Shown here piece by piece: positions 1 through 64,000 of a DNA stretch of 64,000 nt (position 1 is the stretch's first letter; the number at the start of each line of letters is the position of its first letter). The stretch is from an uncultured Candidatus Micrarchaeota archaeon (GTDB lineage Archaea; Micrarchaeota; Micrarchaeia; Anstonellales; Bilamarchaeaceae). The translations under genes and the position numbers were made by a program. Under the pieces are notes generated by a model. That model had not been told where the DNA came from, did not search any database, and was given only the letters and a program-made list of their open reading frames with translations. The stretch lies in the NCBI GenBank assembly GCA_963714085.1, contig OY970229.1, positions 632,392-696,391 of the forward strand. The letters are read 5' to 3'.

Positions 1-385
1 CGAGGTAATCATGCAATATCTTCGCCGCTGGCTCGGGCTTGTCAACGACCATGGAGAGCATGGTTGTCTTGCCGTCCCGGCTCACCATGTTCACCTTGTC
101 GATATGGATGCCTTCCTGCGCCAGCATGCTGGCCAGCCGGTTGAACTCGCCGGGCTTGTCGTCAAGCCGTATCATGACGCAGTTGTCGTCGGCGACCTTG
201 TAGCCTGCCTTCCCGAGCGCCGATTTGGCGCGCTCCGAATCTGCCACCACGAGCCCGACTATGGCCTTCTTGCCCACCACATCGAAATGCAGGGCCTCTA
301 TGTTTATGTCCTTCTTCGCCAAGGCGTAGGATATCTCGGCGAGAAGCCCCACCTTGTCCTCTGAAACCACCGTTATCTGCTTCAT
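1..385 (-). CDS. ACT-domain protein (tandem ACT), partial; runs off the window start
   Basis: Manual minus-strand translation from ATG (comp. 383-385): MKQITVVSEDKVGLLAEISYALAKKDINIEAL...IRLDDKPGEFNRLASMLAQEGIHIDKV. This gives two ACT-like beta-alpha-beta-beta-alpha-beta repeats. No stop occurs before position 1. The ORF is absent from the track because it is open-ended. Confidence 0.7.
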   Translation of the reverse strand, partial: MKQITVVSEDKVGLLAEISYALAKKDINIEALHFDVVGKKAIVGLVVADSERAKSALGKAGYKVADDNCVMIRLDDKPGEFNRLASMLAQEGIHIDKVNMVSRDGKTTMLSMVVDKPEPAAKILHDYL

Positions 386-404
386 CCCATCCCCCCCTTG
401 CAGA

Positions 405-722
405 TTATAGACGATAGAGCTGGATATGCGGCGTTTTATTTATATACATAACGTCGGACTGCCTGGCCAGGCCCGCCGCCAAAGCGGCTGCGACCGCCCT
501 TGGGCCGACCAGGTTCGCCGAGCTGAAACCGGCGAGCGAGCGCCCGAGCTCGTCGGCAGACACGAGCTCTCCCTCGTAGAAGCTTCGGTATGCCTTCAGA
601 TCGAGACAGGCCCTGCCGTCGTCAAGCACGGAACCGAGCAGCTCCCGGTCGCATGCCGCGACGATCTTCCCCTGGCGGGTGTCGTGTATCTTCAGGTACA
701 TCGTTTCCATGTGCACCGCCAA
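405..722 (-). CDS. DUF424-family archaeal protein
   Basis: 105 aa. MYLKIH..GKIVAACDRELLG...FYEGE..VS..E pattern typical of the archaeal DUF424 family. Confidence 0.65.
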   Translation of the reverse strand: MAVHMETMYLKIHDTRQGKIVAACDRELLGSVLDDGRACLDLKAYRSFYEGELVSADELGRSLAGFSSANLVGPRAVAAALAAGLARQSDVMYINKTPHIQLYRL

Positions 723-738
723 CGATTAAAAACATGAC

Positions 739-1404
739 TCACAGAATCCCGGCCGCGGAATTCAGTATGAGCACGCCGAACATGACCACGAACATGACGA
801 ACACGAGGATGTTCGCCAGCTTGACGAGGCCTATGACGTCGGATATGGACTGCTTCGCATCCGCGAGGCTGGCACGTTCGTTCGCGATGTCCGCATTTAT
901 GGAGTCCACGGACGCCTTCAGCCCGGTCAGGTTGCCCCAATGGTCCGCCAGGCTGCCGGCCTGCTGCAGCTGTTGCGCCCCCTGGATGATCTGATCCCCG
1001 GAGGAGGTGAGTTGCGCCCCGTACTGGCTCATCCCGGGGATGATGGTGATCTGTGAGATTGATGCGCCGAATTGCTGCATGGTGAGGCCTGTCCCGTTCA
1101 TGCCTTCGGATAGCGAATTCACGGAGCTGTTGATGTCGGCGAAGGTCGCGTTCATGGAGCCAATCTCGGAGTCGAGCGAGGACACCGTTTGGCCGGTGTC
1201 GTCGAGCAGCGCGGATATGCCGTCGATGTTCGTGTTTATGGACGTCTGCATCTTGTCGAGGGCGTCGTTTATCACGAAGGCCAGCACCAACGCTATGAGT
1301 ATGCCTAACCCGCTGAGCGCCATGCCCACTGCGTAGGTCGGCTTCTTGAGGTGGCTGAGGCGGAATCCGTCTTCTTCCTCAGGGTCGCTTCCTTTTTTTG
1401 GCAT
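739..1404 (-). CDS. Membrane protein with N- and C-terminal TM helices and a long helical/coiled middle; unknown function
   Basis: 221 aa. Hydrophobic stretches GMALSGLGILIALVLAFVI and ANILVFVMFVVMFGVLILNSAAGIL. S/N/Q-rich helical core. Confidence 0.55.
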   Translation of the reverse strand: MPKKGSDPEEEDGFRLSHLKKPTYAVGMALSGLGILIALVLAFVINDALDKMQTSINTNIDGISALLDDTGQTVSSLDSEIGSMNATFADINSSVNSLSEGMNGTGLTMQQFGASISQITIIPGMSQYGAQLTSSGDQIIQGAQQLQQAGSLADHWGNLTGLKASVDSINADIANERASLADAKQSISDVIGLVKLANILVFVMFVVMFGVLILNSAAGIL

Positions 1405-1454
1405 GGGGAAGCTCCGGTTTCATAATTTAAAAAACATGCAGTAGAAAGGGAGTC

Positions 1455-2030
1455 ATGCGGTTCATGCTCGCACTGGCCATAGCCGCCATGCTCCTGGCGA
1501 TAACCGGCTGCGTATCCCCCGGGGCAGAGGCGCCAGCCGTGAACTCCACTGTTCCTGCGAATCTTTCGCCTCAGACCACGAACCCGAACAGCACGGCTCC
1601 GGAAAACATGACAGCAAACCTTACCGTGCAGTCCAATGCCACGAATGCTTCTGGAAATCCTACCGCCAACCTCACCGTGCCTACGAATGCCGGCGCCGTG
1701 CAAAACGTGAGCTCTAACGTGACCGTGCCTGCCAATGCTACCAGCCCGGTGGAGAGCAATGCCACTCGGAACGCCAGCGGGACCGTTTTTGGTGATGGGG
1801 AGTACTCCATCTACGTGGATGACCTGTCGACCGCGACCGGACAGGTCTGCGCGCTGCTGAGCGTCCATTACGCATCGAACGATTCGATCATAACGAAACT
1901 GGAGATATGCCCCGGGGAATCGGAGAACTGGGTAGATCCCGGAGGCCGGGTTTTCAGGATTGTGGTCCTGAAAACCGCGGCAGGCTACTCCGGTAGCACG
2001 GGTTGGGCGCAGGTGGAGATCTTCGGCTGA
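1455..2030 (+). CDS. Secreted putative lipoprotein, rich in N-glycosylation sequons
   Basis: Signal peptide ending in the lipobox-like LAITGC. N-terminal half is a run of N-x-S/T sequons (NST, NLS, NMT, NLT, NAT, NAS, NVS, NVT...). TATA-like ataatttaaaaaa about 30 nt upstream. Confidence 0.6.
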   Translation: MRFMLALAIAAMLLAITGCVSPGAEAPAVNSTVPANLSPQTTNPNSTAPENMTANLTVQSNATNASGNPTANLTVPTNAGAVQNVSSNVTVPANATSPVESNATRNASGTVFGDGEYSIYVDDLSTATGQVCALLSVHYASNDSIITKLEICPGESENWVDPGGRVFRIVVLKTAAGYSGSTGWAQVEIFG

Positions 2031-2052
2031 TGGGCTAGGGGAAACCCAGCGC

Positions 2053-2406
2053 CTACTTTTTCTCTCTGCTTGCCGCCTTCCCGGCTTCGCCTTTCTCCTC
2101 CCGACTCTCCTGAGATTTGGCGAACATGACTGGCACGAGCGATATTATCACGTAGAACAGGACGGCCAGGACCACCAGGTTTATCGCTCCTGAGACGAGG
2201 CCGCTGCTCCCGAACGACCCTCCTGCCATGGCACCCCTGCCGGCCGCTCCTGCGTACTGGCTGGCGGCTCCGGCGTACTGGTCCGCGCTCCTCGGAACGA
2301 TGAGTCCCGAGACGATCCTCGAGACGAACCCGCCCACGTAGCTCGCGGCGAGAAGGAGGACGGTCCCCACTACGTTGCTTTTATTCGGTTTCAGAGCTGA
2401 TAACAT
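2053..2406 (-). CDS. Small two-TM membrane protein with G/A-rich loop and K/E-rich tail
   Basis: 117 aa. Hydrophobic segments VVGTVLLLAASYVGGFV and INLVVLAVLFYVIISLVPVMF. Confidence 0.45.
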   Translation of the reverse strand: MLSALKPNKSNVVGTVLLLAASYVGGFVSRIVSGLIVPRSADQYAGAASQYAGAAGRGAMAGGSFGSSGLVSGAINLVVLAVLFYVIISLVPVMFAKSQESREEKGEAGKAASREKK

Positions 2407-2460
2407 CCAAACACCCCTTGTTTTTATTCATTTAACGAAAGCGGATGCGCCCCCATGCGG

Positions 2461-3021
2461 CTAATCATTTGAGGTGATCTGCGGGTTGCCGCGATGGGGG
2501 TGGTGCATCCTGCCTGCGAAACCCATTCCGGCACCCATGCCGGAGATGGACCGGTTCCCGATGCCGAGCTCCTGGTCCAGCTTCAGGGCCAGGTTGCTCA
2601 TGTCGGAATAGTCAGCGAATGTGGTCTCGTTCAGCTTCCCGAACAGCGGACCGCCCAGCCCGTACTGCGTGTGGAGCTGCTCCGCGGTCTGGTAGTCCCC
2701 GTTCAGGACCGCCTGCTGGAAGTCGCTTATTTCGGTGGCGTTGGCATGCTGCGTGGCGTTCGTAGCGCCCCAAGTGCCGTTCTGGAAGGATTGGTTGACG
2801 CCATAGCGGCCGAATCCGCCCCGCATGCCGCGCATCGGACCGCACCCATTCCATGTGCCGTTCTGCATCGAACCGTTGCGGCCCTGCCAGGCACCATTCT
2901 GAATCGAAGCGTTGTGATTCAGCCAGCTATTCAATCCCGCATGCAGGCCGGGCATCGCGTAAACCACTCCTACGAAAGCGAGAGAGGCCACCAACACGAT
3001 TGCCAATATCTTCATGTCCAT
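2461..3021 (-). CDS. Secreted protein with QNG(A/T)W repeats and a His-rich C-terminus
   Basis: Signal peptide MDMKILAIVLVASLAFVGVVYA. Repeats QNGAWQGRNGSMQNGTWNG...FQNGTWGATNAT. C-terminal GRMHHPHRGN. Confidence 0.55.
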   Translation of the reverse strand: MDMKILAIVLVASLAFVGVVYAMPGLHAGLNSWLNHNASIQNGAWQGRNGSMQNGTWNGCGPMRGMRGGFGRYGVNQSFQNGTWGATNATQHANATEISDFQQAVLNGDYQTAEQLHTQYGLGGPLFGKLNETTFADYSDMSNLALKLDQELGIGNRSISGMGAGMGFAGRMHHPHRGNPQITSND

Positions 3022-3065
3022 AATCCCACCTTATTGAAACTCTAATGTAACCTTAAAGTAGCTTC

Positions 3066-3075
3066 AATTTAAAAA
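3066..3075 (+). promoter_or_regulatory. TATA-like box for the ABC transporter operon
   Basis: aatttaaaaa lies about 27 nt upstream of ATG 3098. This supports a leaderless-type start at 3098 rather than the TTG at 3080. Confidence 0.5.
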
Positions 3076-3097
3076 GCTTTTGTTCGAACAAAGGACC

Positions 3098-4099
3098 ATG
3101 GAATACGCCGTCAGCGTGAAAAAGCTCTCGAAAAAATACGGGGATTTCCTCGCCCTGGACAAAGTGGACCTGGACGTCGAGGCGGGAGAGCTCTTCGCGC
3201 TGCTGGGGCCCAACGGAGCCGGCAAGACGACGCTCATGCGCATACTCACCACCCAGCTCGAGCCCAGCGGCGGGGAGGCGTTCGTGCTCGGCAAGAACGT
3301 GGTCAGCCAAGGCGCGGATGTCAGGCGCCTCGTGAGCTATGTGCCGCAGGAGATGAGCGTGTGGACGGAAATCAGCGGCTATGAGAACCTGCTCATCTAT
3401 TCGAAGATATACGGGGTGCCGGCGTCTGATAGGAAGAAACTCATAGCTGATGCCCTCGCGCTCATGGAACTGGAGGATGTGGCGAACCATCTAGTCAGCA
3501 CGTACTCCGGCGGAATGATACGCAAGCTCGAGCTCGCATCGGCCACCATGATAAATCCCGGCATGCTTTTCCTGGACGAGCCGACCATCGGGCTCGACCC
3601 GTCCACAAGGAAGACTGTATGGGAGAGGCTCAAGACCCTGAACCGGGAGCGCGGGATCAACGTGTTTTTCAGCACCCATTATATGGACGAGGCCGGGACC
3701 TACGCGGACAAGATAGGGATAATCAACCGCGGGAGGGTGGTCACGGTCGCTTCGCCCGAGGACCTCAAGCGCTCGGTGGGCGACGACAGCATAGAGATAG
3801 AAACGGATATCCCGCTGAGCAAGCGGGCGCTGGACGACCTGAGGGCGCTCGACGGCATCAGCAAGGCGGAAGCCGAAGGCAACACGCTCAGGGTGATGGC
3901 CAAGGACAGCGCCCTTTCCCTCAACTCCATAATCTCCGCGCTCATCGCTGACAAAGTCAATGTGCACAGGGTGAACGCTTCGAAGCCGACCATAGACGAC
4001 GCATTCCTGAAATACGCCGGCACCAAGGACATGGAGGGCGGGCAGCGGGGCTCCCTCGCGGAGCTCAAGAGCACGAGAAGGAGGATAGTGAGGGGCTGA
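3098..4099 (+). CDS. ABC transporter ATP-binding protein (ABC-2/DrrA-like)
   Basis: Walker A GPNGAGKTT, signature YSGGMIRKLELA, Walker B LLFLDEPTIGLD, H-loop STHYMDEA. Confidence 0.9.
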   Translation: MEYAVSVKKLSKKYGDFLALDKVDLDVEAGELFALLGPNGAGKTTLMRILTTQLEPSGGEAFVLGKNVVSQGADVRRLVSYVPQEMSVWTEISGYENLLIYSKIYGVPASDRKKLIADALALMELEDVANHLVSTYSGGMIRKLELASATMINPGMLFLDEPTIGLDPSTRKTVWERLKTLNRERGINVFFSTHYMDEAGTYADKIGIINRGRVVTVASPEDLKRSVGDDSIEIETDIPLSKRALDDLRALDGISKAEAEGNTLRVMAKDSALSLNSIISALIADKVNVHRVNASKPTIDDAFLKYAGTKDMEGGQRGSLAELKSTRRRIVRG

Positions 4100-4101
4100 G
4101 C

Positions 4102-4866
4102 ATGAGGGATACCATACGCATAATCCTTTCCATGATAGAACTCGAGGTCAGGAGGCTCCTCCACGACCAGACCGAGATATGCCTCAGGGCGGTACAGCCC
4201 CTGCTCTGGCTGCTGATCTTCGGGCACGTGGTCGGTTCGCTAAACACCATCCCGACCGGCAATATCCCATACACGGATTACATAATGCCCGGCGTGCTGA
4301 TACAATCCACAACAACCATCGCCATATTCTTCGGGCTGATAATAATATGGGAGCGCGAATCCGGCATACTCAAGAAGCTGGTCGCCTCGCCATCACCCAA
4401 ATTCGCCATAGTCGCGGGCAGGTCCATGGCAGCCGGTACGCGGGCGATGTTCCAGGCGGTGTTCATCGTGCCGTTCGCCATATTGATCGGCGTGAGCGTC
4501 CTTCTGAACCCCATCTACCTCTTAGGGGCCGCGGCAGTGGTCTTCATCGCGTCCAGCGGGTTCGCGGCGCTTTCAATACTCATAGCGTCCATACTCAAAT
4601 CCAGGGAGCGCTTCATGGGCCTAGGCCAGGTGATAATACTGCCCATGTTCTTCGCGAGCAGCGCCCTCTACCCGATATCTTCTATGCCGCCGCTCCTCCA
4701 GACGCTGGCGCATCTGAACCCCATGACTTACATGGTGGACGCCTGCAGGGGGCTGCTCATAACGGGCAACCTGTCCGGGCTGGGTACCGACATGCTGGTC
4801 ATCCTCGTTTTCGACGCGGTTTTGATCGGGCTCGCCACTGTGAGCTTCAAGAGGATAATAGAATAG
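4102..4866 (+). CDS. ABC-2 type transporter permease
   Basis: 254 aa with six predicted TM segments. Immediately follows the ATPase (2-nt gap). ABC-2-like topology. Confidence 0.85.
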   Translation: MRDTIRIILSMIELEVRRLLHDQTEICLRAVQPLLWLLIFGHVVGSLNTIPTGNIPYTDYIMPGVLIQSTTTIAIFFGLIIIWERESGILKKLVASPSPKFAIVAGRSMAAGTRAMFQAVFIVPFAILIGVSVLLNPIYLLGAAAVVFIASSGFAALSILIASILKSRERFMGLGQVIILPMFFASSALYPISSMPPLLQTLAHLNPMTYMVDACRGLLITGNLSGLGTDMLVILVFDAVLIGLATVSFKRIIE

Positions 4867-4917
4867 GCGGGACGTTCGATGGTTTATAAAACTAAGCGAC
4901 AAACAACATATCCATCC

Positions 4918-5044
4918 GCAGGAGTAGCGAAGCGGTCAAACGCGCCAGACTCAAGATCTGTTTGACTCCGTGTTCCCGTTTCAATCGGGAGATGGGAAAT
5001 CTGCTGGCCTAGCGCCTTCGAAGGTTCAAATCCTTCCTCCTGCA
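4918..5044 (+). tRNA. tRNA-Leu (anticodon CAA, 4952-4954) with an intron of about 43 nt in the anticodon arm
   Basis: Acceptor GCAGGAG/CTCCTGC. D arm GCG-AAGCGGTCAAA-CGC. Anticodon loop CTCAAGA. Long variable arm. T arm GAAGG-TTCAAAT-CCTTC. Discriminator A. Intron about 4956-4998, but the junction is ambiguous because ATCTG occurs on both sides. Confidence 0.8.
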
Positions 5045-5045
5045 T
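5033..5045 (+). repeat. Left copy of a 13-bp direct repeat (tRNA-Leu 3' end, att-like)
   Basis: cttcctcctgcat at 5033-5045 is repeated exactly at 5934-5946. Confidence 0.6.
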
Positions 5046-5126
5046 CATCATTTTGGTTCGGGATTGTAGCCATTGGGCAGAATTCTGCCCAAAGGGGCAC
5101 GGACCTAAAAATAGACATTCATACTC

Positions 5127-5738
5127 TTAATTCATGTACTGCGATTGCCACTTTATAAATTCCGTAAATTTATCTTCCGGAAGAAATTTTCTTGCATATG
5201 CTGTGTGTAACTGTACTGCTTTATTATGGGCCTCGTCTAGTGAGAACTGGTCTGCAAAAACAAATTCCGCTTCTTTTAATTCGTGGAAAAATACTATGTC
5301 TCGAAAATCTTTAGGTACTCCTTCCCACACCCAAATAGAAAGGCTTTGACCCCTACCAGTATCGCTTGTAATTCTGTATAATCCTGGATTGTCTTGATTA
5401 ACTAATCTGCCTTCGGTGTGTTCTAAACTTCTATAAATTTTATATGGAATTCTTCCATAACGCATAAACCCTTTCGGATTTTCAAAAGTAGGCAATCTTT
5501 CAATATTTTCTTCAGTACTGCCCATATGATCCACCATGGGACGTTCTGTCTTAGTGCAATGACGTTTCTCTGATGCGTGGACTTTTCGATTTTTCAGTTG
5601 GTCGTCCATATACTTTGGCATAAAAGTTATTATGTCAATAAATGTTTTTAAATGTATGTAATAATTCTCGACGGACCGGCAAAACACCTCTCGGTCTCTC
5701 GTTACCCTTGTACTCGCCTTGATTGGCTCACCTTTCAC
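5127..5738 (-). CDS. Hypothetical protein encoded in the AT-rich islet
   Basis: 203-aa ORF in a region of clearly lower GC than its flanks. No family recognised. An internal Met (MPKYMDD) is an alternative start. Confidence 0.45.
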   Translation of the reverse strand: MKGEPIKASTRVTRDREVFCRSVENYYIHLKTFIDIITFMPKYMDDQLKNRKVHASEKRHCTKTERPMVDHMGSTEENIERLPTFENPKGFMRYGRIPYKIYRSLEHTEGRLVNQDNPGLYRITSDTGRGQSLSIWVWEGVPKDFRDIVFFHELKEAEFVFADQFSLDEAHNKAVQLHTAYARKFLPEDKFTEFIKWQSQYMN

Positions 5739-5933
5739 TCAGTAAAAAACAGCTGAATTTTAGAAAAACTGGCAAGACCTAGCTTTATATGCGTCTCTCA
5801 TCAGAGTGGTCCTCGGTTGTGAGGTCAGGGAGTTTCCTAAGACTCGAACCTGAGGTTCAATGCAGTTCGTGAGAGTCGAACCAAAAGGTTCGGGACAGTA
5901 AATCGGTTCTGTTCCGAGTCCTGGTCTCGGCAT

Positions 5934-5946
5934 CTTCCTCCTGCAT
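5934..5946 (+). repeat. Right copy of the 13-bp direct repeat (att-like)
   Basis: cttcctcctgcat, identical to the tRNA-Leu 3' end. It sits at the point where base composition returns to high GC. Confidence 0.6.
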
Positions 5947-6048
5947 TCCGATTCCCCGGACCGCGTCGCTTCGAGGCACGGGCCATGAGCGATGCGAGGC
6001 TTTTAGATAGCATAGCGCATCAAGAATGATTGGCAGAGGGAAGAGACA

Positions 6049-6237
6049 ATGAAGAAGGATTCGTTAGCCAATCTCGCGATGGATACCCTCATAGTCCTGG
6101 CAGGGTTCGCCATCGCCATGGTCGCGGCCGGGGAGTTCTTCGTCAACAGGGATCCGGCCGTTCTGGTGGTTTTCCTTTTCGGATTCATAGTCGTCTGCTT
6201 CGGGATGGGTAGGCGGATGGCGGCCAGATGGTACTAG
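6049..6237 (+). CDS. Small two-TM membrane protein (hypothetical)
   Basis: 62 aa with hydrophobic LIVLAGFAIAMVAAG and VLVVFLFGFIVVCFG. No homology recognised. Confidence 0.35.
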   Translation: MKKDSLANLAMDTLIVLAGFAIAMVAAGEFFVNRDPAVLVVFLFGFIVVCFGMGRRMAARWY

Positions 6238-6316
6238 AAGGTGCTGATTCATCTCCGGCCAGCGGAGGACTCTGCCTGCGGCAATATTATAAAAACGAAC
6301 ACCCCAACAGCCATCC

Positions 6317-6889
6317 ATGGAAAAGCTCGACATAGACAAAAAGACCACGGCGCTCGTGGTGATAGACCTGCAGAAGGGGATAGTCGCGAGGACCACGGTA
6401 CCGCACGACACGAAAACGGTCGTCGCCAACGCTGCTAAACTCGTCAACGCCTTCAGGGCGAACGGCATGCCAGTCTTCCTGGTCCACGTATCCTCCTCTG
6501 GGCCGGAGCGGCTCAACCCTGTGACCGACGAGAAATGGACCATGCCGGCCGGAATGCCGAAAGACTGGAACGAGTTCGTGGACGAGATGAGGCCGAAGGA
6601 ATCCGACATAGTGATTACGAAGAAACAATGGGGCGCGTTCTACGGCACGGATCTGGACCTCCAGCTCAGGAGGAGGGGCATGCGCACCATCATCCTCTGC
6701 GGCATAGCGACCAACTACGGGGTGGAGAGCACCGCCCGTTTCGCCTACGAGTATGGCTACCAGCAGCTGTTCCCGGAGGATGCGATGTCTGCGATGTCCG
6801 AGGAAGCCCACAGGGCATCAGTCAATTTCGTCTTAAAGAGGATGGGGAGGGTGAGGACCACGGATGAGATAATCCGGGCCCTGGGATAG
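6317..6889 (+). CDS. Isochorismatase-family cysteine hydrolase
   Basis: TALVVIDLQKG, ITKKQWGAFYGTDLDLQLRRRGMRTIILCGIATNYGVEST: Asp-Lys-Cys catalytic pattern of the isochorismatase/nicotinamidase fold. Confidence 0.85.
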   Translation: MEKLDIDKKTTALVVIDLQKGIVARTTVPHDTKTVVANAAKLVNAFRANGMPVFLVHVSSSGPERLNPVTDEKWTMPAGMPKDWNEFVDEMRPKESDIVITKKQWGAFYGTDLDLQLRRRGMRTIILCGIATNYGVESTARFAYEYGYQQLFPEDAMSAMSEEAHRASVNFVLKRMGRVRTTDEIIRALG

Positions 6890-6954
6890 GCTCCTTGTTT
6901 CCCTGACCCTGGGATCCAGCCAATGTTTATAACGCCCGCGCGCGAGAAGCATCC

Positions 6955-8445
6955 ATGCTCGCGTCCGTAAACAGGGTATTCGTGGCTGTCCTCGTCGCGC
7001 TTGCGCTCTGCGGCATAGGCATGAGCCTGCTCGTCATAGCCACGGATTTCCTCGGCGCAGAAACGGAGAGCGGCTTCAGCTCGATGCAGCTGAGCACCGC
7101 GGTCTCGATCGCCACCGTCCTGCCGTCCGCGCAGCCAGCCGACTCCCCTTACAACCTGAACATCACCGTGCTCACTCCCAGATTGGAACGCGGGGACCGG
7201 GTGAGCCTTGAGGCGTATTCCGGAGGGAAGCTGGAGACGGAGAGTGACTGCATCAACGACTCCGGCTATGAGACGGACGCTTATGTCGGCATGACGAACA
7301 TATCCTGCGGACTCGGGCTCCCCTACGGCTACAACAGCAGCCAGGAGTTCGACATCTACGCGCTGGTCCACGGTGCGAAAGGCGACATGTATTCCGGCCC
7401 CTATCGCATGCACGTCGGATGGTCCGCATACGAGCAGAACCTGGAGAGGGCCACCGTGCTCATGCTGGCCATCGTGTGCTGCGCGTACCTGCTGCTCGTG
7501 TTCCCGGTCGCCTTCCTGCTCTTCGACCAGGGCATGAAGACGGAACACCCGGGGGCGTGGGAAGGCGAGTACACGCTCGAGTCCCTGTTCCACCCGTTCA
7601 AGGGCGGCGCCACGATGCTCCAGAAATTCGAGTCGTTCCTGGTGTCCCCCTACTTCTGGGGTCTCGAGGTCGTCGGCGTAGTGGTCCTGCTGTTTTATCT
7701 CTTCGTCTCTGCGGATGCCTGGAGGAGCGTCCCGGTCTTCGCCTCGTTCGTCCTTTCCGGGCTCATCGCATTCGTCGTCCCGTTCCTCTGGTGCGCGGCA
7801 TTCTGGTACGCGGATTTCAGGAGGCGCGCGCCGCTGCGCATGATGATGACGTTCTTCCTGTGGGGCTGCATGGCGGCTCTCATGGCCGTGGGCATAAACA
7901 CCTTCTGGGGCGCGGCGTTCGAGCTCCTGGGCCTGGGCTCCATCGGCGCCGTGGTGGTCGCCCCGTTCACGGAGGAGCTTTTCAAAGGCAGCGGGCTCGC
8001 CCTGCTCTCCGAGCACAACGACTACAGCTCCGTCGAGGCCGGCCTGGTGTTCGGGTTCGCAATAGGCATGGGATTCTCGTTCATAGAGAACTGGATGTAC
8101 CTCCTAAGCAATCCATTCAGCGCGGACATCTGGGGCTGGCTCGCCGTGTTCCTGCTGCGCTCCGTGCTGTTCTCGGCGGACCACGGGGTGTACACCGCCA
8201 TAACCGGAGGCATCATCGGGCTTCTCAAGGAAAGGAGGTACGCGGCTCCGGCCCTCGGCCTCGTACCCGGGGTGCTCATCGCGTCCGTGCTCCACGCAAT
8301 CCACAACTCCGGCGCGCCCCTAGCGGACATGTTCGGCCTTGGCGGCAGCCTCGCCTATTTCTGCATACTCCTTCCGCTGGTGGATTACGGAGCGCTCCTC
8401 CTGCTGCTTGCCATCTTCGCATGGGCGGTGCTCAGGAAAAAATAG
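6955..8445 (+). CDS. PrsW-family intramembrane metalloprotease with a ~170-aa N-terminal extracytoplasmic domain
   Basis: C-terminal multi-TM region with FTEELFKGSG (EExxK), FSADHGVYTAITGG and SVLHAIHNS (HxxxN) motifs. Confidence 0.75.
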   Translation: MLASVNRVFVAVLVALALCGIGMSLLVIATDFLGAETESGFSSMQLSTAVSIATVLPSAQPADSPYNLNITVLTPRLERGDRVSLEAYSGGKLETESDCINDSGYETDAYVGMTNISCGLGLPYGYNSSQEFDIYALVHGAKGDMYSGPYRMHVGWSAYEQNLERATVLMLAIVCCAYLLLVFPVAFLLFDQGMKTEHPGAWEGEYTLESLFHPFKGGATMLQKFESFLVSPYFWGLEVVGVVVLLFYLFVSADAWRSVPVFASFVLSGLIAFVVPFLWCAAFWYADFRRRAPLRMMMTFFLWGCMAALMAVGINTFWGAAFELLGLGSIGAVVVAPFTEELFKGSGLALLSEHNDYSSVEAGLVFGFAIGMGFSFIENWMYLLSNPFSADIWGWLAVFLLRSVLFSADHGVYTAITGGIIGLLKERRYAAPALGLVPGVLIASVLHAIHNSGAPLADMFGLGGSLAYFCILLPLVDYGALLLLLAIFAWAVLRKK

Positions 8446-8485
8446 GGGCTTGCCCATACTATTTAAGTATAAGGTGCGCCATAAT

Positions 8486-8914
8486 ATGGATATGTCAGGA
8501 TGCATATTTTGCGCTATAATCAAGGGAGAATCGGCGGCTGTCAAGGTCTACGAGGACGAGAAGACGCTGGTGATAATGGATAGGAAGCCGATAACAAACG
8601 GCCATCTGCTGGTCATACCGAAGAAGCACGCCGAGTTCCTCACGGAGCTGGACGACGAGCGGGTGGGCGAGATGTTCAAGGTGGCCAAGAAGATGTCGCT
8701 TGCGCTCAAGAAATCGAAGCTCAGGTGCAAGGGGATGAACTACCTTCTTGCCGACGGCGCTGAGGCCGGGCAGGAGGTCTTCCACGTGCACCTCCATCTC
8801 ATACCCAGATACAGGGGAGACGGGTTCTACATGCACATGCCCCCGAAGTACGAGAACGAGACGAGCACCGAGGACCTTGAAAGGGTCGCGGCCAAGATAG
8901 AGACCATGTTCTGA
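8486..8914 (+). CDS. HIT-family nucleotide hydrolase/transferase
   Basis: CIFCAII..., NGHLLVIPKKH, and histidine triad HVHLHLIP. Start chosen at ATG 8486 (MDMSGC); the upstream extension in the ORF track is not protein-like. Confidence 0.9.
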   Translation: MDMSGCIFCAIIKGESAAVKVYEDEKTLVIMDRKPITNGHLLVIPKKHAEFLTELDDERVGEMFKVAKKMSLALKKSKLRCKGMNYLLADGAEAGQEVFHVHLHLIPRYRGDGFYMHMPPKYENETSTEDLERVAAKIETMF

Positions 8915-8932
8915 GCGGCTCAACCAGCACGC

Positions 8933-9511
8933 TCACTTCCTCGCGAAAACCAGATACGCAGAATGCATGAGCCCGAAGTGCTGCGGCCTGACGCCGAAAT
9001 CACGCACCTCGTACTCGCGGACTATGCCTTCCAGCATGAATGTCCCGGAGAAATGCTTCTTAGCCTCGAGCACGAGCGCCTTGGCCTGCTCTATGTTCAG
9101 GCAATGCGCCGCGAGGAAGCCGCCCTTCCTGAGGAGCTCGTGGCTGCGTTTGGCGACCTTCTCGCTGTCTGCGATGTCGCAGAACACCAGGTCGAACCCG
9201 CCATCTTCCTCTATGCCTTCCAGGACGTCCTTGCGCTTGAGGATTATGTTCGTTAGGCCGCTCTCTTTTATGTTGTGCTCGGCCAGGTCCGCGAACTCGG
9301 AGCGCTTCTCGTAGGTCGTGACCTCCTTCGCGATATTGGCCAGCTGGATGGTCATGAATCCCGAACCGGTGCCTAGCTCGAGCACGCGGGACTCGCGGCC
9401 GATACCGGTATATCCGATGACGAGGCCCGCGTCCTTGGGCAATGTCACTGCAGGGCCTCCGCGCTTGCATTTCCTGAGGAGTTCGGGGAAGTGGAAATCT
9501 GGCTTGTCCAT
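8933..9511 (-). CDS. SAM-dependent tRNA (adenine-N1) methyltransferase, TrmI/GCD14-like
   Basis: SAM motif VLELGTGSGFMTIQLA, DLVFCD, and C-terminal RPQHFGLMHSAYLVFARK resembling the TrmI C-terminus. Confidence 0.7.
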   Translation of the reverse strand: MDKPDFHFPELLRKCKRGGPAVTLPKDAGLVIGYTGIGRESRVLELGTGSGFMTIQLANIAKEVTTYEKRSEFADLAEHNIKESGLTNIILKRKDVLEGIEEDGGFDLVFCDIADSEKVAKRSHELLRKGGFLAAHCLNIEQAKALVLEAKKHFSGTFMLEGIVREYEVRDFGVRPQHFGLMHSAYLVFARK

Positions 9512-9528
9512 GTGTTCAACTCGTGTTC

Positions 9529-9966
9529 CTATCTCTTCATCTTCTCCCGGTATTCCTTCAGCCTCCTCTCTAACGCGCCGTCTTTGAGCGCGAGGATGGA
9601 GACCGCGAGCAGGGCCGCGTTCTTGGCGTTGTCTATCCCGACCGTAGCCACCGGGATTCCTGAGGGCATCTGGATCATGGAAAGGAGCGCATCAAGGCCG
9701 TCGAGCTTGACATCCACAGGCACGCCTATGACCGGTTTCAGGGTCTTCGAGGCGATTACGCCCGGGAGCGCGGCGCTCAGTCCGGCTATGGCGATGACCA
9801 CGTCTGCAGACGTGGTCGAGACCAGTTTGTCGACCTTCTCCGGGGTGCGGTGCGCGCTTGCGACCTCGGTCCGGAATTCGACGCTGAATTCCTTCAGGAC
9901 TTCCTCTGCCCTCTCGGCGATCTTCCTGTCGCTCTCACTTCCCGCGATTATCAGAACGCGTTCCAT
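9529..9966 (-). CDS. purE: N5-carboxyaminoimidazole ribonucleotide mutase
   Basis: [13 protein letters not shown]...SAHRTP...[16 protein letters not shown]...PVIGVP...[22 protein letters not shown]. Start set at the internal ATG (comp. 9964-9966). Confidence 0.9.
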
Positions 9967-9987
9967 AAAGGTGATTGGTTTGCAGGA

Positions 9988-9997
9988 TTTTATAAAA
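9988..9997 (+). promoter_or_regulatory. TATA box in the purE/pop5 divergent gap
   Basis: ttttataaaa about 26 nt upstream of ATG 10019. Confidence 0.5.
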
Positions 9998-10018
9998 CAT
10001 TCACTACCAATCCACTCC

Positions 10019-10333
10019 ATGGTCAAGGCGGCGGCGATGAGGAAAAGGTACATCCTGTTCGAATTGCAGGGCGAGCCTGCGGAAGAGGAAACGCTCAAGC
10101 GCGCGCTATATGCCGAGGCGCTGAGGTTCTTCGGAGAGTTGGGCATGTCCCGGGCAGCGTTCAAGCTCGTCGGATTCGACCCGAAGACGAATCAGGGTAT
10201 TATCCGGTGCGAGCGCTCCCACCTTGAGGAGGTGCTCGGCTTCCTCGCGCTCCTGGGCTCACTTGATGGGAAGCCCGCCCGGGTGCGCTCGCTAAAATCC
10301 AGCGGGACGATAGCTGCGCTGAAGCGGGCTTAG
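10019..10333 (+). CDS. RNase P protein component 2 (Pop5/Rpp14 homolog)
   Basis: 104 aa. RKRYILFEL...[14 protein letters not shown]...[17 protein letters not shown] pattern of archaeal Pop5. ATG 10037 is an alternative start. Confidence 0.7.
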
Positions 10334-10827
10334 GACGACTTGACGCCTTCGAGTATCTGCTTGTTCAGCCTTATTATGTTGGTCTTGCCGCTGGATTCCT
10401 TGGAAATCGTGCCCCTTCTCTCAAGCCGCTCCAATATGCGGTGTGCCTTGACCTTCCCTATGCCTTCTATGCGCGAGAGCTCGGCCTGGGTCGCCCTTCC
10501 GCCTTCTGCGACGAGCTTGGATATCACTTTCTTCTCATCCGAAGGGAGCATGCCGAGCATTGCCTGCTCCTGGCCAGGGGTTTTCGGCAACTCGACTTTC
10601 CTCTCGAAATATAGGTAGGACACTCCAACGCCTGCGAGGAATCCGCCGATGATAATCAATGGCAGGAACATGATGACTTCCTGCAGATACGACTCGTGCT
10701 CGCATTGACCGCTGGCGCTGATGCATTGCTGCGGCATGTTGGACTGCACGAGCTGCGGCACGTAGTACACCGCCAGCACGATTGCGGCGAGCAGCACAAG
10801 CCCTAGGAGTATTTTCTTGTTTTCCAT
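10330..10827 (-). CDS. Membrane-anchored winged-helix (MarR/TrmB-like) transcriptional regulator
   Basis: Two TM segments and a Cys-containing loop (CISASGQCEHE). C-terminal wHTH LSEDEKKVISKLVAEGGRATQAELSRIEGIGKVKAHRILERLERRG. Divergent from the copper genes. Confidence 0.65.
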   Translation of the reverse strand: MENKKILLGLVLLAAIVLAVYYVPQLVQSNMPQQCISASGQCEHESYLQEVIMFLPLIIIGGFLAGVGVSYLYFERKVELPKTPGQEQAMLGMLPSDEKKVISKLVAEGGRATQAELSRIEGIGKVKAHRILERLERRGTISKESSGKTNIIRLNKQILEGVKSS

Positions 10828-10942
10828 AGTGGTAATTGCGCAAATGAGGTATATAAATATGACGTTTGGTTTCAGGAAATGAAACCATGGTTGCGCTCAA
10901 AAATAAGTATGGTTTCAGCCCTTGAACCTGCAGGTGGTTTGC

Positions 10943-11149
10943 ATGGAAAAGAAAATTACGCTAAAAACAAAGGGAATGCATTGCGCTTCCTGCGAGAAGC
11001 TGATAGAAGGGGTGGTGGGGGATTTGGCCGGAGTGAAGAGCGTCAAATCCAGCCGGGCATCGGAAAGCACTGAAATAGTATACGAAGATGCCGAAGTGGA
11101 TGCGAAAGCGATAAAGGCCGCGATTGCAGGGCTCGGGTATAGCTGCTGA
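10943..11149 (+). CDS. Heavy-metal-associated (HMA) copper chaperone, CopZ-like
   Basis: [23 protein letters not shown]: GMxCxxC metal-binding motif in a ~68-aa single domain. Confidence 0.8.
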   Translation: MEKKITLKTKGMHCASCEKLIEGVVGDLAGVKSVKSSRASESTEIVYEDAEVDAKAIKAAIAGLGYSC

Positions 11150-11161
11150 CTAGGTGGGGCT

Positions 11162-12667
11162 ATGGAAAGGAATATTACGCTCAAGACCGGGGATATGCAC
11201 TGCGCTTCCTGCGAGAAGCTGATAGAACGGGCTGCGAGAGACGTCAAAGGTGTCAGGTCCGTCAAATCCGATTACAGCACGGAAATGACCGAGATTGTAT
11301 ATGATGATGCCGAAACAGACTTGGCGACCATCAGAACGGCTATAGAGAAGGAAGGGCATACGACAGAGGTGCAGTCAGCTGTAGCGGAAAGCGGGACAAC
11401 AGTGACGGTGCAGGTTGAAGAGCCTGCATCCGAGCCCGGGTCAGCGGAAATGCCGTATAAAGTGCCGAACGGCGAGGGAACGAACCAGGGTTCAGGGCTG
11501 AACTTCGGCACTTTATCCCTGGTCTTGGGTTTCATCGCGATACTGGTGGGGCTGTACCTCTTGCTGGTAAGGTCCGTCAGCCTTGATTTCAGCAGCATAA
11601 ACGAGAACACAGGAATCGCCGTGCTTCTGGTGATTGGCTTCCTTACGGGATTCCACTGCATAGGCATGTGCGGCGGCTTCGTGCTTTCCTACTCCGGAAA
11701 GATAAAAAAGCAGGGCGACCTAATGCCCCATCTCCAGTACGGCGCCGGCAAGACCATATCATACACCATAATTGGCGCAGTGTTCGGGCTTCTTGGCTCA
11801 ATCATAGCATTCACCACCGAGCTGCGCGGTTCGATAGCGGTGATCGCAGGGCTTTTCCTTGTGCTCTACGGGATAAACATGCTCAACCTCCTGCCGTCCC
11901 TGAGAAAGCTCCAGCCACGGCTCCCGTCCTTCATGCCGAACTGGGAGTGGGGAGGTAAAGGTCCGCTGGTGACCGGCCTGCTCAACGGGCTGATGTTGGC
12001 ATGCGGGCCTCTCATGGCACTCTACATATTCGCGGCAGGCACCGGAAGCCCGGTCGCAGGAGCCAAGGCCCTCTTCTTCTTCGGACTGGGGACGCTTGTG
12101 CCGATGCTCACTTTCGGAGTTGTTGCACGTTACCTCAGCGCCGCGTTCACGAGGAACGTAGTGAGGCTCTCCGGAGTGATGGTGATCGTGCTCGGCCTGC
12201 TCATGGCTAACAATGGCCTCGCCCTTCTCGGCACGGGGATTCCGCTCTCAGTGGGTTCTGTGACGAGCCTGGCTGCGGGCGGCCCGGCGCCGGCAGGCAA
12301 CACAACGGATATTAAACTTGACCCGGAGGGTTTCCAGGTGATAGAGATGAACGTCACGGGCAGCGGGTGGGCGCCGAACAGCTTCGTGCTGAAAAAGGGC
12401 GTTCCTGTGAAGTGGGAGATAGACGCGCTCGAACTGAACGGATGCAACAGCGAAGTAGTAGTGCACGACTACGGGTTGGACATAAGGCTCAAGCCGGGCA
12501 TGCAGACCGTGCAGTTCACCCCCCAGAATACCGGGACGATCCAGTTCAGTTGCGGGATGGGCATGATACGCGGACAGTTCCTAGTCTACGATTCCTCGTC
12601 CGCCGGAAGCGTGGCCCCGGCAGCGCCCGTGGTGCAGAAAAACGGGGGCTGCGGTTGCGGCGGGTGA
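11162..12667 (+). CDS. Fusion protein: HMA domain, then a DsbD_2/TauE-like polytopic membrane domain, then a C-terminal cupredoxin-like domain
   Basis: N-terminal [13 protein letters not shown]. Membrane core with [11 protein letters not shown]-terminal ~110 aa beta-rich segment ([24 protein letters not shown]...[12 protein letters not shown]) resembling cupredoxin_1. Confidence 0.7.
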
Positions 12668-12671
12668 GTGC

Positions 12672-14945
12672 ATGACGAAGACCACCATAGGCATCACCGG
12701 GATGGACTGCGCGAGCTGCGCCATGAACATCGAGCGCAAGGTGAAGAAGCTCAATGGGGTCGCGAGCGTCAATGTCAACATAGCCACGAATAAGGCGACA
12801 ATCGAGTACGATGAGAAGGAGTTGGGACTCAGGGACATAAAGGACGCGATAGAAAGCATAGGCTACGGTGCGGACATCCCGGAAGACGCAGAGAAGAAGA
12901 TAAATATGAACGCGGGTGAGGAGCAATCCGAGTTCGAAAAAGGGATTGACAGGGAGAAACTCGCCAGGGAGAGGGAGATGTCGAATCTTAAGTATAGGCT
13001 CACATGGTCCGCCATCCTGACGGTGCCCGTGCTTGTCCTCGGATTGCCTGGGATGCTAAAGGGCGCGGTAGCGCTCCAGTACCCGGAATTCTTCATGAGG
13101 AACATGACGATACTCCAGTTCCTCCTCACGAGCCCCGTGCTGTATCTGAACCGCGACTTCTTCGTGAGAGGGTTCAGGGGGCTGGTCAGCAGGATGCCGG
13201 GCATGGACACGCTCGTTGCGCTCGGCGTGGGAACCGCTTACGTCTACAGCGTGCTGGTCGGCTTCGATCTCATCAGCGGCAGTGTCTATTACGAGAGCGC
13301 GGCGCTGCTGCTCACTTTCATAGTCCTCGGGAAATATCTCGAGTCGGTCGCCAAGGGCAGGACATCAGAGGCCATAAAGCGGCTGATAGGGCTGCAGCCC
13401 AAGACCGCGCTAGTCGTGCGCAATGGAAAGGAGATTGAAATCCCGATAAAGGAGGTCGTTGTCGGAGACATGGTGATAATAAAGCCCGGAGACAAGATTC
13501 CAGTGGACGGGACCGTCATCGAAGGGGAAAGCAGCGTCGACGAGAGCATGATAACCGGGGAGAGCATCCCGGTCCATAAGAAGAAGGGGGCTCTTGTCAT
13601 CGGAGCGACTATAAACAAGACTGGCTCGTTCACGTTCAAGGCGACCAAAATCGGCAGTGCCACAATGCTCGCGCAGATAATCAAGCTCGTGGAGGACGCG
13701 CAGGGGAGCAAGGCCCCGATACAGATGCTTGCGGACATCGTCGCCGGCTATTTCGTGCAAGGGGTGATCCTGCTCGCCCTTATCGCGTTCGGATACTGGT
13801 ATGTTGTGGCTGGTAAGGCGTTCCTGTTCGCTATAACCGTGCTTGTTTCCACGCTTGTCATAGCGTGCCCGTGCGCCATGGGGCTTGCGACTCCGACCGC
13901 GGTGATGATGGGGACGGGAAAAGGCGCGGAGAACGGCGTGCTGTTCAAGGATGCGGAGAGCCTGGAACTGCTGCACCAGGCCAAGATAATAGTATTCGAC
14001 AAGACTGGTACGATAACGAAGGGCGAAGCGGTAGTCACGGACATAGTCCCGTATAAGATGGACAAGAACGAATTGCTGTCTCTTGCGGCATCGGCCGAGA
14101 AGGGCTCCGAGCACGCGCTGGCGGAAGCGGTCGTGCAGGTGGCGAAGCAGAACAAGGTGATTGTTCCCGCGGCGAGATCGTTCAAGGCCATACCAGGTTA
14201 TGGCGTGTCGGCCAGCGTAGGAAACGCCCGCGTATTGGTCGGGAACGCCGCCCTCATGAAGAAGGGAAATGTCGTGGTAAGCGCCTCCACGACGGAACGG
14301 ATGCATGGCCTCGAGCACGAAGGAAAGACCGTTGTGATGGTCGCTGCGGACGGAGAGATGGCCGGTCTCATGGCCATCGCAGATACGATAAAGGAGCACT
14401 CCAAAGAGGCTATTGGAAGGTTGCATGAGATGGGCTACGAGACCGCCATGATAACCGGGGACAACGAGAGGACCGCTATGGCGATTGCGAAGCAGGCGGG
14501 AATCGACAGGGTCCTTGCCCATGTGCTTCCCGAGGACAAGGCTAACGAGGTGAAGGTGCTGCAGGAGGGCGGCAGGCACAAGGTCGCTTTCGTCGGGGAC
14601 GGTATAAACGACGCCCCTGCACTCGCCCAGGCGGACATAGGCATCGCCATAGGCACGGGAACGGATGTGGCGATAGAGAGCGGCGGGATCGTGCTCGTGA
14701 AAAGCGATTTGCGGGACATCGTGGCCGCGATCCAGCTCAGCCGCTACACGATGGACAAGATAAAGCAAAACCTCTTCTGGGCCTTTGTCTATAATTCCAT
14801 CGGGATTCCCATTGCCATGGGCGTGCTCTACCCCATATCCGGTTTCCTCCTAAGCCCTGTCGTAGCAGGGGCGGCTATGGCGTTCTCGAGCGTGAGCGTG
14901 GTGAGCAACAGCCTGCTCATGAGACGCTGGAAGCCCAGGATATAA
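12672..14945 (+). CDS. copA: Copper-translocating P1B-type ATPase
   Basis: N-terminal HMA GMDCASC, TGES, CPC (IACPCAMGL), [15 protein letters not shown]. Confidence 0.95.
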
Positions 14946-15028
14946 GCCGGTTTAGGGAACCGTGATAGCATAAAGAATACAACGGTGCATAAGTTAGGAT
15001 GGTAATGAGCTAAAGCGAGGAGATTTCA

Positions 15029-15697
15029 TTGACGCTTGATTTCAAGGCATGGCTCGCGGAACTGACGCCCAGGCACTTCTACAGGTTCTGCATACTCGTC
15101 ATGCTGCCGTTCCTGGTGGGCTTATGGGTGCTTCCGCATACAACATACATGGACGGCCAGCTTCTCAGCACCCCGTCCGAGAACCAAAGCGGCTCGTCGC
15201 AGAGCATCACATACACGTTCACGCACAACACTGCGGATGTGTCGATGCTACAGCAGGTGAATGCGATATTCCCGCTAGCAGACTACCTGGATTTCCCGCC
15301 TTTTGTCGTACACAACAACCCGCTGATATGCTTCGAGGACCAGGGCAGCTACGTGGTCTTGCCGGACGGAAGCGACTTCACTCCGAATTTCGACTGGGAC
15401 GTTCAGTTCGGCAACAGCACCACGCTCGACATCCCGCCGAATTCCGTCAAATGCGCACGCACCACTCCGGGCCAGACCAACTCGTATGAATGGCACGCGA
15501 CCATGGACATAAACATGGCGGACCAGAACCTGACCAGCAACCTGACTTTCGTCCCGAAAACAACCACGTACCCCCGCTTCGTGATGGATTACGGCCTGCT
15601 CCAAGGCCTGGTGATGATACCGGTCTGCTACCTTTTCATATGGTATCCCGCAGCGGGCATATGGAAGAAGATGCACAAGGGCATGGGCGAGCAATGA
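15029..15697 (+). CDS. Hypothetical membrane-anchored extracytoplasmic protein
   Basis: 222 aa from a TTG start. N-terminal TM (FCILVMLPFLVGLWVL) and C-terminal TM (LVMIPVCYLFIWYPAAGI). Several sequons. Confidence 0.45.
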   Translation: MTLDFKAWLAELTPRHFYRFCILVMLPFLVGLWVLPHTTYMDGQLLSTPSENQSGSSQSITYTFTHNTADVSMLQQVNAIFPLADYLDFPPFVVHNNPLICFEDQGSYVVLPDGSDFTPNFDWDVQFGNSTTLDIPPNSVKCARTTPGQTNSYEWHATMDINMADQNLTSNLTFVPKTTTYPRFVMDYGLLQGLVMIPVCYLFIWYPAAGIWKKMHKGMGEQ

Positions 15698-15698
15698 C

Positions 15699-16007
15699 TC
15701 AGGTGGTGCTTTTTTCCACCCAGTCGAAATAGTTCTTCTCGCATCTCTTTATCGACAGGCCGATTATCTCCGGGACCTCGTGCGGATGGATCGCCCTGAT
15801 GTGCGCCTCGGCTTTTTTGTAGAGGGCGGCTTTAGTCTTGATTAGCAGCAGCCATTCCCCGACCTCTATTGTTTTCCCCTTCCACCTGTAGACGGATTTA
15901 CTTATAGGCAATATAGAGACGCATGCCGCGAGCTTCTCCTTTACGAGGGATTTCGCGATGCGCTCCGCGGCCTTCCTGTCCGGGCAGGTGTTCAGGATAA
16001 GCATCAT
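15699..16007 (-). CDS. cutA: Divalent-cation tolerance protein CutA
   Basis: 102 aa. KLAACVSILP...S.YRWKGKIE...E.LLLIKT...HPHEVPEII: CutA1 signature. Confidence 0.85.
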   Translation of the reverse strand: MMLILNTCPDRKAAERIAKSLVKEKLAACVSILPISKSVYRWKGKTIEVGEWLLLIKTKAALYKKAEAHIRAIHPHEVPEIIGLSIKRCEKNYFDWVEKSTT

Positions 16008-16016
16008 GCGGGAATG

Positions 16017-17204
16017 TCACCTCTTAAATGCTATTTCAAGCACGTCCCTGTGCTTGAGGACATAATCCGCGCCCAGGGCACGCTTGGTCCGCACGTCTAT
16101 GGCCTTGATGAAGTTCTCCGCGAACGTCGAGTGGATTGCTCCCGCGAAATCAATCGCGGTGGAGCCAGGCTTCATCAGCCAGACATCCGGCAAAACCCGG
16201 CCCTGATCGTCGGAGAGCTTGGCGACACCGCCGGCAAACACCGCGATGTACTTGAGATAGTCGAATACCGCGGAATTCAGGCACTTCTGCGCGCCGGTGC
16301 CCCCGAACTTGTCCATCAAGGCTTTCATTATCGCCATTGCCTTCTCCTGCTGGGGGTTCAGCTCCTTGAGCACCTTGAAGCTGGCGTCTCCGGGGATGTA
16401 TTCGATGAAACCGGTCTTCGCCGCGTTCTTTAGCGTGATCTCTGCCTCTGCGGAGCAGGGGACGATGAAATAGTTGGGGAATTCCTTTTTCAGCTTCAGG
16501 TAGTTATCATAGCCGGTCGAGAGGTCGCACTTGTTCGCCGCGATTATCGTGGGCTTTCCCAGCTCCCTTAGCGTCCGGGCCAGGCTTAGGATGTCTTCTT
16601 CGGTCCAGTCCGAGAGCTGTTTCTCCCGCAGGCCGAGCTTGTTCAGCACGCGGATGGCGACGTCCTTCGTGAAACCCAGTCCAGCCATCTGGTTCGCTAT
16701 CATCTCCTCGTTCTTCTTGTTCAGCTTCGCCTCGCGCTTGAGCTTGTCCCAGTTCCTCTTGAGTATGCCCTCTATCCAGTAGTTCAGCTCGTCCTCCAGG
16801 AAGCGGATGTCTTTGGCCGGGTCGTAGCTCCCCATGGGGACCTTCTCGCCCACCTCGTTCGTGGAGCCGGACACGTCCACGATGTGTATCAGCAGGTCCG
16901 CCTGGCGCAGGTCGTCGAGGAACTTGTTCCCCAGGCCCTTGCCTTCATGCGCTCCCGGAACCAGACCTGCCACGTCGAGCAGCTCCACCGGGACGAACCT
17001 GCGGCTGTTCTTGCAGAAGCCGGTGCGGGGGTTGCACTGGACGTTGAACTCCTTGTCCACGCACTCAATCTCCACGTAGGCGACCCCGTGGTTCGGCTTG
17101 ATTGTCGTGAACGGCCTTGGCGAGCGCTCGACCGGCACGGCTGTCAACGCCTCGAAGAAAGTGCTTTTGCCCGTGGATGGTTTTCCGACTATTCCAATTA
17201 GCAT
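16017..17204 (-). CDS. YchF/OLA1-like GTPase/ATPase with C-terminal TGS-like domain
   Basis: G1 GIVGKPSTGKST, DVAGLVPGAHEG, and an NKCD-type G4 (AANKCD). Confidence 0.85.
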   Translation of the reverse strand: MLIGIVGKPSTGKSTFFEALTAVPVERSPRPFTTIKPNHGVAYVEIECVDKEFNVQCNPRTGFCKNSRRFVPVELLDVAGLVPGAHEGKGLGNKFLDDLRQADLLIHIVDVSGSTNEVGEKVPMGSYDPAKDIRFLEDELNYWIEGILKRNWDKLKREAKLNKKNEEMIANQMAGLGFTKDVAIRVLNKLGLREKQLSDWTEEDILSLARTLRELGKPTIIAANKCDLSTGYDNYLKLKKEFPNYFIVPCSAEAEITLKNAAKTGFIEYIPGDASFKVLKELNPQQEKAMAIMKALMDKFGGTGAQKCLNSAVFDYLKYIAVFAGGVAKLSDDQGRVLPDVWLMKPGSTAIDFAGAIHSTFAENFIKAIDVRTKRALGADYVLKHRDVLEIAFKR

Positions 17205-17265
17205 AGGTCTATCTCTGTGCAGCTTTTTTCTTAATGGTTCCTACCAATGAAGCCGGTTCGATGCT

Positions 17266-17886
17266 TCACCACTTGCCCTTGAACCTGTCCTCGAGCGAGC
17301 TTAGCCCCAGCGAGGAGACGCTATTCCAGAGCCTGAGCCTCCAGATTCCCTCTTCCCAGGCGAGGATGGAGAGCCCGGCGTTGCCGAGCGCCAGCGTCCT
17401 CCATTTTTCCAGGGGCATGCCGAGGATGTGCATTGCCAGGAGCACGAGCGGGCCGTGATGCGAGATCACTAGGATTTTCTCATGCGCGTCCTTCGAGATA
17501 GTAGCCTCGAAATAATCCGCCACCCTCTTTTGCACCTCTTCCGGCGTCTCCCCTCCTGGCGCCCTCAGATACGGGTCGAGGTGGAACCTTTCGGGATCCG
17601 GCACGGAATCCCAGGGCTTGCCCTCCAGCGTCCCATAGTTCCTCTCCCGCAGCGCCGGGGAATATATCACCTCGCAACCTAGCCGCGCGCACTCAACGGT
17701 CTGCCTCGTCCGCAGCAGGTCGGAGCAATAGGCGATGCCTATCCCCTCCTTATCCAGTCGCTTCTGGAGCGCCTTTGCCTGCTCCTTGCCCAATTTGGTA
17801 AGCGGAGTGTCGCTCCAGCCTCCGAACGTATTCGTCTTATTTGCGTCAGATTCCCCATGCCTGAGCAGGAATATCTGTCTCGTCAT
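17266..17886 (-). CDS. Histidine phosphatase (phosphoglycerate mutase) family protein
   Basis: LLRHGESDAN catalytic RHG motif, and SHHGPL near the C-terminus. Confidence 0.85.
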   Translation of the reverse strand: MTRQIFLLRHGESDANKTNTFGGWSDTPLTKLGKEQAKALQKRLDKEGIGIAYCSDLLRTRQTVECARLGCEVIYSPALRERNYGTLEGKPWDSVPDPERFHLDPYLRAPGGETPEEVQKRVADYFEATISKDAHEKILVISHHGPLVLLAMHILGMPLEKWRTLALGNAGLSILAWEEGIWRLRLWNSVSSLGLSSLEDRFKGKW

Positions 17887-17887
17887 A

Positions 17888-18568
17888 TTACTTCACCTTC
17901 TTCGCTTCCAGCTCTCTCCGCGCATCCGAGCCGATCCATCTCGCAGCCCGATCCGAAGACGAAGCTAGCCTCCGGGCGATGGAGAGCGCTTCCTTGTGGA
18001 GTTTCGCATTGCGCTTCCCTATCTGCCGCAGCGCCCAGTTTACCGCCTTTTTCACGAAATTGCGCTGGTCAGTGGAATATTTTTCGATTAACGGCAAGTA
18101 TAAGAGGAATTCCGCGTCTTTCGCCTTCTTGTCATGGACCGCGCGCGCGGCCATCATCACGAAACCTGCGCGCCTCACGAACTCCCGCTCGTCCGCCACC
18201 CACTGTCGGATCTTTTTCTCGCAGTGCGGCGTCTTGTCGAACAGGTTGCCGCAGCACTGGTCGCAGATATCCCAGGAATAAAAATCGCCGGCCCACTTGT
18301 CCATCTGGTTCTCCGAGACCAGCTCCGGATCGTCTATCATGGACGCGAGTATTTTAGCCTCGTGGATGTCCTCCTTCCAGAGGCGCAGCGCGAGAGCGTG
18401 GTCCTTGCCTATCTCCTTTGCGAGCCTTCGGGTTTCGGGAACCGGAATCCCGAGCGCGGTGTCAGACACTATCCCGTACCTGGCCATCCCCTCCCTGAAG
18501 CCCGGTTTCGCGTTTTTCGAGAGGGCCTTGAGTTTCTTGATTACATCCTCGGGTTCCATAAAGATCAT
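17888..18568 (-). CDS. DNA alkylation repair enzyme (AlkD-like HEAT-repeat protein)
   Basis: LRLWKEDIHEAKILA...WDICDQCC...EREFVRRAGFVMM...FVKKAVNWALRQIGKRN. Start chosen at the ATGA overlap with the upstream Lrp stop. Confidence 0.75.
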   Translation of the reverse strand: MIFMEPEDVIKKLKALSKNAKPGFREGMARYGIVSDTALGIPVPETRRLAKEIGKDHALALRLWKEDIHEAKILASMIDDPELVSENQMDKWAGDFYSWDICDQCCGNLFDKTPHCEKKIRQWVADEREFVRRAGFVMMAARAVHDKKAKDAEFLLYLPLIEKYSTDQRNFVKKAVNWALRQIGKRNAKLHKEALSIARRLASSSDRAARWIGSDARRELEAKKVK

Positions 18569-19578
18569 TCCACTGGACTTCCTTGCGCCTCCTGGTTCAA
18601 AGGAGGATAGCATCCGGGCATGAAATCAACTTTGTACTCTCTTGATATCAGTATGGAGTCGTAGCTTCTTATGATGTCGCCGAAGTGCTCCCGGAGCTTC
18701 TTCATCTCGCTGTGAAAATACTCGAAATTAGGCACCTCCAGTTCGAGCTCCACGTCCCAGCTTCCGTAGGCGGTGACCATGTTAAGGATGTTCCTGTGCT
18801 GTCGGACATACGCCATAAAGGCGTCCAACCTTTTCCGGTTTATGTTCCTGAGGTATATGAACGATTTGCAGAACTCATAGCCATAACGGTTGAGATCCAA
18901 GCCTATGCGGTAGGATAGGATTACCCCTTGTTTTTCCATAGCTTTCATGCGATGGCGTACTACTGCGGGCGTGGTTTTAGCCAGTTTCGCGATGCGGGTG
19001 GTCGGGAGACGTGCGTTGTTGGCGATTATGCGCAGTATTTCCTTGTCCGTATCGTCCAACTCTGTCTTCTCCGCCCTTCCCCCGACATCCACGCTGACCG
19101 GCTTTTCGTCAACGGGATAGAACCAACGCCGGTTCTGCAGCATGTTGTGCTTAGTCGTGCTGACTTCCTTGGAAAGTATGTAATCGCTGAATTTCCCCAT
19201 GAAATCCATGAGGAACGAGTCATCCAGGTCGACCGGGTCCTCGGCCCAGGCGCCCACTACCATGTCCCACCTCCCGGAGCAGAAGCAGAGCCAGCCGTAG
19301 CGGGGCTGAGCATAGAGGTATTCTATTATCTCCTTCTCTAGTTTCGGGGTCGTGTTCTGGAGCTGGATGTATATCTTGAAGAAGTAATACCCGAATTTCG
19401 CGGTGTTGATTATGGTGTAGAACTTGGAGATGCGCCCGTTCTCCAGCAGGCGCTTGATCCGATAGTGGGCCGACTCCTTGCTTATGCCCGCTTTTTTCGA
19501 GAGCGTGCTCAGTGGAACCCTTGCGTTCCTGTCGAGCTGGTACAGTATCTTCCGGTCTATCAGGTCCAAATCCTTCAT
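18565..19578 (-). CDS. Transcriptional regulator with two tandem Lrp/AsnC modules
   Basis: Two HTH_AsnC-type segments (LDLIDRKILYQLDRNARVPLSTLSKKAGISKESAHYRIKRL and LDDTDKEILRIIANNARLPTTRIAKLAKTTPAVVRHRMKAM), each followed by an RAM-like domain. Confidence 0.8.
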   Translation of the reverse strand: MKDLDLIDRKILYQLDRNARVPLSTLSKKAGISKESAHYRIKRLLENGRISKFYTIINTAKFGYYFFKIYIQLQNTTPKLEKEIIEYLYAQPRYGWLCFCSGRWDMVVGAWAEDPVDLDDSFLMDFMGKFSDYILSKEVSTTKHNMLQNRRWFYPVDEKPVSVDVGGRAEKTELDDTDKEILRIIANNARLPTTRIAKLAKTTPAVVRHRMKAMEKQGVILSYRIGLDLNRYGYEFCKSFIYLRNINRKRLDAFMAYVRQHRNILNMVTAYGSWDVELELEVPNFEYFHSEMKKLREHFGDIIRSYDSILISREYKVDFMPGCYPPLNQEAQGSPVE

Positions 19579-19675
19579 AATGTTTAATATAATTAAGTAA
19601 ATTTATTAATATATATAATTTTGTTAAAATAATCAATAATAGTATTTAATAACATCTAAATCCCCTAAATAACAC
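19579..19675. promoter_or_regulatory. Extremely AT-rich 97-bp divergent promoter region (Lrp operon / radical SAM genes)
   Basis: Sequence taatgtttaatataattaagtaaatttattaatatatataattttgttaaaataatcaataatagtatttaataac is far more AT-rich than the ~60% GC background. It contains multiple TATA-like elements on both strands. Confidence 0.55.
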
Positions 19676-20734
19676 ATGAACACCACGAAAAGGGTCCGGT
19701 TCAAACCGATGGATTTCAGCGAGGCTGACATTTCAGATGTTTCCCGTAAGGGGAGGATGCCAACTATCATGGCTGAGACCATAGCAAGATGCTCCCTGAG
19801 ATGCATCAATTGCTATCGACAGGAAACTGATGGAGGATGGACGCAAAAAGGCCGGCAACTCAGCCTGGAGGAGAGGCTGACCCTCATACGGGATGCAGCC
19901 AAACTCGGTGCCATAACATACCAGATCGTAGGAGCTGGAGAAACACTGGACGACCCGGATTTCCCAAGGCAGCTTGAAGAAGCAAGGAAGTTCGGGATGG
20001 AAGTCATGGTGCCAACCAACGGGATCGGGCTGCAATCCGAACGTACTATGGATACGCTGGATGCATCCGGGGCCTCCGTACTCCTGAAACTGAATAGCTT
20101 CAGTGAGGATGTTGAAAGACAATTGACCGGGCGAGCAGGTTACGCGGGTATGCGGAACAAGGTGCTGGAGAAACTGCTGGGCAGGAATTCGTTCAACAGG
20201 GAGGAGATTGGCAGGAGCGGAGCGATAACGACGAGGCTGGCGATAAGCTGCATGATAACGCGCCTCAACCAGCACGAACTCCTTGACGTCCTGAAGTTCT
20301 GCCGGGAACGCAACATCGCCCCTTTCATCAATACTTTCATTCCTATGGGAAAGACGGCAAAGGAAATCGGACTGACTCCGGCACAGAAGGATGTCGAGGG
20401 ATTGTTCCGGCAGGCAAAGGAGCAGGATACCCGGATGGGGATCGACGCTGGCAATGGAAGCATCTACCTCGGGGGAACGGAATGCTTCCAGCGGGGGCTG
20501 GGACCATACGTAAACATCGTAGGGGAAGCGAGGGTCTGCGTAGGGGAGAAGGAAGCGGTGGGTAACATACGGGAAGAGCCTCTTGCAGCGATTTGGACGC
20601 GCATCAGGGAAACGACCGCGGATTACATCAGCCATTGCGGCCGCCGGGAATGCCCGCCCAGGGAAAACGCGCTCAAGGAGAGGGAAACAGAAGGCCAGGG
20701 CATGCATTGCAAAGACCTGGTTGTGCTGCGGTAG
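19676..20734 (+). CDS. Radical SAM protein with a C-terminal Cys-rich (SPASM/twitch-like) region
   Basis: CSLRCINCY (CX3CX2C). C-terminal cysteines CFQRG...RVCVGE...HCGRRECPP. Confidence 0.85.
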   Translation: MNTTKRVRFKPMDFSEADISDVSRKGRMPTIMAETIARCSLRCINCYRQETDGGWTQKGRQLSLEERLTLIRDAAKLGAITYQIVGAGETLDDPDFPRQLEEARKFGMEVMVPTNGIGLQSERTMDTLDASGASVLLKLNSFSEDVERQLTGRAGYAGMRNKVLEKLLGRNSFNREEIGRSGAITTRLAISCMITRLNQHELLDVLKFCRERNIAPFINTFIPMGKTAKEIGLTPAQKDVEGLFRQAKEQDTRMGIDAGNGSIYLGGTECFQRGLGPYVNIVGEARVCVGEKEAVGNIREEPLAAIWTRIRETTADYISHCGRRECPPRENALKERETEGQGMHCKDLVVLR

Positions 20735-20761
20735 GAGAAACGCGCTTCACAAGGTCTTTTT

Positions 20762-22222
20762 ATGAATAAAAAGATTTTTCTCATCAACGCAGGAAACGAC
20801 AGGAAGTATGGGAACGTGGTGCATGGCGCCAGTTTCCCTCCATTGGGCGTTGTCTCACTGGCGACGTATATCGGGAAAATGGCACCCAGATGGAACGTAA
20901 GGATATTGGACGGGGTAGTCACGGATGAAAAAGGGATCTCGGAAGAATTGCGCAAAGAAAAACCAGGCGTGGTCGGAATCAGCGTCCTGTCCACTTCCTA
21001 TCAAACTGCGCTGAGACTGGCAAGAACCGCGAAGGAGTTCGATGCTGTCACCATACTCGGCAACGACCAGGCTGCAAGCACGGGCCGGAACATACTGGCC
21101 GCCAGGCAGCAGATCGACTATATCTGCACCGCGGATGTCGGGGAAATGCCGCTGGTCCAATTTTTGGAATACCTTGAAGGGAAACGGAGGATAGCCGATG
21201 TCGCCAAGCTCATGTATCGGGCCGATGACGGGGCTATAATGCATAATTCCAATTTGCCGGAATTGAACCCTGGAAGGTTTGTTCTCGATCAAATACCGAT
21301 TCCCGACAGGTCGTTACTGCCCGAGACGGTCAGATCCATTTACCAGAAAAACTACGCCGCAGCTTATCCTGATGAAGGCGTCACCGGAACAGCGACTATC
21401 GACCGGATCAGAGGCTGCGCAAGGGCAAATGCCAGGTGCGTGTATTGCGGGATAGCGGACCTTGCGATACGGAGTTCCAGCCCAGAAGTGTTCTGGGATG
21501 ATGTCCGGAACGCGAGGGAAACCGGAGCAGAAAGGCTCATGGAAGCGAGCGATAGCTTTTCCGCCATGCCGGGGTACCTCGAGCAGCTTGCGGACGCGAA
21601 GCCCGAAGACCTGGATTTTCGCGCTTTTGTCTACACATCTGCCAGGGAGGTGAACCAAAGGCTGGTAGAGGCGTACAAGCGGCTGGGTATTTTTAGGGCG
21701 AACGTGGGCCTCGACAGCGGGGATGTGAACATGCTCAAAAGGTTGAAGGGACCTCGTGATTCCGTCGAACAGAATAAAGAGTCGGCCATGCTTCTCGCAG
21801 AAGCAGGCATAAGGATTTACGCTTCTTTCGTCATCGGCGGACCGGGTGAGACCATGGAGAGCCTGGAGAACACGGGACGATTCATCAGATGGCTCATCGA
21901 TGGAAATTTAGCGGATGGCGTAGAGGTGCAACCCCTTTTCCCGGGATTGAACACCAAAGCCGGAAGACTATTGACTAGTCCTGCGCTTGCCGCCAGGTAT
22001 GCAGAATTGGAGGGATTCGAATTAAGGGATGTTGATCTGCTTCATCACATGCCAAAAAAATGGCTCGGCCATGAGAATCCAGACCCGGAAGAGATATCCA
22101 GGGACTGGACGGCTATTTTTTCCGAAGTCCCCTATGACGACCTGCTCCATTTCAGCGATTCCGTTCAGAGCCATTCACAGGAAAAAGGAGTGCCAGCGGG
22201 TAGTTCCTGGACCGCAAGATAG
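20762..22222 (+). CDS. B12-binding-domain radical SAM protein (class B-like)
   Basis: N-terminal Rossmann-like cobalamin-binding-type region (PPLGVVSLATYI...VVGISVLSTSY). Cluster motif RGCARANARCVYCG. Radical SAM core follows. Confidence 0.75.
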   Translation: MNKKIFLINAGNDRKYGNVVHGASFPPLGVVSLATYIGKMAPRWNVRILDGVVTDEKGISEELRKEKPGVVGISVLSTSYQTALRLARTAKEFDAVTILGNDQAASTGRNILAARQQIDYICTADVGEMPLVQFLEYLEGKRRIADVAKLMYRADDGAIMHNSNLPELNPGRFVLDQIPIPDRSLLPETVRSIYQKNYAAAYPDEGVTGTATIDRIRGCARANARCVYCGIADLAIRSSSPEVFWDDVRNARETGAERLMEASDSFSAMPGYLEQLADAKPEDLDFRAFVYTSAREVNQRLVEAYKRLGIFRANVGLDSGDVNMLKRLKGPRDSVEQNKESAMLLAEAGIRIYASFVIGGPGETMESLENTGRFIRWLIDGNLADGVEVQPLFPGLNTKAGRLLTSPALAARYAELEGFELRDVDLLHHMPKKWLGHENPDPEEISRDWTAIFSEVPYDDLLHFSDSVQSHSQEKGVPAGSSWTAR

Positions 22223-22237
22223 GGGCAGAACAGGGCT

Positions 22238-23392
22238 TCATTTCCTAATTATGACTACGCTCTCGCGCGTCCTCACTTTCTGCGGCTTCACGTCCGCGAT
22301 GCGCTCCGCGCCCACGACTATCTCGACATCCGAAAATCCTATGCGCAGCGCCATCTCTGCGAATATCTCGTCCACGAGCACGTGGGTGTCGTGGATGACA
22401 GAGTTGGAGACGTTCACATAGGCTGCTCCGCCCGGGACGAGCACACGGTGCATCTCCTTGATCGCGCCTTCCATGTCCGCGAAATAAGTCCCGATTATCG
22501 GAATCCTTTCCCCTATCTCCCCGACTTCCACAGGCATCTCCTGAACCCGCATCTTCCTGCCTATGAACGAGCGCACGCTACGCATGCGGACCTCTTCGGC
22601 AGCGGCCTTGGACATTGCAAAAAGGCTGAGCTCCATGCCATAGATTTTGGAGTAATCGATATTGTTGAGGTAAGGCGGCGACGTGACAATGATGTCCTCG
22701 CTCGCGTCCGGAAGCCCCATGGACCGCGCATCTCCCAGGAAGACTTCCGGCTCTGGCGCAGCCTGATTAGCGCTCGCTTCCAGGTCCGCGAGCATCCGCT
22801 TGACCTTCCTACGGAAAGCGTCCTTAACCGGCATTGCGCTCTTGTCCTTGCTGATCTTGAGCACGCCTCCGTCCTTGATGATGAGGCTGGCTTGAGGCAG
22901 AGTGGAGAGCAGGGCGAGCAGGAGCAGGCTCCTCGGCCCCGGCTCCAGGTACTCGATGCGTTCGCGGAGGAAGAGTATGTCATTGAGATTACGCTTGGGG
23001 AACGCTTTCGAGGGGTCGAAAAGCTCGAATTCCCACTGCAACGGGGCTGGGGGCCTGCTCTCAGCGAAGATGCTGGCGCTGAACTCCTTCGCTATCTCTA
23101 TATCACGGGACGAATAGTTCCGGGTCTTCGTCTTCGAGACGAACGCCGCCAGGTCAGACGCATCTACACCTGTCGCGAAAATCCCTTCCTCCTTAGCCTC
23201 GAGAAGGCTTGTTCCAACGCCGCAGAACGGGTCGAGCAGGCGCTCCGGGGACGTCCTCTCATTGTTGATAGCCCACTTGACCAGCTCTGGCGAGAAGCCC
23301 TCCTTGTACCAGAACCAGCAGTGGAACGGAAGCTCCTTGCTCTGGTCGAAGGTCATGTAGGGGCCGAGGGAGAAATCGTTCGTGATTTTCAT
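22238..23392 (-). CDS. DNA methyltransferase (N6-adenine or N4-cytosine type); no adjacent restriction enzyme
   Basis: Motif I LDPFCGVGTSLLEA and motif IV VTSPPYLNNIDY, in the order I then IV. Confidence 0.75.
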   Translation of the reverse strand: MKITNDFSLGPYMTFDQSKELPFHCWFWYKEGFSPELVKWAINNERTSPERLLDPFCGVGTSLLEAKEEGIFATGVDASDLAAFVSKTKTRNYSSRDIEIAKEFSASIFAESRPPAPLQWEFELFDPSKAFPKRNLNDILFLRERIEYLEPGPRSLLLLALLSTLPQASLIIKDGGVLKISKDKSAMPVKDAFRRKVKRMLADLEASANQAAPEPEVFLGDARSMGLPDASEDIIVTSPPYLNNIDYSKIYGMELSLFAMSKAAAEEVRMRSVRSFIGRKMRVQEMPVEVGEIGERIPIIGTYFADMEGAIKEMHRVLVPGGAAYVNVSNSVIHDTHVLVDEIFAEMALRIGFSDVEIVVGAERIADVKPQKVRTRESVVIIRK

Positions 23393-23398
23393 CGGAAT

Positions 23399-23830
23399 CT
23401 ACACCAGCTTCTGCTGCCCTGTCCTCTTTTTATGCGCCTTACCCTCTTCAGCCGCGGCTTTCGAAAGCGCGTCAGCATCCTGATTCTGCTCCCTTGGGAT
23501 GTGCTCGAATTTCACCGCCATGCCGGTGCGGAGATCGTCCACCCTGAGCTTGAGCTCCTTGAGCTTCGCGTCCTTCACCTTGTATTGCCCGTTGAGCTGC
23601 CGCACGATGAGCTGGCTGTCGGACTTGATATGGACGCCGTTCTCGCCTTCATGCTTCGCGTATTCCAGGCCGCGGATGACGGCGCTGTACTCGGCTATGT
23701 TGTTCGTCCCTTCCCCGATATATTCGCTTATCTCCTTCACTTTTTTACCGTGACGGAGCACTACGACGCCTATGCCCATGGGCCCGGGGTTGCCCAGCGA
23801 AGCCCCGTCTGTGAAGATGGTGAGCGCCAT
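23399..23830 (-). CDS. rnhA: Ribonuclease HI (type 1 RNase H)
   Basis: IFTDGASLGNPGPMGIGVV...NNIAEYSAVIRGLEYA...SDSQLIVRQL...REQNQDADALS: DEDD catalytic residues in place. Confidence 0.9.
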   Translation of the reverse strand: MALTIFTDGASLGNPGPMGIGVVVLRHGKKVKEISEYIGEGTNNIAEYSAVIRGLEYAKHEGENGVHIKSDSQLIVRQLNGQYKVKDAKLKELKLRVDDLRTGMAVKFEHIPREQNQDADALSKAAAEEGKAHKKRTGQQKLV

Positions 23831-23882
23831 GGAGAGCTTCGGCGGGGTTCGTTTTTAAAATGCTTTGTGGCGGTAGAATAGC

Positions 23883-24317
23883 ATGGTCAAGGTCATCCAT
23901 CCTACGCCCGTGGTCAAGGTGGCGAAGGCCATCCTGCTCGCGGTCCTGCTTACGATCGTTCTCTACGCCATGAGGGATTACGTACAGGGCATCTTCGTAC
24001 AGGTGCTGGCGATAATCTGGGGGCTGGCGATCCTTGCGTGCCTGGCCGCCTTCGTCTCCGTCATGTTCACCACGTTGGAGATAGGGGACGACGACCTGGT
24101 CTTCAAAAAGGGCCTGCTGGCCGTGAAGACCGTGCTGGTCCCGTACGACAAGGTGACGAACACGCGCTACAACCAGTCCCTCGTCGACAGGCTCTTCGGC
24201 GTCGGCAGGCTGGATGTGGAGACCGCCGGCCAGTTGGCCTTCATGATACCCTCGGTCCGCTACGATGACGTGAAGGGGATAATGCAGAGCGTGACCGGAA
24301 GCGGGGCGAAGAAATGA
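23883..24317 (+). CDS. Membrane protein with bacterial-type PH domain (bPH_2/DUF304)
   Basis: Two N-terminal TM helices, then KKGLLAVKTVLVPYDKVTNTRYNQSLVDRLFGVGRLDVETAG. Confidence 0.7.
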   Translation: MVKVIHPTPVVKVAKAILLAVLLTIVLYAMRDYVQGIFVQVLAIIWGLAILACLAAFVSVMFTTLEIGDDDLVFKKGLLAVKTVLVPYDKVTNTRYNQSLVDRLFGVGRLDVETAGQLAFMIPSVRYDDVKGIMQSVTGSGAKK

Positions 24318-24814
24318 AAGAAACCAAGGAGGCCGAACTCACGGACAGGTTCGTGGTCATAAAGGACAAGCCGCTCATGCTCTTATTGCGGAACATAGGC
24401 GCTGCGGTGGAGGAGGGGAAGGAAGCGAAGGTTCCTCTCATCGAGGCGGCGTATTTCGCGGAAAAGGGGAAGCTGCCGTTCACAAAAGACGAAATCCTCT
24501 CCCGTGCGTCCGAAAACGACCCGCTCGCGAAGGAGAAGTACCTGGTCATCGAGCACCTAAGGAGCAGGGGTTATATCACCCGCGTCTCGCTCGACACGGA
24601 CGAGTTTTTGCGTTTGCACAGGAAGGGCTTCAGGCCTGGCGAGGACAGGACTTATTACCTGGTGAAGGTCGTGGCCGACTCGTGGGTGCCCAAGCCAGGG
24701 GAATTGGACGAGGCCCTGGATTTCGCCGGCAAGCTGCGGAAGGAGCTGGTGATCGCAGTAGTCAGACCGAACGGGCTCAGGTTCATCAAGCTGGGAAGGG
24801 CTAATTTCGAATAG
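24314..24814 (+). CDS. endA: tRNA-splicing endonuclease
   Basis: EAAYFAEKGKL...YLVIEHLRSRGYITR...FLRLHRKG...YYLVKVV...AGKLRKELVIAVV matches the archaeal EndA catalytic domain. It is consistent with the two intron-bearing tRNAs here. ATGA overlap with the upstream gene. Confidence 0.8.
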   Translation: MKETKEAELTDRFVVIKDKPLMLLLRNIGAAVEEGKEAKVPLIEAAYFAEKGKLPFTKDEILSRASENDPLAKEKYLVIEHLRSRGYITRVSLDTDEFLRLHRKGFRPGEDRTYYLVKVVADSWVPKPGELDEALDFAGKLRKELVIAVVRPNGLRFIKLGRANFE

Positions 24815-24815
24815 C

Positions 24816-25454
24816 TCAGAATATCTCTATCCTGGATTTCTCTGATATGTCCCTTCTCACGAAAAGGTAGGTCAGCAGCAGCGTGATGAACATGAACAAC
24901 AGCGGGCTGATGGGGAAGAACAGCAGCGCCGCGATGTAGAACAGCGCGTTTATGGTGCTGGAGAAGTCGTCATAGGTGTTGTCCATCAGGCGGCCAAGGT
25001 ACTCCTCCTTGCTCATCTTCTCGTGCTTCTCTATGAGCTTCCCGTCCACCGAGAATATCAGCGGTATGTAGGTGCTGGTGCGTATCTCCATGAGCAGGTG
25101 GAAGAACGCGAATATCATGACCACCAGGATGAGCCCCAGATGCAGCAGGGAGATTGCCGTTGCGGCTGAGCCGATGGCACTGAGCACGAAGCCGGCCGCG
25201 ACCACGAGGCCGCCGAGCATCGCGGTCAGTATGGTGAGGTTGTTCCTGAACAGGTCCGCCACCGGGGAGACGTTGCCTGCCTTGAGGACCGCGGCCGCCC
25301 AGCTGCGCCTGTACTCCGAGCGGACCTCGCGCGCGGTGTTGCCGCGCTTGAACGACCTGCCGCTGGTGATGATGCTTATGATGAAGCACAATGCGAAGAT
25401 TGCCAGCGACACGATCTCGGTGAAGTTCGATGAATCCCCGAACGTGAAGTCCAT
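24816..25454 (-). CDS. Polytopic membrane protein, unknown function
   Basis: 212 aa from the internal ATG (comp. 25452-25454) with about 5 hydrophobic helices. The upstream part of the 484-aa track ORF is antisense to herA and is not protein-like. Confidence 0.5.
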   Translation of the reverse strand: MDFTFGDSSNFTEIVSLAIFALCFIISIITSGRSFKRGNTAREVRSEYRRSWAAAVLKAGNVSPVADLFRNNLTILTAMLGGLVVAAGFVLSAIGSAATAISLLHLGLILVVMIFAFFHLLMEIRTSTYIPLIFSVDGKLIEKHEKMSKEEYLGRLMDNTYDDFSSTINALFYIAALLFFPISPLLFMFITLLLTYLFVRRDISEKSRIEIF

Positions 25455-25514
25455 GGATTGCAATGGTACGAGAAAGCTTATTAAGTTGCGACGTGTATCG
25501 GTTTGGGAGAAGAC

Positions 25515-27026
25515 ATGGACAAGCAGCTCGGTACGATAGTGGCGCTCGAGGGCTCGCCCTCGACGTCCGATTTCTCGTTCGTGATAAACAGCGGGGCTGA
25601 CGTCAAGAAAGGCCAATACGTCCAGGTGGAGAGCGGCAAGGAGCTGGTCTTCGGCTTCGTGGCCGAGATTGTGCGCGCTAACCGGTATTTCGAGCAGGTG
25701 GAATCCGTGGCCGAGTACGAGAAGTCCGGCAGGATAGCCGATTCCTTCCCTTCGGATGGCTGGGAGTACGTGCTCGCCCAGGTCAGGATACTGGGCAACC
25801 GCCAGAACGGGAAGTTCGTGAGGACCTTCACGCCGCCGTGCCCGGGCGCGGCGGTCTCGAATGCCGATGACGACGTCCTCAGGGAGTTCCTGGGCTTCGA
25901 CGGGAACGGACTGCACATGGGCGAGATACAGCACCACGACGTCGCGGCGAAGCTGAGCATGACTAGGCTGCTGCAGAAGCACCTGGCCATACTCGCCATG
26001 AGCGGAGCCGGGAAGAGCCATCTCGCGAGCGTGCTCCTCGAGGAGCTGCTCGAACGCAAGAAGGAGCAGGGGAGGATTGCGGTCATCGTCGTGGACATAC
26101 ACGGGGAGTACAACGGCTTCGCGCATGATGAAAGATACGGCCATCTGACGAAGGTAGTCGAGGGGAGCGACATCGCGGTCCCGTTCAGGAAGGTCCCTCC
26201 GGAATTCGTGGAGGAATGGCTGCCGAATCTTTCGGGTCCGCAGCGCGAGCTGCTGCGCCATGCCATGCACGAGTTGCGCAAAAGCAAGGGAAAGGACGGG
26301 TACTCGCTAAAGGATCTATTAGCCGGAGTGAACGCGGCGGCTGTCGCGAAGGAGGACACGAAGAAGACCCTCGCCCGGGCGCTCAACGAGCTGCGCAGGT
26401 ACAGGTTCCTCTCCCAGGGCAAGGAGAACCCGAAGCTGATTTCGGACATCCAGCCCGGAAAGCTGCTGATCCTGGATTTCAGCAGCATCGACTCGCTGCG
26501 CAAGAAGCAGATACTCGTGGCGCTGCTCGCAAGAAGATTGTTCAACCTGCGCAAGAAGGGCAGGATACCGCCGTTCCTCCTGCTCATCGAGGAGGCGCAC
26601 AACTTCGCCCGTGAGAAGGCCGAGGCGCACGAGGCGATATCCAGGAGCGTCATAGAGACCATAGCCAGGGAAGGCAGGAAATTCGGCGCATCTTTATGCC
26701 TCATATCGCAGAGGCCGGTGAACCTCAGCACCACCGCGCTTTCACAATGCAACACGCACATCATATTACGTATCACGAACCCGAATGACCTGGACCACAT
26801 ACAGATGTCCAGCGAAGGCATAGACTCGCGGGTTGCGAAAAGCATCACCGGCCTCAAAGTCGGTGAGGCCATAATCGTGGGCGAGGCGGTCAACTATCCG
26901 GTGTTCGTCAGCATCCGCAACCGCAAGTCGCTCAAGCGCGAGAGGGGCGCGCCATTGCAGCAGCAGGCGCTGGACTACGAAATGGCCAAGGAAGATAAGG
27001 GGAAGCAGGTCGAGGCGTTCCTTTAG
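25515..27026 (+). CDS. herA: HerA-like (DUF87) FtsK/HerA-superfamily ATPase
   Basis: HAS-barrel-like N-terminus (GTIVALEGSPSTSDFSFVI...GQYVQVE). Walker A MSGAGKSH. Walker B LLLIEEAHNF. QRP...THIILR. Confidence 0.8.
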   Translation: MDKQLGTIVALEGSPSTSDFSFVINSGADVKKGQYVQVESGKELVFGFVAEIVRANRYFEQVESVAEYEKSGRIADSFPSDGWEYVLAQVRILGNRQNGKFVRTFTPPCPGAAVSNADDDVLREFLGFDGNGLHMGEIQHHDVAAKLSMTRLLQKHLAILAMSGAGKSHLASVLLEELLERKKEQGRIAVIVVDIHGEYNGFAHDERYGHLTKVVEGSDIAVPFRKVPPEFVEEWLPNLSGPQRELLRHAMHELRKSKGKDGYSLKDLLAGVNAAAVAKEDTKKTLARALNELRRYRFLSQGKENPKLISDIQPGKLLILDFSSIDSLRKKQILVALLARRLFNLRKKGRIPPFLLLIEEAHNFAREKAEAHEAISRSVIETIAREGRKFGASLCLISQRPVNLSTTALSQCNTHIILRITNPNDLDHIQMSSEGIDSRVAKSITGLKVGEAIIVGEAVNYPVFVSIRNRKSLKRERGAPLQQQALDYEMAKEDKGKQVEAFL

Positions 27027-27050
27027 CCACATCGCGCGCAAACCGCCAAC

Positions 27051-27059
27051 TTTATAATT
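27051..27059 (+). promoter_or_regulatory. TATA-like box
   Basis: tttataatt about 26 nt upstream of ATG 27081. Confidence 0.45.
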
Positions 27060-27080
27060 CTTGAGAGTAAAAACAGGAAC

Positions 27081-27908
27081 ATGCGACCGAGTACCCTGTT
27101 GATAGCGATTTTTGCGTTGGCAGCATTAGCCTCCGCGGTTCCGGTGCAGATGACATCCCCGTTCGAGCAGACCATCAACACCGGGGACACGGTCTTCATC
27201 GGGACAATAGGCCCTGGCCAGACGCTGGCTGTGGAGATAAACCCCATCGTGACCACAGGGGGGATCTACGGCGCAGGAGGCCAGTACGACATCGCACAGG
27301 TCTCCAACCTGCCGCCTGGCTGGAATGCGCAGCAGAGCAAGCTGTACCAGAACCCGCTCCAGGTCAAGATAACCGCCGACAAGGCAGCGCCCCCGGGCCA
27401 ATACAACGTGGACATCACGGTGATCAACGAGAACAACGGCGAGGAGCTCGGTAACGTCACGTTCACGGCGAGGATAAACGTAACCTGGGACGTGCTGGGC
27501 ATGAGCGTCTCCCCGACGCAGGCCATCGCCGGGCCGGGCCAGCCGGCCCAGTTCGGGATAACGATTATGAACAAGGGCTCTGCGAGCGACACCTATATCG
27601 TGAACGCGAGCGGGGTGGACCAGTGGGATTTCGTCAAGCAGGTCTATGTGCCGGCGCAGAGCTCGATAACGGTCCCCTACGAGATAGCCGGCAATGAGGA
27701 GGAGACTTACAACCCGAGCATAAGCGTGGTCTCGGTGTCGAGCGGCATAATACAGCAGGAGCAGAATGTCACGCTCACCGTGAGATCAGGCCTCATCGGG
27801 GACTATCGGGCGACCAGCGACGGCACGCTGCTTTTCCCGATCTTCGAGGCGCCTATATACGCCCTGGCAGGCCTTATCGGAGCTGCCGCTAAGCTGTTCG
27901 GATTATAA
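27081..27908 (+). CDS. Secreted protein with Ig-like/NEW3-like repeats and a C-terminal hydrophobic anchor
   Basis: Signal peptide LLIAIFALAALASA. Beta-rich repeats (KAAPPGQYNVDITV..., GPGQPAQFGITIMNKGSASDTYIV). C-terminal IYALAGLIGAAAKLFGL. Confidence 0.55.
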   Translation: MRPSTLLIAIFALAALASAVPVQMTSPFEQTINTGDTVFIGTIGPGQTLAVEINPIVTTGGIYGAGGQYDIAQVSNLPPGWNAQQSKLYQNPLQVKITADKAAPPGQYNVDITVINENNGEELGNVTFTARINVTWDVLGMSVSPTQAIAGPGQPAQFGITIMNKGSASDTYIVNASGVDQWDFVKQVYVPAQSSITVPYEIAGNEEETYNPSISVVSVSSGIIQQEQNVTLTVRSGLIGDYRATSDGTLLFPIFEAPIYALAGLIGAAAKLFGL

Positions 27909-27940
27909 AACTGACGACGGAAAGATAATCCTGATTCTGC

Positions 27941-29467
27941 ATGGATGACCGAGAAAAGGCGCTTGATTACATCATAGCCCGGCTCAGGAAAGGCCGCAGG
28001 GACGTCTCCAGCCTCAAGCTCGATGCCGCGAGGAAGCTCGGCATGGGAAGCGTGGTGAGGAACAGCGAACTCATCACGAGGGTGAGGGCGCGGAACCCGG
28101 AGCTGCTTCCGCTGCTACAGAAGCGCCCCATGCGCACGCTCTCCGGAGTGACCCCGGTCGCAGTCATGGTCAGACCCGAGGGCTCCTGCCCCTACTCCTG
28201 CGCATACTGCCCGACCGGGCTCGGCGCCAAGAGCTACACCGGCTTCGAGCCTGCGGCGCTCAGGGCGAGGGAGGAGGGTTTCGATTCCTACGGCCAGGTA
28301 CGGAACAGGCTGAGGCATTACACCGAATGCGGACATCCTACTGACAAATGCGAGCTCATAGTGATGGGCGGCACGTTCCTGAGGATGGGCGCGGCCTATA
28401 AGCGCTCCTTCGTGAAGGGGATATACGACGCGCTGAACTGCAGGAGAGGCAGGACACTGGCGGATTCCCAGAAACGGAATGAGCACGCGCGCAGCCGAGC
28501 CGTGGGACTGACCATAGAGACCAGGCCCGACGTCTGCGGGGAAAAAGAGATAGACGAGATGCTCGGCTTCGGTGCGACGCGCGTCGAGCTCGGGGTCCAG
28601 CACCCGGACGACAGGATATACAAGGCGATAAACAGGGGGCATGAGACCAGCGACGTGATAAGGGCGACCGCGCTGCTCAAGGACAGCGCGTTCAAGGTCC
28701 TCTACCATATCATGCCGGGGCTGCCGGGGTCCAGCCCCAGGAAAGACGTATCGATGGTGAAGCGGCTCTTCTCCGACCAGAGGTTCAGGCCGGACATGCT
28801 GAAGATATATCCAGCCCTGGTGATGCCCGGGACCGGGTTGGAGAGGATGATGCGGGAGGGCGGTTACGAACCGTACGACACCGAGAAGGCGGTGGAGACG
28901 ATATCGGAGTTCTACCGCCATCTGCCCTCTTATGTGCGCGTGATGCGCATACAGCGCGACATACCCGCCGGCCTGATAGCCGCCGGTGTGAGGAACAGCA
29001 ACCTGAGGCAGTTGGTCGAGGAGAGGATAGGGGAGAAGAGGATCAGGTCGCACGAGATCAGGATGCGGGAGATAGGCGGCTGCAGCATGAGGGGCTTCAG
29101 GACGAAAAGGCTCGAGTACGAAGCGAGCTCCGGCAAGGAGGTCTTCCTCTCTTACGAGAACGGCGATTCGATGATCGCCGGGTTCCTGCGCCTGCGCATC
29201 CCGCACGAGCCGTTCCGCAGGGAGATAAGCGAGGGGACCGGGCTCCTCAGGGAGCTCCACGTCTACGGAGCCGAGACGCGGCTCAGGCAGAGCGGGCGCG
29301 TGCAGCACAGGGGCGTCGGGAGCCGCCTGCTCATGGAAGCAGAACGGATCGCGCGCGATCAGTTCGATATGAGGAGGATGGCTGTCATAAGCGGGATAGG
29401 CGCAAGGGACTACTACAGGAAAAGGGGATACCGCCTCGAAGGCGGCTACATGACGAAAAAGATATGA
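27941..29467 (+). CDS. elp3: Elp3-type tRNA uridine(34) modification enzyme (radical SAM + GNAT)
   Basis: CPYSCAYCP cluster motif, a radical SAM core, and C-terminal GNAT QHRGVGSRLLMEAERIA. Confidence 0.9.
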   Translation: MDDREKALDYIIARLRKGRRDVSSLKLDAARKLGMGSVVRNSELITRVRARNPELLPLLQKRPMRTLSGVTPVAVMVRPEGSCPYSCAYCPTGLGAKSYTGFEPAALRAREEGFDSYGQVRNRLRHYTECGHPTDKCELIVMGGTFLRMGAAYKRSFVKGIYDALNCRRGRTLADSQKRNEHARSRAVGLTIETRPDVCGEKEIDEMLGFGATRVELGVQHPDDRIYKAINRGHETSDVIRATALLKDSAFKVLYHIMPGLPGSSPRKDVSMVKRLFSDQRFRPDMLKIYPALVMPGTGLERMMREGGYEPYDTEKAVETISEFYRHLPSYVRVMRIQRDIPAGLIAAGVRNSNLRQLVEERIGEKRIRSHEIRMREIGGCSMRGFRTKRLEYEASSGKEVFLSYENGDSMIAGFLRLRIPHEPFRREISEGTGLLRELHVYGAETRLRQSGRVQHRGVGSRLLMEAERIARDQFDMRRMAVISGIGARDYYRKRGYRLEGGYMTKKI

Positions 29468-30286
29468 TCAGGGCAGCCCTTCCGGGGGTTTGAGCAGCTC
29501 GTCCTGCTGCTTGAGCAGCTTCAGATACTCGTTCTGCAGGTCCGCGAACTCCTTCTCCTCCTCGTCGCTGAATATCCTGACATGGCGCACGGCGTTCTTC
29601 ACCTGTATCTTCGGCGAGATGTCCGCTATGAGCTTGAGGTTCTCGCTCAGCTTGTCCCGCACATCCGGCGTCACCCAGACCCTGCGGTTCTGCAGCTGGA
29701 CCGCTACCTCCGGATGAGTAGGCGCTGGGAATAGCGAGCCGTTACTCACCTCGGCGGGCATGCCCAGCCTTCCAAGGACCAGAGCGATCTCCCTGCCCAA
29801 AGGCTCCTCGCCTTTGAGTATAGGGATGGGGACATCGAGCTTGCCTTTGCGCACCTGCTCGGCCAGCGAGTCCCGGACGTCCTTCTGCAGCCTCGCGAGC
29901 AGGAGCGCGAGCTTGGCGATGCTCTCCCGCTCTTCGTAGTTCCGCTTGAGCAGCGCTCCGCGGCTGGAGAGGAGCTCGTAGCTGCCGCCCGCGCGCTTCG
30001 CCATGCAATCCGCCAGCTCCTTCGGCGGGCAGGAGGAGAGCAGCTGGTTGAGCCTCGCTATCTCCTGCTCGTTGGGAATTGCGATCTTCACCCCTGCGGC
30101 GTCCATCCTGGCCGAGAGCGCGTCGAGCTGACCCTGCACTGAGCGCAGGGCGGCCTCCGCCTGCTCCAGCGCGGCGGGTTCTGCCCCAGCGGACTTCCGG
30201 ACGTCCAGCTTGAACGACAGCTCAGCCCTGCTTTTGGCCAGTTCTAGGAACGTGACGAGGTCTTTTGATTCCACGCTTGGCGCCAT
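29468..30286 (-). CDS. Coiled-coil hypothetical protein (last gene of the long minus-strand run)
   Basis: 272 aa, Ala/Leu/Glu/Lys-rich heptad-like sequence. Its start overlaps the upstream gene's 3' end by about 65 nt, so the start is uncertain. Confidence 0.45.
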   Translation of the reverse strand: MAPSVESKDLVTFLELAKSRAELSFKLDVRKSAGAEPAALEQAEAALRSVQGQLDALSARMDAAGVKIAIPNEQEIARLNQLLSSCPPKELADCMAKRAGGSYELLSSRGALLKRNYEERESIAKLALLLARLQKDVRDSLAEQVRKGKLDVPIPILKGEEPLGREIALVLGRLGMPAEVSNGSLFPAPTHPEVAVQLQNRRVWVTPDVRDKLSENLKLIADISPKIQVKNAVRHVRIFSDEEEKEFADLQNEYLKLLKQQDELLKPPEGLP

Positions 30287-31970
30287 CGGATAACCCTTGG
30301 TCGTAGGCTTTCCTGACTAATATGTAGATTAGCACTATCAATATTAAAAACATTAACAACACGACGAGGATTGTCTGGAGGCCGGACGACGGCTGGGTTT
30401 GGGGCTGCGCCGCGGGGCGCGCCGATGATTCCATCCGCGCGAAGAGCGCGTCCAATCCCTCGGCGTAGCGCAGCGTGGTGAACGCCTCTGGCTCCAGGGA
30501 CGTGTTGTTCTGGGCCGCGAGCCATGCGGCGTGGGACTGGTAGACCGCGCCCCAGAGCGAGATCCGCTTCTCGGCCAGCATCGCCTGCACCTGCGATTTC
30601 ATGTCCGCGCTGCCCATGCCTACCATGTCGGAGTCCGCCTGGGAGGTCTCGATCACGTAGGTGCAGTCGAACAGCGCCGCGCCGTACCTGCCCTGGTCGA
30701 AGGACAGCCTGGCCGAATCCAGATGCTGCGCGAGGTCGGCATCCAGGTTGTCAAGGCCCTCGGCTTGGGCGAGCTCTGCGGACGCGAGCCCTTTCCATGC
30801 GGATTCGTTGAGCTCCGTGCCGTTCCTTCCAGCGGCGTCGCTGAGCAGGCCGGACACCGAGCACCAGGCGTAGGCGTACATGATCGCGTCGTAATCGCTG
30901 TACTTCTCATCGACCGTGTCCGCGCCAGAGATGTCCGTGGAGTTCAGCTGGTTCTCGGCCCAGGATCTCCGCGCGTCCGCGCCCACCAGCCATTGGAAGT
31001 TCTCGCTCGTCTTTGGGATGTCTGGCAGCGATGCTATGCACCTGGCCACGGATTCCTTCTCCGTCTGCAGGTCTGTGTCCTGGGTGAGCATGGCGCCCAC
31101 CGTGGAAGCCTCTATGTAATCCTCGAACGCCTCGTTGGCAGCGCTGAAGAGATAGCCTTTCCCCAGGATCTTCTCCTGCCTAGAGAGCTCCGAGGAGTAG
31201 TACTTCTTTATGGTGGCGGAATCGTTGTCCGATGACGGAAGGCCCTGGACGGTCCGGTTCTCCAGCGACATCATGCCGGCTGCCACGTTGTAGAAACCGG
31301 CCGCGGCGGATGGGTCGTACTGCGGCACGTCCGGGACCGGCTCGGACTCGCGTTCCAGTGATGGGGCGGGCAGGGACTGGTTGAAGAGCATGAATCCGAT
31401 TGCGTCGTCCATGTTCCCGGCCTCGACCACCCTGAGCCCGGTGGCCGCTTCGCTGTTCCTGAGCATGAGGGTGTCGAAGATGCTGTCGTTCGGAGTCATG
31501 AAGTACTTCGCGCCCGATGCCGCCACAGCCAGGGATTTCTCATAGAGCCCGCCGACCTGTCCGACGCCGCCTTCGGGGTCCACCGCGCCGGTCATCATGG
31601 CGTCCTGCCTCGGGGACATGCCGGTCGCGGCGCCATAGGTGAGGACGGCTATCGCGGCGCCCGCGCTGGGACCGTCCACGTAGCTGGCTGAACCCGAGCT
31701 GATGCTGACGATCGCATCGCAGCCGGACTCGTTGGCTTTCCCCAGCCCGTATTCCACGGCATCATGCACGGACTGCTGGGTTGTGGTGCTGGTCTGGGGA
31801 TAGACGGAAAGATACGCCCCTCCGCTCCCGGGCACGATTGTCACGGAGATGTTCACGGTATCCGAACCCGAGCCCACCACGGCCGGCACGCTCATACCCG
31901 CGCTGCCGTTGCACTGCGCAACGCAGAGGGCGCTCAGCAGGATGAGGAACAGAAAACATCGTGGGTCCAT
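30222..31970 (-). CDS. Exported, C-terminally membrane-anchored protein with a Lon (S16) protease-like domain
   Basis: Signal peptide MDPRCFLFLILLSALCVAQC. VDGPSAGAA (Lon catalytic Ser context) and VGGLYEKSLAVAASGAKYFMTP (catalytic Lys context). Long helical region. C-terminal TM ILVVLLMFLILIVLIYILV. Start set at the internal ATG (comp. 31968-31970). Confidence 0.7.
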   Translation of the reverse strand: MDPRCFLFLILLSALCVAQCNGSAGMSVPAVVGSGSDTVNISVTIVPGSGGAYLSVYPQTSTTTQQSVHDAVEYGLGKANESGCDAIVSISSGSASYVDGPSAGAAIAVLTYGAATGMSPRQDAMMTGAVDPEGGVGQVGGLYEKSLAVAASGAKYFMTPNDSIFDTLMLRNSEAATGLRVVEAGNMDDAIGFMLFNQSLPAPSLERESEPVPDVPQYDPSAAAGFYNVAAGMMSLENRTVQGLPSSDNDSATIKKYYSSELSRQEKILGKGYLFSAANEAFEDYIEASTVGAMLTQDTDLQTEKESVARCIASLPDIPKTSENFQWLVGADARRSWAENQLNSTDISGADTVDEKYSDYDAIMYAYAWCSVSGLLSDAAGRNGTELNESAWKGLASAELAQAEGLDNLDADLAQHLDSARLSFDQGRYGAALFDCTYVIETSQADSDMVGMGSADMKSQVQAMLAEKRISLWGAVYQSHAAWLAAQNNTSLEPEAFTTLRYAEGLDALFARMESSARPAAQPQTQPSSGLQTILVVLLMFLILIVLIYILVRKAYDQGLSDGAKRGIKRPRHVPRTGQKQG

Positions 31971-31978
31971 TGCGATCA

Positions 31979-32545
31979 CTATAGCCTTTTGGCTGCCAAT
32001 ATGCCCTTGTCCGTCTTGAAGAACTCGTATTCCTCCGCCAGATAGAGCTTGCCGAGCTGGGAGCCGGCCCCTTTTATCGAGTCCACTATGCTGCCGCTCG
32101 GCAGATCCTCGTAGAGGTAGGCCACTGCGTAGGACTTCCCCATGGACCTGGCGTCCTCCTCCCTCTGCCTGAGCAGGATGCGCCTTATGTCCCTGCCTTC
32201 GAAGGACAGCAGGACCGCGGGGTCTTCGAGATATATGGCGTTCGTCTGCTCCCCGCCCCGCACCGTGCGCCTCTCCGGGTCGTATACCGCGGGCCATGAG
32301 AGGCCCACGCCTATGAGCATGCGGTTGACGCAGCAGCCGAATGAGGTCTTGTAGTCTATTATGCCGCCGACCTCGGCAGGCGTGACGTCGAAGGCGCACT
32401 TCTGCATCACCTTGACGCATTCCTCCAGATCCTCGCGCGTGAGCCTCTTGACCTCGACCTGGTCCTCGTCGAGAAGGTAGAGGAATTTCTTCTTCTGGGC
32501 TTCCGGCTTCTTCTCCTCCTGCTTCAAGGCAAACGACTCGCTCAT
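31979..32545 (-). CDS. Hypothetical cytoplasmic protein (possibly GNAT-like fold)
   Basis: 188 aa with no TM. The weak resemblance to the acetyltransferase fold is an impression only. Confidence 0.45.
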   Translation of the reverse strand: MSESFALKQEEKKPEAQKKKFLYLLDEDQVEVKRLTREDLEECVKVMQKCAFDVTPAEVGGIIDYKTSFGCCVNRMLIGVGLSWPAVYDPERRTVRGGEQTNAIYLEDPAVLLSFEGRDIRRILLRQREEDARSMGKSYAVAYLYEDLPSGSIVDSIKGAGSQLGKLYLAEEYEFFKTDKGILAAKRL

Positions 32546-32563
32546 CTCAAATACCCTCCGGAC

Positions 32564-32902
32564 TCACATGAATTTCGTGTTGCATGCCGGGCACTGGGTG
32601 AGGAAGGCCTCGCTCCTGTACCCGCATATAGGGCATATGTAATAAGTCCTTTTAGCCCTTTCCAATTCGGCTTCGAAGCTGTATTTGCACTGGCCGCACC
32701 TCGGGGCGTCCAGCTCGTTGAGGAAACCGCAGTTCGGGCACTTGCGCCTGAACATGCTCTTTATGTGCGTGCCGCACTTCGGGCAGCGCTCCATGTCCAG
32801 CGTGACCGGGGCGCCGCAGTTCGGGCAGTTCTGCGACTGGCCCTTATGCGTGGAGCCGGACTGGCCGCGCAGCGCGTCCTTGAACATCTGGAGGATTCCC
32901 AT
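32564..32902 (-). CDS. Multi zinc-ribbon protein (six CxxC pairs)
   Basis: CPNCG...CPKCG...CPNCG...CGQCK...CPICG...CPACN in 112 aa. Confidence 0.7.
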   Translation of the reverse strand: MGILQMFKDALRGQSGSTHKGQSQNCPNCGAPVTLDMERCPKCGTHIKSMFRRKCPNCGFLNELDAPRCGQCKYSFEAELERAKRTYYICPICGYRSEAFLTQCPACNTKFM

Positions 32903-32910
32903 GCACCCAC

Positions 32911-35900
32911 CTATCCTGACCCGGGGGACGGCACGCAGTTTATGTCATAGTTCTTCACAGGCAGGCTGATGCCGCAGAACCCGCCCAGCTGGGTGAGCGA
33001 ATTGCCAGTCCCGATGCCGCAGTCCTGGTTCGCGTTTCCGGTCCTGGAGAACACCGCCGGGGCGGTCACGGACGTGTAGTACATCTGCTTGAAGTACGTG
33101 TAGTTGGCCCCGGTCGAATCCGTCAGGCAGCATTTGCCGGGCTTGCTCATGCCGGCCATCACGTCCTCGTAGGCGTCCGAGACCATGTTCACGGATTTCA
33201 CAAGCGGTTCTGACTCCTGGGTGCCGTTCCCGAAGCTCTCGGTGCAGTTGTATACCGTATTGGTCATGTTGCAGGGCGTGCATGGCTCGACCACGGTCTC
33301 ATCCGGGCATTTGTACTTGCCTACGTCCTCCAAGGGCACGCCCCCGGGCATCGTGCATTGGACGCCGTTGTCGCACGTCTTGCCGCACTCCCCCTGGGCC
33401 AGCTCCAGGGAGGTGCAGAGCGTGCAGTTCACGGACGGCACGGTAAACACCTGGACGAAAGTCGCGTACGGGTTGGTGCCGGCCATCCTGTTTATGGCGC
33501 TCTCGAGCGCGCAGAATTTCGTGGTTTTCATTCCGTATGGCAGTGCGATGCTGGTGCTAGTACCCGGCAGGGAAAACGACAGCACAGTGCTCACGAGGCT
33601 CTCCTTCTGCCCGGCCGTATTCGAGCTGTCGACGCGGACGGGCTGGTATATGAGGCCGATGATGCCGGCTTTCACCAGCTGGTCCTCGTTATTCACTATG
33701 CTGCTGAAGAGCGTCCCGTAGGTGTTGCCATTCCAGTATTGGTCGTCGGTCACGGTGAAATTGGTTATGATGACCGGCTTGCTATAGTTCAGCGCGGCCT
33801 CGCCATATGTCATCACGTCGTTGATCACGAATGAGGCCCTCGTGTCCGCTGTGATCGAACTGGCTGAGTATATCACCGTGTTCGCCAGCCGGGTTATGTA
33901 CCCCGCCAAGCCCAAAAATCCTCCTGCTGTGGCCGCCCCATTGCCGTAATTCGAGGTGTCGTAGTCGGTCACGATCATGTCGACGTTGACCTTCAGCCTC
34001 GGGTCGAAGCCGAATAGCTGGCTCAGGTCGTTATCGTAGGTCGATAACCCTACGCTGCTTCCTGGCACCCTAACCGCGGTCAGGCATCTGGGACAGGCCG
34101 CCCTGACCACCGCGGTCCTGTTCAATATCCTGTTCCTGGACAACGAAGCCGAGGAGGAATTGAACGTGTCCACGACCACCACTATCGCTCCGCTGTTGCC
34201 CAGGAGGCGCTGGAAATCGTACTCTTGGTACAGGCTCGAGTCCTGATGGCCCGATACTAAGCTGCTATCAACCCGTACTATCACATAGGGCGCGGTGAGG
34301 TTCCAGTTGCTGTTATCCGAGATGTCGATCACGGGCATTATGCCGGATTTGAGGTAGTTGCCCATGCGCTCCTTGATCAGGGTCGGGTCCTGGTCGGTCC
34401 TTGGAGCGCCTTCCGGAGTGACGTCGTAGGTGGTGTTCGTCACATAGACGCTGCCGCTGGTGCCCGAGTAGCCGTCTGTACTGCTGACGGATTCATAACC
34501 GGATGTCGACGTCACGTGATAGATGAACAGGTTGCTGTAATCTCCGATGTCGGTCACGTACGGGTCGCCGCAGGAGGTGGTAATGTTGCTCGGTGAGTTA
34601 GCCGTGATACTGCATATCGTGGTCGGGCTCACTCCCTGCCAGAGCTCCTGCTCCATCGATGGGATTGCCACCCTGTTGTCGCTGTTTGCGGATTTCGTGC
34701 CCGCTGTTATCTTCTGGTAAGCCAGGGTCGTGAGCGTGCACGGCTCGCACCAACCGAAGCTCTGGATCTGCGGCAGGGTCGAACCCGGCTCTATGTCGCA
34801 CCTGCCGATCTTCATGTTGCCCCCTGAATCCTTCGTGCCCACGAGCAGGTATATGGTGCTCGGGACCAGAGCCTGGTAAGCCATGGGTTGCCAGTCAAGT
34901 CCATTGCCCTGGCCCAGATTTATCTGCCTGATTGACGCCTTTTGGAGGTTGCAGAGGTTGTTTCCTGCGAAATAGGGCGAGGTTGTCTGCTGGTATATGT
35001 TGTCCTGGTCCCTGAAGAAGTTCAGCGCTGGCGAGTTCAGGATGTCGTACTCAGGGTCGCCATACTTGGGGTCGCCACCGCCGCCACCGCCGCCATCACC
35101 AGAATCGTCCCCGCTAGAAGAATAGTACGCTGGAATGGCCACGAATTTCTTGTACTCGGGTATCCACGGCATGGAGGCGAAGAACAGGTCATCGATGTCG
35201 ACTGAATTCGAGCGGTCGCAGTGCTCGTTCCACTCGTTAGCGTCATTCATATAGCCGTCCATGGTGTCGTTGTAGAGCGGCGCGAACGCGGTCAGAAGGC
35301 CTTGATAGGTGTCATAGAAGTCCTGCCCGGTGCCCGAGAGGTCGACTTTTATGTAGCTGGCGGTGGAAGGATAGCTGGTAACCGTATAATTGCACGGCGA
35401 GGGCGGCTCAGGATTGAATGTCGGGGCGTCTACCGGTGTGTCGGGGTTGGTTGTGTTGATGTAAGCTCTGCAATAAGCGAGGCATCTGCTTAATGTCGAA
35501 TAGGCGCCGTTGGCGTAATTAAACTCGTCAGCCGGGCACTTTCCTGACTTTCCTAGAGTTCCCGCGCAATCGTCCTGGCAGATGGTTACCATCTGGTTCG
35601 GGGTCACTGGCGAATTATAAATGGGTTGGCCCCCCGGCATAGCGTCGAACGAGTAGTTCAGCACTGTGCTCACGGACGCGAAGATGCAGCTCTTGGCGAA
35701 ATAGGTCTGCTCGAACTGCCCCGGGTCCGCCACCGCATAGCCGACTATGGTCTGGCCGTCGTATTGCACGTTCTGGTCGTCGAAGAACACGATCTGGCCC
35801 GCGGGCGGGTATGCGCCTGTCGTGTCCACATAGGAGTCCACCACATTGTTGGTCGAATCCCAGGTGACGCTGAAATCCGACGGAAGCAGGCTCACGGTCG

Positions 35901-37512
35901 CGGGGTCGCCGAACATCTCGTTCTGTATCGTATTGCCAAACTGATCCTGGTACGATCCAGTATTATAGAAGGAACCATCATTTGAGTCCCATAGCTGGAT
36001 GTAGGTGTTCGTACCATCGAAGTAACCGCCCCCAGATGTAAGAGGCGTAGTGAAGAAGTTGTTCCACATCCAGTCGAGCTGGCACTTGTCGTGCTTCTGC
36101 TCGCCGCTCGCCGCACAGCTCGGAATGCCAGCGATCGGTACGTTATCCTGGACATAAGGAGCGTTTTCGGTGTCGCTGCCTGCGTCCTGCAGCTGGTTCC
36201 TGTCGTAGTCCTCAGTGGCAAGCGTAAACTGGACCGGCCTGTAGGTTACGTTGGCGTACACGAAGCTGGCGGTACCGCCTGCGTTGCTCGCGTTGATGGT
36301 CGGGTAGCACACCACGACATTCTGGCCCGTCACCGTTTGGGTGCTCTTGCAGTCCGTGACCACGTAGCTCTGCGTGCCGGCCGCGTCCGTCACGACGTTC
36401 ACGCCCCTGCTGTAGAAATCGTTCGAGCATTCCCCGGAGAGGCACTCGTACGCGGATTTGTCGCACTCGAAGGGCGCGCGCCCCACCGTCGTGTTGTAGA
36501 ACTCCGGTATGTAAGCGGTGGAGAGCGCCTCCCTGTAGAATCCTTTATCCAGCTTCTCGTAGTAGTAAAGGGCAGATTTGTTCAGCCTGCTCGAGGAATT
36601 GGAATTGGGCCAGTCGACTACGCCGGTCGTCGGATGAAGCGTAACCGTCCAGGCATAACCGAGATAATCTATGTACTTGTAGGATTTGAAATCCGTGATG
36701 AAGCTCGGGTTCATGCTCAATGCCTTCGTGATGGTGACGTTCAAGAACGCGTTGGTTCCTGCGGTCGTGAGCGGCAGTATGCTCGCGGTCGGGGTTATGC
36801 TCGCTGGGGGCACCGGCGCCGCGTCGCTCGTGCATGATGTGTTCATCTTCGTCGGGTCGTAGGCGACGTAGGTGCCGGATGCGGTCCCGGGCTGCAGGTA
36901 ATTCATGTACCTGTCTATGGTCCCGGTGGGGTTGATCATGCAGTCCTTGTCCGATATGGGGAAGTAATAATGATAGTAGTCGTATTCGTCGAAATTCGCT
37001 CCTATGCCGAACCTGAAGTCCCCTACCGCGGATTTCGAGGTCTTCATGATCCTCTCGAAGCTCGAGTCCAGGGGAAGGAACCTGCACTGGCCGTTGTAGA
37101 GCGCCTGCGTTTTCGTGCTGGTGCTGCTGGTCGGCATCTCGTTCGCCGCCTCCTGCACCGAGGCCACCCCGGGCGCGACCTGGGGCGCATAGGCGAAATC
37201 GCCGCACGCCATGGCCAGGCAGTCCGGCTTTATGCACTCGGTCAGGTTGTCGTCCGTGCAGAATGGTATGGCAGAGTCGACCGAATCGATGGTGACGTTG
37301 CACATCTCGCTGGTCTGGTTGCAATAGATGGTCTGCGGGTACATGTCGATGAAGGCGTCGTTGGACATGTTGAACCAGTAGCATTTGCCGTCTTTGGTCG
37401 CGTTGTTCCTGACGCAGCAGCCCAGCTCCTTGGATTTGGTTATGCAGCCCGCGGAGAGCAGCATGGCGAAGGCGATCGCGAGCGAGATTGCGAGTGCGGT
37501 CCTGGGCTTCAT
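32911..37512 (-). CDS. Giant (1533 aa) exported Cys-rich, sequon-rich protein with a lipobox-like signal peptide
   Basis: N-terminus MKPRTALAISLAIAFAMLLSAGC. No other TM. Numerous Cys and N-x-S/T sites. Gly run SGDGGGGGGGDP. Start abuts the stop of the upstream membrane gene. Confidence 0.8.
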   Translation of the reverse strand: MKPRTALAISLAIAFAMLLSAGCITKSKELGCCVRNNATKDGKCYWFNMSNDAFIDMYPQTIYCNQTSEMCNVTIDSVDSAIPFCTDDNLTECIKPDCLAMACGDFAYAPQVAPGVASVQEAANEMPTSSTSTKTQALYNGQCRFLPLDSSFERIMKTSKSAVGDFRFGIGANFDEYDYYHYYFPISDKDCMINPTGTIDRYMNYLQPGTASGTYVAYDPTKMNTSCTSDAAPVPPASITPTASILPLTTAGTNAFLNVTITKALSMNPSFITDFKSYKYIDYLGYAWTVTLHPTTGVVDWPNSNSSSRLNKSALYYYEKLDKGFYREALSTAYIPEFYNTTVGRAPFECDKSAYECLSGECSNDFYSRGVNVVTDAAGTQSYVVTDCKSTQTVTGQNVVVCYPTINASNAGGTASFVYANVTYRPVQFTLATEDYDRNQLQDAGSDTENAPYVQDNVPIAGIPSCAASGEQKHDKCQLDWMWNNFFTTPLTSGGGYFDGTNTYIQLWDSNDGSFYNTGSYQDQFGNTIQNEMFGDPATVSLLPSDFSVTWDSTNNVVDSYVDTTGAYPPAGQIVFFDDQNVQYDGQTIVGYAVADPGQFEQTYFAKSCIFASVSTVLNYSFDAMPGGQPIYNSPVTPNQMVTICQDDCAGTLGKSGKCPADEFNYANGAYSTLSRCLAYCRAYINTTNPDTPVDAPTFNPEPPSPCNYTVTSYPSTASYIKVDLSGTGQDFYDTYQGLLTAFAPLYNDTMDGYMNDANEWNEHCDRSNSVDIDDLFFASMPWIPEYKKFVAIPAYYSSSGDDSGDGGGGGGGDPKYGDPEYDILNSPALNFFRDQDNIYQQTTSPYFAGNNLCNLQKASIRQINLGQGNGLDWQPMAYQALVPSTIYLLVGTKDSGGNMKIGRCDIEPGSTLPQIQSFGWCEPCTLTTLAYQKITAGTKSANSDNRVAIPSMEQELWQGVSPTTICSITANSPSNITTSCGDPYVTDIGDYSNLFIYHVTSTSGYESVSSTDGYSGTSGSVYVTNTTYDVTPEGAPRTDQDPTLIKERMGNYLKSGIMPVIDISDNSNWNLTAPYVIVRVDSSLVSGHQDSSLYQEYDFQRLLGNSGAIVVVVDTFNSSSASLSRNRILNRTAVVRAACPRCLTAVRVPGSSVGLSTYDNDLSQLFGFDPRLKVNVDMIVTDYDTSNYGNGAATAGGFLGLAGYITRLANTVIYSASSITADTRASFVINDVMTYGEAALNYSKPVIITNFTVTDDQYWNGNTYGTLFSSIVNNEDQLVKAGIIGLIYQPVRVDSSNTAGQKESLVSTVLSFSLPGTSTSIALPYGMKTTKFCALESAINRMAGTNPYATFVQVFTVPSVNCTLCTSLELAQGECGKTCDNGVQCTMPGGVPLEDVGKYKCPDETVVEPCTPCNMTNTVYNCTESFGNGTQESEPLVKSVNMVSDAYEDVMAGMSKPGKCCLTDSTGANYTYFKQMYYTSVTAPAVFSRTGNANQDCGIGTGNSLTQLGGFCGISLPVKNYDINCVPSPGSG

Positions 37513-38598
37513 TCATATCACCTTGGTCACCATTCTCATCAGCGTGTACGGGTCTCCGCCCAGCAGGGTCATCATGTAGCGCACGAAGGCGAGCGTGAGG
37601 AAGAGAGCGACGAGGGGCTGCAGTATGAGGCCTATGTAGGCCTGCGAGAGCTGGTCGCTGATACGGGCGAAGCTGAGCGACTGTGTCGCGGCGCCCGCGG
37701 TGTTGGTGGACACCATCGCCACCGCTGCGCTGAGCGTGGGATAGCAGAGCTGCTGCGCCAGGACCTGCGGGCTCCCCATGACCGGGGGCGAGTCCACCTT
37801 CACGAAGCCCGGGTCCAGAAGCACGAAGAAGACCGGGAACAGGAAGAAGAGCCCGACGCCGAGCGAGATGAACAGCGCGCCCGCGCCCCTCGTGAACTGG
37901 AACGAGCGGAGCAGTATGCCCAGCGGTATGAACATCGTCAGCATGGTGTTCTTCACGTAGAGCACCAGGAAGGACTGGGCGTCCAGCCCTATGAGCAGCA
38001 CCGTGGCGAGGTTGTTCGATATGCGTATGGACTCTGTCTCCTGGAACATGCTGCCTATCCAGTCGCCCCTGAACACTGTGATCCCGAAGAACGATACCTG
38101 CATGTTGAGCAGGTTGAAGTCCAAGGCGCTGCCGCTGACGATGGCGTCCTGGATCTTCGCTATGGCCATCGCCTTCTCCTGGAGCCTGCACTGCACTATC
38201 GCGAGCATATCCTGGAAGGATTGCGTTGCGACCTGGTCCGAGGTATCGGACGGGCCATTTATGTTTCCGGCCATGACCGGCATCTGCGTGCCGCCGCATG
38301 TGACGTAGGAGCTGCTGCTCCCCAGGACGCCGGCCACGAACGAGCCCGCGCCGGTGACGATGGTGGCGCCGCCGATGAGACACATCGCCATCAGGGCGGT
38401 TGCGATCGCCTGGAGTATCTCGGATTCGGCGTAATGCTCCAGCTCGGTCATTTTGAATGCCTTGGCGAACGCGATGAACAGGGCGTAGATGGTGACGGCT
38501 ATCAGCGTGGCGAGTATGCACATGGGGAGCCAGCTGGCCCAGCTCCCGAAGAAATCCATGGCGTCAAGCAGCGGCATAACAGGCAACATAGTCATCAC
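37513..38598 (-). CDS. Polytopic membrane protein, paralog F of a six-member tandem family
   Basis: 361 aa. Motifs HYAESEILQAIAT, GILLRSFQFTRGAGALFISLGVGLFFLFP, and C-terminal LLGGDPYTLMRMVTKVI. ATGA overlap with the upstream paralog. Confidence 0.8.
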   Translation of the reverse strand: MMTMLPVMPLLDAMDFFGSWASWLPMCILATLIAVTIYALFIAFAKAFKMTELEHYAESEILQAIATALMAMCLIGGATIVTGAGSFVAGVLGSSSSYVTCGGTQMPVMAGNINGPSDTSDQVATQSFQDMLAIVQCRLQEKAMAIAKIQDAIVSGSALDFNLLNMQVSFFGITVFRGDWIGSMFQETESIRISNNLATVLLIGLDAQSFLVLYVKNTMLTMFIPLGILLRSFQFTRGAGALFISLGVGLFFLFPVFFVLLDPGFVKVDSPPVMGSPQVLAQQLCYPTLSAAVAMVSTNTAGAATQSLSFARISDQLSQAYIGLILQPLVALFLTLAFVRYMMTLLGGDPYTLMRMVTKVI

Positions 38599-39770
38599 AC
38601 CATCTGGAGCAGCCTGCTCAGGTCTATCTCCTCACCGTAAATCCTCGCCAGGTAGTTCACCGAGGCCAGTGCCGCGAGCAGCGCGGCGGTCGGCAGGAAC
38701 ACTCCGGCTATGAACGCGTAGGCCGCGAATGCTATCGCCCCCGCGGCGTTATCGACGCCGCCCGGGAAATATAACTTCTCGAAGTAGGCCGCCCCGCTGC
38801 TCAACGCGGCCGCCGTGGATGCGCCCAGCGCGCTGGCGCCGGCATTGTTGGGGAACACGTTCTCGTCCAGGAAGGGCGCCACATTCTGAGGCGGGCTCAG
38901 CAGCACGTCCGTCATCATCCCGAGTATCGCGAGCATGAGGGGGTATATCACCATGAACGAGAGGGCCAGGGCTATGAGCAGGGAGCCGAAGGAGCGCATG
39001 TAGGGCATGGAGCGCATGAATATGGCGAACGGGAGCAGGAACAGCACGAATCCCTTGTATATGAACATCAGTATGAACAGGAAATTGAGCGTCGTAAGGT
39101 ATGCGACGAGGGTGCTGTTGAAGAACAGGTTGAGGGGGCCCATGACCGAGGAATAGGCGCCGAGGGCCGGGCCCTGGGTGCCGGAATAGGAGAAGAAGCA
39201 GCCCCACCCTATTGCCGGGATCGTGAAGACCCCGAAGACGCTTATCGGCGGCTGCCTCAGGTCGCAGCTGAACATGCTTATCTGGCTCAGGATGGTGAAG
39301 GCCTCGAGATGGTAGCGCACCATCATGAGCGCGGTATGGCTGTAGATCAGCGTATTGGTGAGGTACGCCTGCGCCGCGGAGTACACCGAGCCGGAGTAGT
39401 CCGAACCGATGGGCACCCCGAATATGGACGCCACGTCGCCCATGTTTATCGCGCAGAAGGAGTCCACCAGGAAGAGCAGGAGCGCCACTGAGGCCACGGA
39501 CATGAGTATCTGGATTATCTCCCCTTTGGCCCAGACGGTCACCTTGGGATTGCTTATGATCTGGCCTATGTAATAGCCGAACACTATGATCATTATGCCG
39601 GCCGCGCTTGCGATCGCGCATATGTCCAGTATCGGTCCGTTGAGGATCGTGTCGAATCCCGGGGAGCACACCTCGGTCCCTTCGATCGGCGGCGTAGCCG
39701 GTGGCACGGCCGCGTGCAGGGCGCTTATCAGCAGGAGGAGGAACGCGAGGAGGAGGATGTGTTTCGCCAT
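38595..39770 (-). CDS. Polytopic membrane protein, paralog E
   Basis: 391 aa. Signal peptide MAKHILLLAFLLLLISALHA. Motifs TVWAKGEIIQILMS, AIFMRSMPYMRSFGSLLIALALSFMVIYP, and C-terminal IYGEEIDLSRLLQMV. Confidence 0.8.
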   Translation of the reverse strand: MAKHILLLAFLLLLISALHAAVPPATPPIEGTEVCSPGFDTILNGPILDICAIASAAGIMIIVFGYYIGQIISNPKVTVWAKGEIIQILMSVASVALLLFLVDSFCAINMGDVASIFGVPIGSDYSGSVYSAAQAYLTNTLIYSHTALMMVRYHLEAFTILSQISMFSCDLRQPPISVFGVFTIPAIGWGCFFSYSGTQGPALGAYSSVMGPLNLFFNSTLVAYLTTLNFLFILMFIYKGFVLFLLPFAIFMRSMPYMRSFGSLLIALALSFMVIYPLMLAILGMMTDVLLSPPQNVAPFLDENVFPNNAGASALGASTAAALSSGAAYFEKLYFPGGVDNAAGAIAFAAYAFIAGVFLPTAALLAALASVNYLARIYGEEIDLSRLLQMV

Positions 39771-40748
39771 TCAGACCACCCTCGACAGCGCGCTCACGTC
39801 GACCTCCGCTCCGGCGAGCGAGGTTATGGCCCTTATGCCAGCGCTCATCATGAGCACCGCGACGACGGGGCCCAGCGTGGCTTTCACGAATATCAGGTAC
39901 ATGTAGGACTTTATCGCGGTCCTGAGCGAATTGTACACTTTTATGGCGGCGTCCGAATTGCCGTCACCGACGTCGCCCGGCGTGCATGAGGGGCTGATGC
40001 CGCTCAGGCTCCCGCTCCCGGGCTGGTAGCCGGCCGCGTCCGGGCTGGCCAGGAACGACTTGCCGAGTATGTCAACGAAGACTATGCCCATGGGCAGCAG
40101 GAGGTAGAGGGAGATGGCCAGCGCGATGAGGAAGCCGCCCGCGCCGCGCGTGAACCTGAAGGTGCGCAGCACGATGCCCAGCGGCAGGATCAGGTTCAGC
40201 CCGTAATTGACCGCGATGTCTATCAGCCGGTAGGCCGCGTTCAGCTCGCCCAGCGCGAAGCCCATGATGGTGCCTGCCAGCGAGAACGGGCCCGCGAGCA
40301 TGGAGAACCCGCCGCATCCGGACACGGAGTATCCTATGCCCTGGAGGTTGCAGGAGAGCATCTGGGAGCCCTGTATGCCCGCGTTCTTGTCCACCGCGCG
40401 CACGTCGTCATATGCCGAGGACAAGTCGGTTATGGAGGTGTTCAGGCTGTCGAGGGCGGCCAGCTGCAGCGTGGGCGCTCCCTGGGTGAGGTCCGAATTC
40501 GTTGACAGCCCGTCTATGAAACTGTTCGCGCCGTAGAAGACCGCGATCATGATGGCGAGCGCGATGAGCTGGTAGACCTCGTCCTTGGCCAGCGCGGTGA
40601 GGGCGTCGACGCCGAAGCCGAACCCTATCATGTACACCACCGCGACCAGTATGAGGGATGTGAGGATGGCCAGGGCTGCCGTGTCCTGCCATGCGGCGAA
40701 GCTGGCGGACACCAGCAGGAACAGCGCCAGCAATGCCTTTCCCTTCAT
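39771..40748 (-). CDS. Polytopic membrane protein, paralog D
   Basis: 325 aa. Signal peptide MKGKALLALFLLVSASFA. Motifs LAKDEVYQLIAL, GIVLRTFRFTRGAGGFLIALAISLYLLLP, and C-terminal LAGAEVDVSALSRVV. Confidence 0.8.
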   Translation of the reverse strand: MKGKALLALFLLVSASFAAWQDTAALAILTSLILVAVVYMIGFGFGVDALTALAKDEVYQLIALAIMIAVFYGANSFIDGLSTNSDLTQGAPTLQLAALDSLNTSITDLSSAYDDVRAVDKNAGIQGSQMLSCNLQGIGYSVSGCGGFSMLAGPFSLAGTIMGFALGELNAAYRLIDIAVNYGLNLILPLGIVLRTFRFTRGAGGFLIALAISLYLLLPMGIVFVDILGKSFLASPDAAGYQPGSGSLSGISPSCTPGDVGDGNSDAAIKVYNSLRTAIKSYMYLIFVKATLGPVVAVLMMSAGIRAITSLAGAEVDVSALSRVV

Positions 40749-40757
40749 AATATCGCC

Positions 40758-42890
40758 TCAGAATATCCTTGACATGCCCGGGATCTCCACGTCCCCGCCA
40801 AGCATCTCGGAGAGGGACTTTATCACTATGAGCGTCGCTGCTATGTTCAGCAGCGGAAGCAGGTAGGCCGGCCCCATGAACTTGGCCACAGACTGTATCT
40901 CCTGCGCGCCGACCATGCCCTCGGCCCCTATCTGGGTATACGCGCCGGACGTCTTGGACGGCCCGCTGTCCGAAGGCGCGCACAGGTTCGTGCATTCGGT
41001 GTCTATCGGAGGGTTGTAGGTGTACGACTCCTGGCTGGTCGCGCACGTGTCGCATGAGCTGTAAGGCACCTGCACCCGATAATCCAGGGGGCAGCTCGTG
41101 GGGGAGCAGTCCTCGTGTATAACCCAAAAGTCGAAGTCAGTGAGGTATAGGGCCGGGAGGTTCGTGCCGATTATCCTCATATCCTCCGGGCAGGTGCTGC
41201 AATTGATGCTGTCCGTGGGGGCCTTCGCCTCTATGGCGGCCAGCGGCACCTTGCACGTGTCAGGGCATTGCTTGCACGAGACGCCGTCCTCGCTGTCATT
41301 GCTGCAGTATTCCGGGAGTATCTTCGACATGTCGGACGTGCCGTTGTTCATCCTGCACTCCTCCGGGCATCCGGTGCACAGGTCGTCGCACGAGCCGAAA
41401 TTGGGCATCACCCAGACGCAGCTCTGGTTCGCGTCCAGGCTCGCGATGCAGTCCTTGGGATACGTGTTGCAGCGGCTGGCGTTCGCGACGCTCGGGTCCA
41501 CGGAGGGCCTCCAACTCAGGTCGCTCACCTCCGCCACCCTGCAGTCGAACCTCGACTGCAGGCAGTTGCCTCCTGACTTGTTCCCGTTATTGGCGTTCAG
41601 ATCGCAGTCGCTCCTCAGCGGCGGGACTATCTTGCACTCGCTGGGGCATGCGGCCGCCTCGGTGGTGTTGATATGCACGATTATGCGGGTCACCTTGCAT
41701 TCCGCTGGAAGCGCCGCGCATGCGAACTGCTGGGTGTAGTTCGCGCACAGGTTGGAGCCTGCCGGGTAGGGAAGATCCCTGCAGGAGCGGTCGCAAGCAA
41801 TGTCACACTGACCGTTTCCTCCGCAGCTCGGATCGGTTATATGCACGGTCCAGTTCTCGCAGGAGGTCACGTTTACGCCGGAGTTGTTGAGCATGGAGTG
41901 GGTGTTGCCGAGTATGAGGTCCCTGACGGCGTCTGTCTGCGAGTCGTCGAACAGGGCGTATACCTGCGTGGTGGTGTTCAGGGCCACCGTCTCGCCGCCC
42001 TGCTTGTAAAAGGCGATCGGAGCCACGTAGCTGCATTCCGCTGGGCAGAAGCTGGGGAGCGTACTGCTCGCGTCCCCGGTTATCGTCATGTCGAGGCTCA
42101 TCCAGTCGAAGATGTACATGGCCGGGAAGAAGAACATCACTCCCACGGCGATTGCTATGAGGAGGCCGCCTACCTTGCGCGATATGAAGAACGACCGCGC
42201 CACTATGCCCAGCGCGAGAAGGAGCGGCGCGACCTTGAAGCATATCTCGCTCACGAAGAATACCTGGGAGTATAGCGAGGACAGCACGCCCTGGTAGTAC
42301 TCGAAGACCAGGCCGTACCTGTCGGCATCCAGTATGTAATTGGCCCAGAGCGACCATGTCACCCCGGCCTCCGCGCACCATACCGAGTAGCAGTAGATCC
42401 CGAAGCGCCTGTTCGCCCAAGCGGTGGCCACCAGGTCCTGGTGCAGCACGTTCTTCGCACCGTCCTGCGCGATTCCTATGTAGTCGCTCAGGTAGGCGTT
42501 CGCGGTCTTGTTCAGGCAGTTCTCGCCGGGGACGCAGTGGAGGCCTCCTATGCCGGAGGCGTTCACCATGGTCATGGTCGTGACATCCATGAGCGCGACT
42601 ACGCCTATGAGCGCGATCACGATGATCGCGTTCGCGAACACCTGGCCAAGCTCGCTCCTAGCCCAGGCCTGCATCTCGGGCAGCTCGAATCCTATACCCA
42701 CCATGTAGCCGATGCCCACGAGCACGGTGGATAACACGAGGGCGATCACCGAGATGGACTGCCAGTTGTTGAACAGCTCGAACGCGGAGCTGGACGGAGC
42801 CTGCTGCACGACCTGGGTGACGTTCTGGGCGAGCGCCGTGGCTGATAGCAGCAGAAGGACGATCGCCAGCGTGAGTCTGTGCTTCATCAT
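40758..42890 (-). CDS. Polytopic membrane protein, paralog C, with a ~360-aa Cys-rich ectodomain insertion
   Basis: 710 aa. Signal peptide MMKHRLTLAIVLLLLSATALA. Motifs AWARSELGQVFAN, GIVARSFFISRKVGGLLIAIAVGVMFFFP, and C-terminal MLGGDVEIPGMSRIF. The insertion carries CPAEC, LPAEC, CPSEC, CPEEC, CPDTC and CPED motifs. Confidence 0.8.
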   Translation of the reverse strand: MMKHRLTLAIVLLLLSATALAQNVTQVVQQAPSSSAFELFNNWQSISVIALVLSTVLVGIGYMVGIGFELPEMQAWARSELGQVFANAIIVIALIGVVALMDVTTMTMVNASGIGGLHCVPGENCLNKTANAYLSDYIGIAQDGAKNVLHQDLVATAWANRRFGIYCYSVWCAEAGVTWSLWANYILDADRYGLVFEYYQGVLSSLYSQVFFVSEICFKVAPLLLALGIVARSFFISRKVGGLLIAIAVGVMFFFPAMYIFDWMSLDMTITGDASSTLPSFCPAECSYVAPIAFYKQGGETVALNTTTQVYALFDDSQTDAVRDLILGNTHSMLNNSGVNVTSCENWTVHITDPSCGGNGQCDIACDRSCRDLPYPAGSNLCANYTQQFACAALPAECKVTRIIVHINTTEAAACPSECKIVPPLRSDCDLNANNGNKSGGNCLQSRFDCRVAEVSDLSWRPSVDPSVANASRCNTYPKDCIASLDANQSCVWVMPNFGSCDDLCTGCPEECRMNNGTSDMSKILPEYCSNDSEDGVSCKQCPDTCKVPLAAIEAKAPTDSINCSTCPEDMRIIGTNLPALYLTDFDFWVIHEDCSPTSCPLDYRVQVPYSSCDTCATSQESYTYNPPIDTECTNLCAPSDSGPSKTSGAYTQIGAEGMVGAQEIQSVAKFMGPAYLLPLLNIAATLIVIKSLSEMLGGDVEIPGMSRIF

Positions 42891-42891
42891 G

Positions 42892-43854
42892 TCACCCTAG
42901 TGCCCGCAATGCTTTGTTAGTTGCAGCGATGAAGGTTATGAACATTGCCATTGTGAGGTTCGGCAGGAAGAACGCCTGCGGTATCAGCCTCCCCACGTTC
43001 CAGAACCCGTAGGTGGCGCAGCCCGGGCCGAACACGAAATCGTTGACGCCGGCGGCGAACGTGCTGCAGTTCTGGCCCATTATGTCGTACATGGACAGGT
43101 TGAACGCGTACATGAAGGGCACGAGCACGTAGAGCCCCACAGCCACGGCGATGAGCATGTTGCCCATGTTGCGGAAGGGGGGTATCACCCTGAAGAGGAA
43201 CGCTATGGGCAGCACCCAGGTTATCACGTTGCTGTTTATGAATTCCAGGACCATCTTCTGCATGTTGATGCTGATGAGCGCGGGCAGCACGAAGCTGTTC
43301 ATCACCATGTCGTACTGCTGGGCATGCACCTTGAGGTAGCTGTCCGCCACCGCGGTGTACGCGTCCATCAAGGGAATCTGGACCGTGAATGCGAATGTGG
43401 ACTGCATCATGAGCTGTATGTTCTGGTTGATGTAGTACTGGGCGATGTTGTCCGCGTCGTCCTGCGCCATTTTGATGTAGCACATGGAGGTCGCGTTCAT
43501 GTTGCCTTGCACGTAGCACGAGAGGGTCCCCATCTTGGACATTGTGGAATCGAAGAAATAGTTCATGGTCTGGCAGGAGACGAGCAGTATGCCGGAGAAG
43601 CCGATGAGCAGCAGGATCGAGAAGAACAGATGGTAGAGCTCGTCCTTTGCCAGCACGGTGAGCCCGGAGTTGCTCGTGATGCTGCCGCCCGCGTACGCGA
43701 CCGCGATTATCATCACCGTCAGGCTGAATGCCGCGACTATCGCCGCCCCCTGGCCGTTCACCGGATCCAGTATCGCCTGGGTGGCATTGCCTATGCAGGA
43801 CGATGCGGAGAACACCGCGGGCATCAGGAGAAGGAGCAGCAGCAGGCGCCTCAT
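42892..43854 (-). CDS. Polytopic membrane protein, paralog B
   Basis: Start at MRRLLLLLLLMPAVFSASSC (comp. 43852-43854), overlapping the paralog A stop by 1 nt. Motifs LAKDELYHLFFS and AFLFRVIPPFRNMGNMLIAVAVGLYVLVP. Confidence 0.75.
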   Translation of the reverse strand: MRRLLLLLLLMPAVFSASSCIGNATQAILDPVNGQGAAIVAAFSLTVMIIAVAYAGGSITSNSGLTVLAKDELYHLFFSILLLIGFSGILLVSCQTMNYFFDSTMSKMGTLSCYVQGNMNATSMCYIKMAQDDADNIAQYYINQNIQLMMQSTFAFTVQIPLMDAYTAVADSYLKVHAQQYDMVMNSFVLPALISINMQKMVLEFINSNVITWVLPIAFLFRVIPPFRNMGNMLIAVAVGLYVLVPFMYAFNLSMYDIMGQNCSTFAAGVNDFVFGPGCATYGFWNVGRLIPQAFFLPNLTMAMFITFIAATNKALRALG

Positions 43855-45059
43855 CACACAAACCTCTGTATCCCGGCTAGATACCATTCGCCGCCGAGCG
43901 CAGTCGAGATGCTGCGCGCCCCGGACATGGTTATTATCGCTATCACTATGGTGTCGAGGTAGCTGAGCAGGATGGCGTTGTTAACGTTGCTCAGGAAGGT
44001 CACGAGCACTCCGAACGCCTGGTCAGTGTAGCCGACGCCCTCCCCGGCGAACGCGATCCAGGCCCCGAGGGCGGTGTCGTAGCTGACCTGCAGGCCTATC
44101 ATGAGGAGGGGGTATACGACGTACTGCACCAGGTCCTGGCATGGCAGGAAGAATCCGGCTGTCCAGGGGGTCAGAAGGAGCGGCAGGCACACCACTATGG
44201 AGAAGAGGAGGTCGTTGAGCGAGAGGAGCACGCGTATGGGCATGAGCTCGCAGAACGGCTGCGCCACGGTCATCGCCCACGTGCCCGGGTCCAGCTGGTC
44301 CAGCTGGGAGCTGGTCAGGTATGCCTTCGGATAGTCGATGACCTTGTTCGTCTCTCCGATCAGGATGACCGAGAACGGCACGAGCACCATGCCCGCGAGG
44401 CAGATGGCGACCAGCGTGTTCCCGGTTTTCCGCGTGAACGGGATCATGCGGAGGGAGAGCGAGACGGGCAGCAGCACCGCGGGCACGGCAGTGGCGCAGA
44501 ATTTGAGGATGAACAGCAGGCCCTCGTAGATGAAGATGCTGTTCGCGATGCCGCTGGTCGCTGAGGTGAGCGAGGAGAAAAGCGGGGCCACGCCGCCCAG
44601 CGGGGACGTCGAGTATGTCAGGCCCACTACGTACAGGGGGACGCTGATGTATGGGGAATACGTCGCAGCGGCCCTTATCTTGGTCGCGGCCCTTATGATG
44701 TCGTCGAACGACCGGTCCAACCCGGTCGTCTGGTTAGTCATGAGGTTGGTTATGACGTCCTGCGAAGCGGTCAGGTAATCTCCCTGACCGGTTATCGCCT
44801 TCGTCAGGCTCGTGGAGCCCACGAAGAACGCGTATATGAGCGCCGCGAGTATCACGCCGGCGATGAGCTCCCGGAGCTCGTTCTTGGACCAGGCCTCCAG
44901 CTGGGGCGATGAGACCGCGGTGGAGAGCATCATCATCAGTGCGAGGAATATGGCCACCAGCACGGCCGTGATCGGCACTATTGACGTGAAGTCGGGGCCG
45001 GATGCGAATGAGAGTCCGAGCACGATTAGCAATAGCAATAGGTGCCTGAACGGACGCAT
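43854..45059 (-). CDS. Polytopic membrane protein, paralog A (first gene of the operon)
   Basis: 401 aa. Signal peptide MRPFRHLLLLLIVLGLSFASG. Motifs AWSKNELRELIAG, LSLRMIPFTRKTGNTLVAICLAGMVLVP, and C-terminal ALGGEWYLAGIQRFV. Confidence 0.8.
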   Translation of the reverse strand: MRPFRHLLLLLIVLGLSFASGPDFTSIVPITAVLVAIFLALMMMLSTAVSSPQLEAWSKNELRELIAGVILAALIYAFFVGSTSLTKAITGQGDYLTASQDVITNLMTNQTTGLDRSFDDIIRAATKIRAAATYSPYISVPLYVVGLTYSTSPLGGVAPLFSSLTSATSGIANSIFIYEGLLFILKFCATAVPAVLLPVSLSLRMIPFTRKTGNTLVAICLAGMVLVPFSVILIGETNKVIDYPKAYLTSSQLDQLDPGTWAMTVAQPFCELMPIRVLLSLNDLLFSIVVCLPLLLTPWTAGFFLPCQDLVQYVVYPLLMIGLQVSYDTALGAWIAFAGEGVGYTDQAFGVLVTFLSNVNNAILLSYLDTIVIAIITMSGARSISTALGGEWYLAGIQRFV

Positions 45060-45079
45060 GCTAACATCTCCATGGTAAT

Positions 45080-45089
45080 GATTAAAATG
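45080..45089. promoter_or_regulatory. Single central AT-rich TATA-like element in the 50-bp divergent gap
   Basis: gattaaaatg is centred about 25 nt from both divergent start codons (comp. 45059 and 45110). Confidence 0.5.
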
Positions 45090-45109
45090 CTTGTTCCTGA
45101 TAGTTCATT

Positions 45110-48100
45110 ATGCGGACGAGACTGCTTTTTGTGGCATTGCTGGTTTTAGTAGCGCTGATGGCCCGGCCGATCATGGCCGACTGCACGATCCCTGGCACCG
45201 ACTGCCCGGCGTGCAGCGAGACGAACGGCGTGCCCCAGGCGCAGATGTTCCTCAAGGTGAATTCCGCGAATGAGTCGCTCGTCGGCACCTTTTTCTACGA
45301 GAACATCTCCGACGAGGCGAATCCCAGGCCGCTGCTCGTGGACGCGCCCGTGATAGTGGAGATGTACAACAACACCGTAGACAAGACATACCGCATATAC
45401 ACGGACGCGAACGGCAAGGCGGTGTTCGACTTCTCGGCGTACGCAGGAGCATGCATGAACTTCAAGGTCATGTACTGCCCCTTCGCATGCACCACCGGTC
45501 CCTCAAAGTCGGACTGCGGGTTCCAGAACTGCCTCAATTACTCCGGCATACCGTGCAGCCCGGGCACGTGCCTGGCCTCATGCACAGCAGGGAGCGTATT
45601 GGACGCCCCTAACATCCAAGCTCCGCAGACCCCGCAGTGCTACATCCTGCTACCGACCATGGACACCGCGAGCTACTGCCCGCCGCCGCCCCCGATCAGC
45701 AGCGTGCCGGCGATATGCTTCCCGCTGCTGCTCATATTCGCTGTGCTCGGAGGCGGGCTTTTCCTCAGCGGGAAGAATCCGTTCGGGGGCTTCGACTTCA
45801 CCACTCCGAGGACCGGGAAGCACATAAGGTACGAGGCCAAAGGCAGGGGGCTCGGGGTGAGCGCGCCGAACGTAGTCACCCAGAAGATACACGAAACCGG
45901 AAACAAGCTCGCGACAGCCGGCGCGAAGAAATTAGCTGGCGGAGCCGCTTCACTGATGGCAGGAGGCGGCAAAAAGGGAGCGGCCGCATCCGCGTCTGTC
46001 GCAGGACACATAGAAATGAAGCAAGCAGGAGGACAGAGAGGAGGCGGCATGGTCACGATGGCCGGCGGCAGGACGATGGCGACGGGAAGCCCTGCTGAAA
46101 GGTTTGGCGGTTTCGGGAAGGTCCTGGGCCTTGTCGGTTATGGGATCAAGGGGACTGTACAGGCCATAAGCGGGAATACCACCGGCGCGAAAGCCACATT
46201 CATGAAAAGCTCGATGATATCCCAGAGCGTGGGCGGCATCAAGAGCATGGTTAATACCAACAGGGCCGTGAATAAGGCTATGGCGAATGCCGCTTCGGCC
46301 AACCCCATCGTCTACACTCCGGTGGCATGGGCGATGCTCATCTCAACGCTGAAGAACGCCCAGGACGTGAATGATGGGAAGAAAACCCAGGCCGGATTGG
46401 GCTCGATCGTATCCCAGCTCATGAATGTCAAAAAAGGGAAGGCAGGCGCCAAGACAACCATAGATAATTCCAAGACAGTGACGGTGAAAGAAAACCCCGC
46501 GGATCCAAATAGCAAGAATGTGAACAAGGTCGTATACGAGATGACAGTAGGGGGCAAAAAGGTGGTGGCGACGCTCGATGAGGCCTCCCTGCGCCTCGGC
46601 AAATTCAACGGGACTGTGACTGTCGGAAACAAGACAGTCAATATAGAAGAAGGCAAGGTTGTAAGCGGCTGGAACGAGCTGGGCGGCAAGGACAGGAACG
46701 CGGTGACAGACAGGGTCAGCATCAGCGAGGTCAGGCAGCTGGTGGATGGGGATAAGACCGCCAAAAAAGAGCTCGAGAAAACTGGCACGACCACGGTCAC
46801 GCTGGGCAGTGGAGAGACGATAAAGGTCTCGGTCGCTGCCGATAAGGAAGGCAAGTTCAGCGCATCCGCGATCAGCGATGAGAAAGGCACCAAGGGCAGT
46901 TTCACCATAACGACCTCGGATGAGCGGGTGACCTTCGTCAAAGACGGCAAACCCACGACGCCTATTGGCGAGAGACTCGACATGACCGAGATCACGGGCA
47001 AGCTGAGGAGCGAGGGCGCCATGAGCGATATCGCGGAATCCGGCAAGACCACGATCAAGCTGGAAAGCGGGGAGAAGGTGACGGTCATAGCCGCGGATGT
47101 CGCTTCCCTGGATAGCGGCAAGTTCAGCATAAAGACAGACGATGACAAGATAGTGGTGGTCGATACCAGCAAGAAGGATCCGAACACTGGCAAGCCGGAT
47201 CCAATCGTATCCGTGGGCACGTCCATAACCGGAGCCAGTGATCTGGCCGCGACCGGGAAGGAGTTGGGCATGCCTGCCATCACCGCCACGCTCACTGCTG
47301 CGGTGACCATGGAAAGCAGGTTCAGCTCAAACGAGTACGGCGGCGCGGTCACGGTGGTGACGAACCCGCTCGGCTCGCCGGACGACTATACGGTCATAAG
47401 GCCCCGAGACAATGACGACTTGAAAGGCGTGGCGTTCGAGGTCGTTGATGGGAAGGTCAAGACGATAACCGACAATAGCACCGGCGAGTCCCTGAAGGCA
47501 GACAGCACGACCGGGATCAAGGTGGGCTCGGGCGCACCCGGATACATACCGGACAAGGTGGCCGCACTCGGCGCATCCGTGGTGCAGGTGCAGATGGCGG
47601 GCCAGGACCTGGCGAACGATACCATGAGACTCGAAAAGTCGCTCCACGACATCCGCGTGACCGACTCCGTGAGCAGCGCCAACGGAGGGGCACCGGAAGA
47701 GGTGAGGGATTACCTCAGCGAGCACCCCGAGGTGCACGCGACGATTATCCAGCAAGCGCACGAGGATGCGATAGAGACAATGGCGAGGAAGGATTATCCG
47801 GAAAAGGCGGATGAATTCAGGGCAGCGAACCAGCAGTTTGAGAAGGACAGGCAGACCATGGGTTCTGAGGCGGCATACGACAAGGATCTGAAGCCGGTCA
47901 CGGAAAAGCCATTCGAAGAGTTTGCAGCGAGGTCCGTCAGGGAAGAGACAAGCTCGCAGGGAGCGAGATACGCCGAACTCGTCAACAAGCCGGAGATCAG
48001 CGAGGGCCTCAGTTACGATGAGATCGCGAAAATGAAGGCGGATACGAAGCCGTATGGTGCGGCGATGGCAGCGGCCGCGGCGACCGAGCTCCAGTCCGGA

Positions 48101-48511
48101 GCCAGGAGCGATACCGAGGTGCGGATCCACGAGATAGGCGTATACGCGCAGGCAGAAGCCAAAAACACGGGCCCGACCGAGCCGCAGAAAGGGGTGGACA
48201 TGCTCAACTCCGCGATAGCGAGTCTCCAAAAGGAGGAACAAGAAAGGAAACCTCCCGAAGCTGCCGAAGCAACGGCCCGGCAGGCAGTCGTACCGGTCAG
48301 GACAGGCGGCGGGGGATCCGAACCGCCATCCAAACCCGAGACCCCGGCCGTCAGCGAACCCGTCAAACCAGAGGCGCCGGAAGAAACGAAGCGGGCCAAA
48401 CGTGAAGAGACAGTGACCCCCAGCGAACCCGTCAAAGTCGAGAAGCCCGAGGAGCGGGAAGCAGAGGAAACCACGAAGCCCAGGAAGAGGGGCGGCAAGA
48501 AGGAATCCTGA
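45110..48511 (+). CDS. 1133-aa single-pass membrane protein: Cys-rich ectodomain, one TM, then a long repeat-containing K/G/T/E-rich region
   Basis: Signal peptide MRTRLLFVALLVLVALMARPIMA. Cys-rich ~190 aa. PPPPP then TM PAICFPLLLIFAVLGGGLFLSG. Internal repeats (TGTTTVTLGSGETIKVSVAADKEGKFSAS / SGKTTIKLESGEKVTVIAADVASLDSGKFSIK). Acidic/basic tail. Confidence 0.8.
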   Translation: MRTRLLFVALLVLVALMARPIMADCTIPGTDCPACSETNGVPQAQMFLKVNSANESLVGTFFYENISDEANPRPLLVDAPVIVEMYNNTVDKTYRIYTDANGKAVFDFSAYAGACMNFKVMYCPFACTTGPSKSDCGFQNCLNYSGIPCSPGTCLASCTAGSVLDAPNIQAPQTPQCYILLPTMDTASYCPPPPPISSVPAICFPLLLIFAVLGGGLFLSGKNPFGGFDFTTPRTGKHIRYEAKGRGLGVSAPNVVTQKIHETGNKLATAGAKKLAGGAASLMAGGGKKGAAASASVAGHIEMKQAGGQRGGGMVTMAGGRTMATGSPAERFGGFGKVLGLVGYGIKGTVQAISGNTTGAKATFMKSSMISQSVGGIKSMVNTNRAVNKAMANAASANPIVYTPVAWAMLISTLKNAQDVNDGKKTQAGLGSIVSQLMNVKKGKAGAKTTIDNSKTVTVKENPADPNSKNVNKVVYEMTVGGKKVVATLDEASLRLGKFNGTVTVGNKTVNIEEGKVVSGWNELGGKDRNAVTDRVSISEVRQLVDGDKTAKKELEKTGTTTVTLGSGETIKVSVAADKEGKFSASAISDEKGTKGSFTITTSDERVTFVKDGKPTTPIGERLDMTEITGKLRSEGAMSDIAESGKTTIKLESGEKVTVIAADVASLDSGKFSIKTDDDKIVVVDTSKKDPNTGKPDPIVSVGTSITGASDLAATGKELGMPAITATLTAAVTMESRFSSNEYGGAVTVVTNPLGSPDDYTVIRPRDNDDLKGVAFEVVDGKVKTITDNSTGESLKADSTTGIKVGSGAPGYIPDKVAALGASVVQVQMAGQDLANDTMRLEKSLHDIRVTDSVSSANGGAPEEVRDYLSEHPEVHATIIQQAHEDAIETMARKDYPEKADEFRAANQQFEKDRQTMGSEAAYDKDLKPVTEKPFEEFAARSVREETSSQGARYAELVNKPEISEGLSYDEIAKMKADTKPYGAAMAAAAATELQSGARSDTEVRIHEIGVYAQAEAKNTGPTEPQKGVDMLNSAIASLQKEEQERKPPEAAEATARQAVVPVRTGGGGSEPPSKPETPAVSEPVKPEAPEETKRAKREETVTPSEPVKVEKPEEREAEETTKPRKRGGKKES

Positions 48512-48843
48512 TGCTCTCCCATGAAAGCGGCGCCAAAGGCACCAAACCCATCAAGCGCCTCGAGAACCTGCTCACGTTCGGCAACCTCTGGCTCTACATC
48601 CTCTCGCTAATAAAGAGGAAAGGCAGGGCTTACGCCTACATGCTCGACTCCGGCATCGAGAAGGAGTTCGCGTTCAAGCCTTCCAAGGTCATGGTCTACA
48701 TAGTGCTCTACAAACTCGAGAACGAGGGCCTCATAAAGTCCGAGTTCGAGGAGCGCAGGAAGTACTACAGCATGACGAAGAAGGGCGACGGCACCCTCAA
48801 GGCGGCGAGGCAGTATTTCAAGGTCCTTGCAAGCAAACTGTGA
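48511..48843 (+). CDS. PadR-family transcriptional regulator
   Basis: LWLYILSLIKRKGRAYAYML...MVYIVLYKLENEGLIKSEFEERRKYYSMTKKG: PadR wHTH pattern. The ATG overlaps the upstream TGA by 1 nt. Confidence 0.8.
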   Translation: MLSHESGAKGTKPIKRLENLLTFGNLWLYILSLIKRKGRAYAYMLDSGIEKEFAFKPSKVMVYIVLYKLENEGLIKSEFEERRKYYSMTKKGDGTLKAARQYFKVLASKL

Positions 48844-48849
48844 CCTAAG

Positions 48850-49398
48850 ATGCGGATCATCATAACTGGAACCCCAGGTACCGGCAAGACCAGGATCAGC
48901 CGGATGCTCGCCAAGAGGATGAGGCTCCCGCTCGTCGAGATAAAGGAATTCGTGAACGATAACCGTATCTTCAGGATGGAGAAGGGTGAGAAGACGGTCG
49001 ATGTAGGAAAGCTGAGGAGAAAGCTCCTTCCGCGTTTGACCGGCCTCGGGCGGGCAGGCGGCTACGTGGTGGAAGGCCACCTCGCCTGCGAGATGAAGCT
49101 GCCTGCGGATTTCGTCTTCGTGCTCCGGACCCACCCTAAAAAGCTCAGGCAAAGGCTCGCACCGAGGCGTTATAGCAGGAAGAAAATAGACGAAAACCTC
49201 GAAGCCGAGATGCTCGATTACTGCGTGCAGAGGGTGGAGTCGGTCTACGGCATAAGACCGCTCGAGCTCGACACCACGGAGCGCACGGCCCTGGTTTCCG
49301 CGCAGGTTATGCTAAAAGCCGTGAAGGCAAAGAAAAAAAAGCTTGACGCACCAGATTACTCATCGGAACTGGAATCCTTCCTGGGGCTACGATCATGA
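48850..49398 (+). CDS. Fap7/adenylate kinase isoenzyme 6-like nucleotide kinase
   Basis: MRIIITGTPGTGKT P-loop. Size and layout match archaeal Fap7/AK6. Confidence 0.75.
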   Translation: MRIIITGTPGTGKTRISRMLAKRMRLPLVEIKEFVNDNRIFRMEKGEKTVDVGKLRRKLLPRLTGLGRAGGYVVEGHLACEMKLPADFVFVLRTHPKKLRQRLAPRRYSRKKIDENLEAEMLDYCVQRVESVYGIRPLELDTTERTALVSAQVMLKAVKAKKKKLDAPDYSSELESFLGLRS

Positions 49399-49946
49399 GC
49401 GAGAAAGAGGAAACGAGGATAATCGAGGCTGCTTTGTTCATCTCAGCCAGGCCCATGGCGCTTGAGGAGCTGCGCACGCTCACAGGCATCGGGGCGCTGG
49501 GCTATCTGAGGAAGGTCGTGGAGGACCTGCAGTCCGAATACGCCGGGCGCAACAGCGCCATAGAGATACTGAGCGTTGACGGCAAATACGAGATGCGCGT
49601 GCGCCAGGACTACGTGGGCAGGGTGAAGCAGTTCGCCCAGGATACGGAGATATCCAAGCCCGCGCTGCGCACGCTGGCCTATATATCCAAGCACGACGGG
49701 GTGCTCAAATCCGAGATTGCCAGGCGCATCGGCTCGTCCATCTACGAGGATGTACGCGAGCTGGTGGAAGCCGGATTCGTGAAGCCGAAGAAGGCGGGCA
49801 GGAGCTCGAGCCTCTGGCTCACGGACAAGTTCCACAAATATTTCGTCAAGGGCGAGGTCGCCGCCGTAGCCCCCAAGCCGCAGGACGCCGAGGCGCAGAC
49901 CACGCTTCCGGCTGCTGCTCCGGAACCAGATGAAACAATGGAATAG
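49395..49946 (+). CDS. scpB: Segregation and condensation protein B
   Basis: IIEAALFISARPMALEEL...YEMRVRQDY...LSKPALRTLAYISKHDGVLKSEIARRIG: ScpB tandem wHTH pattern. Confidence 0.8.
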   Translation: MSEKEETRIIEAALFISARPMALEELRTLTGIGALGYLRKVVEDLQSEYAGRNSAIEILSVDGKYEMRVRQDYVGRVKQFAQDTEISKPALRTLAYISKHDGVLKSEIARRIGSSIYEDVRELVEAGFVKPKKAGRSSSLWLTDKFHKYFVKGEVAAVAPKPQDAEAQTTLPAAAPEPDETME

Positions 49947-50002
49947 GATGTTTCCGGGAGCGGGTTTTAGCTAAATCAGATGGGCGTTAACCTGGGCGAT
50001 GC

Positions 50003-51397
50003 CTAGAACCCGAGCAGGTCCTTCACCATACCCACCGCATTGCCGCCGGTCTCCTCTTCTTCTTCAGGCTCCTCCTCCTTGGCGGTCTTTTTGCCTTTGG
50101 CTTTTTTAGGTTTTTTCGCGGGTTTCGGCTCAGGCTCTTCCTCTTCTGGTTCCTTCTTGGCCTCCTTCTCCTCTGATTCGTCGCCTAGGCCGATGTCCCA
50201 GAAAGGCTTCCCTTCTTTCTTTTGCTTTTTCCTGGGTTTGGGCTCTGGCTTCTTCTCCTCAGGTTCTTGCTTCTCCTTTTCAGCCGGCTCGCCCTCCCCG
50301 GATTCATCGCCGAAGCCTAGGCCCCAGAACGGCTTGCCTTCCTTCTTCGGCTGTTCCTCGGGCTCTTTCTCTTCATGAGCTTCCTTCTCCTCTTCTGCAG
50401 GTTTAGCCGGGCTCTCCGCGGACTCTCCGCCGAAGCCGAGGTTCCAGAACTGCCTGCCTTCTTTCTTAGGCTTTTCCCTGGGCTTCGCCCCGGAACCGAG
50501 CAGCTTGAGCAGCAGCGCCTCCTGCGCCCACATCCTGTTCTCGGCCTGGTCCCATACCGCGGTGGCGCTCGCGCCGTCCAGCACGGAATCCGTTATCTCC
50601 TGGCCCCTGTGCGCGGGCAGGCAGTGCATCACTATGCAGTCCGGCTTCGCGAGCTTCAACAGCCCGTCGTTCACCTGGTATGGCGTGAGCTTCTCGATGC
50701 GCTCGGCCTGGCTGGCCTCCTCGCCCATGGACACCCAGACGTCGGTGTATATCACGTCGGCGTCCTTGACCGCATGATTCGGGTCGCTCGTGACCTCGAC
50801 CTTGGCCCCGGATTTCCATGCGGACTCCAGCGTCTCGCCCTTGGGGAGGTATCCCTTCGGGCCGCAGAGCACCACGTGCATGCCATAGCGCGCGGCTATG
50901 TGCATTATCGAGGTCGCCACGTTGTCCGCCGCGTCCCCTATGAAGACCAGCTTGCCCTTGTCCTTGCCGTGCTCGATTATGGTCTGCATGTCAGCGAGCG
51001 CCTGGCAGGGGTGCTCGAGGTTCGTGAGCGCGTTTATGACCGGGACCGTTGCGTGCTTCGCCAGCTCCTCCAGGTCCGAGTGCTTGGAAAGCCTCGCGGT
51101 TATGGCATGGCAGTAGCGGGAGAGCACGCGCGCGGTGTCGGCCAGGGTCTCGCCCCTGCTGATCTGGGAGCTGTTGAAATCCATGACTATGGACTGGCCG
51201 CCGAGGTTAGCCATCGCGGTCTCGAAGGAGAGCCGCGTGCGTGTGGACGGCTTCTCGTAGAGCGATATTAGGACCTTGCCCCTCAGGTCGTCCCGCGCCC
51301 GATCGTTCTCCTCCTTGAGCTGCATCGCGAGGTCAACTACTTCCCTCATGAAGTCTTCGGGCATGTCCCGCATGGTCAGCACGTTCATAGTAATCAT
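50003..51397 (-). CDS. argF: Ornithine carbamoyltransferase with a ~163-aa K/E/P-rich C-terminal repeat extension
   Basis: STRTR, HPCQALAD, DVWVSMG (OTCase-type SMG), HCLPAHRG. Start uncertain (Met codons at comp. 51397, 51388, 51373). The track ORF start at 51442 lies inside tnpB. Confidence 0.85.
   Translation of the reverse strand: MITMNVLTMRDMPEDFMREVVDLAMQLKEENDRARDDLRGKVLISLYEKPSTRTRLSFETAMANLGGQSIVMDFNSSQISRGETLADTARVLSRYCHAITARLSKHSDLEELAKHATVPVINALTNLEHPCQALADMQTIIEHGKDKGKLVFIGDAADNVATSIMHIAARYGMHVVLCGPKGYLPKGETLESAWKSGAKVEVTSDPNHAVKDADVIYTDVWVSMGEEASQAERIEKLTPYQVNDGLLKLAKPDCIVMHCLPAHRGQEITDSVLDGASATAVWDQAENRMWAQEALLLKLLGSGAKPREKPKKEGRQFWNLGFGGESAESPAKPAEEEKEAHEEKEPEEQPKKEGKPFWGLGFGDESGEGEPAEKEKQEPEEKKPEPKPRKKQKKEGKPFWDIGLGDESEEKEAKKEPEEEEPEPKPAKKPKKAKGKKTAKEEEPEEEEETGGNAVGMVKDLLGF
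50177..50467 (-). repeat. Three spaced copies of a KKEG(K/R)(P/Q)FW-x-(L/I)G(F/L)G(G/D)ES coding repeat within the argF tail
   Basis: KKEGRQFWNLGFGGES (about 50417-50467), KKEGKPFWGLGFGDES (about 50300-50347), KKEGKPFWDIGLGDES (about 50177-50221). Confidence 0.8.
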
Positions 51398-51399
51398 CG

Positions 51400-52790
51400 T
51401 ATCCTGGAAAGCATCATCCCGGCAACCGCGTGAACTACCCATGTCTAAAGCCCTGGGCTTCCTGTTTCATTGAAGATACTTGCCAGTTACGTTTATAACC
51501 AGTAGAGGTCTCTTCTCCACAGGCCTTACTTCCCGGCGTCCCGCCGGTAGCTCGTTGGAGTATGTTTATCGCCGCATTGAGGTCCCTGTGCATGGATGCC
51601 CCGCACGGGCAATCGTGCCACCTCTCCGCAAGCGACTTCTTTCGTATAAGACCGCAGTTGCTGCACCTCTGCGAGGTGTGGGCAGGATTCACCAGCACGA
51701 CTTCGCAACCAGCTCCTTCCGCCTTGTAGCTGATCATGCTGACGAACTCCGCCCAGCTGCAGTCCAATACCTCTTTCGCCAGGAAACCCCGCGTCAATCC
51801 TTCGTTGTTCAGCGCTTCCATGGCTATGAGCGAATGATTCTCCACAAGGGCGCGGCTTGCCTTGTGCAGGAAATCCCTTCTTTTGTTCGCGAGCCTCTCA
51901 TAGGCGATTGCAACCGCTTTTCTGTTTTTGGCCCTGTTTGAGCTGCCTTTCGTTTTATTCGACATCCTCCGCTGGACGAGCTTAAGCCGTTCCTCTGCCA
52001 ATCTGAGATTCCGCGGATTCTCTATCCTTGAGCCGTCGCTCAGATAGGCGAATGTTTCTATCCCCAAGTCGATTCCGACTGGAGACGCCTTATTTCTCTC
52101 CGGCGTCTTTCTTTCGGATTCGGTCGTGAAAATCGCATACCACTTCCCTGAAGGGGATTTCTTTATGGTAAGGGTTTTGATTCTACCATCCATCTCCCTG
52201 TGTTTCCTGATTGCCACGCTCCCGATTCCTGACAGCTCCAGCTTGTCTTTGAGCTTGAAGCCGAACTGGGGATAAGTCATGGATTTCACCCGTTCGAATG
52301 ATTTGAACCGCGGAAATCCTGCTTTCCTGCGGGCTTTTTTCCTTGCGACCACCCCTTTCAGGGATTTCACAAGCCTGTCTGCGACGTTCTGGGCTACCTG
52401 GGAATAAAGCCCCGTATCCTTTGCCAGAATATAGAGATGCTTTCGAGTCGGGAATTTCTTTGTTTCCTCGTAATATCCCTTCGTGTGATCCAGCAAGGAA
52501 TTCCAGAGTGTTTTGCATTCGTAGAACTGACGGTTCAGCAATTTTTCCTGGCTTCTTGAAGGGTATAACCTGTACTTCCAAGCGCGCGTCAGTCTCATAA
52601 AGCTTTGCCGGAAAGGCTGTTTATAAGCGTTTCCCGGGTGCATTTCCGCGGTGCGCACGACGCAGTTGAGCAGATTCGGCCCTTTCATCCCATATTTGAA
52701 AATATGGGACTTCCCGGGCCTAAGGCATTTAAAAGTCGTCCCCGAACGTTTAAATATGTTTGCGCCCAAATCTCATCTCTACGTAATTCT
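51400..52790 (-). mobile_element. TnpB-only IS200/IS605-family (IS1341-like) element; ends approximate
   Basis: Contains only tnpB. No tnpA and no obvious terminal inverted repeats. It is wedged between argF and rps10. Boundaries were not determined. Confidence 0.55.
51435..52598 (-). CDS. tnpB: TnpB (IS605 OrfB) RNA-guided endonuclease family protein
   Basis: MRLTRAWKYRLYPS start. RuvC-I GIDLGI, RuvC-II IAMEALN, zinc finger CSNCG...CPCG, RuvC-III HRDLNAAINIL. All catalytic positions present. Confidence 0.9.
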   Translation of the reverse strand: MRLTRAWKYRLYPSRSQEKLLNRQFYECKTLWNSLLDHTKGYYEETKKFPTRKHLYILAKDTGLYSQVAQNVADRLVKSLKGVVARKKARRKAGFPRFKSFERVKSMTYPQFGFKLKDKLELSGIGSVAIRKHREMDGRIKTLTIKKSPSGKWYAIFTTESERKTPERNKASPVGIDLGIETFAYLSDGSRIENPRNLRLAEERLKLVQRRMSNKTKGSSNRAKNRKAVAIAYERLANKRRDFLHKASRALVENHSLIAMEALNNEGLTRGFLAKEVLDCSWAEFVSMISYKAEGAGCEVVLVNPAHTSQRCSNCGLIRKKSLAERWHDCPCGASMHRDLNAAINILQRATGGTPGSKACGEETSTGYKRNWQVSSMKQEAQGFRHG

Positions 52791-52802
52791 CACAGAGTTG
52801 AT

Positions 52803-53111
52803 ATGATGACAAAGGTAAGGATAACTTTGAGCGGCGAGGACCCCAAGGCCCTTGAATCAGTCATAGGCCAGGTCAGGGAGCTCTCTACCGCGCTGCAGAT
52901 GAAATTCCACGGCCCGGTTAGGATGCCGGTCAGGCGCCTCAACATCGCGTGCAGGCGCACGCCCTGCGGAGACGGCTCTGACACCTACGAGATATGGGAG
53001 AAGCGCGTCTCCAAGCGGCTCGTGGACATCGAGGGGGACGAGAAGTACATAAAGCAGATACTCAGGATAAAAGTCCCGACCAACGTGTTCGTGAAGATAT
53101 CGATATCATGA
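52803..53111 (+). CDS. rps10: 30S ribosomal protein uS10
   Basis: MMTKVRITLSGEDPKALESVIGQV...GPVRMPVRRL...WEKRVSKRLVDIEGDEK...LRIKVPTNV. Start at ATG 52803. Confidence 0.9.
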   Translation: MMTKVRITLSGEDPKALESVIGQVRELSTALQMKFHGPVRMPVRRLNIACRRTPCGDGSDTYEIWEKRVSKRLVDIEGDEKYIKQILRIKVPTNVFVKISIS

Positions 53112-53581
53112 AACTCCTTCTGGACGAGATGCTCAAGAAAGCAGTGAAACTGCTGCGTATTTTCGGCATGGACGCGGAGTTCGCGGAAGGCAGGAACGAC
53201 AACGAGCTCCTTGAAGCGGCCAGAGACTCCGGCGCTGTGCTGGTCACGCGGGACGCGGAGCTCTATTCAAGATGCCTCAAAGCCGGAGCGAGGGGCTTCT
53301 TCGTGAAGAGCGACGCGATCGAGGAGCAGATAGCCGAGATGAAGAACGGGCTGGCCCTGGAGTTCACTTTCCCGAAGGAGAGCAGGTGCCCGGCGTGCAA
53401 CACCCCCTTGGAAGCGGTCCTGCCCGGCCAGGTCGCTGATCTCGTGCAGCCGAATGTGCTCAAGGAGTACGAGAAGTTCTACTTGTGCAGGAAATGCAAC
53501 AAGGCCTACTGGGAAGGGTCGCACTGGAGGAACATAACCAGGATATACGAGAATGCCCAGAGGATAGCGCGCGGCGAGTAG
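53108..53581 (+). CDS. Mut7-C/DUF82 PIN-like RNase domain protein with a zinc ribbon
   Basis: MKLLLDEMLKKAVKLLRIFGMDA...LVTRD...CPACN...CRKCNKAYWEGSHW. ATGA overlap with the rps10 stop. Confidence 0.75.
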   Translation: MKLLLDEMLKKAVKLLRIFGMDAEFAEGRNDNELLEAARDSGAVLVTRDAELYSRCLKAGARGFFVKSDAIEEQIAEMKNGLALEFTFPKESRCPACNTPLEAVLPGQVADLVQPNVLKEYEKFYLCRKCNKAYWEGSHWRNITRIYENAQRIARGE

Positions 53582-53659
53582 ACGTTCCCCACAGCGGGTA
53601 GGCGATGAGTGGGGATTCCCACAGCCAGAACGGCATTCAACGTGATGCTCGCCAAAAAA

Positions 53660-53667
53660 TTTATAAA
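53660..53667 (+). promoter_or_regulatory. Strong TATA-like box with an A-rich upstream element, in a gap with no convincing ORF
   Basis: gccaaaaaatttataaatg. No credible CDS for about 290 nt downstream. Confidence 0.4.
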
Positions 53668-53954
53668 TGTTGGTGAAGTATACCTTCCCGCCTCCGAAGG
53701 GCTCTGAGGAGGACATTTCGGTTGTCCTGAAAAGGATGGATACGCTTCAGCCTCTGTCAAGTGATCGGCCATTAATGCGGTGACTGGACTATAACTCACC
53801 ACACGAAACCCCGGCTTGTCATGCTTCCGGCGTTCCGAAAGAGATCACCTCTAGAACGAGCGAATCGGGTTAAGATTGATATTCGCAATCGCTCGGGGAA
53901 CTCTTTCACCGAGTCCAGATAACAGAGCCCCAAGGATTCTTTTAGGTGTGTGTG

Positions 53955-54107
53955 ATGGCGAAGAAACAGAAGAAAGCCTCCCGTGTGGTGAAGAAAGCGA
54001 AGCCTGGCCCGAACAGGAAGGGCGGGAGGAGCGCGAGCGGGAAGGACAAGCACTCCAAGGTCAGGAAGCTCATCGCGCTCGCGAAGAAGATGCTGCGCAG
54101 GAAGTAA
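53955..54107 (+). CDS. Small (50 aa) highly basic protein; not in the ORF track because it is under 60 aa
   Basis: Manual translation MAKKQKKASRVVKKAKPGPNRKGGRSASGKDKHSKVRKLIALAKKMLRRK. Lies 36 nt upstream of the next gene on the same strand. Confidence 0.35.
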   Translation: MAKKQKKASRVVKKAKPGPNRKGGRSASGKDKHSKVRKLIALAKKMLRRK

Positions 54108-54143
54108 AGCAAGCTATTTATTAGTGCGCTCCGAATCCCGAAC

Positions 54144-55067
54144 ATGCAGACCAGGGTCCGACGCATAGTGAGTGACATAAAAGCGCTCAAGATACAGGGC
54201 GCGAGGAATGTCGCCAGGTCAGCCATAGGCGCGCTGATCATCGAAGCCGATGGGTCCAAGGCGAAGAGCCCCGCGGCGCTGGTGCGCGAGATAAGGCTCG
54301 CCGGAGACGCGCTCGCGGCTTCGAGGCCCACCGAGCCCATGATGAGGAACGCGATCGAGGATGCGAACCGGTACCTCGCAGGGGAAGCGAAGAAGAAACA
54401 GGCCATCGGACGGCTCAAAAGCTCGTTCGCCGCGCGGGAGAACGCACAGCTCGAGCGCATGGTCAGGGAATTCGAGAAGCTCACCGAGTACGGCGCGGGG
54501 CTAATCCCGGACAACGCGGTCGTGCTCACCCACTGCCACTCCTCCACCGTGACCGGGATACTCAAAAGGGCCAAGATGAATAGGACGAGGTTCAGCGTCG
54601 TCGCATGCGAGACCAGGCCCAGGTGGCAGGGAAGGATAACCGCGACCGAGCTCGCCAAGGCTGGCATAGACGTGACGCTCGTGGTGGACGGGGCGGCGAA
54701 CATGATGATGAAGAAGGCGGACCTCTGCCTGGTGGGCGCGGATTCCATCACATCCAAGGGCGACCTGATAAACAAGGTCGGGACCAGCATGATAGCGCAC
54801 CTGGCGAGGATGCACGATGTGTCGTTCTTCTCGGCGGCCGAGCTCTCGAAGTTCAGCCGCTTCACCATGTACGGCGCGCGGGAGCAGATAGAGGAGAGGG
54901 ACCGCGCCGAGGTCTGGGACATGCCCGCCCGCGGGGTGAGGATAAGGAACCCTGCCTTCGACGTCACCGCTTCGTCCTACATAAGCGGATACGTGACCGA
55001 ACTGGGCGTGATACCGGCCCAGTCGTTTTTCAATGTTGCTGCGCAGAAGCTCGGAATAGACATATGA
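54144..55067 (+). CDS. Ribose-1,5-bisphosphate isomerase (eIF-2B alpha/beta/delta-like family)
   Basis: IKALKIQGARNVA...VLTHCHSSTV...ETRPRWQGR...TLVVDGAA...VGADSI...GDLINKVGT...NPAFDVT. Adjacent to AMP phosphorylase. Confidence 0.75.
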   Translation: MQTRVRRIVSDIKALKIQGARNVARSAIGALIIEADGSKAKSPAALVREIRLAGDALAASRPTEPMMRNAIEDANRYLAGEAKKKQAIGRLKSSFAARENAQLERMVREFEKLTEYGAGLIPDNAVVLTHCHSSTVTGILKRAKMNRTRFSVVACETRPRWQGRITATELAKAGIDVTLVVDGAANMMMKKADLCLVGADSITSKGDLINKVGTSMIAHLARMHDVSFFSAAELSKFSRFTMYGAREQIEERDRAEVWDMPARGVRIRNPAFDVTASSYISGYVTELGVIPAQSFFNVAAQKLGIDI

Positions 55068-55076
55068 GGTGTTCAC

Positions 55077-56687
55077 ATGGCGAAGAAAGACGAAAAGGAA
55101 GACGAGAAAGAGCCCATGTTCGTGGAGAAGGAGATGAAGAAGGTTGATGTGTGGAGGTACAAGAAGTACATCTGCAGGGCAAGGATAGTGAACATACTCA
55201 CCACCATGAACATCATAGTGCTCAACACCGCGGAGGCCAAGCAGCACGACATCTACGGCGGCTACCGCACCGAGATGCACTTCGGGGGCAAGAACGTCAT
55301 CGCCATAGTGGATGTGAGCGACGCGCTGGTGAAGCCCGGCGAGGTGGGCGTGTACAAGGACATCGCCGACGCCTACGGCTTGAAGGACGGCGAAAGCGTG
55401 GAGATAGTCCACATGGACAGGCCCGCGTCCATAGAGTACATCAAGAAGAAGCTCGACAACGGGACCCTCTCCACCGACCAGATAAGGACCGTGGTGCAGG
55501 AAGTGATGGACGGCAAGCTGAACGACGTAGAGACATCGGCCTGGATAACCGGCACCTACGTGAACGGGCTGGCGGACAGCGAGATAATCGCCCTCACCAA
55601 CGCGACGGTGGAATCCGGCGAATCGCTGGACCTGGGCGTCAAGCCGGTGCTGGATAAGCATTGTATCGGAGGAGTCGCCGGGAACCGGACCACCATGATA
55701 CTCGTCCCCATAATCGCCGCGGCAGGGCTTTACATACCGAAGACCTCGAGCAGGTCCATAACCTCGGCATCCGGCACCGCGGACACCATGGAGGTTCTCT
55801 GCGACGTTGACTTCAAGATAGAGGAGATGAAGACCATCGTGCTCAAGGCCAAGGGCGCGGTGGTGTGGGGCGGAGGCATGAACCTGGCTCCTGTCGACGA
55901 CAAGCTCATCAAGATAAGGCACCCCCTGAGCCTGGACCCGGAAGGCATGCTCCTGGCGTCCATACTGGGCAAGAAGAAGTCCGTGGGCGCGCAGTACATC
56001 GTGATTGACATACCGGTCGGCCGCGGGGTCAAGGTGCCCTATGTCGAGAAGGCGCGGGACCTGGCTAAGCACTTCCTCACGATAGGCAAGTCTCTCAACA
56101 TGGGCATCGAGGCGCTGATAACTGACGGCGCCGAGCCCGTGGGCAATGGCATAGGGCCGGCGCTCGAATGCCGGGACGTGCTCCAGGTGCTCGAAGGCGG
56201 CGGACCTGAGGACCTGCGGCACAAGTCCCTGCTCATGTCAGGCAAGCTCATGGAGCTCTGCGGCAAGGTGGAGAAGGACGGGGGCTATGCGGCTGCGGAG
56301 AATCTCCTCAAATCAGGCAAGGCGCTCGCCAAGATGAAGGAGATAATCGAGCTCCAGGGCGGGGACCCGAAGGTGAAATCCTCGGACATGCCCATCGGCC
56401 AGTACAAGTTCACGGTCAAGGCCGAGCAGGGAGGCAGCATATTCCACATCGACAACCATACGATGTCCAAGATAGCCAGGATAGCGGGCGCGCCCAGGGA
56501 CCAGGGCGCTGGCATAGACCTCTACAAGCTCAGGGGCGACCGGATAAACACCGGGGACGACCTGTTCACCATCTACGCGGAGAGCGAGACCGCCCTGGAT
56601 TTCACGCTCAAGGCCCTGGAGGAGCTGGAACCCATCGAGATGCGCAAGATGCTGCTGGGCACCATGGGAGGCGGGGGCGGCCAGTGA
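55077..56687 (+). CDS. AMP phosphorylase (thymidine phosphorylase family with an archaeal N-terminal extension)
   Basis: About 536 aa. N-terminal domain typical of archaeal AMPpase, then DKHCIGGVAGNRTT...SSRSITSASGTADTME and GPALECRDVLQVL. Confidence 0.8.
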   Translation: MAKKDEKEDEKEPMFVEKEMKKVDVWRYKKYICRARIVNILTTMNIIVLNTAEAKQHDIYGGYRTEMHFGGKNVIAIVDVSDALVKPGEVGVYKDIADAYGLKDGESVEIVHMDRPASIEYIKKKLDNGTLSTDQIRTVVQEVMDGKLNDVETSAWITGTYVNGLADSEIIALTNATVESGESLDLGVKPVLDKHCIGGVAGNRTTMILVPIIAAAGLYIPKTSSRSITSASGTADTMEVLCDVDFKIEEMKTIVLKAKGAVVWGGGMNLAPVDDKLIKIRHPLSLDPEGMLLASILGKKKSVGAQYIVIDIPVGRGVKVPYVEKARDLAKHFLTIGKSLNMGIEALITDGAEPVGNGIGPALECRDVLQVLEGGGPEDLRHKSLLMSGKLMELCGKVEKDGGYAAAENLLKSGKALAKMKEIIELQGGDPKVKSSDMPIGQYKFTVKAEQGGSIFHIDNHTMSKIARIAGAPRDQGAGIDLYKLRGDRINTGDDLFTIYAESETALDFTLKALEELEPIEMRKMLLGTMGGGGGQ

Positions 56688-56731
56688 GGCGCGAGATTTA
56701 TAAGGACTTCTCAGCACTTTCATGTTCCATC

Positions 56732-56852
56732 CCCGCCTTAGCTCAATGGTAGAGCGGTCGGCTGTAGCTTGGTCCGGCTCCTTTTTGGAGCTTCACTACT
56801 GTAATCAGCAGTAGATACCGACAGGTTGCTTGTTCAAGTCAGGCAGGCGGGA
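56732..56852 (+). tRNA. tRNA-Tyr (anticodon GTA, 56764-56766) with a 49-nt intron at the canonical 37/38 position
   Basis: Acceptor CCCGCCT/AGGCGGG. D arm GCTC-AATGGTA-GAGC. Anticodon stem GTCGG/CCGAC. T arm GCTTG-TTCAAGT-CAGGC. Discriminator A. Intron about 56768-56816. Confidence 0.8.
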
Positions 56853-56908
56853 TCGCACTCCTCCAGCACCATTTTTAACCTTTCAAATGGAATTTGAGCT
56901 GATAAAGC

Positions 56909-57871
56909 ATGATTGACATAGTATACTTCCCGGGTCTCGTACTGATGCTGGCCATGTCGGCCTTCTTCGCGCTGGCAGAGGTCGGGATAATCGGGATACC
57001 CTACCCGAAAGTCCACAGGTTCGCCAAGGAGGGCAGATGGGGGGCCGAGAGCCTGCGCAGGCTGAAACAGAACCTGAGGAGCACCATAATCACCATAATC
57101 ATAGGGAACAACATCGTGAACATCGTGCTATCGTCCATATCCACCCTGCTGGCCATAGAGGCCTTCGGCTCCGTGGGCGTGGGGCTGGCAATAGGGGTGA
57201 TATCCCTGCTGGTGCTGACCTTCGGGGAGGTTTTCCCCAAGACCTTCGCCACTACCCACATGGAGAAGGCGGCGCTCTATTCCGCCCCGCTGATCGAGAT
57301 CTTGTCGTTCGTCCTCTCGCCGTTCGTGCTCATGTTCAGGGCCGTGCCAGACGTGATATTCCGCACCTCCAAGGAGCACAGCAGGGTGATGGTCACCGAA
57401 AAGGAGATACACGACCTCATGGAGCTGGGCATGGACGAGAACGTGCTCGAGAAGAACGAGGTGGGCATGATAAAGCGCGTGCTCCTGTTCAACGACATCC
57501 CGGTGAAAAGCATAATAACCCCGATAGAGCGGGTGGCGAAGCTCTCCGAGGACGCCACAGTGGAGGAGGCCATAAAGCAGGTGTCCATCCACGACTACAC
57601 CAGGTATCCGATAGTCGATGCCTCGGGGAGGATAACCGGCAGCCTGAGGGTGAAGAACCTCTTCCACCACGCCTACGACGGCAGGAACAAGAAAATCGCG
57701 GAGCTGGCGGACAAACCGCTGTTCATGGACGGGGAGATAATGATAGACGACGCCTTCGGTCTCATGAAGAAGGAGCACGCCCACATAGCCTACATCACCG
57801 ACCCTGCAGGCAAGGTGACAGGCATAGCGACTACGGAAGACGTGCTCGAGGAGATAGTCGGCGAGTTCTAG
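56909..57871 (+). CDS. CNNM/CorC-HlyC family transporter (DUF21 + CBS pair)
   Basis: N-terminal four-TM DUF21 region (GEVFPKTFA), followed by two CBS-like segments. Confidence 0.8.
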   Translation: MIDIVYFPGLVLMLAMSAFFALAEVGIIGIPYPKVHRFAKEGRWGAESLRRLKQNLRSTIITIIIGNNIVNIVLSSISTLLAIEAFGSVGVGLAIGVISLLVLTFGEVFPKTFATTHMEKAALYSAPLIEILSFVLSPFVLMFRAVPDVIFRTSKEHSRVMVTEKEIHDLMELGMDENVLEKNEVGMIKRVLLFNDIPVKSIITPIERVAKLSEDATVEEAIKQVSIHDYTRYPIVDASGRITGSLRVKNLFHHAYDGRNKKIAELADKPLFMDGEIMIDDAFGLMKKEHAHIAYITDPAGKVTGIATTEDVLEEIVGEF

Positions 57872-58449
57872 GTCTTTTTCTCGACTATATAACTGACTTC
57901 GAGCAGCTCGCCTCTCGCCTGCTCTATCTGCATGCGGGCCACGTCCTGCTTGTGCCGGAAATCCGGCAGCACCGCGTTCGAGAAGCGCAGCGGCAGGAGT
58001 TCGTCGTAGACCTGCTCCATCATCGCGAAGTAGTACTTCGCCTCGTGGCGGTTCCCGCGCCGCAGCGACTCGTACATCTCGCGCTTGAGCTCGCCTATCG
58101 CGTCCAGCAGGCCGTTCAGATAGGGTATCTCGCCGACGTCCAGCTCGCCGTAGGACGGGATCTTCTTCTTCTCTATGGCGGACAGCACGATCCTCGCCTC
58201 CGCGTATTCCTGGAGTATGTGGTTGAGCTGGCCGGGGAAGGACACTGATAATGCACGGATCTCCTTGAGGTCCTTCTCCGCATCCTTGAGATGCGCCCTA
58301 GCTGTCTTCAGGTCGTAGGCGTGGAGCGCCTTTATGGCGTTGGAGCAGTCCCTCACGATCTGCCTGCTGCCGGTCATTACGCTGTCCAGCTGCTCCTCTT
58401 TCTTCCGGAGTGATTTGTCTATCGTTTCTATACCGAGATGTAATGGCAT
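57868..58449 (-). CDS. Translin-family protein
   Basis: QEYAEARIVLSAI...IPYLNGLLDAIGELKREMYESLRRGN: translin signature. Start at the internal ATG (comp. 58447-58449). Confidence 0.7.
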   Translation of the reverse strand: MPLHLGIETIDKSLRKKEEQLDSVMTGSRQIVRDCSNAIKALHAYDLKTARAHLKDAEKDLKEIRALSVSFPGQLNHILQEYAEARIVLSAIEKKKIPSYGELDVGEIPYLNGLLDAIGELKREMYESLRRGNRHEAKYYFAMMEQVYDELLPLRFSNAVLPDFRHKQDVARMQIEQARGELLEVSYIVEKKT

Positions 58450-58508
58450 GTATGCACCGAAGAGAATAGGAAAAGAGCATTTATATCCTTTCTCAAGTAA
58501 AGAGACTT

Positions 58509-58976
58509 GTGTTCGATAATCCAAAAAGTTTTGTGAAGCAGATAGCCATCTTCATAGACAAAAAGGACAGCAAGAGAGCGTATGAGACCTCAAAGGAAAT
58601 GGCAGCGGCGTTTCCACGCATGATGATATCGCATTTCCTGCTGGCCAAATCAGCTTTCGCACTGGAATTGTACGGAGAATCATTTTCAGAGGCCGGCAAG
58701 GCGCTCAATCTGGCTACTGAAAAAGAAGACAGGATATCTTCAGCCATTATCGCTTCTGCCGCCCTATTCATGCTCGGGAGATACTCCGATGGCTATGAAC
58801 TGCTCAAACGTTTCGAAGACGCAAACAACGAACGCATCGAGAAGCTGCTTATAGCGTTTTCAGCTACGCTTGGAGAAGAATCAGCGAGTTTCAAACATGC
58901 GAAAACGCTTATAAGGCTGAACCGTTTTGCTGCTCAAAAGCTGATTTCCCGTTTTCTCGGAAAAGAGGGCGACTGA
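58509..58976 (+). CDS. Hypothetical helical (TPR-like) protein
   Basis: 155 aa from a GTG start. All-helical appearance. Lower-GC segment. Confidence 0.4.
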   Translation: MFDNPKSFVKQIAIFIDKKDSKRAYETSKEMAAAFPRMMISHFLLAKSAFALELYGESFSEAGKALNLATEKEDRISSAIIASAALFMLGRYSDGYELLKRFEDANNERIEKLLIAFSATLGEESASFKHAKTLIRLNRFAAQKLISRFLGKEGD

Positions 58977-58997
58977 AGCCGCAGTTTGGGAAGACGC

Positions 58998-59918
58998 CTA
59001 TTCTTCGATGAAAGAATCGACTGCCTGCGTTATCCTCCGCATTGCCGCGGCACTGACATACATATCTATTTGCCCGGTTGCGAGCCTGTTGATTCTAGCG
59101 AGGTATTTTTTCGCGTCCTCCGGATTCGTATATCCTATTCTTCCGGTCTTGTATTCCGTACATCCGGCGCAATCGTATCTCTTCCCAAATTTATTGAAGC
59201 TGTTGTCTACGCGGAATTCTTTGCCGCCGATGCTCACCACGGTTTCCACATGGTCGCTCCCGGTCATGATTATCCTGCCATGCAGCCCCGAATAGAGCAG
59301 CAGCCGCCTGTATACCATCTCGAGCTCGTCGCAGTCCCCGAATGAGAATATCCTCACGGTTTTCGGCCCTTGACCATCCTGATCAGAGATGGCCATGACA
59401 TAGCTTGCTTTTTCTGAGAACATGTCCCGCGTCATCTTGCCCGGATACCGTTGGCTCGCATCGGCACCTATCTTGGTTGTCCCTTTTTTTGCGACCTTGG
59501 CTAGCCGGCTGTCACGCTCTTCTACGATCACATAATGATTATCAAGAATGCCCCTGTGCTTCACCATCTCATGGAGCAGCCTGGCGGTCGCGTATTCTCT
59601 CTTAACCGAGCTGTCATCTGGGTTCAGGTCGTTTTCCTGGCAAAAAGCTTCGAATTCGCCTCTCCTACGTTCCAGATAGGCTTTCGCCTTGCTGGACAGG
59701 AGGCGGCTGACGAATCCAGACACGCAATCCCGACACTGTTTAATCTGCGGCCTCGATTCTTCAGCAGACACGCACTGCGCAACCTGCGGTCTCGATCCCT
59801 CAGCAAACACGTCTTTGGAACTGAAAAGGCCGATGCCTACCGCTAAGGCTGTTGCAAGCCGGAATTGTTTGAATCCGGAGCTTGTTACCTGACAGTAGCT
59901 GTTCACGTGCGCCATCAT
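58998..59918 (-). CDS. Transglutaminase-like (Cys-His-Asp) fold protein, paralog 1
   Basis: FSFGDCDELEMVYRRLLLYSGLHGRIIMTGSDHVETVVSIGGKEFRVDNS resembles the transglutaminase-core pattern G-x-C...H...D. Confidence 0.55.
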   Translation of the reverse strand: MMAHVNSYCQVTSSGFKQFRLATALAVGIGLFSSKDVFAEGSRPQVAQCVSAEESRPQIKQCRDCVSGFVSRLLSSKAKAYLERRRGEFEAFCQENDLNPDDSSVKREYATARLLHEMVKHRGILDNHYVIVEERDSRLAKVAKKGTTKIGADASQRYPGKMTRDMFSEKASYVMAISDQDGQGPKTVRIFSFGDCDELEMVYRRLLLYSGLHGRIIMTGSDHVETVVSIGGKEFRVDNSFNKFGKRYDCAGCTEYKTGRIGYTNPEDAKKYLARINRLATGQIDMYVSAAAMRRITQAVDSFIEE

Positions 59919-59966
59919 ATAATAGGTGATACAAACTGTTTAAAAATGTTCGCAATTCGTACGAAG

Positions 59967-61439
59967 TCATGCGATAGCGAAGCGTTTCTTAGCCTCGCTC
60001 ATGGAATACCCGGTTCTCTTCATGTCCATAGCCATGTCCTTGAGGATGCTGATTTTTTGAGCTTCGGTCCTCTCATGGATGGCCGCCTGCAGCTCCTCGA
60101 CATTCTGGCGGTATGGGCCGTCTAGCGACGACGCGACCAGGTCGGTGAGCATGCTTATCGCCCTCGCGGTTCCGCCAGGTTCTTTGAGCAGCTTGGGGAG
60201 CACGTTTTTATCGAGGCGGTACGAGATGCTTACGAAGCTGTTGCCCCAGCGCCTCCGCGACGCTTCGCGCCTCACCAGGGCTTCCTCTGGTGACATTCCG
60301 ACTGCGGTTTTCGCAGCTGCCGTAACCATCTCTTGCTGTGAAGGCGAAATCGAAGGCAGGGAGATGGTCTTTATGACTTTATCCCTGTCTTTATCCGACA
60401 TAGAACGCCATCTTGGCCAGAGCTCAGGCTTCTGCTTTAGCGCGGCTTCGAGCCGCCTGGCAGGGCCGGATTCGTAGTCGTCCTTGAAAATCGAGGCTGG
60501 CGGCTTGCCTTTGGACAGGGCTGAAAGCGCTACATTGACCAGCTTCTTGTCCAGTTCAGACGAGCCTTCCAAATCACGGCGTTCCGTCAGTTCCCTTGCC
60601 AGATTCTTCGGATATTCGATTTCGTAGAGGGATGGCTCCAGGTAAAACCATTTCTCTCCAATCGTAACACCCACGCCGGCATGCGAGGGGCCGCTGAGTC
60701 GGTAGACCATCATATCCATGCCCAAATTGTTTTTATCGCTCATGTAGCGGAGCATCTGGGCCATCATGAGGGACACCTCGTCGCAGTCCCCGAATGTGAG
60801 ATAATCCTGCTTGCTCGCCCCGTCACGATAGCGCGATCCATAGACGACATCCTTCATGAGGAAGCTGAATGCTTTCCCGTGGATGCTGGCGTCGTCACGC
60901 ACAGAAGGAGGGACCTCCCCTACGTTTTTCAAAGTAACGCGTTTATCTGTGTACTTGAAATTCACGCCCATGGATCCGCCATAGCGGCCCATCCTGTAGA
61001 CCATCCATGCCACAGACCATTGCTTGCGCACCTGTTCGTTGTCAGCGAGGCCTCCGCTCTGCTTGAGGAAGAGACTATACTCGTCCTTGTGATTTTCAAA
61101 GAACTGCTTCCAGTTGTCAGCAAAAAGCTGCCCGAAGAATGCTTCGGCGGGTAGGTTGCCAACTTTTCTTGGAACGATGCCTTCTGGCTGGTTTTTCAGG
61201 GCTGCAGAAAGTGCATTTCTCACGGCATCAGGCGTGCCTTTTTTCAGCGCCGCCTCGAGAGTCTTTGCAACCTCGCCGTTGACGCTCGACAGCGCACCGC
61301 CATAGCGCTCTGAATACTGCCTCAGCACGCCTTCGACTTCCTTGCGGGCAGGAGAAGGCACCAGTGTCAGCATCTTCCGTATCGTCGCTTCCTCAGGGCT
61401 CGCTTGCTGCTCTGCCATGGCTATAAATTGGAGCAGCAT
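59967..61439 (-). CDS. Transglutaminase-like (Cys-His-Glu/Asp) fold protein, paralog 2
   Basis: LTFGDCDEVSLMMAQMLRYMS...GPSHAGVGVTIGEKWFYLEPS parallels paralog 1 and the transglutaminase-core pattern. Confidence 0.6.
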   Translation of the reverse strand: MLLQFIAMAEQQASPEEATIRKMLTLVPSPARKEVEGVLRQYSERYGGALSSVNGEVAKTLEAALKKGTPDAVRNALSAALKNQPEGIVPRKVGNLPAEAFFGQLFADNWKQFFENHKDEYSLFLKQSGGLADNEQVRKQWSVAWMVYRMGRYGGSMGVNFKYTDKRVTLKNVGEVPPSVRDDASIHGKAFSFLMKDVVYGSRYRDGASKQDYLTFGDCDEVSLMMAQMLRYMSDKNNLGMDMMVYRLSGPSHAGVGVTIGEKWFYLEPSLYEIEYPKNLARELTERRDLEGSSELDKKLVNVALSALSKGKPPASIFKDDYESGPARRLEAALKQKPELWPRWRSMSDKDRDKVIKTISLPSISPSQQEMVTAAAKTAVGMSPEEALVRREASRRRWGNSFVSISYRLDKNVLPKLLKEPGGTARAISMLTDLVASSLDGPYRQNVEELQAAIHERTEAQKISILKDMAMDMKRTGYSMSEAKKRFAIA

Positions 61440-61481
61440 TGCTTAAAAAGGATAATATGAGAGTAAAGAGCTGGTGCGTGT

Positions 61482-62159
61482 ATGCATGTCGTCCTCTCAA
61501 TAGGCGGAAGCGCGGTGGTGCCTGATGGGAAACCGAATATAAAGTTCCTCAGGGAGCTCGCTGGCGTCATAAGGGCGAGCAAGAACGAGTTCGGCATCGT
61601 CGTCGGCGGAGGGCCGCCCGCGAGGACGTACGCCAACGCGGCGCGCGAACTCGGCGCTGGCGAATTCGACGCGGACCAGATAGCCATAATGTCCACGAAG
61701 CAGAATGCGAAGCTTCTCCTGGCAGCGTTCGGTGACGTGGCTGCGTCGGAGGTCATCCGGAGCTTCGACAAGGCACGGGAGCTGGCCGGCAGGCACAAAG
61801 TCGTGGTCATGGGAGGGACGATTCCCGGCATAACCACGGACACAGATGCCGTGCTCCTTGCAGAGGCCACTGGCGCGAAACGCCTGGTCAACGTATCCAA
61901 CGTCACCGGCATTTATGATAAAGACCCGAAGAAGGATCCGAAGGCGAAGAAGTTCGACACTATGGGCTACGACCAGCTGGTGTCGCTCGCAATGTCCTCG
62001 GACAAGAGGACCGCTGGCATGAACTTCGTGTTCGACCTCCTTGCCTGCAAGCTAATAGCCCGCTCGAAAATAGAGACCCATTTCGTGGGCTGGAAAAGCA
62101 TGGACGACGTGAAGGCAGCGATGGAAGGCAAGAGGCATGGGGGGACCGTGGTAAGGTAG
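61482..62159 (+). CDS. pyrH: Uridylate (UMP) kinase, archaeal type
   Basis: VVLSIGGSAV...VVGGGPPAR...VVVMGGTIPGITTDTDAVLLAE...VSNVTGIYDKDPKK. Confidence 0.9.
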   Translation: MHVVLSIGGSAVVPDGKPNIKFLRELAGVIRASKNEFGIVVGGGPPARTYANAARELGAGEFDADQIAIMSTKQNAKLLLAAFGDVAASEVIRSFDKARELAGRHKVVVMGGTIPGITTDTDAVLLAEATGAKRLVNVSNVTGIYDKDPKKDPKAKKFDTMGYDQLVSLAMSSDKRTAGMNFVFDLLACKLIARSKIETHFVGWKSMDDVKAAMEGKRHGGTVVR

Positions 62160-62383
62160 TCAGAGGACGCAGACGAACAAGGCTTAAAACAATTCCCTTC
62201 AGCATACGGCTTTGACATGCTAAAGGCCATCGAGGGAGTAAAGCACACGGAAGAGCTTGCGCGGCTCTTTTAATACCGGCGCTGGACGACCAGGAAGAGG
62301 CACATCGACGACCTTTACCGGCTGAATAAGAAAACAGTAGAAAGACTCATGGTGCAGTTTATCTGAAAATGATAGTGACTGGA

Positions 62384-62965
62384 TTACTTCTTAGTTGCAG
62401 TTCCGATCAGCCTGTCTGCAAGTCCCTCTGGCTTCTCTTCGGAAAGCACCCAGGTCCTGACTTCCTTGAGCCTTCCCTCGTTCTCAGGCGTGGTTTTCTT
62501 GAACGTGCTGAAAACCTCTTCAACGTAGGCAGGACCGCCGGAAGTTTTGGCGATTGCCCTCATCTCGCTGGCCGTGGTCACTGCCAGACCAAGCACGATC
62601 TGGCGCCTCTGCTCTGCTGTGAACATATGGCCTCCCTTGACCAGGCACTCCAGCTTTCTAGCCACGTGACGCTGTTCTTTCCCTTTGGTTTCATTATCGA
62701 ATACGTAGTTGATGATCCCCATAAGACTCTCTTTGTCTTTATTCTGGATGTCGTCTTCGATGCCCTTGCCCCGGACCATGTCCATCGTGAGCATGGACTT
62801 GTAGAGCTTTTCAACGGTGGACTGGGGCTCCATGAACCTGTCGGTTGCTGGGGTCCTGTCGTGGAAGCCGCGGTTCTCGCTCCCGACGTTGGCCCTGCAT
62901 GGCTGCGCTGCCAGCACCAACGCCAGGGACGAAGCCGCAAGAAGCCTGTAACTAGTAACACGCAT
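62384..62965 (-). CDS. Secreted hypothetical protein
   Basis: 193 aa. Signal peptide LLAASSLALVLAAQPCRA. No family recognised. Lower-GC segment. Confidence 0.5.
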   Translation of the reverse strand: MRVTSYRLLAASSLALVLAAQPCRANVGSENRGFHDRTPATDRFMEPQSTVEKLYKSMLTMDMVRGKGIEDDIQNKDKESLMGIINYVFDNETKGKEQRHVARKLECLVKGGHMFTAEQRRQIVLGLAVTTASEMRAIAKTSGGPAYVEEVFSTFKKTTPENEGRLKEVRTWVLSEEKPEGLADRLIGTATKK

Positions 62966-63000
62966 AACTATGTTTTATAACATAGAATTTAAAAGGCTTG

Positions 63001-63708
63001 TCACTTCAGGTACTTGGCGACTTCCTTGTCGAAGAGCGTCCTGCAGTTCTTGGTCTTGAGGTCGCATATTGAGATCTCGACGTTCTCCTGCTGGAGCTTC
63101 TCGTCCTGGGTCTTGCGCAGGGCCTCGAGCGCGAGCTCGACCGCCTCGTCCGTGTTCATGGTGTCCTTGTAGTGCTTCTCCAGCAGGTCGTCAACTTCCT
63201 TCTTGTTGGCGCCTATGGAATCGGCCTTGTATGCAGTCATGGCGCCGCTCGGCTCGGCCTCGAAAAGCCTGGGCGAGCTGTCCACGCCCGCGATGAGCAG
63301 CGACACGCCGAATGGCCTGATGCCGCCGTACTGGGTGTACACCTGCATGAGGTCGCACACGGAGCGTGAGATGTTCTCCACAGTGGGCGCCTCGTTGTAA
63401 GTTATCCTGTGCTTCTGGGACTCCATCCTCGCGACGTCCACGAGCCGCCTCGCGTCCGCGATCAGCCCCGAAGCCGTGACCACGATGTGGCTGTCCACCT
63501 CGAATACCTTCTTGAGCGACTCCGGCATCACGAGCTTGGAGTGTATGGACTTGAACGCCACGAGCACTGCCCCGTCCTTGGCGGTTATGCCGATTGCCGT
63601 CGCTCCTCTTTTCACCGCTTCCTTCGCGTACTCCACCTGGAACAGCCGTCCGTCCGGGGAGAAAACAGTGATCGCACGATCATACGCCTGTGGGGATACT
63701 CCATACAT
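63001..63708 (-). CDS. psmA: Proteasome subunit alpha
   Basis: YDRAITVFSPDGRLFQVEYAKEAVKRGATAIGI: canonical alpha-subunit N-terminus. Confidence 0.95.
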   Translation of the reverse strand: MYGVSPQAYDRAITVFSPDGRLFQVEYAKEAVKRGATAIGITAKDGAVLVAFKSIHSKLVMPESLKKVFEVDSHIVVTASGLIADARRLVDVARMESQKHRITYNEAPTVENISRSVCDLMQVYTQYGGIRPFGVSLLIAGVDSSPRLFEAEPSGAMTAYKADSIGANKKEVDDLLEKHYKDTMNTDEAVELALEALRKTQDEKLQQENVEISICDLKTKNCRTLFDKEVAKYLK

Positions 63709-63771
63709 AACAAATTCACCTCTAATCGTTCATAGGATTGTTAGCATATCCTATCGAAGTATTTAAAATGT

Positions 63772-64000
63772 TCACATCGCCCGCAGCCGCTTTATCCGGT
63801 CGTCTATGGGCGGGTGGGTGGAGAACAGGGTCGACACCTTGCCTGTGAACGGGCTCGCGATATAGAGCGGCGCCGTGGCGTCCGAAGCCTTCTGCACAGG
63901 CATGGCGGCGTTCTTTATCTTCTCCAACGCGGATGCGAGGCCTTCAGGATAGCGCGTGAGCTTGGCGGCATTGGCGTCCGCGAGGTATTCCCTCTGCCTC
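63772..64000 (-). CDS. htpX: M48 zinc metalloprotease HtpX-like, C-terminal part (runs off the window end)
   Basis: Manual minus-strand translation ends ...[18 protein letters not shown]-stop, which is typical of the HtpX C-terminus. Confidence 0.6.

Follow-up and report, generated by a model that had tools for sequence, protein, structure and literature searches.

The window, i.e. the whole 64,000-nt stretch of Micrarchaeota (DPANN archaea) DNA that was analysed, contains an ORF for a large membrane protein (the target), separated by a short gap from an oppositely oriented array of membrane-protein genes and followed by three co-directional genes. The features, with coordinates given for the window, are as follows.

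45110–48511, forward strand: target CDS, 1133 aa, bitopic membrane protein by ORF and hydropathy; the query that founded an unannotated Micrarchaeota family
45110–45181, forward: signal peptide or N-terminal hydrophobic segment, aa 1–24 (hydropathy; present in nearly all of 150 family members)
45182–45679, forward: predicted ectodomain, aa 25–190 (AF2 model, invariant Cys, Cys and sequon statistics)
45680–45694, forward: PPPPP hinge, aa 191–195; a PPP run lies directly N-terminal of the TM in most family members
45704–45850, forward: TM helix (aa 199–220) and juxtamembrane motif GKNPFGGFDFTTPRTGKHIRYEAKGRG (aa 221–247), the best-conserved section of the target
45851–46429, forward: basic G/A/K-rich region, aa 248–440, by composition; disorder or low-confidence helices predicted (AF2 pLDDT 21–50)
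46517–47260, forward: three beta-rich modules of about 86 aa, A (aa 470–545), B (546–631) and C (632–717)
47537–48229, forward: acidic helical region, aa 810–1040 (AF2 helices of low to moderate confidence)
48230–48508, forward: P/E/K-rich disordered tail with a basic cluster at its end (composition, repeat family D1, AF2)
48511–48843, forward: PadR-family winged-helix regulator, 110 aa (Pfam PF03551)
48850–49946, forward: Fap7-like AAA_18 kinase (48850–49398) and ScpB (49395–49946), co-directional with PadR
45060–45109, between the operons: promoter gap of 50 nt containing one TATA-like element, ATTAAAAT (45081–45088), from box position and comparison of gaps across loci
37513–45059, reverse strand: six paralogous polytopic membrane proteins (paralog alignment; orthologs in the same order in 37–39 loci)
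43854–45059, reverse: M401, polytopic paralog
42892–43887 (start probably 43854), reverse: M331, polytopic paralog
40758–42890, reverse: M710, polytopic paralog with a Cys-rich extracellular insert
39771–40748, reverse: M325, polytopic paralog
38595–39770, reverse: M391, polytopic paralog
37513–38598, reverse: M361, polytopic paralog
32911–37512, reverse: C1533, a giant secreted protein rich in Cys and in sequons, whose signal peptide contains a lipobox-like LSAGC
29468–31970, reverse: accessory neighbours, a Lon_C (S16) protein and a 272-aa coiled-coil-like protein

The layout ascribed to the target by the first-pass annotation, namely a signal peptide, a Cys-rich ectodomain, PPPPP, one TM and a C-terminal region of about 900 aa, was borne out, the latter region being Cys-free. 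Hydrophobic segments are found by hydropathy at aa 1–28 and 193–222, and 12 cysteines fall within residues 26–195, with none beyond aa 225. The ectodomain is predicted by AF2 to fold into a 7-strand beta-sandwich with a helix, at a pLDDT of about 90 or more across most of aa 40–150 and 160–190; it contains four N-glycosylation sequons and the retained Cys signature CxxC ... YCPFxC ... CGFxxC. The N-terminus is predicted to be exported and the C-terminus to be cytoplasmic, which would place about 80% of the protein mass inside the cell. This orientation is backed by three statistics from 106 family members: the ectodomain has 4.2 Cys per 100 aa and the C-terminal region 0.14; N-x-S/T sequons number 1.86 per 100 aa (2.3 times expectation) versus 0.43 (0.84 times); and K+R average 0.6 within the 15 aa N-terminal of the TM versus 4.7 within the 25 aa C-terminal to it, in line with the positive-inside rule. 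The ectodomain Cys and sequon values match those of M710 and of C1533 (3.3 Cys and 1.83 sequons per 100 aa).

An exhaustive profile search extended the target family to 265 clusters at 50% identity (E<1e-3), with 121 clusters at E<1e-30. The matches span the N-terminal 330 aa or so, the sole conserved section, and nearly all of the top 150 share the arrangement of signal peptide, ectodomain of about 160 aa, PPP, TM and G[KR]NPF. All 51 loci recovered from GTDB species genomes belong to Micrarchaeota or to similarly labelled archaeal MAGs; because the cultured A_DKE, Mia14 and ARM-1 are absent among them, the transcriptome, proteome and cryo-ET data of these strains cannot be linked to the family. 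The most conserved part is the TM/juxtamembrane motif (GKNPF...GRHIRYxARGRG), with a median identity of 55% over 52 loci, as opposed to 33% for the ectodomain and 42–47% for the polytopic paralogs; C203, F210, L213, G221, N223, P224, F228 and Y241 are invariant across 40 sequences. The cytoplasmic region is almost unalignable and could be aligned in six loci alone.

The target matched no family among Pfam, NCBIfam and PHROGs profiles (E≤0.01), nor did any of 17 family members scanned singly against Pfam. A PDB profile search returned chance-level matches, the best of which (E=0.007) was a de novo designed protein, and Foldseek against PDB gave none at E<1e-3 with either the N-terminal or the full-length model, the ectodomain hitting generic sandwiches. 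A sortase-type sorting signal of the PGF-CTERM or PEP-CTERM kind was considered for the PPPPP-TM-basic arrangement and rejected, as it is followed by about 900 more residues; NCBIfam sorting-signal models found no match in the target.

The internal repeats of about 85 aa that had been proposed for the C-terminal region held up. Segment B (aa 545–632) aligns with segment C (632–720) at a Smith–Waterman score of 69, compared with 35.9 ± 6.8 for shuffles (z=4.8; 0/500 shuffles reach 69), and the DNA seeds of the two copies are spaced 258 nt, or 86 aa, apart. Segment A (470–545) is more weakly related to C (z=3.2; 7/500 shuffles), and similarity between the remaining segment pairs of the target is at chance level by the same comparison. 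Judged from these alignments, the 86-aa repeat is therefore genuine yet modest: two copies are clear and a third is weak. Copy B is a lineage-specific insertion, absent from the two closest orthologs (P0002 and P0003), and beta strands are predicted for modules A and C at pLDDT 65–84. Upstream of the modules and into them, residues 226–560 form a lysine-rich stretch for which disorder is predicted, and the acidic region at aa 810–1040 can be aligned solely with the two closest orthologs. The tail is indeed P/E/K-rich, as had been claimed (23% E, 15% P and 13% K in residues 1041–1133), and a 23-aa sequence (SEPVKPE...) is repeated within it; many family members end in a charged, K/R/E-rich stretch. 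The mean pLDDT of the full-length AF2 model is 57, with values below 50 at aa 226–345 and 1041–1133. Given the low AF2 confidence and the shallow alignment in the cytoplasmic part, calling it a disordered scaffold may underestimate its folded domains.

The first-pass annotation had suggested looking for the gene beside the paralog array in other genomes, and it is found there in different Micrarchaeota species: in 42 of the 45 loci with enough flank to be informative, the target adjoins the same seven genes, while three deviate. Two layouts are seen, sometimes together in one MAG. In 32 loci M401 and the target diverge, as in the window; in 10, C1533 is directly followed by the target on the same strand, and wherever enough upstream sequence is present (L034, L038, L050, L054) the order is M401>M331>M710>M325>M391>M361>C1533>target. 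In this co-directional layout the target is the last gene of the array operon, and there is no PadR gene. The linkage is not absolute, since in locus L025 the target and its three downstream neighbours are kept with no array nearby. The six polytopic paralogs are 21–23% identical to each other and share the motifs LP..R..PFTR..G..LIA and, C-terminally, LGGE..L.R.V; they have no Pfam match at E≤0.01 (TrbL/VirB6, PF04610, included), none of 90 homologs carries a precomputed Pfam domain, and a PDB profile search with the paralogs was empty. C1533 likewise gave no match in Pfam, NCBIfam, PHROGs or PDB, and this holds for all eight module proteins in Pfam, NCBIfam and PHROGs. The target is the eighth member, undescribed until now, of a gene module that is conserved throughout Micrarchaeota. 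That the eight proteins form a single physical complex is something we infer solely from their conserved gene linkage.

The linkage also bears on whether the target could be an S-layer stalk or a stand-alone adhesin, with an ectodomain that anchors the S-layer or binds the host directly and an array that is its neighbour by accident. Gfrerer et al. (bioRxiv 10.1101/2021.04.28.441871) noted that the Micrarchaeota S-layer protein, which has PF05123 and is distinct from the target and C1533, may require a separate membrane-anchored stalk, and a Cys-rich beta-sandwich with predicted glycosylation is a fold frequent in adhesins. Nevertheless, the ectodomain is merely about 165 aa long in a protein with most of its mass predicted to be cytoplasmic, the TM is conserved far beyond the needs of a passive anchor, and linkage to the seven-gene array is retained in two independent layouts. 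The S-layer models PF05123 (S_layer_N), TIGR01564 and TIGR01567 found no match in the target or C1533 in Pfam and NCBIfam searches. We regard this explanation as quite unlikely.

The claim that two operons share one promoter gap was confirmed for the 50 nt between M401 and the target. The centre of ATTAAAAT is 25.5 nt from each ATG (45059 and 45110), so that two leaderless divergent mRNAs are predicted, and the start codons are 51 bp apart. The same one-box geometry recurs in 10 related loci; across loci, gaps are either 49–53 nt long with one box or 80–120 nt long with two, and a TATA box lies about 22–31 nt upstream of the M401 and target starts. Bidirectional BRE-TATA-BRE promoters of Pyrococcus furiosus have transcription starts 49 bp apart, and divergent initiation from a single box was shown in vitro for P. 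furiosus PF1918 (PMC6640164). The gap geometry fits a bidirectional, leaderless archaeal promoter of this kind, with one box and a comparable distance between starts, measured between codons in the window and between transcription starts in P. furiosus. It differs in that the P. furiosus promoter serves a gene and an antisense RNA, whereas the window has predicted protein-coding operons on both sides, belonging to one and the same module, and in that related Micrarchaeota genomes split the same gap into two TATA boxes. The promoter of the module is probably strong and canonical.

The ORF downstream of the target matches PF03551 with 38 bits (cutoff 27; E=1.7e-9; profile positions 1–74 of 75), and NCBIfam PadR models match it below their equivalog cutoffs. 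Its overlap with the target, as first described, is real: at the junction ...TCC TGA TG CTC a single nucleotide is common to the stop and start codons. The further claim, that regulator and structural protein are thereby produced at a fixed ratio, is weakened. TGATG, TGAATG or ATGA packing also occurs at five other junctions of the locus (M401/M331, M391/M361, M325/M391, M361/C1533 and AAA18/ScpB), which makes the overlap ordinary operon packing here. PadR, the Fap7-like AAA_18 kinase and ScpB follow the target as a trio in 25 of 27 divergent-type loci, and the trio is absent from all eight co-directional loci with enough downstream flank; in locus L040 it lies apart from the target, on the opposite strand. 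PadR and ScpB have median identities of 66% and 65%, far above the cytoplasmic region of the target, and since that region is alignable in so few loci, a conserved PadR-binding domain within it is disfavoured. Like other PadR regulators beside membrane proteins, the 110-aa ORF scores above the Pfam cutoff and sits close behind a membrane-protein gene, but it belongs to a phylum-wide trio that is missing from the second cluster layout. PadR coupling is genuine but secondary, and PadR-Fap7-ScpB is a conserved housekeeping trio.

These observations leave it unlikely that the two proteins are a sensor/regulator pair, in which the ectodomain would sense an envelope or host signal and the target would hold or free the co-translated PadR repressor to act on the common promoter, in the logic of BlaR1/BlaI or of a membrane-tethered anti-regulator. 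In its favour, the 1-nt overlap or a gap of at most 12 nt is kept in most divergent-type loci, the juxtamembrane motif could be a docking site, and the promoter gap is about 90% identical between the window and L002 despite 47% identity of the proteins. However, the BRE, the TATA box, the start codons and a proximal element account for the gap conservation, the target paralogs in the co-directional clusters retain the juxtamembrane motif where PadR is missing (0/8), and profile and structure searches of the target were negative for protease, kinase and other signalling domains, added to which are the generic overlaps, the displaced trio in L040 and the disparity in conservation between PadR and the cytoplasmic region. 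A BlaR1/MecR1-type sensor in particular, which would have an M56 zinc-protease domain and a ligand-sensing domain, was rejected, as Pfam gave no match in the target or in 16 other family members.

ScpB co-transcription could be explained if the target were a membrane-chromosome or division tether that uses its basic G/A/K-rich stretch to bind nucleic acid or segregation proteins. The two genes are co-directional and tightly packed in most loci, and the lysine-rich, predicted disordered stretch would suit such a role; nevertheless, the co-directional paralogs lack ScpB, Pfam searches that included family members found no DNA-binding domain in the target, the basic region lacks sequence conservation, and the remainder of the cytoplasmic part is acidic. 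We consider a tether of this type very unlikely.

On balance, the target is probably an N-out/C-in single-pass subunit of a cell-envelope module that is so far restricted to Micrarchaeota. The module core would comprise eight genes, i.e. six polytopic paralogs, a giant Cys-rich secreted protein that is possibly lipid-anchored, and the target. The small, glycosylated and disulfide-stabilised beta-sandwich would be displayed at the outer membrane face, beside the Cys-rich parts of M710 and C1533, and the conserved TM together with the GKNPF...GRHIRYxARGRG segment would dock the target into the assembly of polytopic paralogs. The fast-evolving cytoplasmic extension, consisting of the basic G/A/K-rich stretch, two or three beta-rich modules that may vary in number through duplication, acidic helices and the P/E/K tail, would act as a flexible scaffold or tether between the envelope complex and cytoplasmic components, and not as an enzyme. 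The bidirectional promoter would match target output to the rest of the module, with PadR, the Fap7-like kinase and ScpB riding on the target transcript in the divergent layout. Because no known protein family matches the module, the role of the target is one that we infer; our best guess for the putative complex is host-cell contact, or exchange with the host across the envelope. More speculatively, and with considerable doubt, the module may be an unrecognised Micrarchaeota-specific trans-envelope machine for symbiont-side host docking and lipid or metabolite uptake, in which the six paralogs form a heteromeric ring in the membrane, the M710 insert and C1533 an outer cap, and the target a cytoplasmic coupler. 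Counting against the host-contact view, intercellular nanotubes in the ARM-1 co-culture were assigned to the host and not to the Micrarchaeon (PMC11329633).

Two further known systems bear comparison. Arrays of type IV secretion VirB6/TrbL proteins, e.g. in Rickettsiales, consist of tandem paralogous polytopic proteins with large extracytoplasmic loops, and the Micrarchaeota module shares this arrangement; it differs in having no VirB4-, VirD4- or relaxase-like genes, and in that Pfam and PDB profile searches were empty. In the wall-less bacterium Mycoplasma pneumoniae, P30 and the HMW proteins of the attachment organelle have acidic proline-rich regions. Here the likeness is one of logic only, i.e. 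bitopic or scaffold proteins with low-complexity stretches rich in proline and acidic residues, encoded alongside large surface proteins in a host-dependent organism whose genome is reduced; the organisms belong to different domains of life, with no sequence or fold similarity to the target, and we know of no polar organelle in Micrarchaeota.

Micrarchaeota have reduced genomes, and cultivated representatives need physical contact with a host; to our knowledge, no symbiont proteins behind this contact or exchange have been named, and the contact structures seen by cryo-ET come without gene assignments. The module offers a concrete candidate: a phylum-wide, sometimes duplicated gene set in which all proteins are membrane or extracellular and have no known relatives. 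It also provides handles in the invariant TM/juxtamembrane motif, the confidently modelled ectodomain, which could be used to raise antibodies, and the defined promoter. Should the host-contact idea prove wrong, the module would still represent a large uncharacterised share of the envelope biology of the phylum.

Beyond C1533, the Lon_C (S16) protein (E=8e-10; probable start at 31970) has a signal peptide and a C-terminal TM helix, and homologs of the accessory neighbours adjoin the module in L040, L042 and L050.

The genes considered here lie in two divergent operons, which in the window are arranged as follows:

32911-37512, minus strand, giant Cys-rich secreted protein (C1533)
37513-45059, minus strand, six paralogous polytopic membrane proteins (M401, M331, M710, M325, M391 and M361)
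45110-48511, plus strand, CDS of the single-pass membrane protein (1133 aa)
48511-48843, plus strand, PadR regulator (Pfam PadR, 38 bits against a threshold of 27)

The reading frame of the single-pass protein has the architecture described in the first-pass annotation: hydropathy places its signal and TM segments at aa 1-28 and aa 193-222, 12 cysteines fall within residues 26-195 and none after aa 225, a PPPPP run occupies aa 191-195, and the last 93 aa are rich in E (23%), P (15%) and K (13%). The internal repeats noticed at that stage are real but modest. In comparison with shuffled sequences, aa 545-632 and aa 632-720 match with z=4.8 (0 of 500 shuffles as high), and the corresponding DNA seeds are spaced by 258 nt, or 86 aa, but a third copy at aa 470-545 is weaker (z=3.2), and the remaining segment pairs stay at chance level. 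The middle copy is absent from the two closest orthologs, indicating that copy number changes by duplication.

An exhaustive profile search covering 1.84 billion representatives returned 265 clusters with E<1e-3, 121 of them with E<1e-30, and the matches fall mainly in the first ~330 profile positions; a word-indexed search yielded only three homologs. In nearly all of the top 150 members, a signal peptide precedes an ectodomain of ~160 aa, which leads through a proline run into a single TM helix; G[KR]NPF comes directly after the helix, and 600-1100 or more variable residues lie beyond it. In a 40-sequence alignment, G102, C123, C141, C203, F210, L213, G221, N223, P224, F228 and Y241 are invariant, C32, C35 and C136 are nearly so, the cysteines form the signature CxxC...YCPF(x)C...CGFxxC, and the TM helix with its juxtamembrane segment is very conserved. 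Median identity across loci is 55% for the latter and 33% for the ectodomain, and the cytoplasmic region is alignable in no more than six loci. Pfam gave no match for any of the 17 family members scanned, and homologs, where sources name them at all, are annotated as “hypothetical protein”. Genomic loci were recovered by a genome scan with a 17-sequence alignment; the 40-sequence alignment offered no stretch conserved enough for such a scan. All related loci recovered belong to Candidatus Micrarchaeota or to a similarly labelled archaeal MAG, and the family is confined to Micrarchaeota among the recovered genomes. Together with the intron-containing tRNA genes and the neighbouring genes described below, this places the window in a DPANN archaeon of that phylum.

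The earlier proposal that the N-terminus is outside and the C-terminus inside is backed by statistics over 106 family members and stands as a prediction, favoured by the asymmetry of Cys, sequons and basic residues around the TM helix. In the ectodomain, cysteines occur at 4.2 and N-x-S/T sequons at 1.86 per 100 aa, the latter 2.3 times the expectation, as compared with 0.14 Cys and 0.43 sequons (0.84 times the expectation) in the C-terminal region. The count of K+R is 0.6 in the 15 residues preceding the TM helix and 4.7 in the 25 residues that follow. The ectodomain densities resemble those of the extracellular neighbours C1533 (3.3 Cys and 1.83 sequons per 100 aa) and M710 (5.5 and 2.1). 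A sortase-like sorting signal, which the succession of PPPPP, TM helix and basic residues might call to mind, is ruled out by the ~900 aa that come after it.

Structure prediction with AF2 from 40 sequences gave pLDDT of ~90 or more at aa 40-150 and 160-190, where the ectodomain forms a beta-sandwich of seven strands accompanied by a helix, and placed the TM helix at aa 203-220. For the full-length model, pLDDT averages 57; it is below 50 in residues 226-345 and 1041-1133, and the model shows beta-rich modules of moderate confidence at about aa 450-560 and 630-800 and a helical region of low confidence at aa 810-1040. Foldseek searches of PDB with the ectodomain model retrieved just generic sandwiches of the C2, FN3 or Ig type, none of them reaching E<1e-3, and those with the full-length model gave no significant fold match. 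PDB sequence searches with the profile of the single-pass protein, the paralog profile and C1533 were equally devoid of meaningful matches. Scans of the protein and its neighbours against Pfam, NCBIfam and PHROG produced matches only for PadR, Lon_C and housekeeping genes, and none for its seven module neighbours. Profile comparison of its N-terminal family with C1533 and M710 gave probabilities below 1% for a shared ectodomain. A role as an S-layer protein or stalk was rejected in view of ectodomain size and the absence of S-layer domains; the Micrarchaeota S-layer protein carries PF05123 and is distinct from the protein under study.

To place the gene in its genomic context, the ORFs of all 55 fetched loci were searched with the window proteins, and 51 genome loci were classified. 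The divergent layout of the window, C1533<M361<M391<M325<M710<M331<M401 with the single-pass gene opposite, is found in 32 loci. Another ten (L023, L034, L038, L042, L043, L046, L047, L050, L051 and L054) are co-directional, with C1533 directly followed by the homolog on the same strand and without PadR; the full order, M401>M331>M710>M325>M391>M361>C1533>homolog, could be read only in the four with enough upstream sequence (L034, L038, L050 and L054). Three loci deviate (L025, L040 and L048), and in six the upstream flank was too short for a layout call. The two layouts coexist in at least two MAGs, one represented by L010 and L023 and the other by L014 and L043. The co-occurrence with the paralog array that the first-pass annotation proposed to check is seen in both layouts, and its refuting condition, a lack of the gene beside homologous arrays, does not overturn the observation. 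The six M proteins are 21-23% identical to each other and have motifs in common; among orthologs from across the phylum, identity is 42-47%. Being linked to the same seven genes across loci, the single-pass protein belongs with them to a conserved module as its eighth component. No account of this eight-gene module, which is real, uncharacterised and lineage-specific, and has no known relatives, turned up in the literature searched.

The shared promoter gap reported earlier is indeed present. It is 50 nt long and contains one TATA-like element, ATTAAAAT (45081-45088), centred at an equal distance of 25.5 nt from the M401 and single-pass start codons. Across loci, the consensus upstream of M401 reads AAAC-R-TTTAAAT from ~33 nt before the ATG, then GAAAT, then GC-ATG, and AAATTTATAAA usually lies ~21-31 nt upstream of the ATG of the single-pass gene. 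Gaps fall into two classes, 49-53 nt with one box (10 loci and the window) and 80-120 nt with two boxes, and we predict leaderless mRNAs from both. The window gap is ~90% identical to that of L002, another locus with a homolog, and most of this identity can be put down to canonical promoter elements. The one-box geometry is like that of the bidirectional BRE-TATA-BRE promoters known from Pyrococcus furiosus, in which one TATA box gives both transcripts, with starts 49 bp apart (PMC6640164).

The first-pass observation as a whole is confirmed, and its interpretation is partly supported. The ATG of padR and the TGA of the single-pass gene do have one nucleotide in common, and in 25 of 27 loci of the divergent type PadR comes next, most often with an overlap or no more than 12 nt away, but it follows in none of the eight co-directional loci with flank, and such overlaps are routine here. 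Junctions of the TGATG, TGAATG or ATGA type also occur at M401/M331, M391/M361, M325/M391, M361/C1533 and AAA18/ScpB (stop/start overlaps or direct abutments at 43854, 38595-38598, 39770-39773, 37512-37515 and 49395-49398), and nearly every gene pair of both operons is joined in one of these ways. Since the same junction types join other gene pairs, the padR overlap is no more than the usual packing of genes in an operon. The AAA_18 kinase and ScpB nearly always come after PadR in divergent-type loci, no other gene of the neighbourhood is as conserved as PadR (66%) and ScpB (65%), and in L040 the three stand away from the single-pass gene on the opposite strand. We read PadR-Fap7-ScpB as a housekeeping trio carried on its transcript in this layout, and not as a dedicated partner, although PadR may regulate the shared promoter.

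The architecture, the family and its restriction among recovered genomes, the linkage and the promoter geometry are shown; beyond these, we infer that the eight proteins form a single complex in the envelope. The conserved TM and juxtamembrane segment would dock the single-pass protein into the polytopic paralogs, because a passive anchor needs neither 55% identity nor invariant C, F, L, G, N and P. Its ectodomain would be placed beside the Cys-rich extracellular parts, and the fast-evolving, repeat-expandable, largely disordered cytoplasmic extension may act as a scaffold or tether, and not as an enzyme. Cultivated Micrarchaeota are host-dependent symbionts and, as the gene set is phylum-wide and all-envelope, our best guess is that the complex might serve host contact or exchange. 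A caution comes from one Micrarchaeon co-culture, in which intercellular nanotubes come from the host (PMC11329633).

Several other genes in the window deserve mention; the neighbouring genes include ScpB, the Fap7-like AAA_18 kinase, HerA, TnpB and IF-2B. Past the C1533 stop lie two small minus-strand ORFs, one (~32560-32895) of ~110 aa with several CxxC zinc-ribbon motifs, and the other (31979-32545) of 188 aa with no assigned function. They are followed by a Lon_C (S16 peptidase) protein (30222-31970, minus strand; probable start 31970) with a signal peptide, MDPRCFLFLILL..., and a C-terminal TM helix, which is likely an extracellular, membrane-anchored Lon-like protease. Its homologs adjoin the module in L040, L042 and L050, and a coiled-coil-like protein is found near the module in the same three loci and here.

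On the other side, an ornithine carbamoyltransferase (OTCase; minus strand) carries a P/E/K-rich C-terminal extension of ~165 aa (50003-50491) with three KKEGKPFWGLGFG repeats (pattern KKEG[KR][PQ]FW.[LI]G[FL]G.ES) and a conserved end, ...KDLLGF; the L002 and L005 orthologs have a shorter tail with one motif copy. The motif is loosely like the juxtamembrane GKNPFGGFDF of the single-pass protein, and a loose pattern covering both finds only these four sites when the window is translated in all six frames; as it was built post hoc, after viewing both, it is a lead only. Directly after the OTCase gene lies a TnpB / IS605 OrfB (Cas12f-like) gene (51435-52769, minus strand). Its position is held by the ribosomal protein S10 gene in the L002 and P0003-bearing contigs (P0003 being one of the two closest orthologs), which suggests a mobile-element insertion in this genome. 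Two intron-containing tRNA genes of 121-127 nt (4918-5044 and 56732-56852, plus strand) were detected by Rfam and missed by ARAGORN. Finally, a fusion protein with HMA, DsbD_2 and cupredoxin domains and, after it, a P-type ATPase with HMA (11162-14945, plus strand) appear to be a pair for handling copper or heavy metals.

What the first reader, a model, noticed from the sequence alone, without database searches (positions are those of the whole stretch)
50006..50494. Ornithine carbamoyltransferase with a 163-aa charged C-terminal extension carrying three FW-x-LGFG repeats
The OTCase core ends near ...MWAQEALLLKLLG. The ORF then continues with a K/E/P-rich low-complexity tail. It contains three spaced copies of KKEG(K/R)(P/Q)FW(N/G/D)(L/I)G(F/L)G(G/D)ES and ends in GNAVGMVKDLLGF. 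As far as I know, OTCases do not carry such tails. Short aromatic motifs embedded in a disordered charged linker resemble multivalent docking or scaffolding peptides.
Basis: seen in the sequence. Interest (0 to 1): 0.6.

Follow-up and report, generated by a model that had tools for sequence, protein, structure and literature searches.

The report
Disordered address tail on archaeal OTCase
An ordinary arginine-pathway enzyme (ornithine carbamoyltransferase) of a tiny Micrarchaeota archaeon really carries a 163-residue floppy charged tail, and the oldest part of that tail, a short end-peptide (...KDLLGF), also ends unrelated proteins of the same archaeal family, so it probably acts as a shared address tag for a target that is still unknown.

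Summary
The minus-strand ORF (50003-51397; true start probably 51397) is a bona fide OTCase plus a 163-aa K/E/P tail (50006-50494) with three KKEG[KR][PQ]FWx[LI]G[FL]G[DG]ES motifs and the end GMVKDLLGF.

It is not an assembly error:
- Nine protein clusters from independent assemblies carry a tail.
- These clusters form one clade (support 97/96).
- Indels in the tail are all multiples of three.
- Tail dN/dS is 0.20, and AlphaFold2 predicts the tail as disordered.

Seventy-six diverse OTCases, and all other Micrarchaeota OTCases inspected, stop right after the last core helix. A profile of the tail finds nothing among 1.84 billion proteins.

The FW-GFG motif is the youngest element: 0 copies in basal members, then 1, then 3. 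The ancestral, invariant element is the C-terminal tip [VM]V[KRED][DS]LLGF-COOH. The same tip, after a differently charged linker, ends the THEP1-type NTPase of many genomes of this family, and one repeat protein.

My best reading is a tethered C-terminal docking peptide for a shared partner (0.4). The main rival is a MinD-like membrane anchor (0.3). The target is unknown. The genome lacks ArgG/ArgH but has carbamate kinase, so the enzyme is probably not biosynthetic. This is a new variant of a known kind, of moderate interest.

The parts
50495..51397 (-). OTCase catalytic core (residues 1-301 of the 464-aa protein; carbamoyl-phosphate and ornithine domains)
   Evidence: Pfam PF02729 (6.7e-47) and PF00185 (4.6e-54). 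NCBIfam TIGR00658 at 371 bits, above its cut-off of 281, and NF001986 at 386 bits, above 306. The motifs STRTR, HPCQ, DVWVSMG (SMG loop) and HCLP are visible. AF2 pLDDT is 88-98.
50006..50494 (-). 163-aa K/E/P-rich disordered C-terminal tail (residues 302-464; 50% charged, net charge -10)
   Evidence: sequence; pLDDT 35-60, no secondary structure; dN/dS 0.196, in-frame indels; composition; no relatives outside the clade.
50420..50467 (-). FW motif copy 1: KKEGRQFWNLGFGGES (residues 311-326)
50300..50347 (-). FW motif copy 2: KKEGKPFWGLGFGDES (residues 351-366)
50174..50221 (-). FW motif copy 3: KKEGKPFWDIGLGDES (residues 393-408)
50078..50125 (-). Conserved basic patch KPAKKPKKAKGKKTAK (residues 425-440)
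   Evidence: The lysines and Gly135 are invariant in the three-species tail alignment. A related K-rich patch is present in P0003, P0004 and P0005.
50051..50077 (-). Acidic patch EEEPEEEEE (residues 441-449)
50006..50035 (-). C-terminal tip VGMVKDLLGF-COOH (residues 455-464). This is the ancestral, invariant element of the tail and is shared with other proteins of the family.
   Evidence: (D/S)LLGF ends all 9 tailed OTCase clusters. The G001/L036 record is the same sequence as cluster P0003 plus an MP- start, and ends the same way. The same tip ends THEP1-type NTPases and a repeat protein of family f1.
50003..50005 (-). Stop codon TAG
   Evidence: TAG is a common stop of long ORFs in this genome (431 of about 1495 ORFs of 250 aa or more).

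Best explanation
The gene encodes a normal trimer-forming ornithine carbamoyltransferase. In one clade of Micrarchaeota it has gained a 'tether plus address' module. The module is a flexible, highly charged, disordered linker of 43-174 residues depending on lineage. The linker presents a short, helix-prone hydrophobic peptide at the very C-terminus (...KK-x-x-V-V-[KR]-D-L-L-G-F-COOH).

The same end-peptide sits behind quite different linkers on unrelated proteins of the same archaeal family. I therefore read it as a short linear docking motif recognised by one common partner. On this reading the linker only provides reach (fly-casting), and the tip brings OTCase to that partner or site.

The FW-x-LGFG motifs arose later inside the linker and were triplicated in this lineage. 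They contain the same L-G-F core as the tip. They most likely act as extra low-affinity copies of the same contact, raising valency to 4 hydrophobic units per chain and 12 per trimer.

Shown: the tail is translated, selected and predicted disordered; it had a single origin and lengthened stepwise; the tip is shared across protein families. Inferred: that the tip binds something, that the target is a protein, and that the FW motifs add valency.
For: 1. Real and selected. Tailed orthologues occur in independent assemblies. Six indels are all multiples of three and tail dN/dS is 0.196 (0.11-0.34). Amino-acid identity is 84% in the motifs plus tip and 70% in the spacers.
2. Predicted disordered. 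In the short-tailed P0035 the last 20 residues are modelled as a helix, not docked on the core and with low confidence.
3. Single origin and growth. The 9 tailed clusters form one clade (97/96). Tail length rises along it: 43-51, 66-68, 89, 109, then 161-174 aa. The tip is present in all of them. The FW motif has 0 copies in basal members, then 1, then 3.
4. Shared tip. THEP1-type NTPases (PF03266) of G293, G419, G259, G420, G024 and G008 end ...[KR/S]D[LF]LGF after a K-rich linker. A 446-aa repeat protein of G422 ends ...IRDLLGF. G000's own NTPase ends ...REWVREHIGF. ArgF and this NTPase are the only two ORFs of G000 that end in hydrophobic-G-F after a stretch that is more than 55% charged.
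5. The linkers differ while the tip is shared. ArgF tails have net charge -10 to +2 and NTPase tails +8 to +22. This argues that the tip, not linker charge, is the functional unit.
6. Lineage restriction. Real-ORF occurrences of [KR]D[LF][LF]GF-stop were found only in family f1 among 401 genomes of the phylum. This fits a lineage-specific receptor.
7. Precedent for OTCase in physical complexes. Pyrococcus furiosus carbamate kinase and OTCase form a channelling complex (reviewed in PMC6022934). G000 has a carbamate kinase.
Against: - No partner was identified and no binding was tested.
- The NTPase tips tolerate variation (EHIGF, EHVGV, ELIGI, NWFGL, KRILS). That is more typical of a generic amphipathic helix than of a strict sequence motif.
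- AF2 gives the tip low confidence.
- Beyond the last 6-8 residues the ArgF and NTPase tails are not significantly similar (BLASTP E = 0.083). Common descent of the tails is therefore not shown, and convergence on a merely hydrophobic end is possible.
- The L-G-F resemblance between the FW motifs and the tip is by eye only.
Confidence: 0.4

Rival explanations
1. Membrane tether. The tip is a weak MinD-type membrane-targeting amphipathic helix. The Lys-flanked Phe-Trp motifs are additional interfacial anchors. Trimerisation plus several units per chain gives enough avidity to hold OTCase, and separately the NTPase, at the cytoplasmic face of the membrane, for example next to a citrulline/ornithine or arginine transporter.
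For: - The tip is at the extreme C-terminus and is preceded by KK(G).
- It is amphipathic: hydrophobic moment 0.40-0.47 for ArgF tips and 0.51-0.70 for NTPase tips.
- It is modelled as a helix in P0035.
- The variation tolerated in NTPase tips is typical of membrane-targeting sequences.
- Haloferax MinD4 has the same design: a long C-terminal extension with acidic blocks and a membrane-targeting sequence of about 7 residues at the very end (bioRxiv 10.1101/2020.04.03.021790).
- One MinD membrane-targeting sequence is too weak alone and needs oligomerisation (PMC8155659), which fits the stepwise gain of hydrophobic units here.
- Trp and Phe next to Lys are classic interfacial residues (general knowledge).
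- A membrane metabolon has been proposed for the related putrescine transcarbamylase (PMC3282769).
Against: - The ArgF tail is net negative (-10).
- The ArgF tip has net charge 0 and an almost invariant Asp.
- Its amphipathicity does not exceed that of shuffled versions (fraction of shuffles reaching the observed value 0.07-0.26).
- The near-identity of KDLLGF across unrelated proteins is more than a generic lipid-binding helix needs.
- No MinD-type protein is present in G000 for comparison.
Confidence: 0.3
2. Self-directed element. The tip docks back on the OTCase oligomer, as helix 13 of putrescine transcarbamylase lands on helix 1 of the neighbouring subunit. In that way it would control trimer stability or supratrimeric assembly, or cross-link trimers.
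For: PTC's C-terminal helix carries the weak signature (L/f/v/i/m)xx(F/Y/L/M/v)(L/i/m) (PMC3282769), and V-K-D-L-L or M-K-D-L-L fits it. OTCases differ in oligomeric state, and helix 1 mediates those contacts (PMC3282769).
Against: - The same tip ends unrelated proteins, which an OTCase-specific docking site does not explain.
- The linker is 43-174 disordered residues rather than PTC's 4-residue connector.
- AF2 did not dock the tip on the core in either model, although monomer models cannot show inter-subunit docking.
- The PTC signature is so loose that a chance fit is likely.
Confidence: 0.08
3. Non-specific disordered appendage. The tail would act as an entropic bristle, solubility or crowding modifier, or a tolerated read-through product with no defined binding target.
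For: About a dozen ORFs of this genome carry K/E/P-rich low-complexity stretches. The spacers evolve fast and change length freely. There are no relatives among 1.84 billion proteins.
Against: dN/dS is 0.2 even in the spacers. The last five residues are invariant across the whole clade while everything else changes. The same tip occurs on other proteins. The FW units were amplified and then conserved at the protein level despite synonymous divergence.
Confidence: 0.1
4. Ribosomal-stalk mimic. The charged linker plus hydrophobic end copies the aP1 stalk tail and binds translation GTPases or the ribosome.
For: The architecture resembles the genome's own aP1: a Lys/Glu-rich hinge ending ...EEQAAEGLASLFG. 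The ArgF tail ends ...EEEEETGGNAVGMVKDLLGF.
Against: The defining GLxxLFG pattern is not matched: the spacing and the order of the G and F residues differ. The tip family consensus (KK-hh-x-x-h-[KR]DLLGF) is distinct from the stalk tip.
Confidence: 0.04
5. Assembly or sequencing artefact (lost stop or frameshift) creating a false read-through.
For: None found.
Against: The same architecture appears in nine 90%-identity clusters from independent JGI, ENA and NCBI assemblies. Synteny is conserved, indels are in frame, and the tail is under purifying selection.
Confidence: 0.01

Closest known systems
Anabolic/catabolic ornithine carbamoyltransferases (ArgF/ArcB; e.g. Pyrococcus furiosus OTCase, PDB 1PVV as cited in PMC3282769)
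   Same: Both Pfam domains are present and the TIGR00658 score is above its cut-off. The STRTR, HPxQ, SMG-loop and HCLP motifs are present. The AF2 core model is confident.
   Different: Known OTCases end within about 0-12 residues of the last helix (76 of 76). Human OTC has only a 7-residue extension (PMC3282769). This one adds 163 disordered residues with motifs and a conserved end-peptide.
Putrescine transcarbamylase of Enterococcus faecalis (C-terminal helix 13; PMC3282769)
   Same: It is a transcarbamylase with a lineage-defining C-terminal extension that ends in a hydrophobic helix. The loose helix-13 signature is formally matched by VKDLL. The genome has an agmatine deiminase and a carbamate kinase.
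   Different: The specificity loop here is the OTC-type DVWVSMG, not the PTC-type (Y/W)(G/W)(V/L/I)x. TIGR04384 scores 275 bits against a cut-off of 500. The extension is 163 disordered residues, not a 25-residue docked helix.
MinD / Haloferax MinD4 C-terminal membrane-targeting sequence (Szeto et al. 2002 as cited in PMC8155659; bioRxiv 10.1101/2020.04.03.021790)
   Same: A short amphipathic peptide sits at the extreme C-terminus, preceded by Lys residues. In MinD4 it lies at the end of a long extension with acidic blocks. It works only through oligomer avidity.
   Different: The carrier here is a metabolic enzyme. The ArgF tip is net neutral with a conserved Asp, and the tail is net negative. 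Membrane binding is untested. The sequence conservation (KDLLGF) is tighter than these membrane-targeting sequences usually show.
Tethered C-terminal docking tips on disordered linkers: bacterial SSB C-terminal tip, archaeal/eukaryotic ribosomal stalk aP1/P1 tail, Hsp70 EEVD (named from general knowledge)
   Same: The layout is a disordered linker of variable length and composition with an invariant short peptide at the free C-terminus. The same tip is reused by several proteins or copies to reach one hub.
   Different: The tip sequence is different and its receptor is unknown. It is confined to one Micrarchaeota family. Internal tip-like FW-x-LGFG copies are not a feature of those systems.
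FG-repeat nucleoporins / sticker-and-spacer disordered regions
   Same: Aromatic-Gly motifs (FW..GFG) are spaced by charged, Pro-rich disordered spacers.
   Different: There are only 0-3 copies and there is no transport-receptor context. The motif is absent from the basal members of the clade.

Membership tests
Ornithine carbamoyltransferase (ArgF/ArcB, TIGR00658) | Both transcarbamylase domains (PF02729 and PF00185) present, and the equivalog model score above its curated cut-off | tested here: met
   (E-values 6.7e-47 and 4.6e-54). (TIGR00658 at 371 bits against 280.85; NF001986 at 385.8 against 306).
Ornithine carbamoyltransferase (ArgF/ArcB, TIGR00658) | Carbamoyl-phosphate motif STRTR, HPxQ, the ornithine SMG loop (DxxxSMG) and HCLP | tested here: met
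   STRTR, HPCQ, DVWVSMG and HCLPAHRG are all present and invariant in the alignments. The signature definitions come from PMC3282769.
Ornithine carbamoyltransferase (ArgF/ArcB, TIGR00658) | Catalytic activity with ornithine/citrulline, and its physiological direction | not testable with these tools
   Context only. No ArgG was found and no ArgH above its cut-off. Carbamate kinase scores 357 bits and carB is present.
Putrescine carbamoyltransferase (TIGR04384) | 230-loop signature (Y/W)(G/W)(V/L/I)x in place of xSMG | tested here: not met
   The sequence has VSMG. The criterion is from PMC3282769.
Putrescine carbamoyltransferase (TIGR04384) | Model score above the curated cut-off | tested here: not met
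   275.5 bits against a cut-off of 500.
Putrescine carbamoyltransferase (TIGR04384) | C-terminal helix 13 of about 20-25 residues directly after helix 12, carrying the signature (L/f/v/i/m)xx(F/Y/L/M/v)(L/i/m) | tested here: inconclusive
   The loose signature fits VKDLL. However, it lies after 150 disordered residues, not a 4-residue linker.
MinD-type C-terminal membrane-targeting sequence | Short amphipathic helix at the extreme C-terminus | tested here: inconclusive
   The hydrophobic moment is 0.40-0.47 for ArgF tips, no better than 7-26% of shuffles, and 0.51-0.70 for NTPase tips. AF2 models a helix in P0035 at pLDDT 44-52.
MinD-type C-terminal membrane-targeting sequence | Net positive charge that favours anionic lipids | tested here: not met
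   The ArgF tip has net charge 0 and the whole tail -10. The NTPase linkers do meet this feature (+8 to +22).
MinD-type C-terminal membrane-targeting sequence | Direct lipid binding and membrane localisation | not testable with these tools
   Needs liposome co-sedimentation or GFP-fusion imaging.
Ribosomal stalk aP1/aP0 C-terminal tail | Terminal G-L-x-x-L-F-G motif after a charged hinge | tested here: not met
   The genome's own aP1 ends EGLASLFG. The ArgF tail ends GMVKDLLGF, with different spacing and order.
Short linear C-terminal docking motif shared by several proteins (generic SLiM concept) | The same short peptide at the C-terminus of unrelated proteins, conserved while the flanks diverge, and lying in a disordered region | tested here: met
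   (tip shared, linkers differ). (disorder).
Short linear C-terminal docking motif shared by several proteins (generic SLiM concept) | An identified receptor that binds the motif | not testable with these tools
   No multimer prediction or interaction data were available.

The most novel reading that the evidence does not exclude
The ...KDLLGF-COOH tip is a family-wide address tag read by a dedicated, still unknown receptor of these host-dependent Micrarchaeota. One candidate is the undescribed envelope or cell-to-cell transfer machine encoded a few kb away in the same window. On this reading selected cytosolic enzymes (OTCase, a THEP1-type NTPase) would be concentrated at, or even passed through, the contact site with the host. 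The FW-x-LGFG units would be internal copies of the tag that raise valency.
Probability: 0.08. Interest if true: 0.85.

Novelty: new variant of a known kind. Interest (0 to 1): 0.5.

Why it matters
DPANN archaea such as Micrarchaeota live on other archaea, and almost nothing is known about how their few metabolic enzymes are organised in the cell. This finding shows three things.

- A core enzyme has acquired a selected, disordered tether, and that tether has progressively lengthened.
- The end-peptide of the tether is reused on unrelated proteins of the same family. That is a clean, experimentally tractable hint of a lineage-specific localisation or docking system with an unknown hub or membrane site.
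- The clade offers a natural series: tip only, then one internal motif, then three. This series shows how multivalent short linear motifs are born by internal duplication.

If the target is a transporter, the carbamate kinase or the host-contact apparatus, it would bear on how these symbionts harvest arginine-derived energy. That question arises because the genome has carbamate kinase but no ArgG/ArgH.

If the tail turns out to be only a weak membrane anchor, it is a modest addition to the list of peripheral-membrane enzymes.

Tried and rejected
1. Metagenome scan with the tail alignment. The tool chose low-complexity K/E patterns, and none of the 600 matches was a relative.
2. My own degenerate pattern for PFWxxG[FL]GDE in metagenome contigs. 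It was swamped by a non-coding cyanobacterial repeat that translates as PLLPFWEKGLGDEG, with stops all around it.
3. HMMER profile of the tail against 1.84 billion representatives: 0 hits.
4. Tail protein and FW-motif DNA pattern against 400 Micrarchaeota genomes. Only the own genome matched, apart from a weak low-complexity match. The 20 pattern hits are off-frame or in membrane segments, at about the control rate.
5. Several tip-pattern hits proved to be chance. G002 C49, G365, G019, G152 and the f6 genome G217 are off-frame or antisense.
6. Stalk mimicry was rejected after reading the genome's own aP1.
7. PCNA PIP box, HbYX, PGF-CTERM sorting signal and encapsulin cargo peptide were considered from memory. 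I rejected them on motif spacing, on the absence of a transmembrane segment, or because nothing matched in the family searches.
8. The putrescine transcarbamylase reading was rejected on the SMG loop and the model score (PMC3282769).
9. BLASTP of an ArgF tail against an NTPase tail was not significant beyond the tip (E = 0.083), so common descent of the tails is not claimed.
10. AF2 monomer models did not dock the tip.
12. There is no MinD in G000 to compare membrane-targeting sequences with.
Full report
**What is there**

The minus strand of 50003-51442 is one open frame. Its first 301 residues, counted from the ATG at 51397, are a textbook ornithine carbamoyltransferase.
- Pfam finds OTCace_N and OTCace.
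- NCBIfam TIGR00658 scores 371 bits against a cut-off of 281.
- The STRTR, HPCQ, DVWVSMG and HCLP motifs are present and invariant in alignments.
- The start at 51397 is preferred over the first ATG at 51442 because orthologues begin at MNVLT and the upstream tnpB stops at 51435.

After ...EALLLKLLG the frame continues for 163 codons (50494 to 50006) to a TAG.
- The tail is 50% charged, has net charge -10 and contains 19 prolines.
- It also has a basic patch, an acidic patch and the end GMVKDLLGF.
- No Pfam or NCBIfam model touches the tail.

**Organism and context**

The genome is a single 1.57-Mb contig with 57% G+C. The nearest named record, and many homologues, are Candidatus Micrarchaeota, a DPANN lineage. 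Earlier notes of this scan agree on this.

The genome lacks argininosuccinate synthase and has no argininosuccinate lyase above the model cut-off. It does have a carbamate kinase (357 bits), carB and an agmatine deiminase (PF04371, 380 bits). The enzyme is therefore unlikely to serve arginine biosynthesis. A role with carbamate kinase in the carbamoyl-phosphate/ATP direction is plausible but inferred. It is an OTCase, not a putrescine transcarbamylase. It keeps the SMG loop that distinguishes the two (criterion from PMC3282769), and it scores far below the PTC model cut-off.

**Not an artefact, and unusual**

Searching 5.8 billion proteins with the tail region, and then with the whole protein, recovered nine 90%-identity clusters of tailed OTCases from independent JGI, ENA and NCBI assemblies. 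One more tailed sequence lies in a species-representative genome of the same genus. Gene order is conserved: rps10, argF, scpB.
- Between G000 and its closest relative P0002 the tail differs by six indels, all multiples of three.
- Tail dN/dS is 0.196 (bootstrap 0.11-0.34), against 0.08 for the core.
- The motifs plus tip are 84% identical and the spacers 70%.
- AlphaFold2 models the core at pLDDT above 90 and the whole tail at 35-60 with no secondary structure.

By contrast, 76 OTCases from across bacteria and archaea end 0-12 residues after the last helix. So do the 67 other Micrarchaeota OTCases in the tree. A profile of the tail finds nothing among 1.84 billion representative proteins. It also finds nothing in 400 other genomes of the phylum or elsewhere in its own genome.

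**How the tail evolved**

A maximum-likelihood tree of 79 OTCase cores puts all nine tailed clusters on one branch (support 97/96, one change needed). Tail length increases up that clade:

| Clusters | Tail length (aa) | FW-type motif |
|---|---|---|
| P0035, P0045 | 43-51 | none |
| P0006, P0007 | 66-68 | none |
| P0005 | 89 | degenerate GFFGMLGGG |
| P0003, P0004 | 109 | one (SFWGFGFGD, HFWDLGFDQ) |
| G000 (P0001), P0002 | 161-174 | three |

The three copies in G000 are 75-80% identical at the DNA level, and many of the differences are at synonymous positions. They are therefore old duplications that have been kept.

What never changes is the extreme C-terminus. All nine clusters end (K)K-x-[DN/G]-[VM]-[VM]-[KRED]-[DS]-L-L-G-F. 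The G001 genome sequence, which is cluster P0003 plus an MP- start, ends the same way.

**The tip is shared with other proteins**

A DNA pattern for D-[LF]-[LF]-G-F-stop in 99 genomes of the same family returned many chance hits. It also returned a set of real C-termini.
- In G293, G419, G259, G420, G024 and G008 a protein of about 250 residues ends ...[KR/S]D[LF]LGF. It consists of a THEP1-type P-loop NTPase domain (PF03266, 143-149 bits) and a roughly 80-residue Lys-rich linker.
- A 446-residue repeat protein of G422 ends ...IIRTIRDLLGF.
- G000's own orthologue of the NTPase carries a 100-residue K/E tail ending ...KKDALREWVREHIGF.
- Orthologues in 13 genomes of the family show the consensus KK-G-h-h-x-x-h-[KR]-[DE]-[LFH]-[LIV]-G-[FVIL].
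- Within G000, only ArgF and this NTPase end in hydrophobic-Gly-Phe after a stretch that is more than 55% charged.
- Among 401 genomes of the phylum, real-ORF cases of [KR]D[LF][LF]GF-stop were seen only in this family. The other hits were off-frame or antisense.
- The linkers in front of the tip are quite different: net -10 to +2 in ArgF and +8 to +22 in the NTPase.
- Beyond the tip the tails are not significantly alike.

The shared functional unit is therefore the end-peptide.

**Mechanism**

The anatomy is that of a tethered address peptide. It has a disordered linker of free length and composition, an invariant short hydrophobic peptide at the free C-terminus, and reuse on unrelated proteins.

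My preferred reading (0.4) is a short linear docking motif for one common partner. The near-identity of KDLLGF across protein families, the conserved Asp and Gly, and the irrelevance of linker charge all point to sequence-specific recognition. OTCase complexes with carbamate kinase are known in Pyrococcus (PMC6022934), but no partner was identified here.

The main rival (0.3) is a MinD-like membrane-targeting helix.
- In its favour: the tip is C-terminal, preceded by KK(G) and amphipathic, with hydrophobic moment 0.4-0.7. It is modelled as a helix in the short-tailed P0035.
- The NTPase tips vary as such membrane-targeting sequences do.
- Haloferax MinD4 has just this layout (bioRxiv 10.1101/2020.04.03.021790). 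Single MinD targeting sequences need oligomer avidity (PMC8155659), which would make sense of the stepwise gain of Lys-flanked Phe-Trp units on a trimeric enzyme.
- Against it: the ArgF tail is net negative, the tip is neutral and contains Asp, and its amphipathicity is no better than that of shuffled versions.

On either reading the FW-x-LGFG units, which share an L-G-F core with the tip (by eye), are best seen as added low-affinity contacts that raise valency.

Minor rivals are as follows:
- A PTC-helix-13-like contact with the OTCase oligomer itself (0.08). It is hard to reconcile with the same tip on an NTPase.
- A non-specific disordered appendage (0.1). It is contradicted by the invariant tip and the dN/dS value.
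- Stalk mimicry (0.04). The genome's own aP1 tip, EGLASLFG, does not match.
- An artefact (0.01).

**Comparison with what is known**

The protein is a member of the OTCase family; every feature testable here is met. It is not a PTCase. The tail has no described relative. It works like known C-terminal tips on disordered linkers (SSB tip, stalk P1 tail, Hsp70 EEVD, MinD and MinD4 membrane-targeting sequences), but membership in any of these is either not met or untestable here. I file it as a new variant of a known kind: a well-known enzyme with a lineage-specific tether and address peptide.

**Limits**
- No multimer prediction was available.
- Both metagenome scans were wasted, one on low-complexity patterns and one on a cyanobacterial repeat.
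- The genomes searched are samples of their groups.
- The tip's target remains unknown.

Noticed in passing
window 51435-52769 (-): A TnpB-only IS200/IS605-type element (PF07282, PF01385, PF12323) sits between rps10 and argF. Its stop is 38 nt upstream of the likely argF start. In the closest relative (L032) the rps10-argF gap is an uninterrupted 125 bp. In G000, argF must therefore be transcribed from inside the element or by read-through from it.
   Followed up: partly
own genome G000:C1:1094453-1095256 (-), outside the window; orthologues L263, L266, L267, L268, L277, L288, L291-L301: The THEP1-type NTPase (PF03266) of this Micrarchaeota family carries an 80-170-aa Lys-rich, histone-H1-like disordered tail. 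The tail ends in the same kind of amphipathic tip as the ArgF tail (KDLLGF, DFLGF, ELIGF, EHIGF). From memory, characterised THEP1 proteins have no such tail.
   Followed up: partly
own genome G000:C1:1186257-1186562 (+), outside the window: A 102-aa ORF with no Pfam match ends ...AEEENAESGFGSMFG. That is an acidic stretch plus a GFGxMFG tip, which looks more like a ribosomal-stalk P1/P2 tail than the ArgF tip does. It may be a second stalk-tip-bearing protein.
   Followed up: no
L116:556-1434 (+) = G000:C1:1490654-1491532: The aP0 (L10) homologue directly upstream of aP1 is 292 aa and ends ...GSALEGLETKKQ. It lacks the acidic hinge and hydrophobic tip that archaeal aP0 usually shares with aP1 (general knowledge).
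   Followed up: no
own genome:: Arginine and polyamine gene content is odd. OTCase, carbamate kinase, CPSase large subunit and agmatine deiminase are present, but no ArgG and no ArgH above the cut-off, in a single-contig genome. This suggests carbamoyl-phosphate-linked ATP gain from imported citrulline or agmatine rather than arginine synthesis.
   Followed up: partly
L119-L198 (metagenome contigs): A widespread non-coding cyanobacterial repeat translates in one frame to ...PLLPFWEKGLGDEG, flanked by stops. It will swamp any peptide-pattern search for PFWxxGLGDE.
   Followed up: no
own genome G000:C1:613843-615042 (-), outside the window: A 400-aa protein has a Lys/Ala/Pro-rich N-terminus, about 200 residues of Glu/Pro/Lys low complexity (the most K/E/P-rich stretch of the genome) and a C-terminal transmembrane anchor.
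   Followed up: no
L032:8630-9386 versus window 48843-48850: The closest relative has an NTP_transf_2/HEPN pair (a toxin-antitoxin-like module) between the AAA_18 kinase gene and padR. In the window these two genes are directly adjacent.
   Followed up: no
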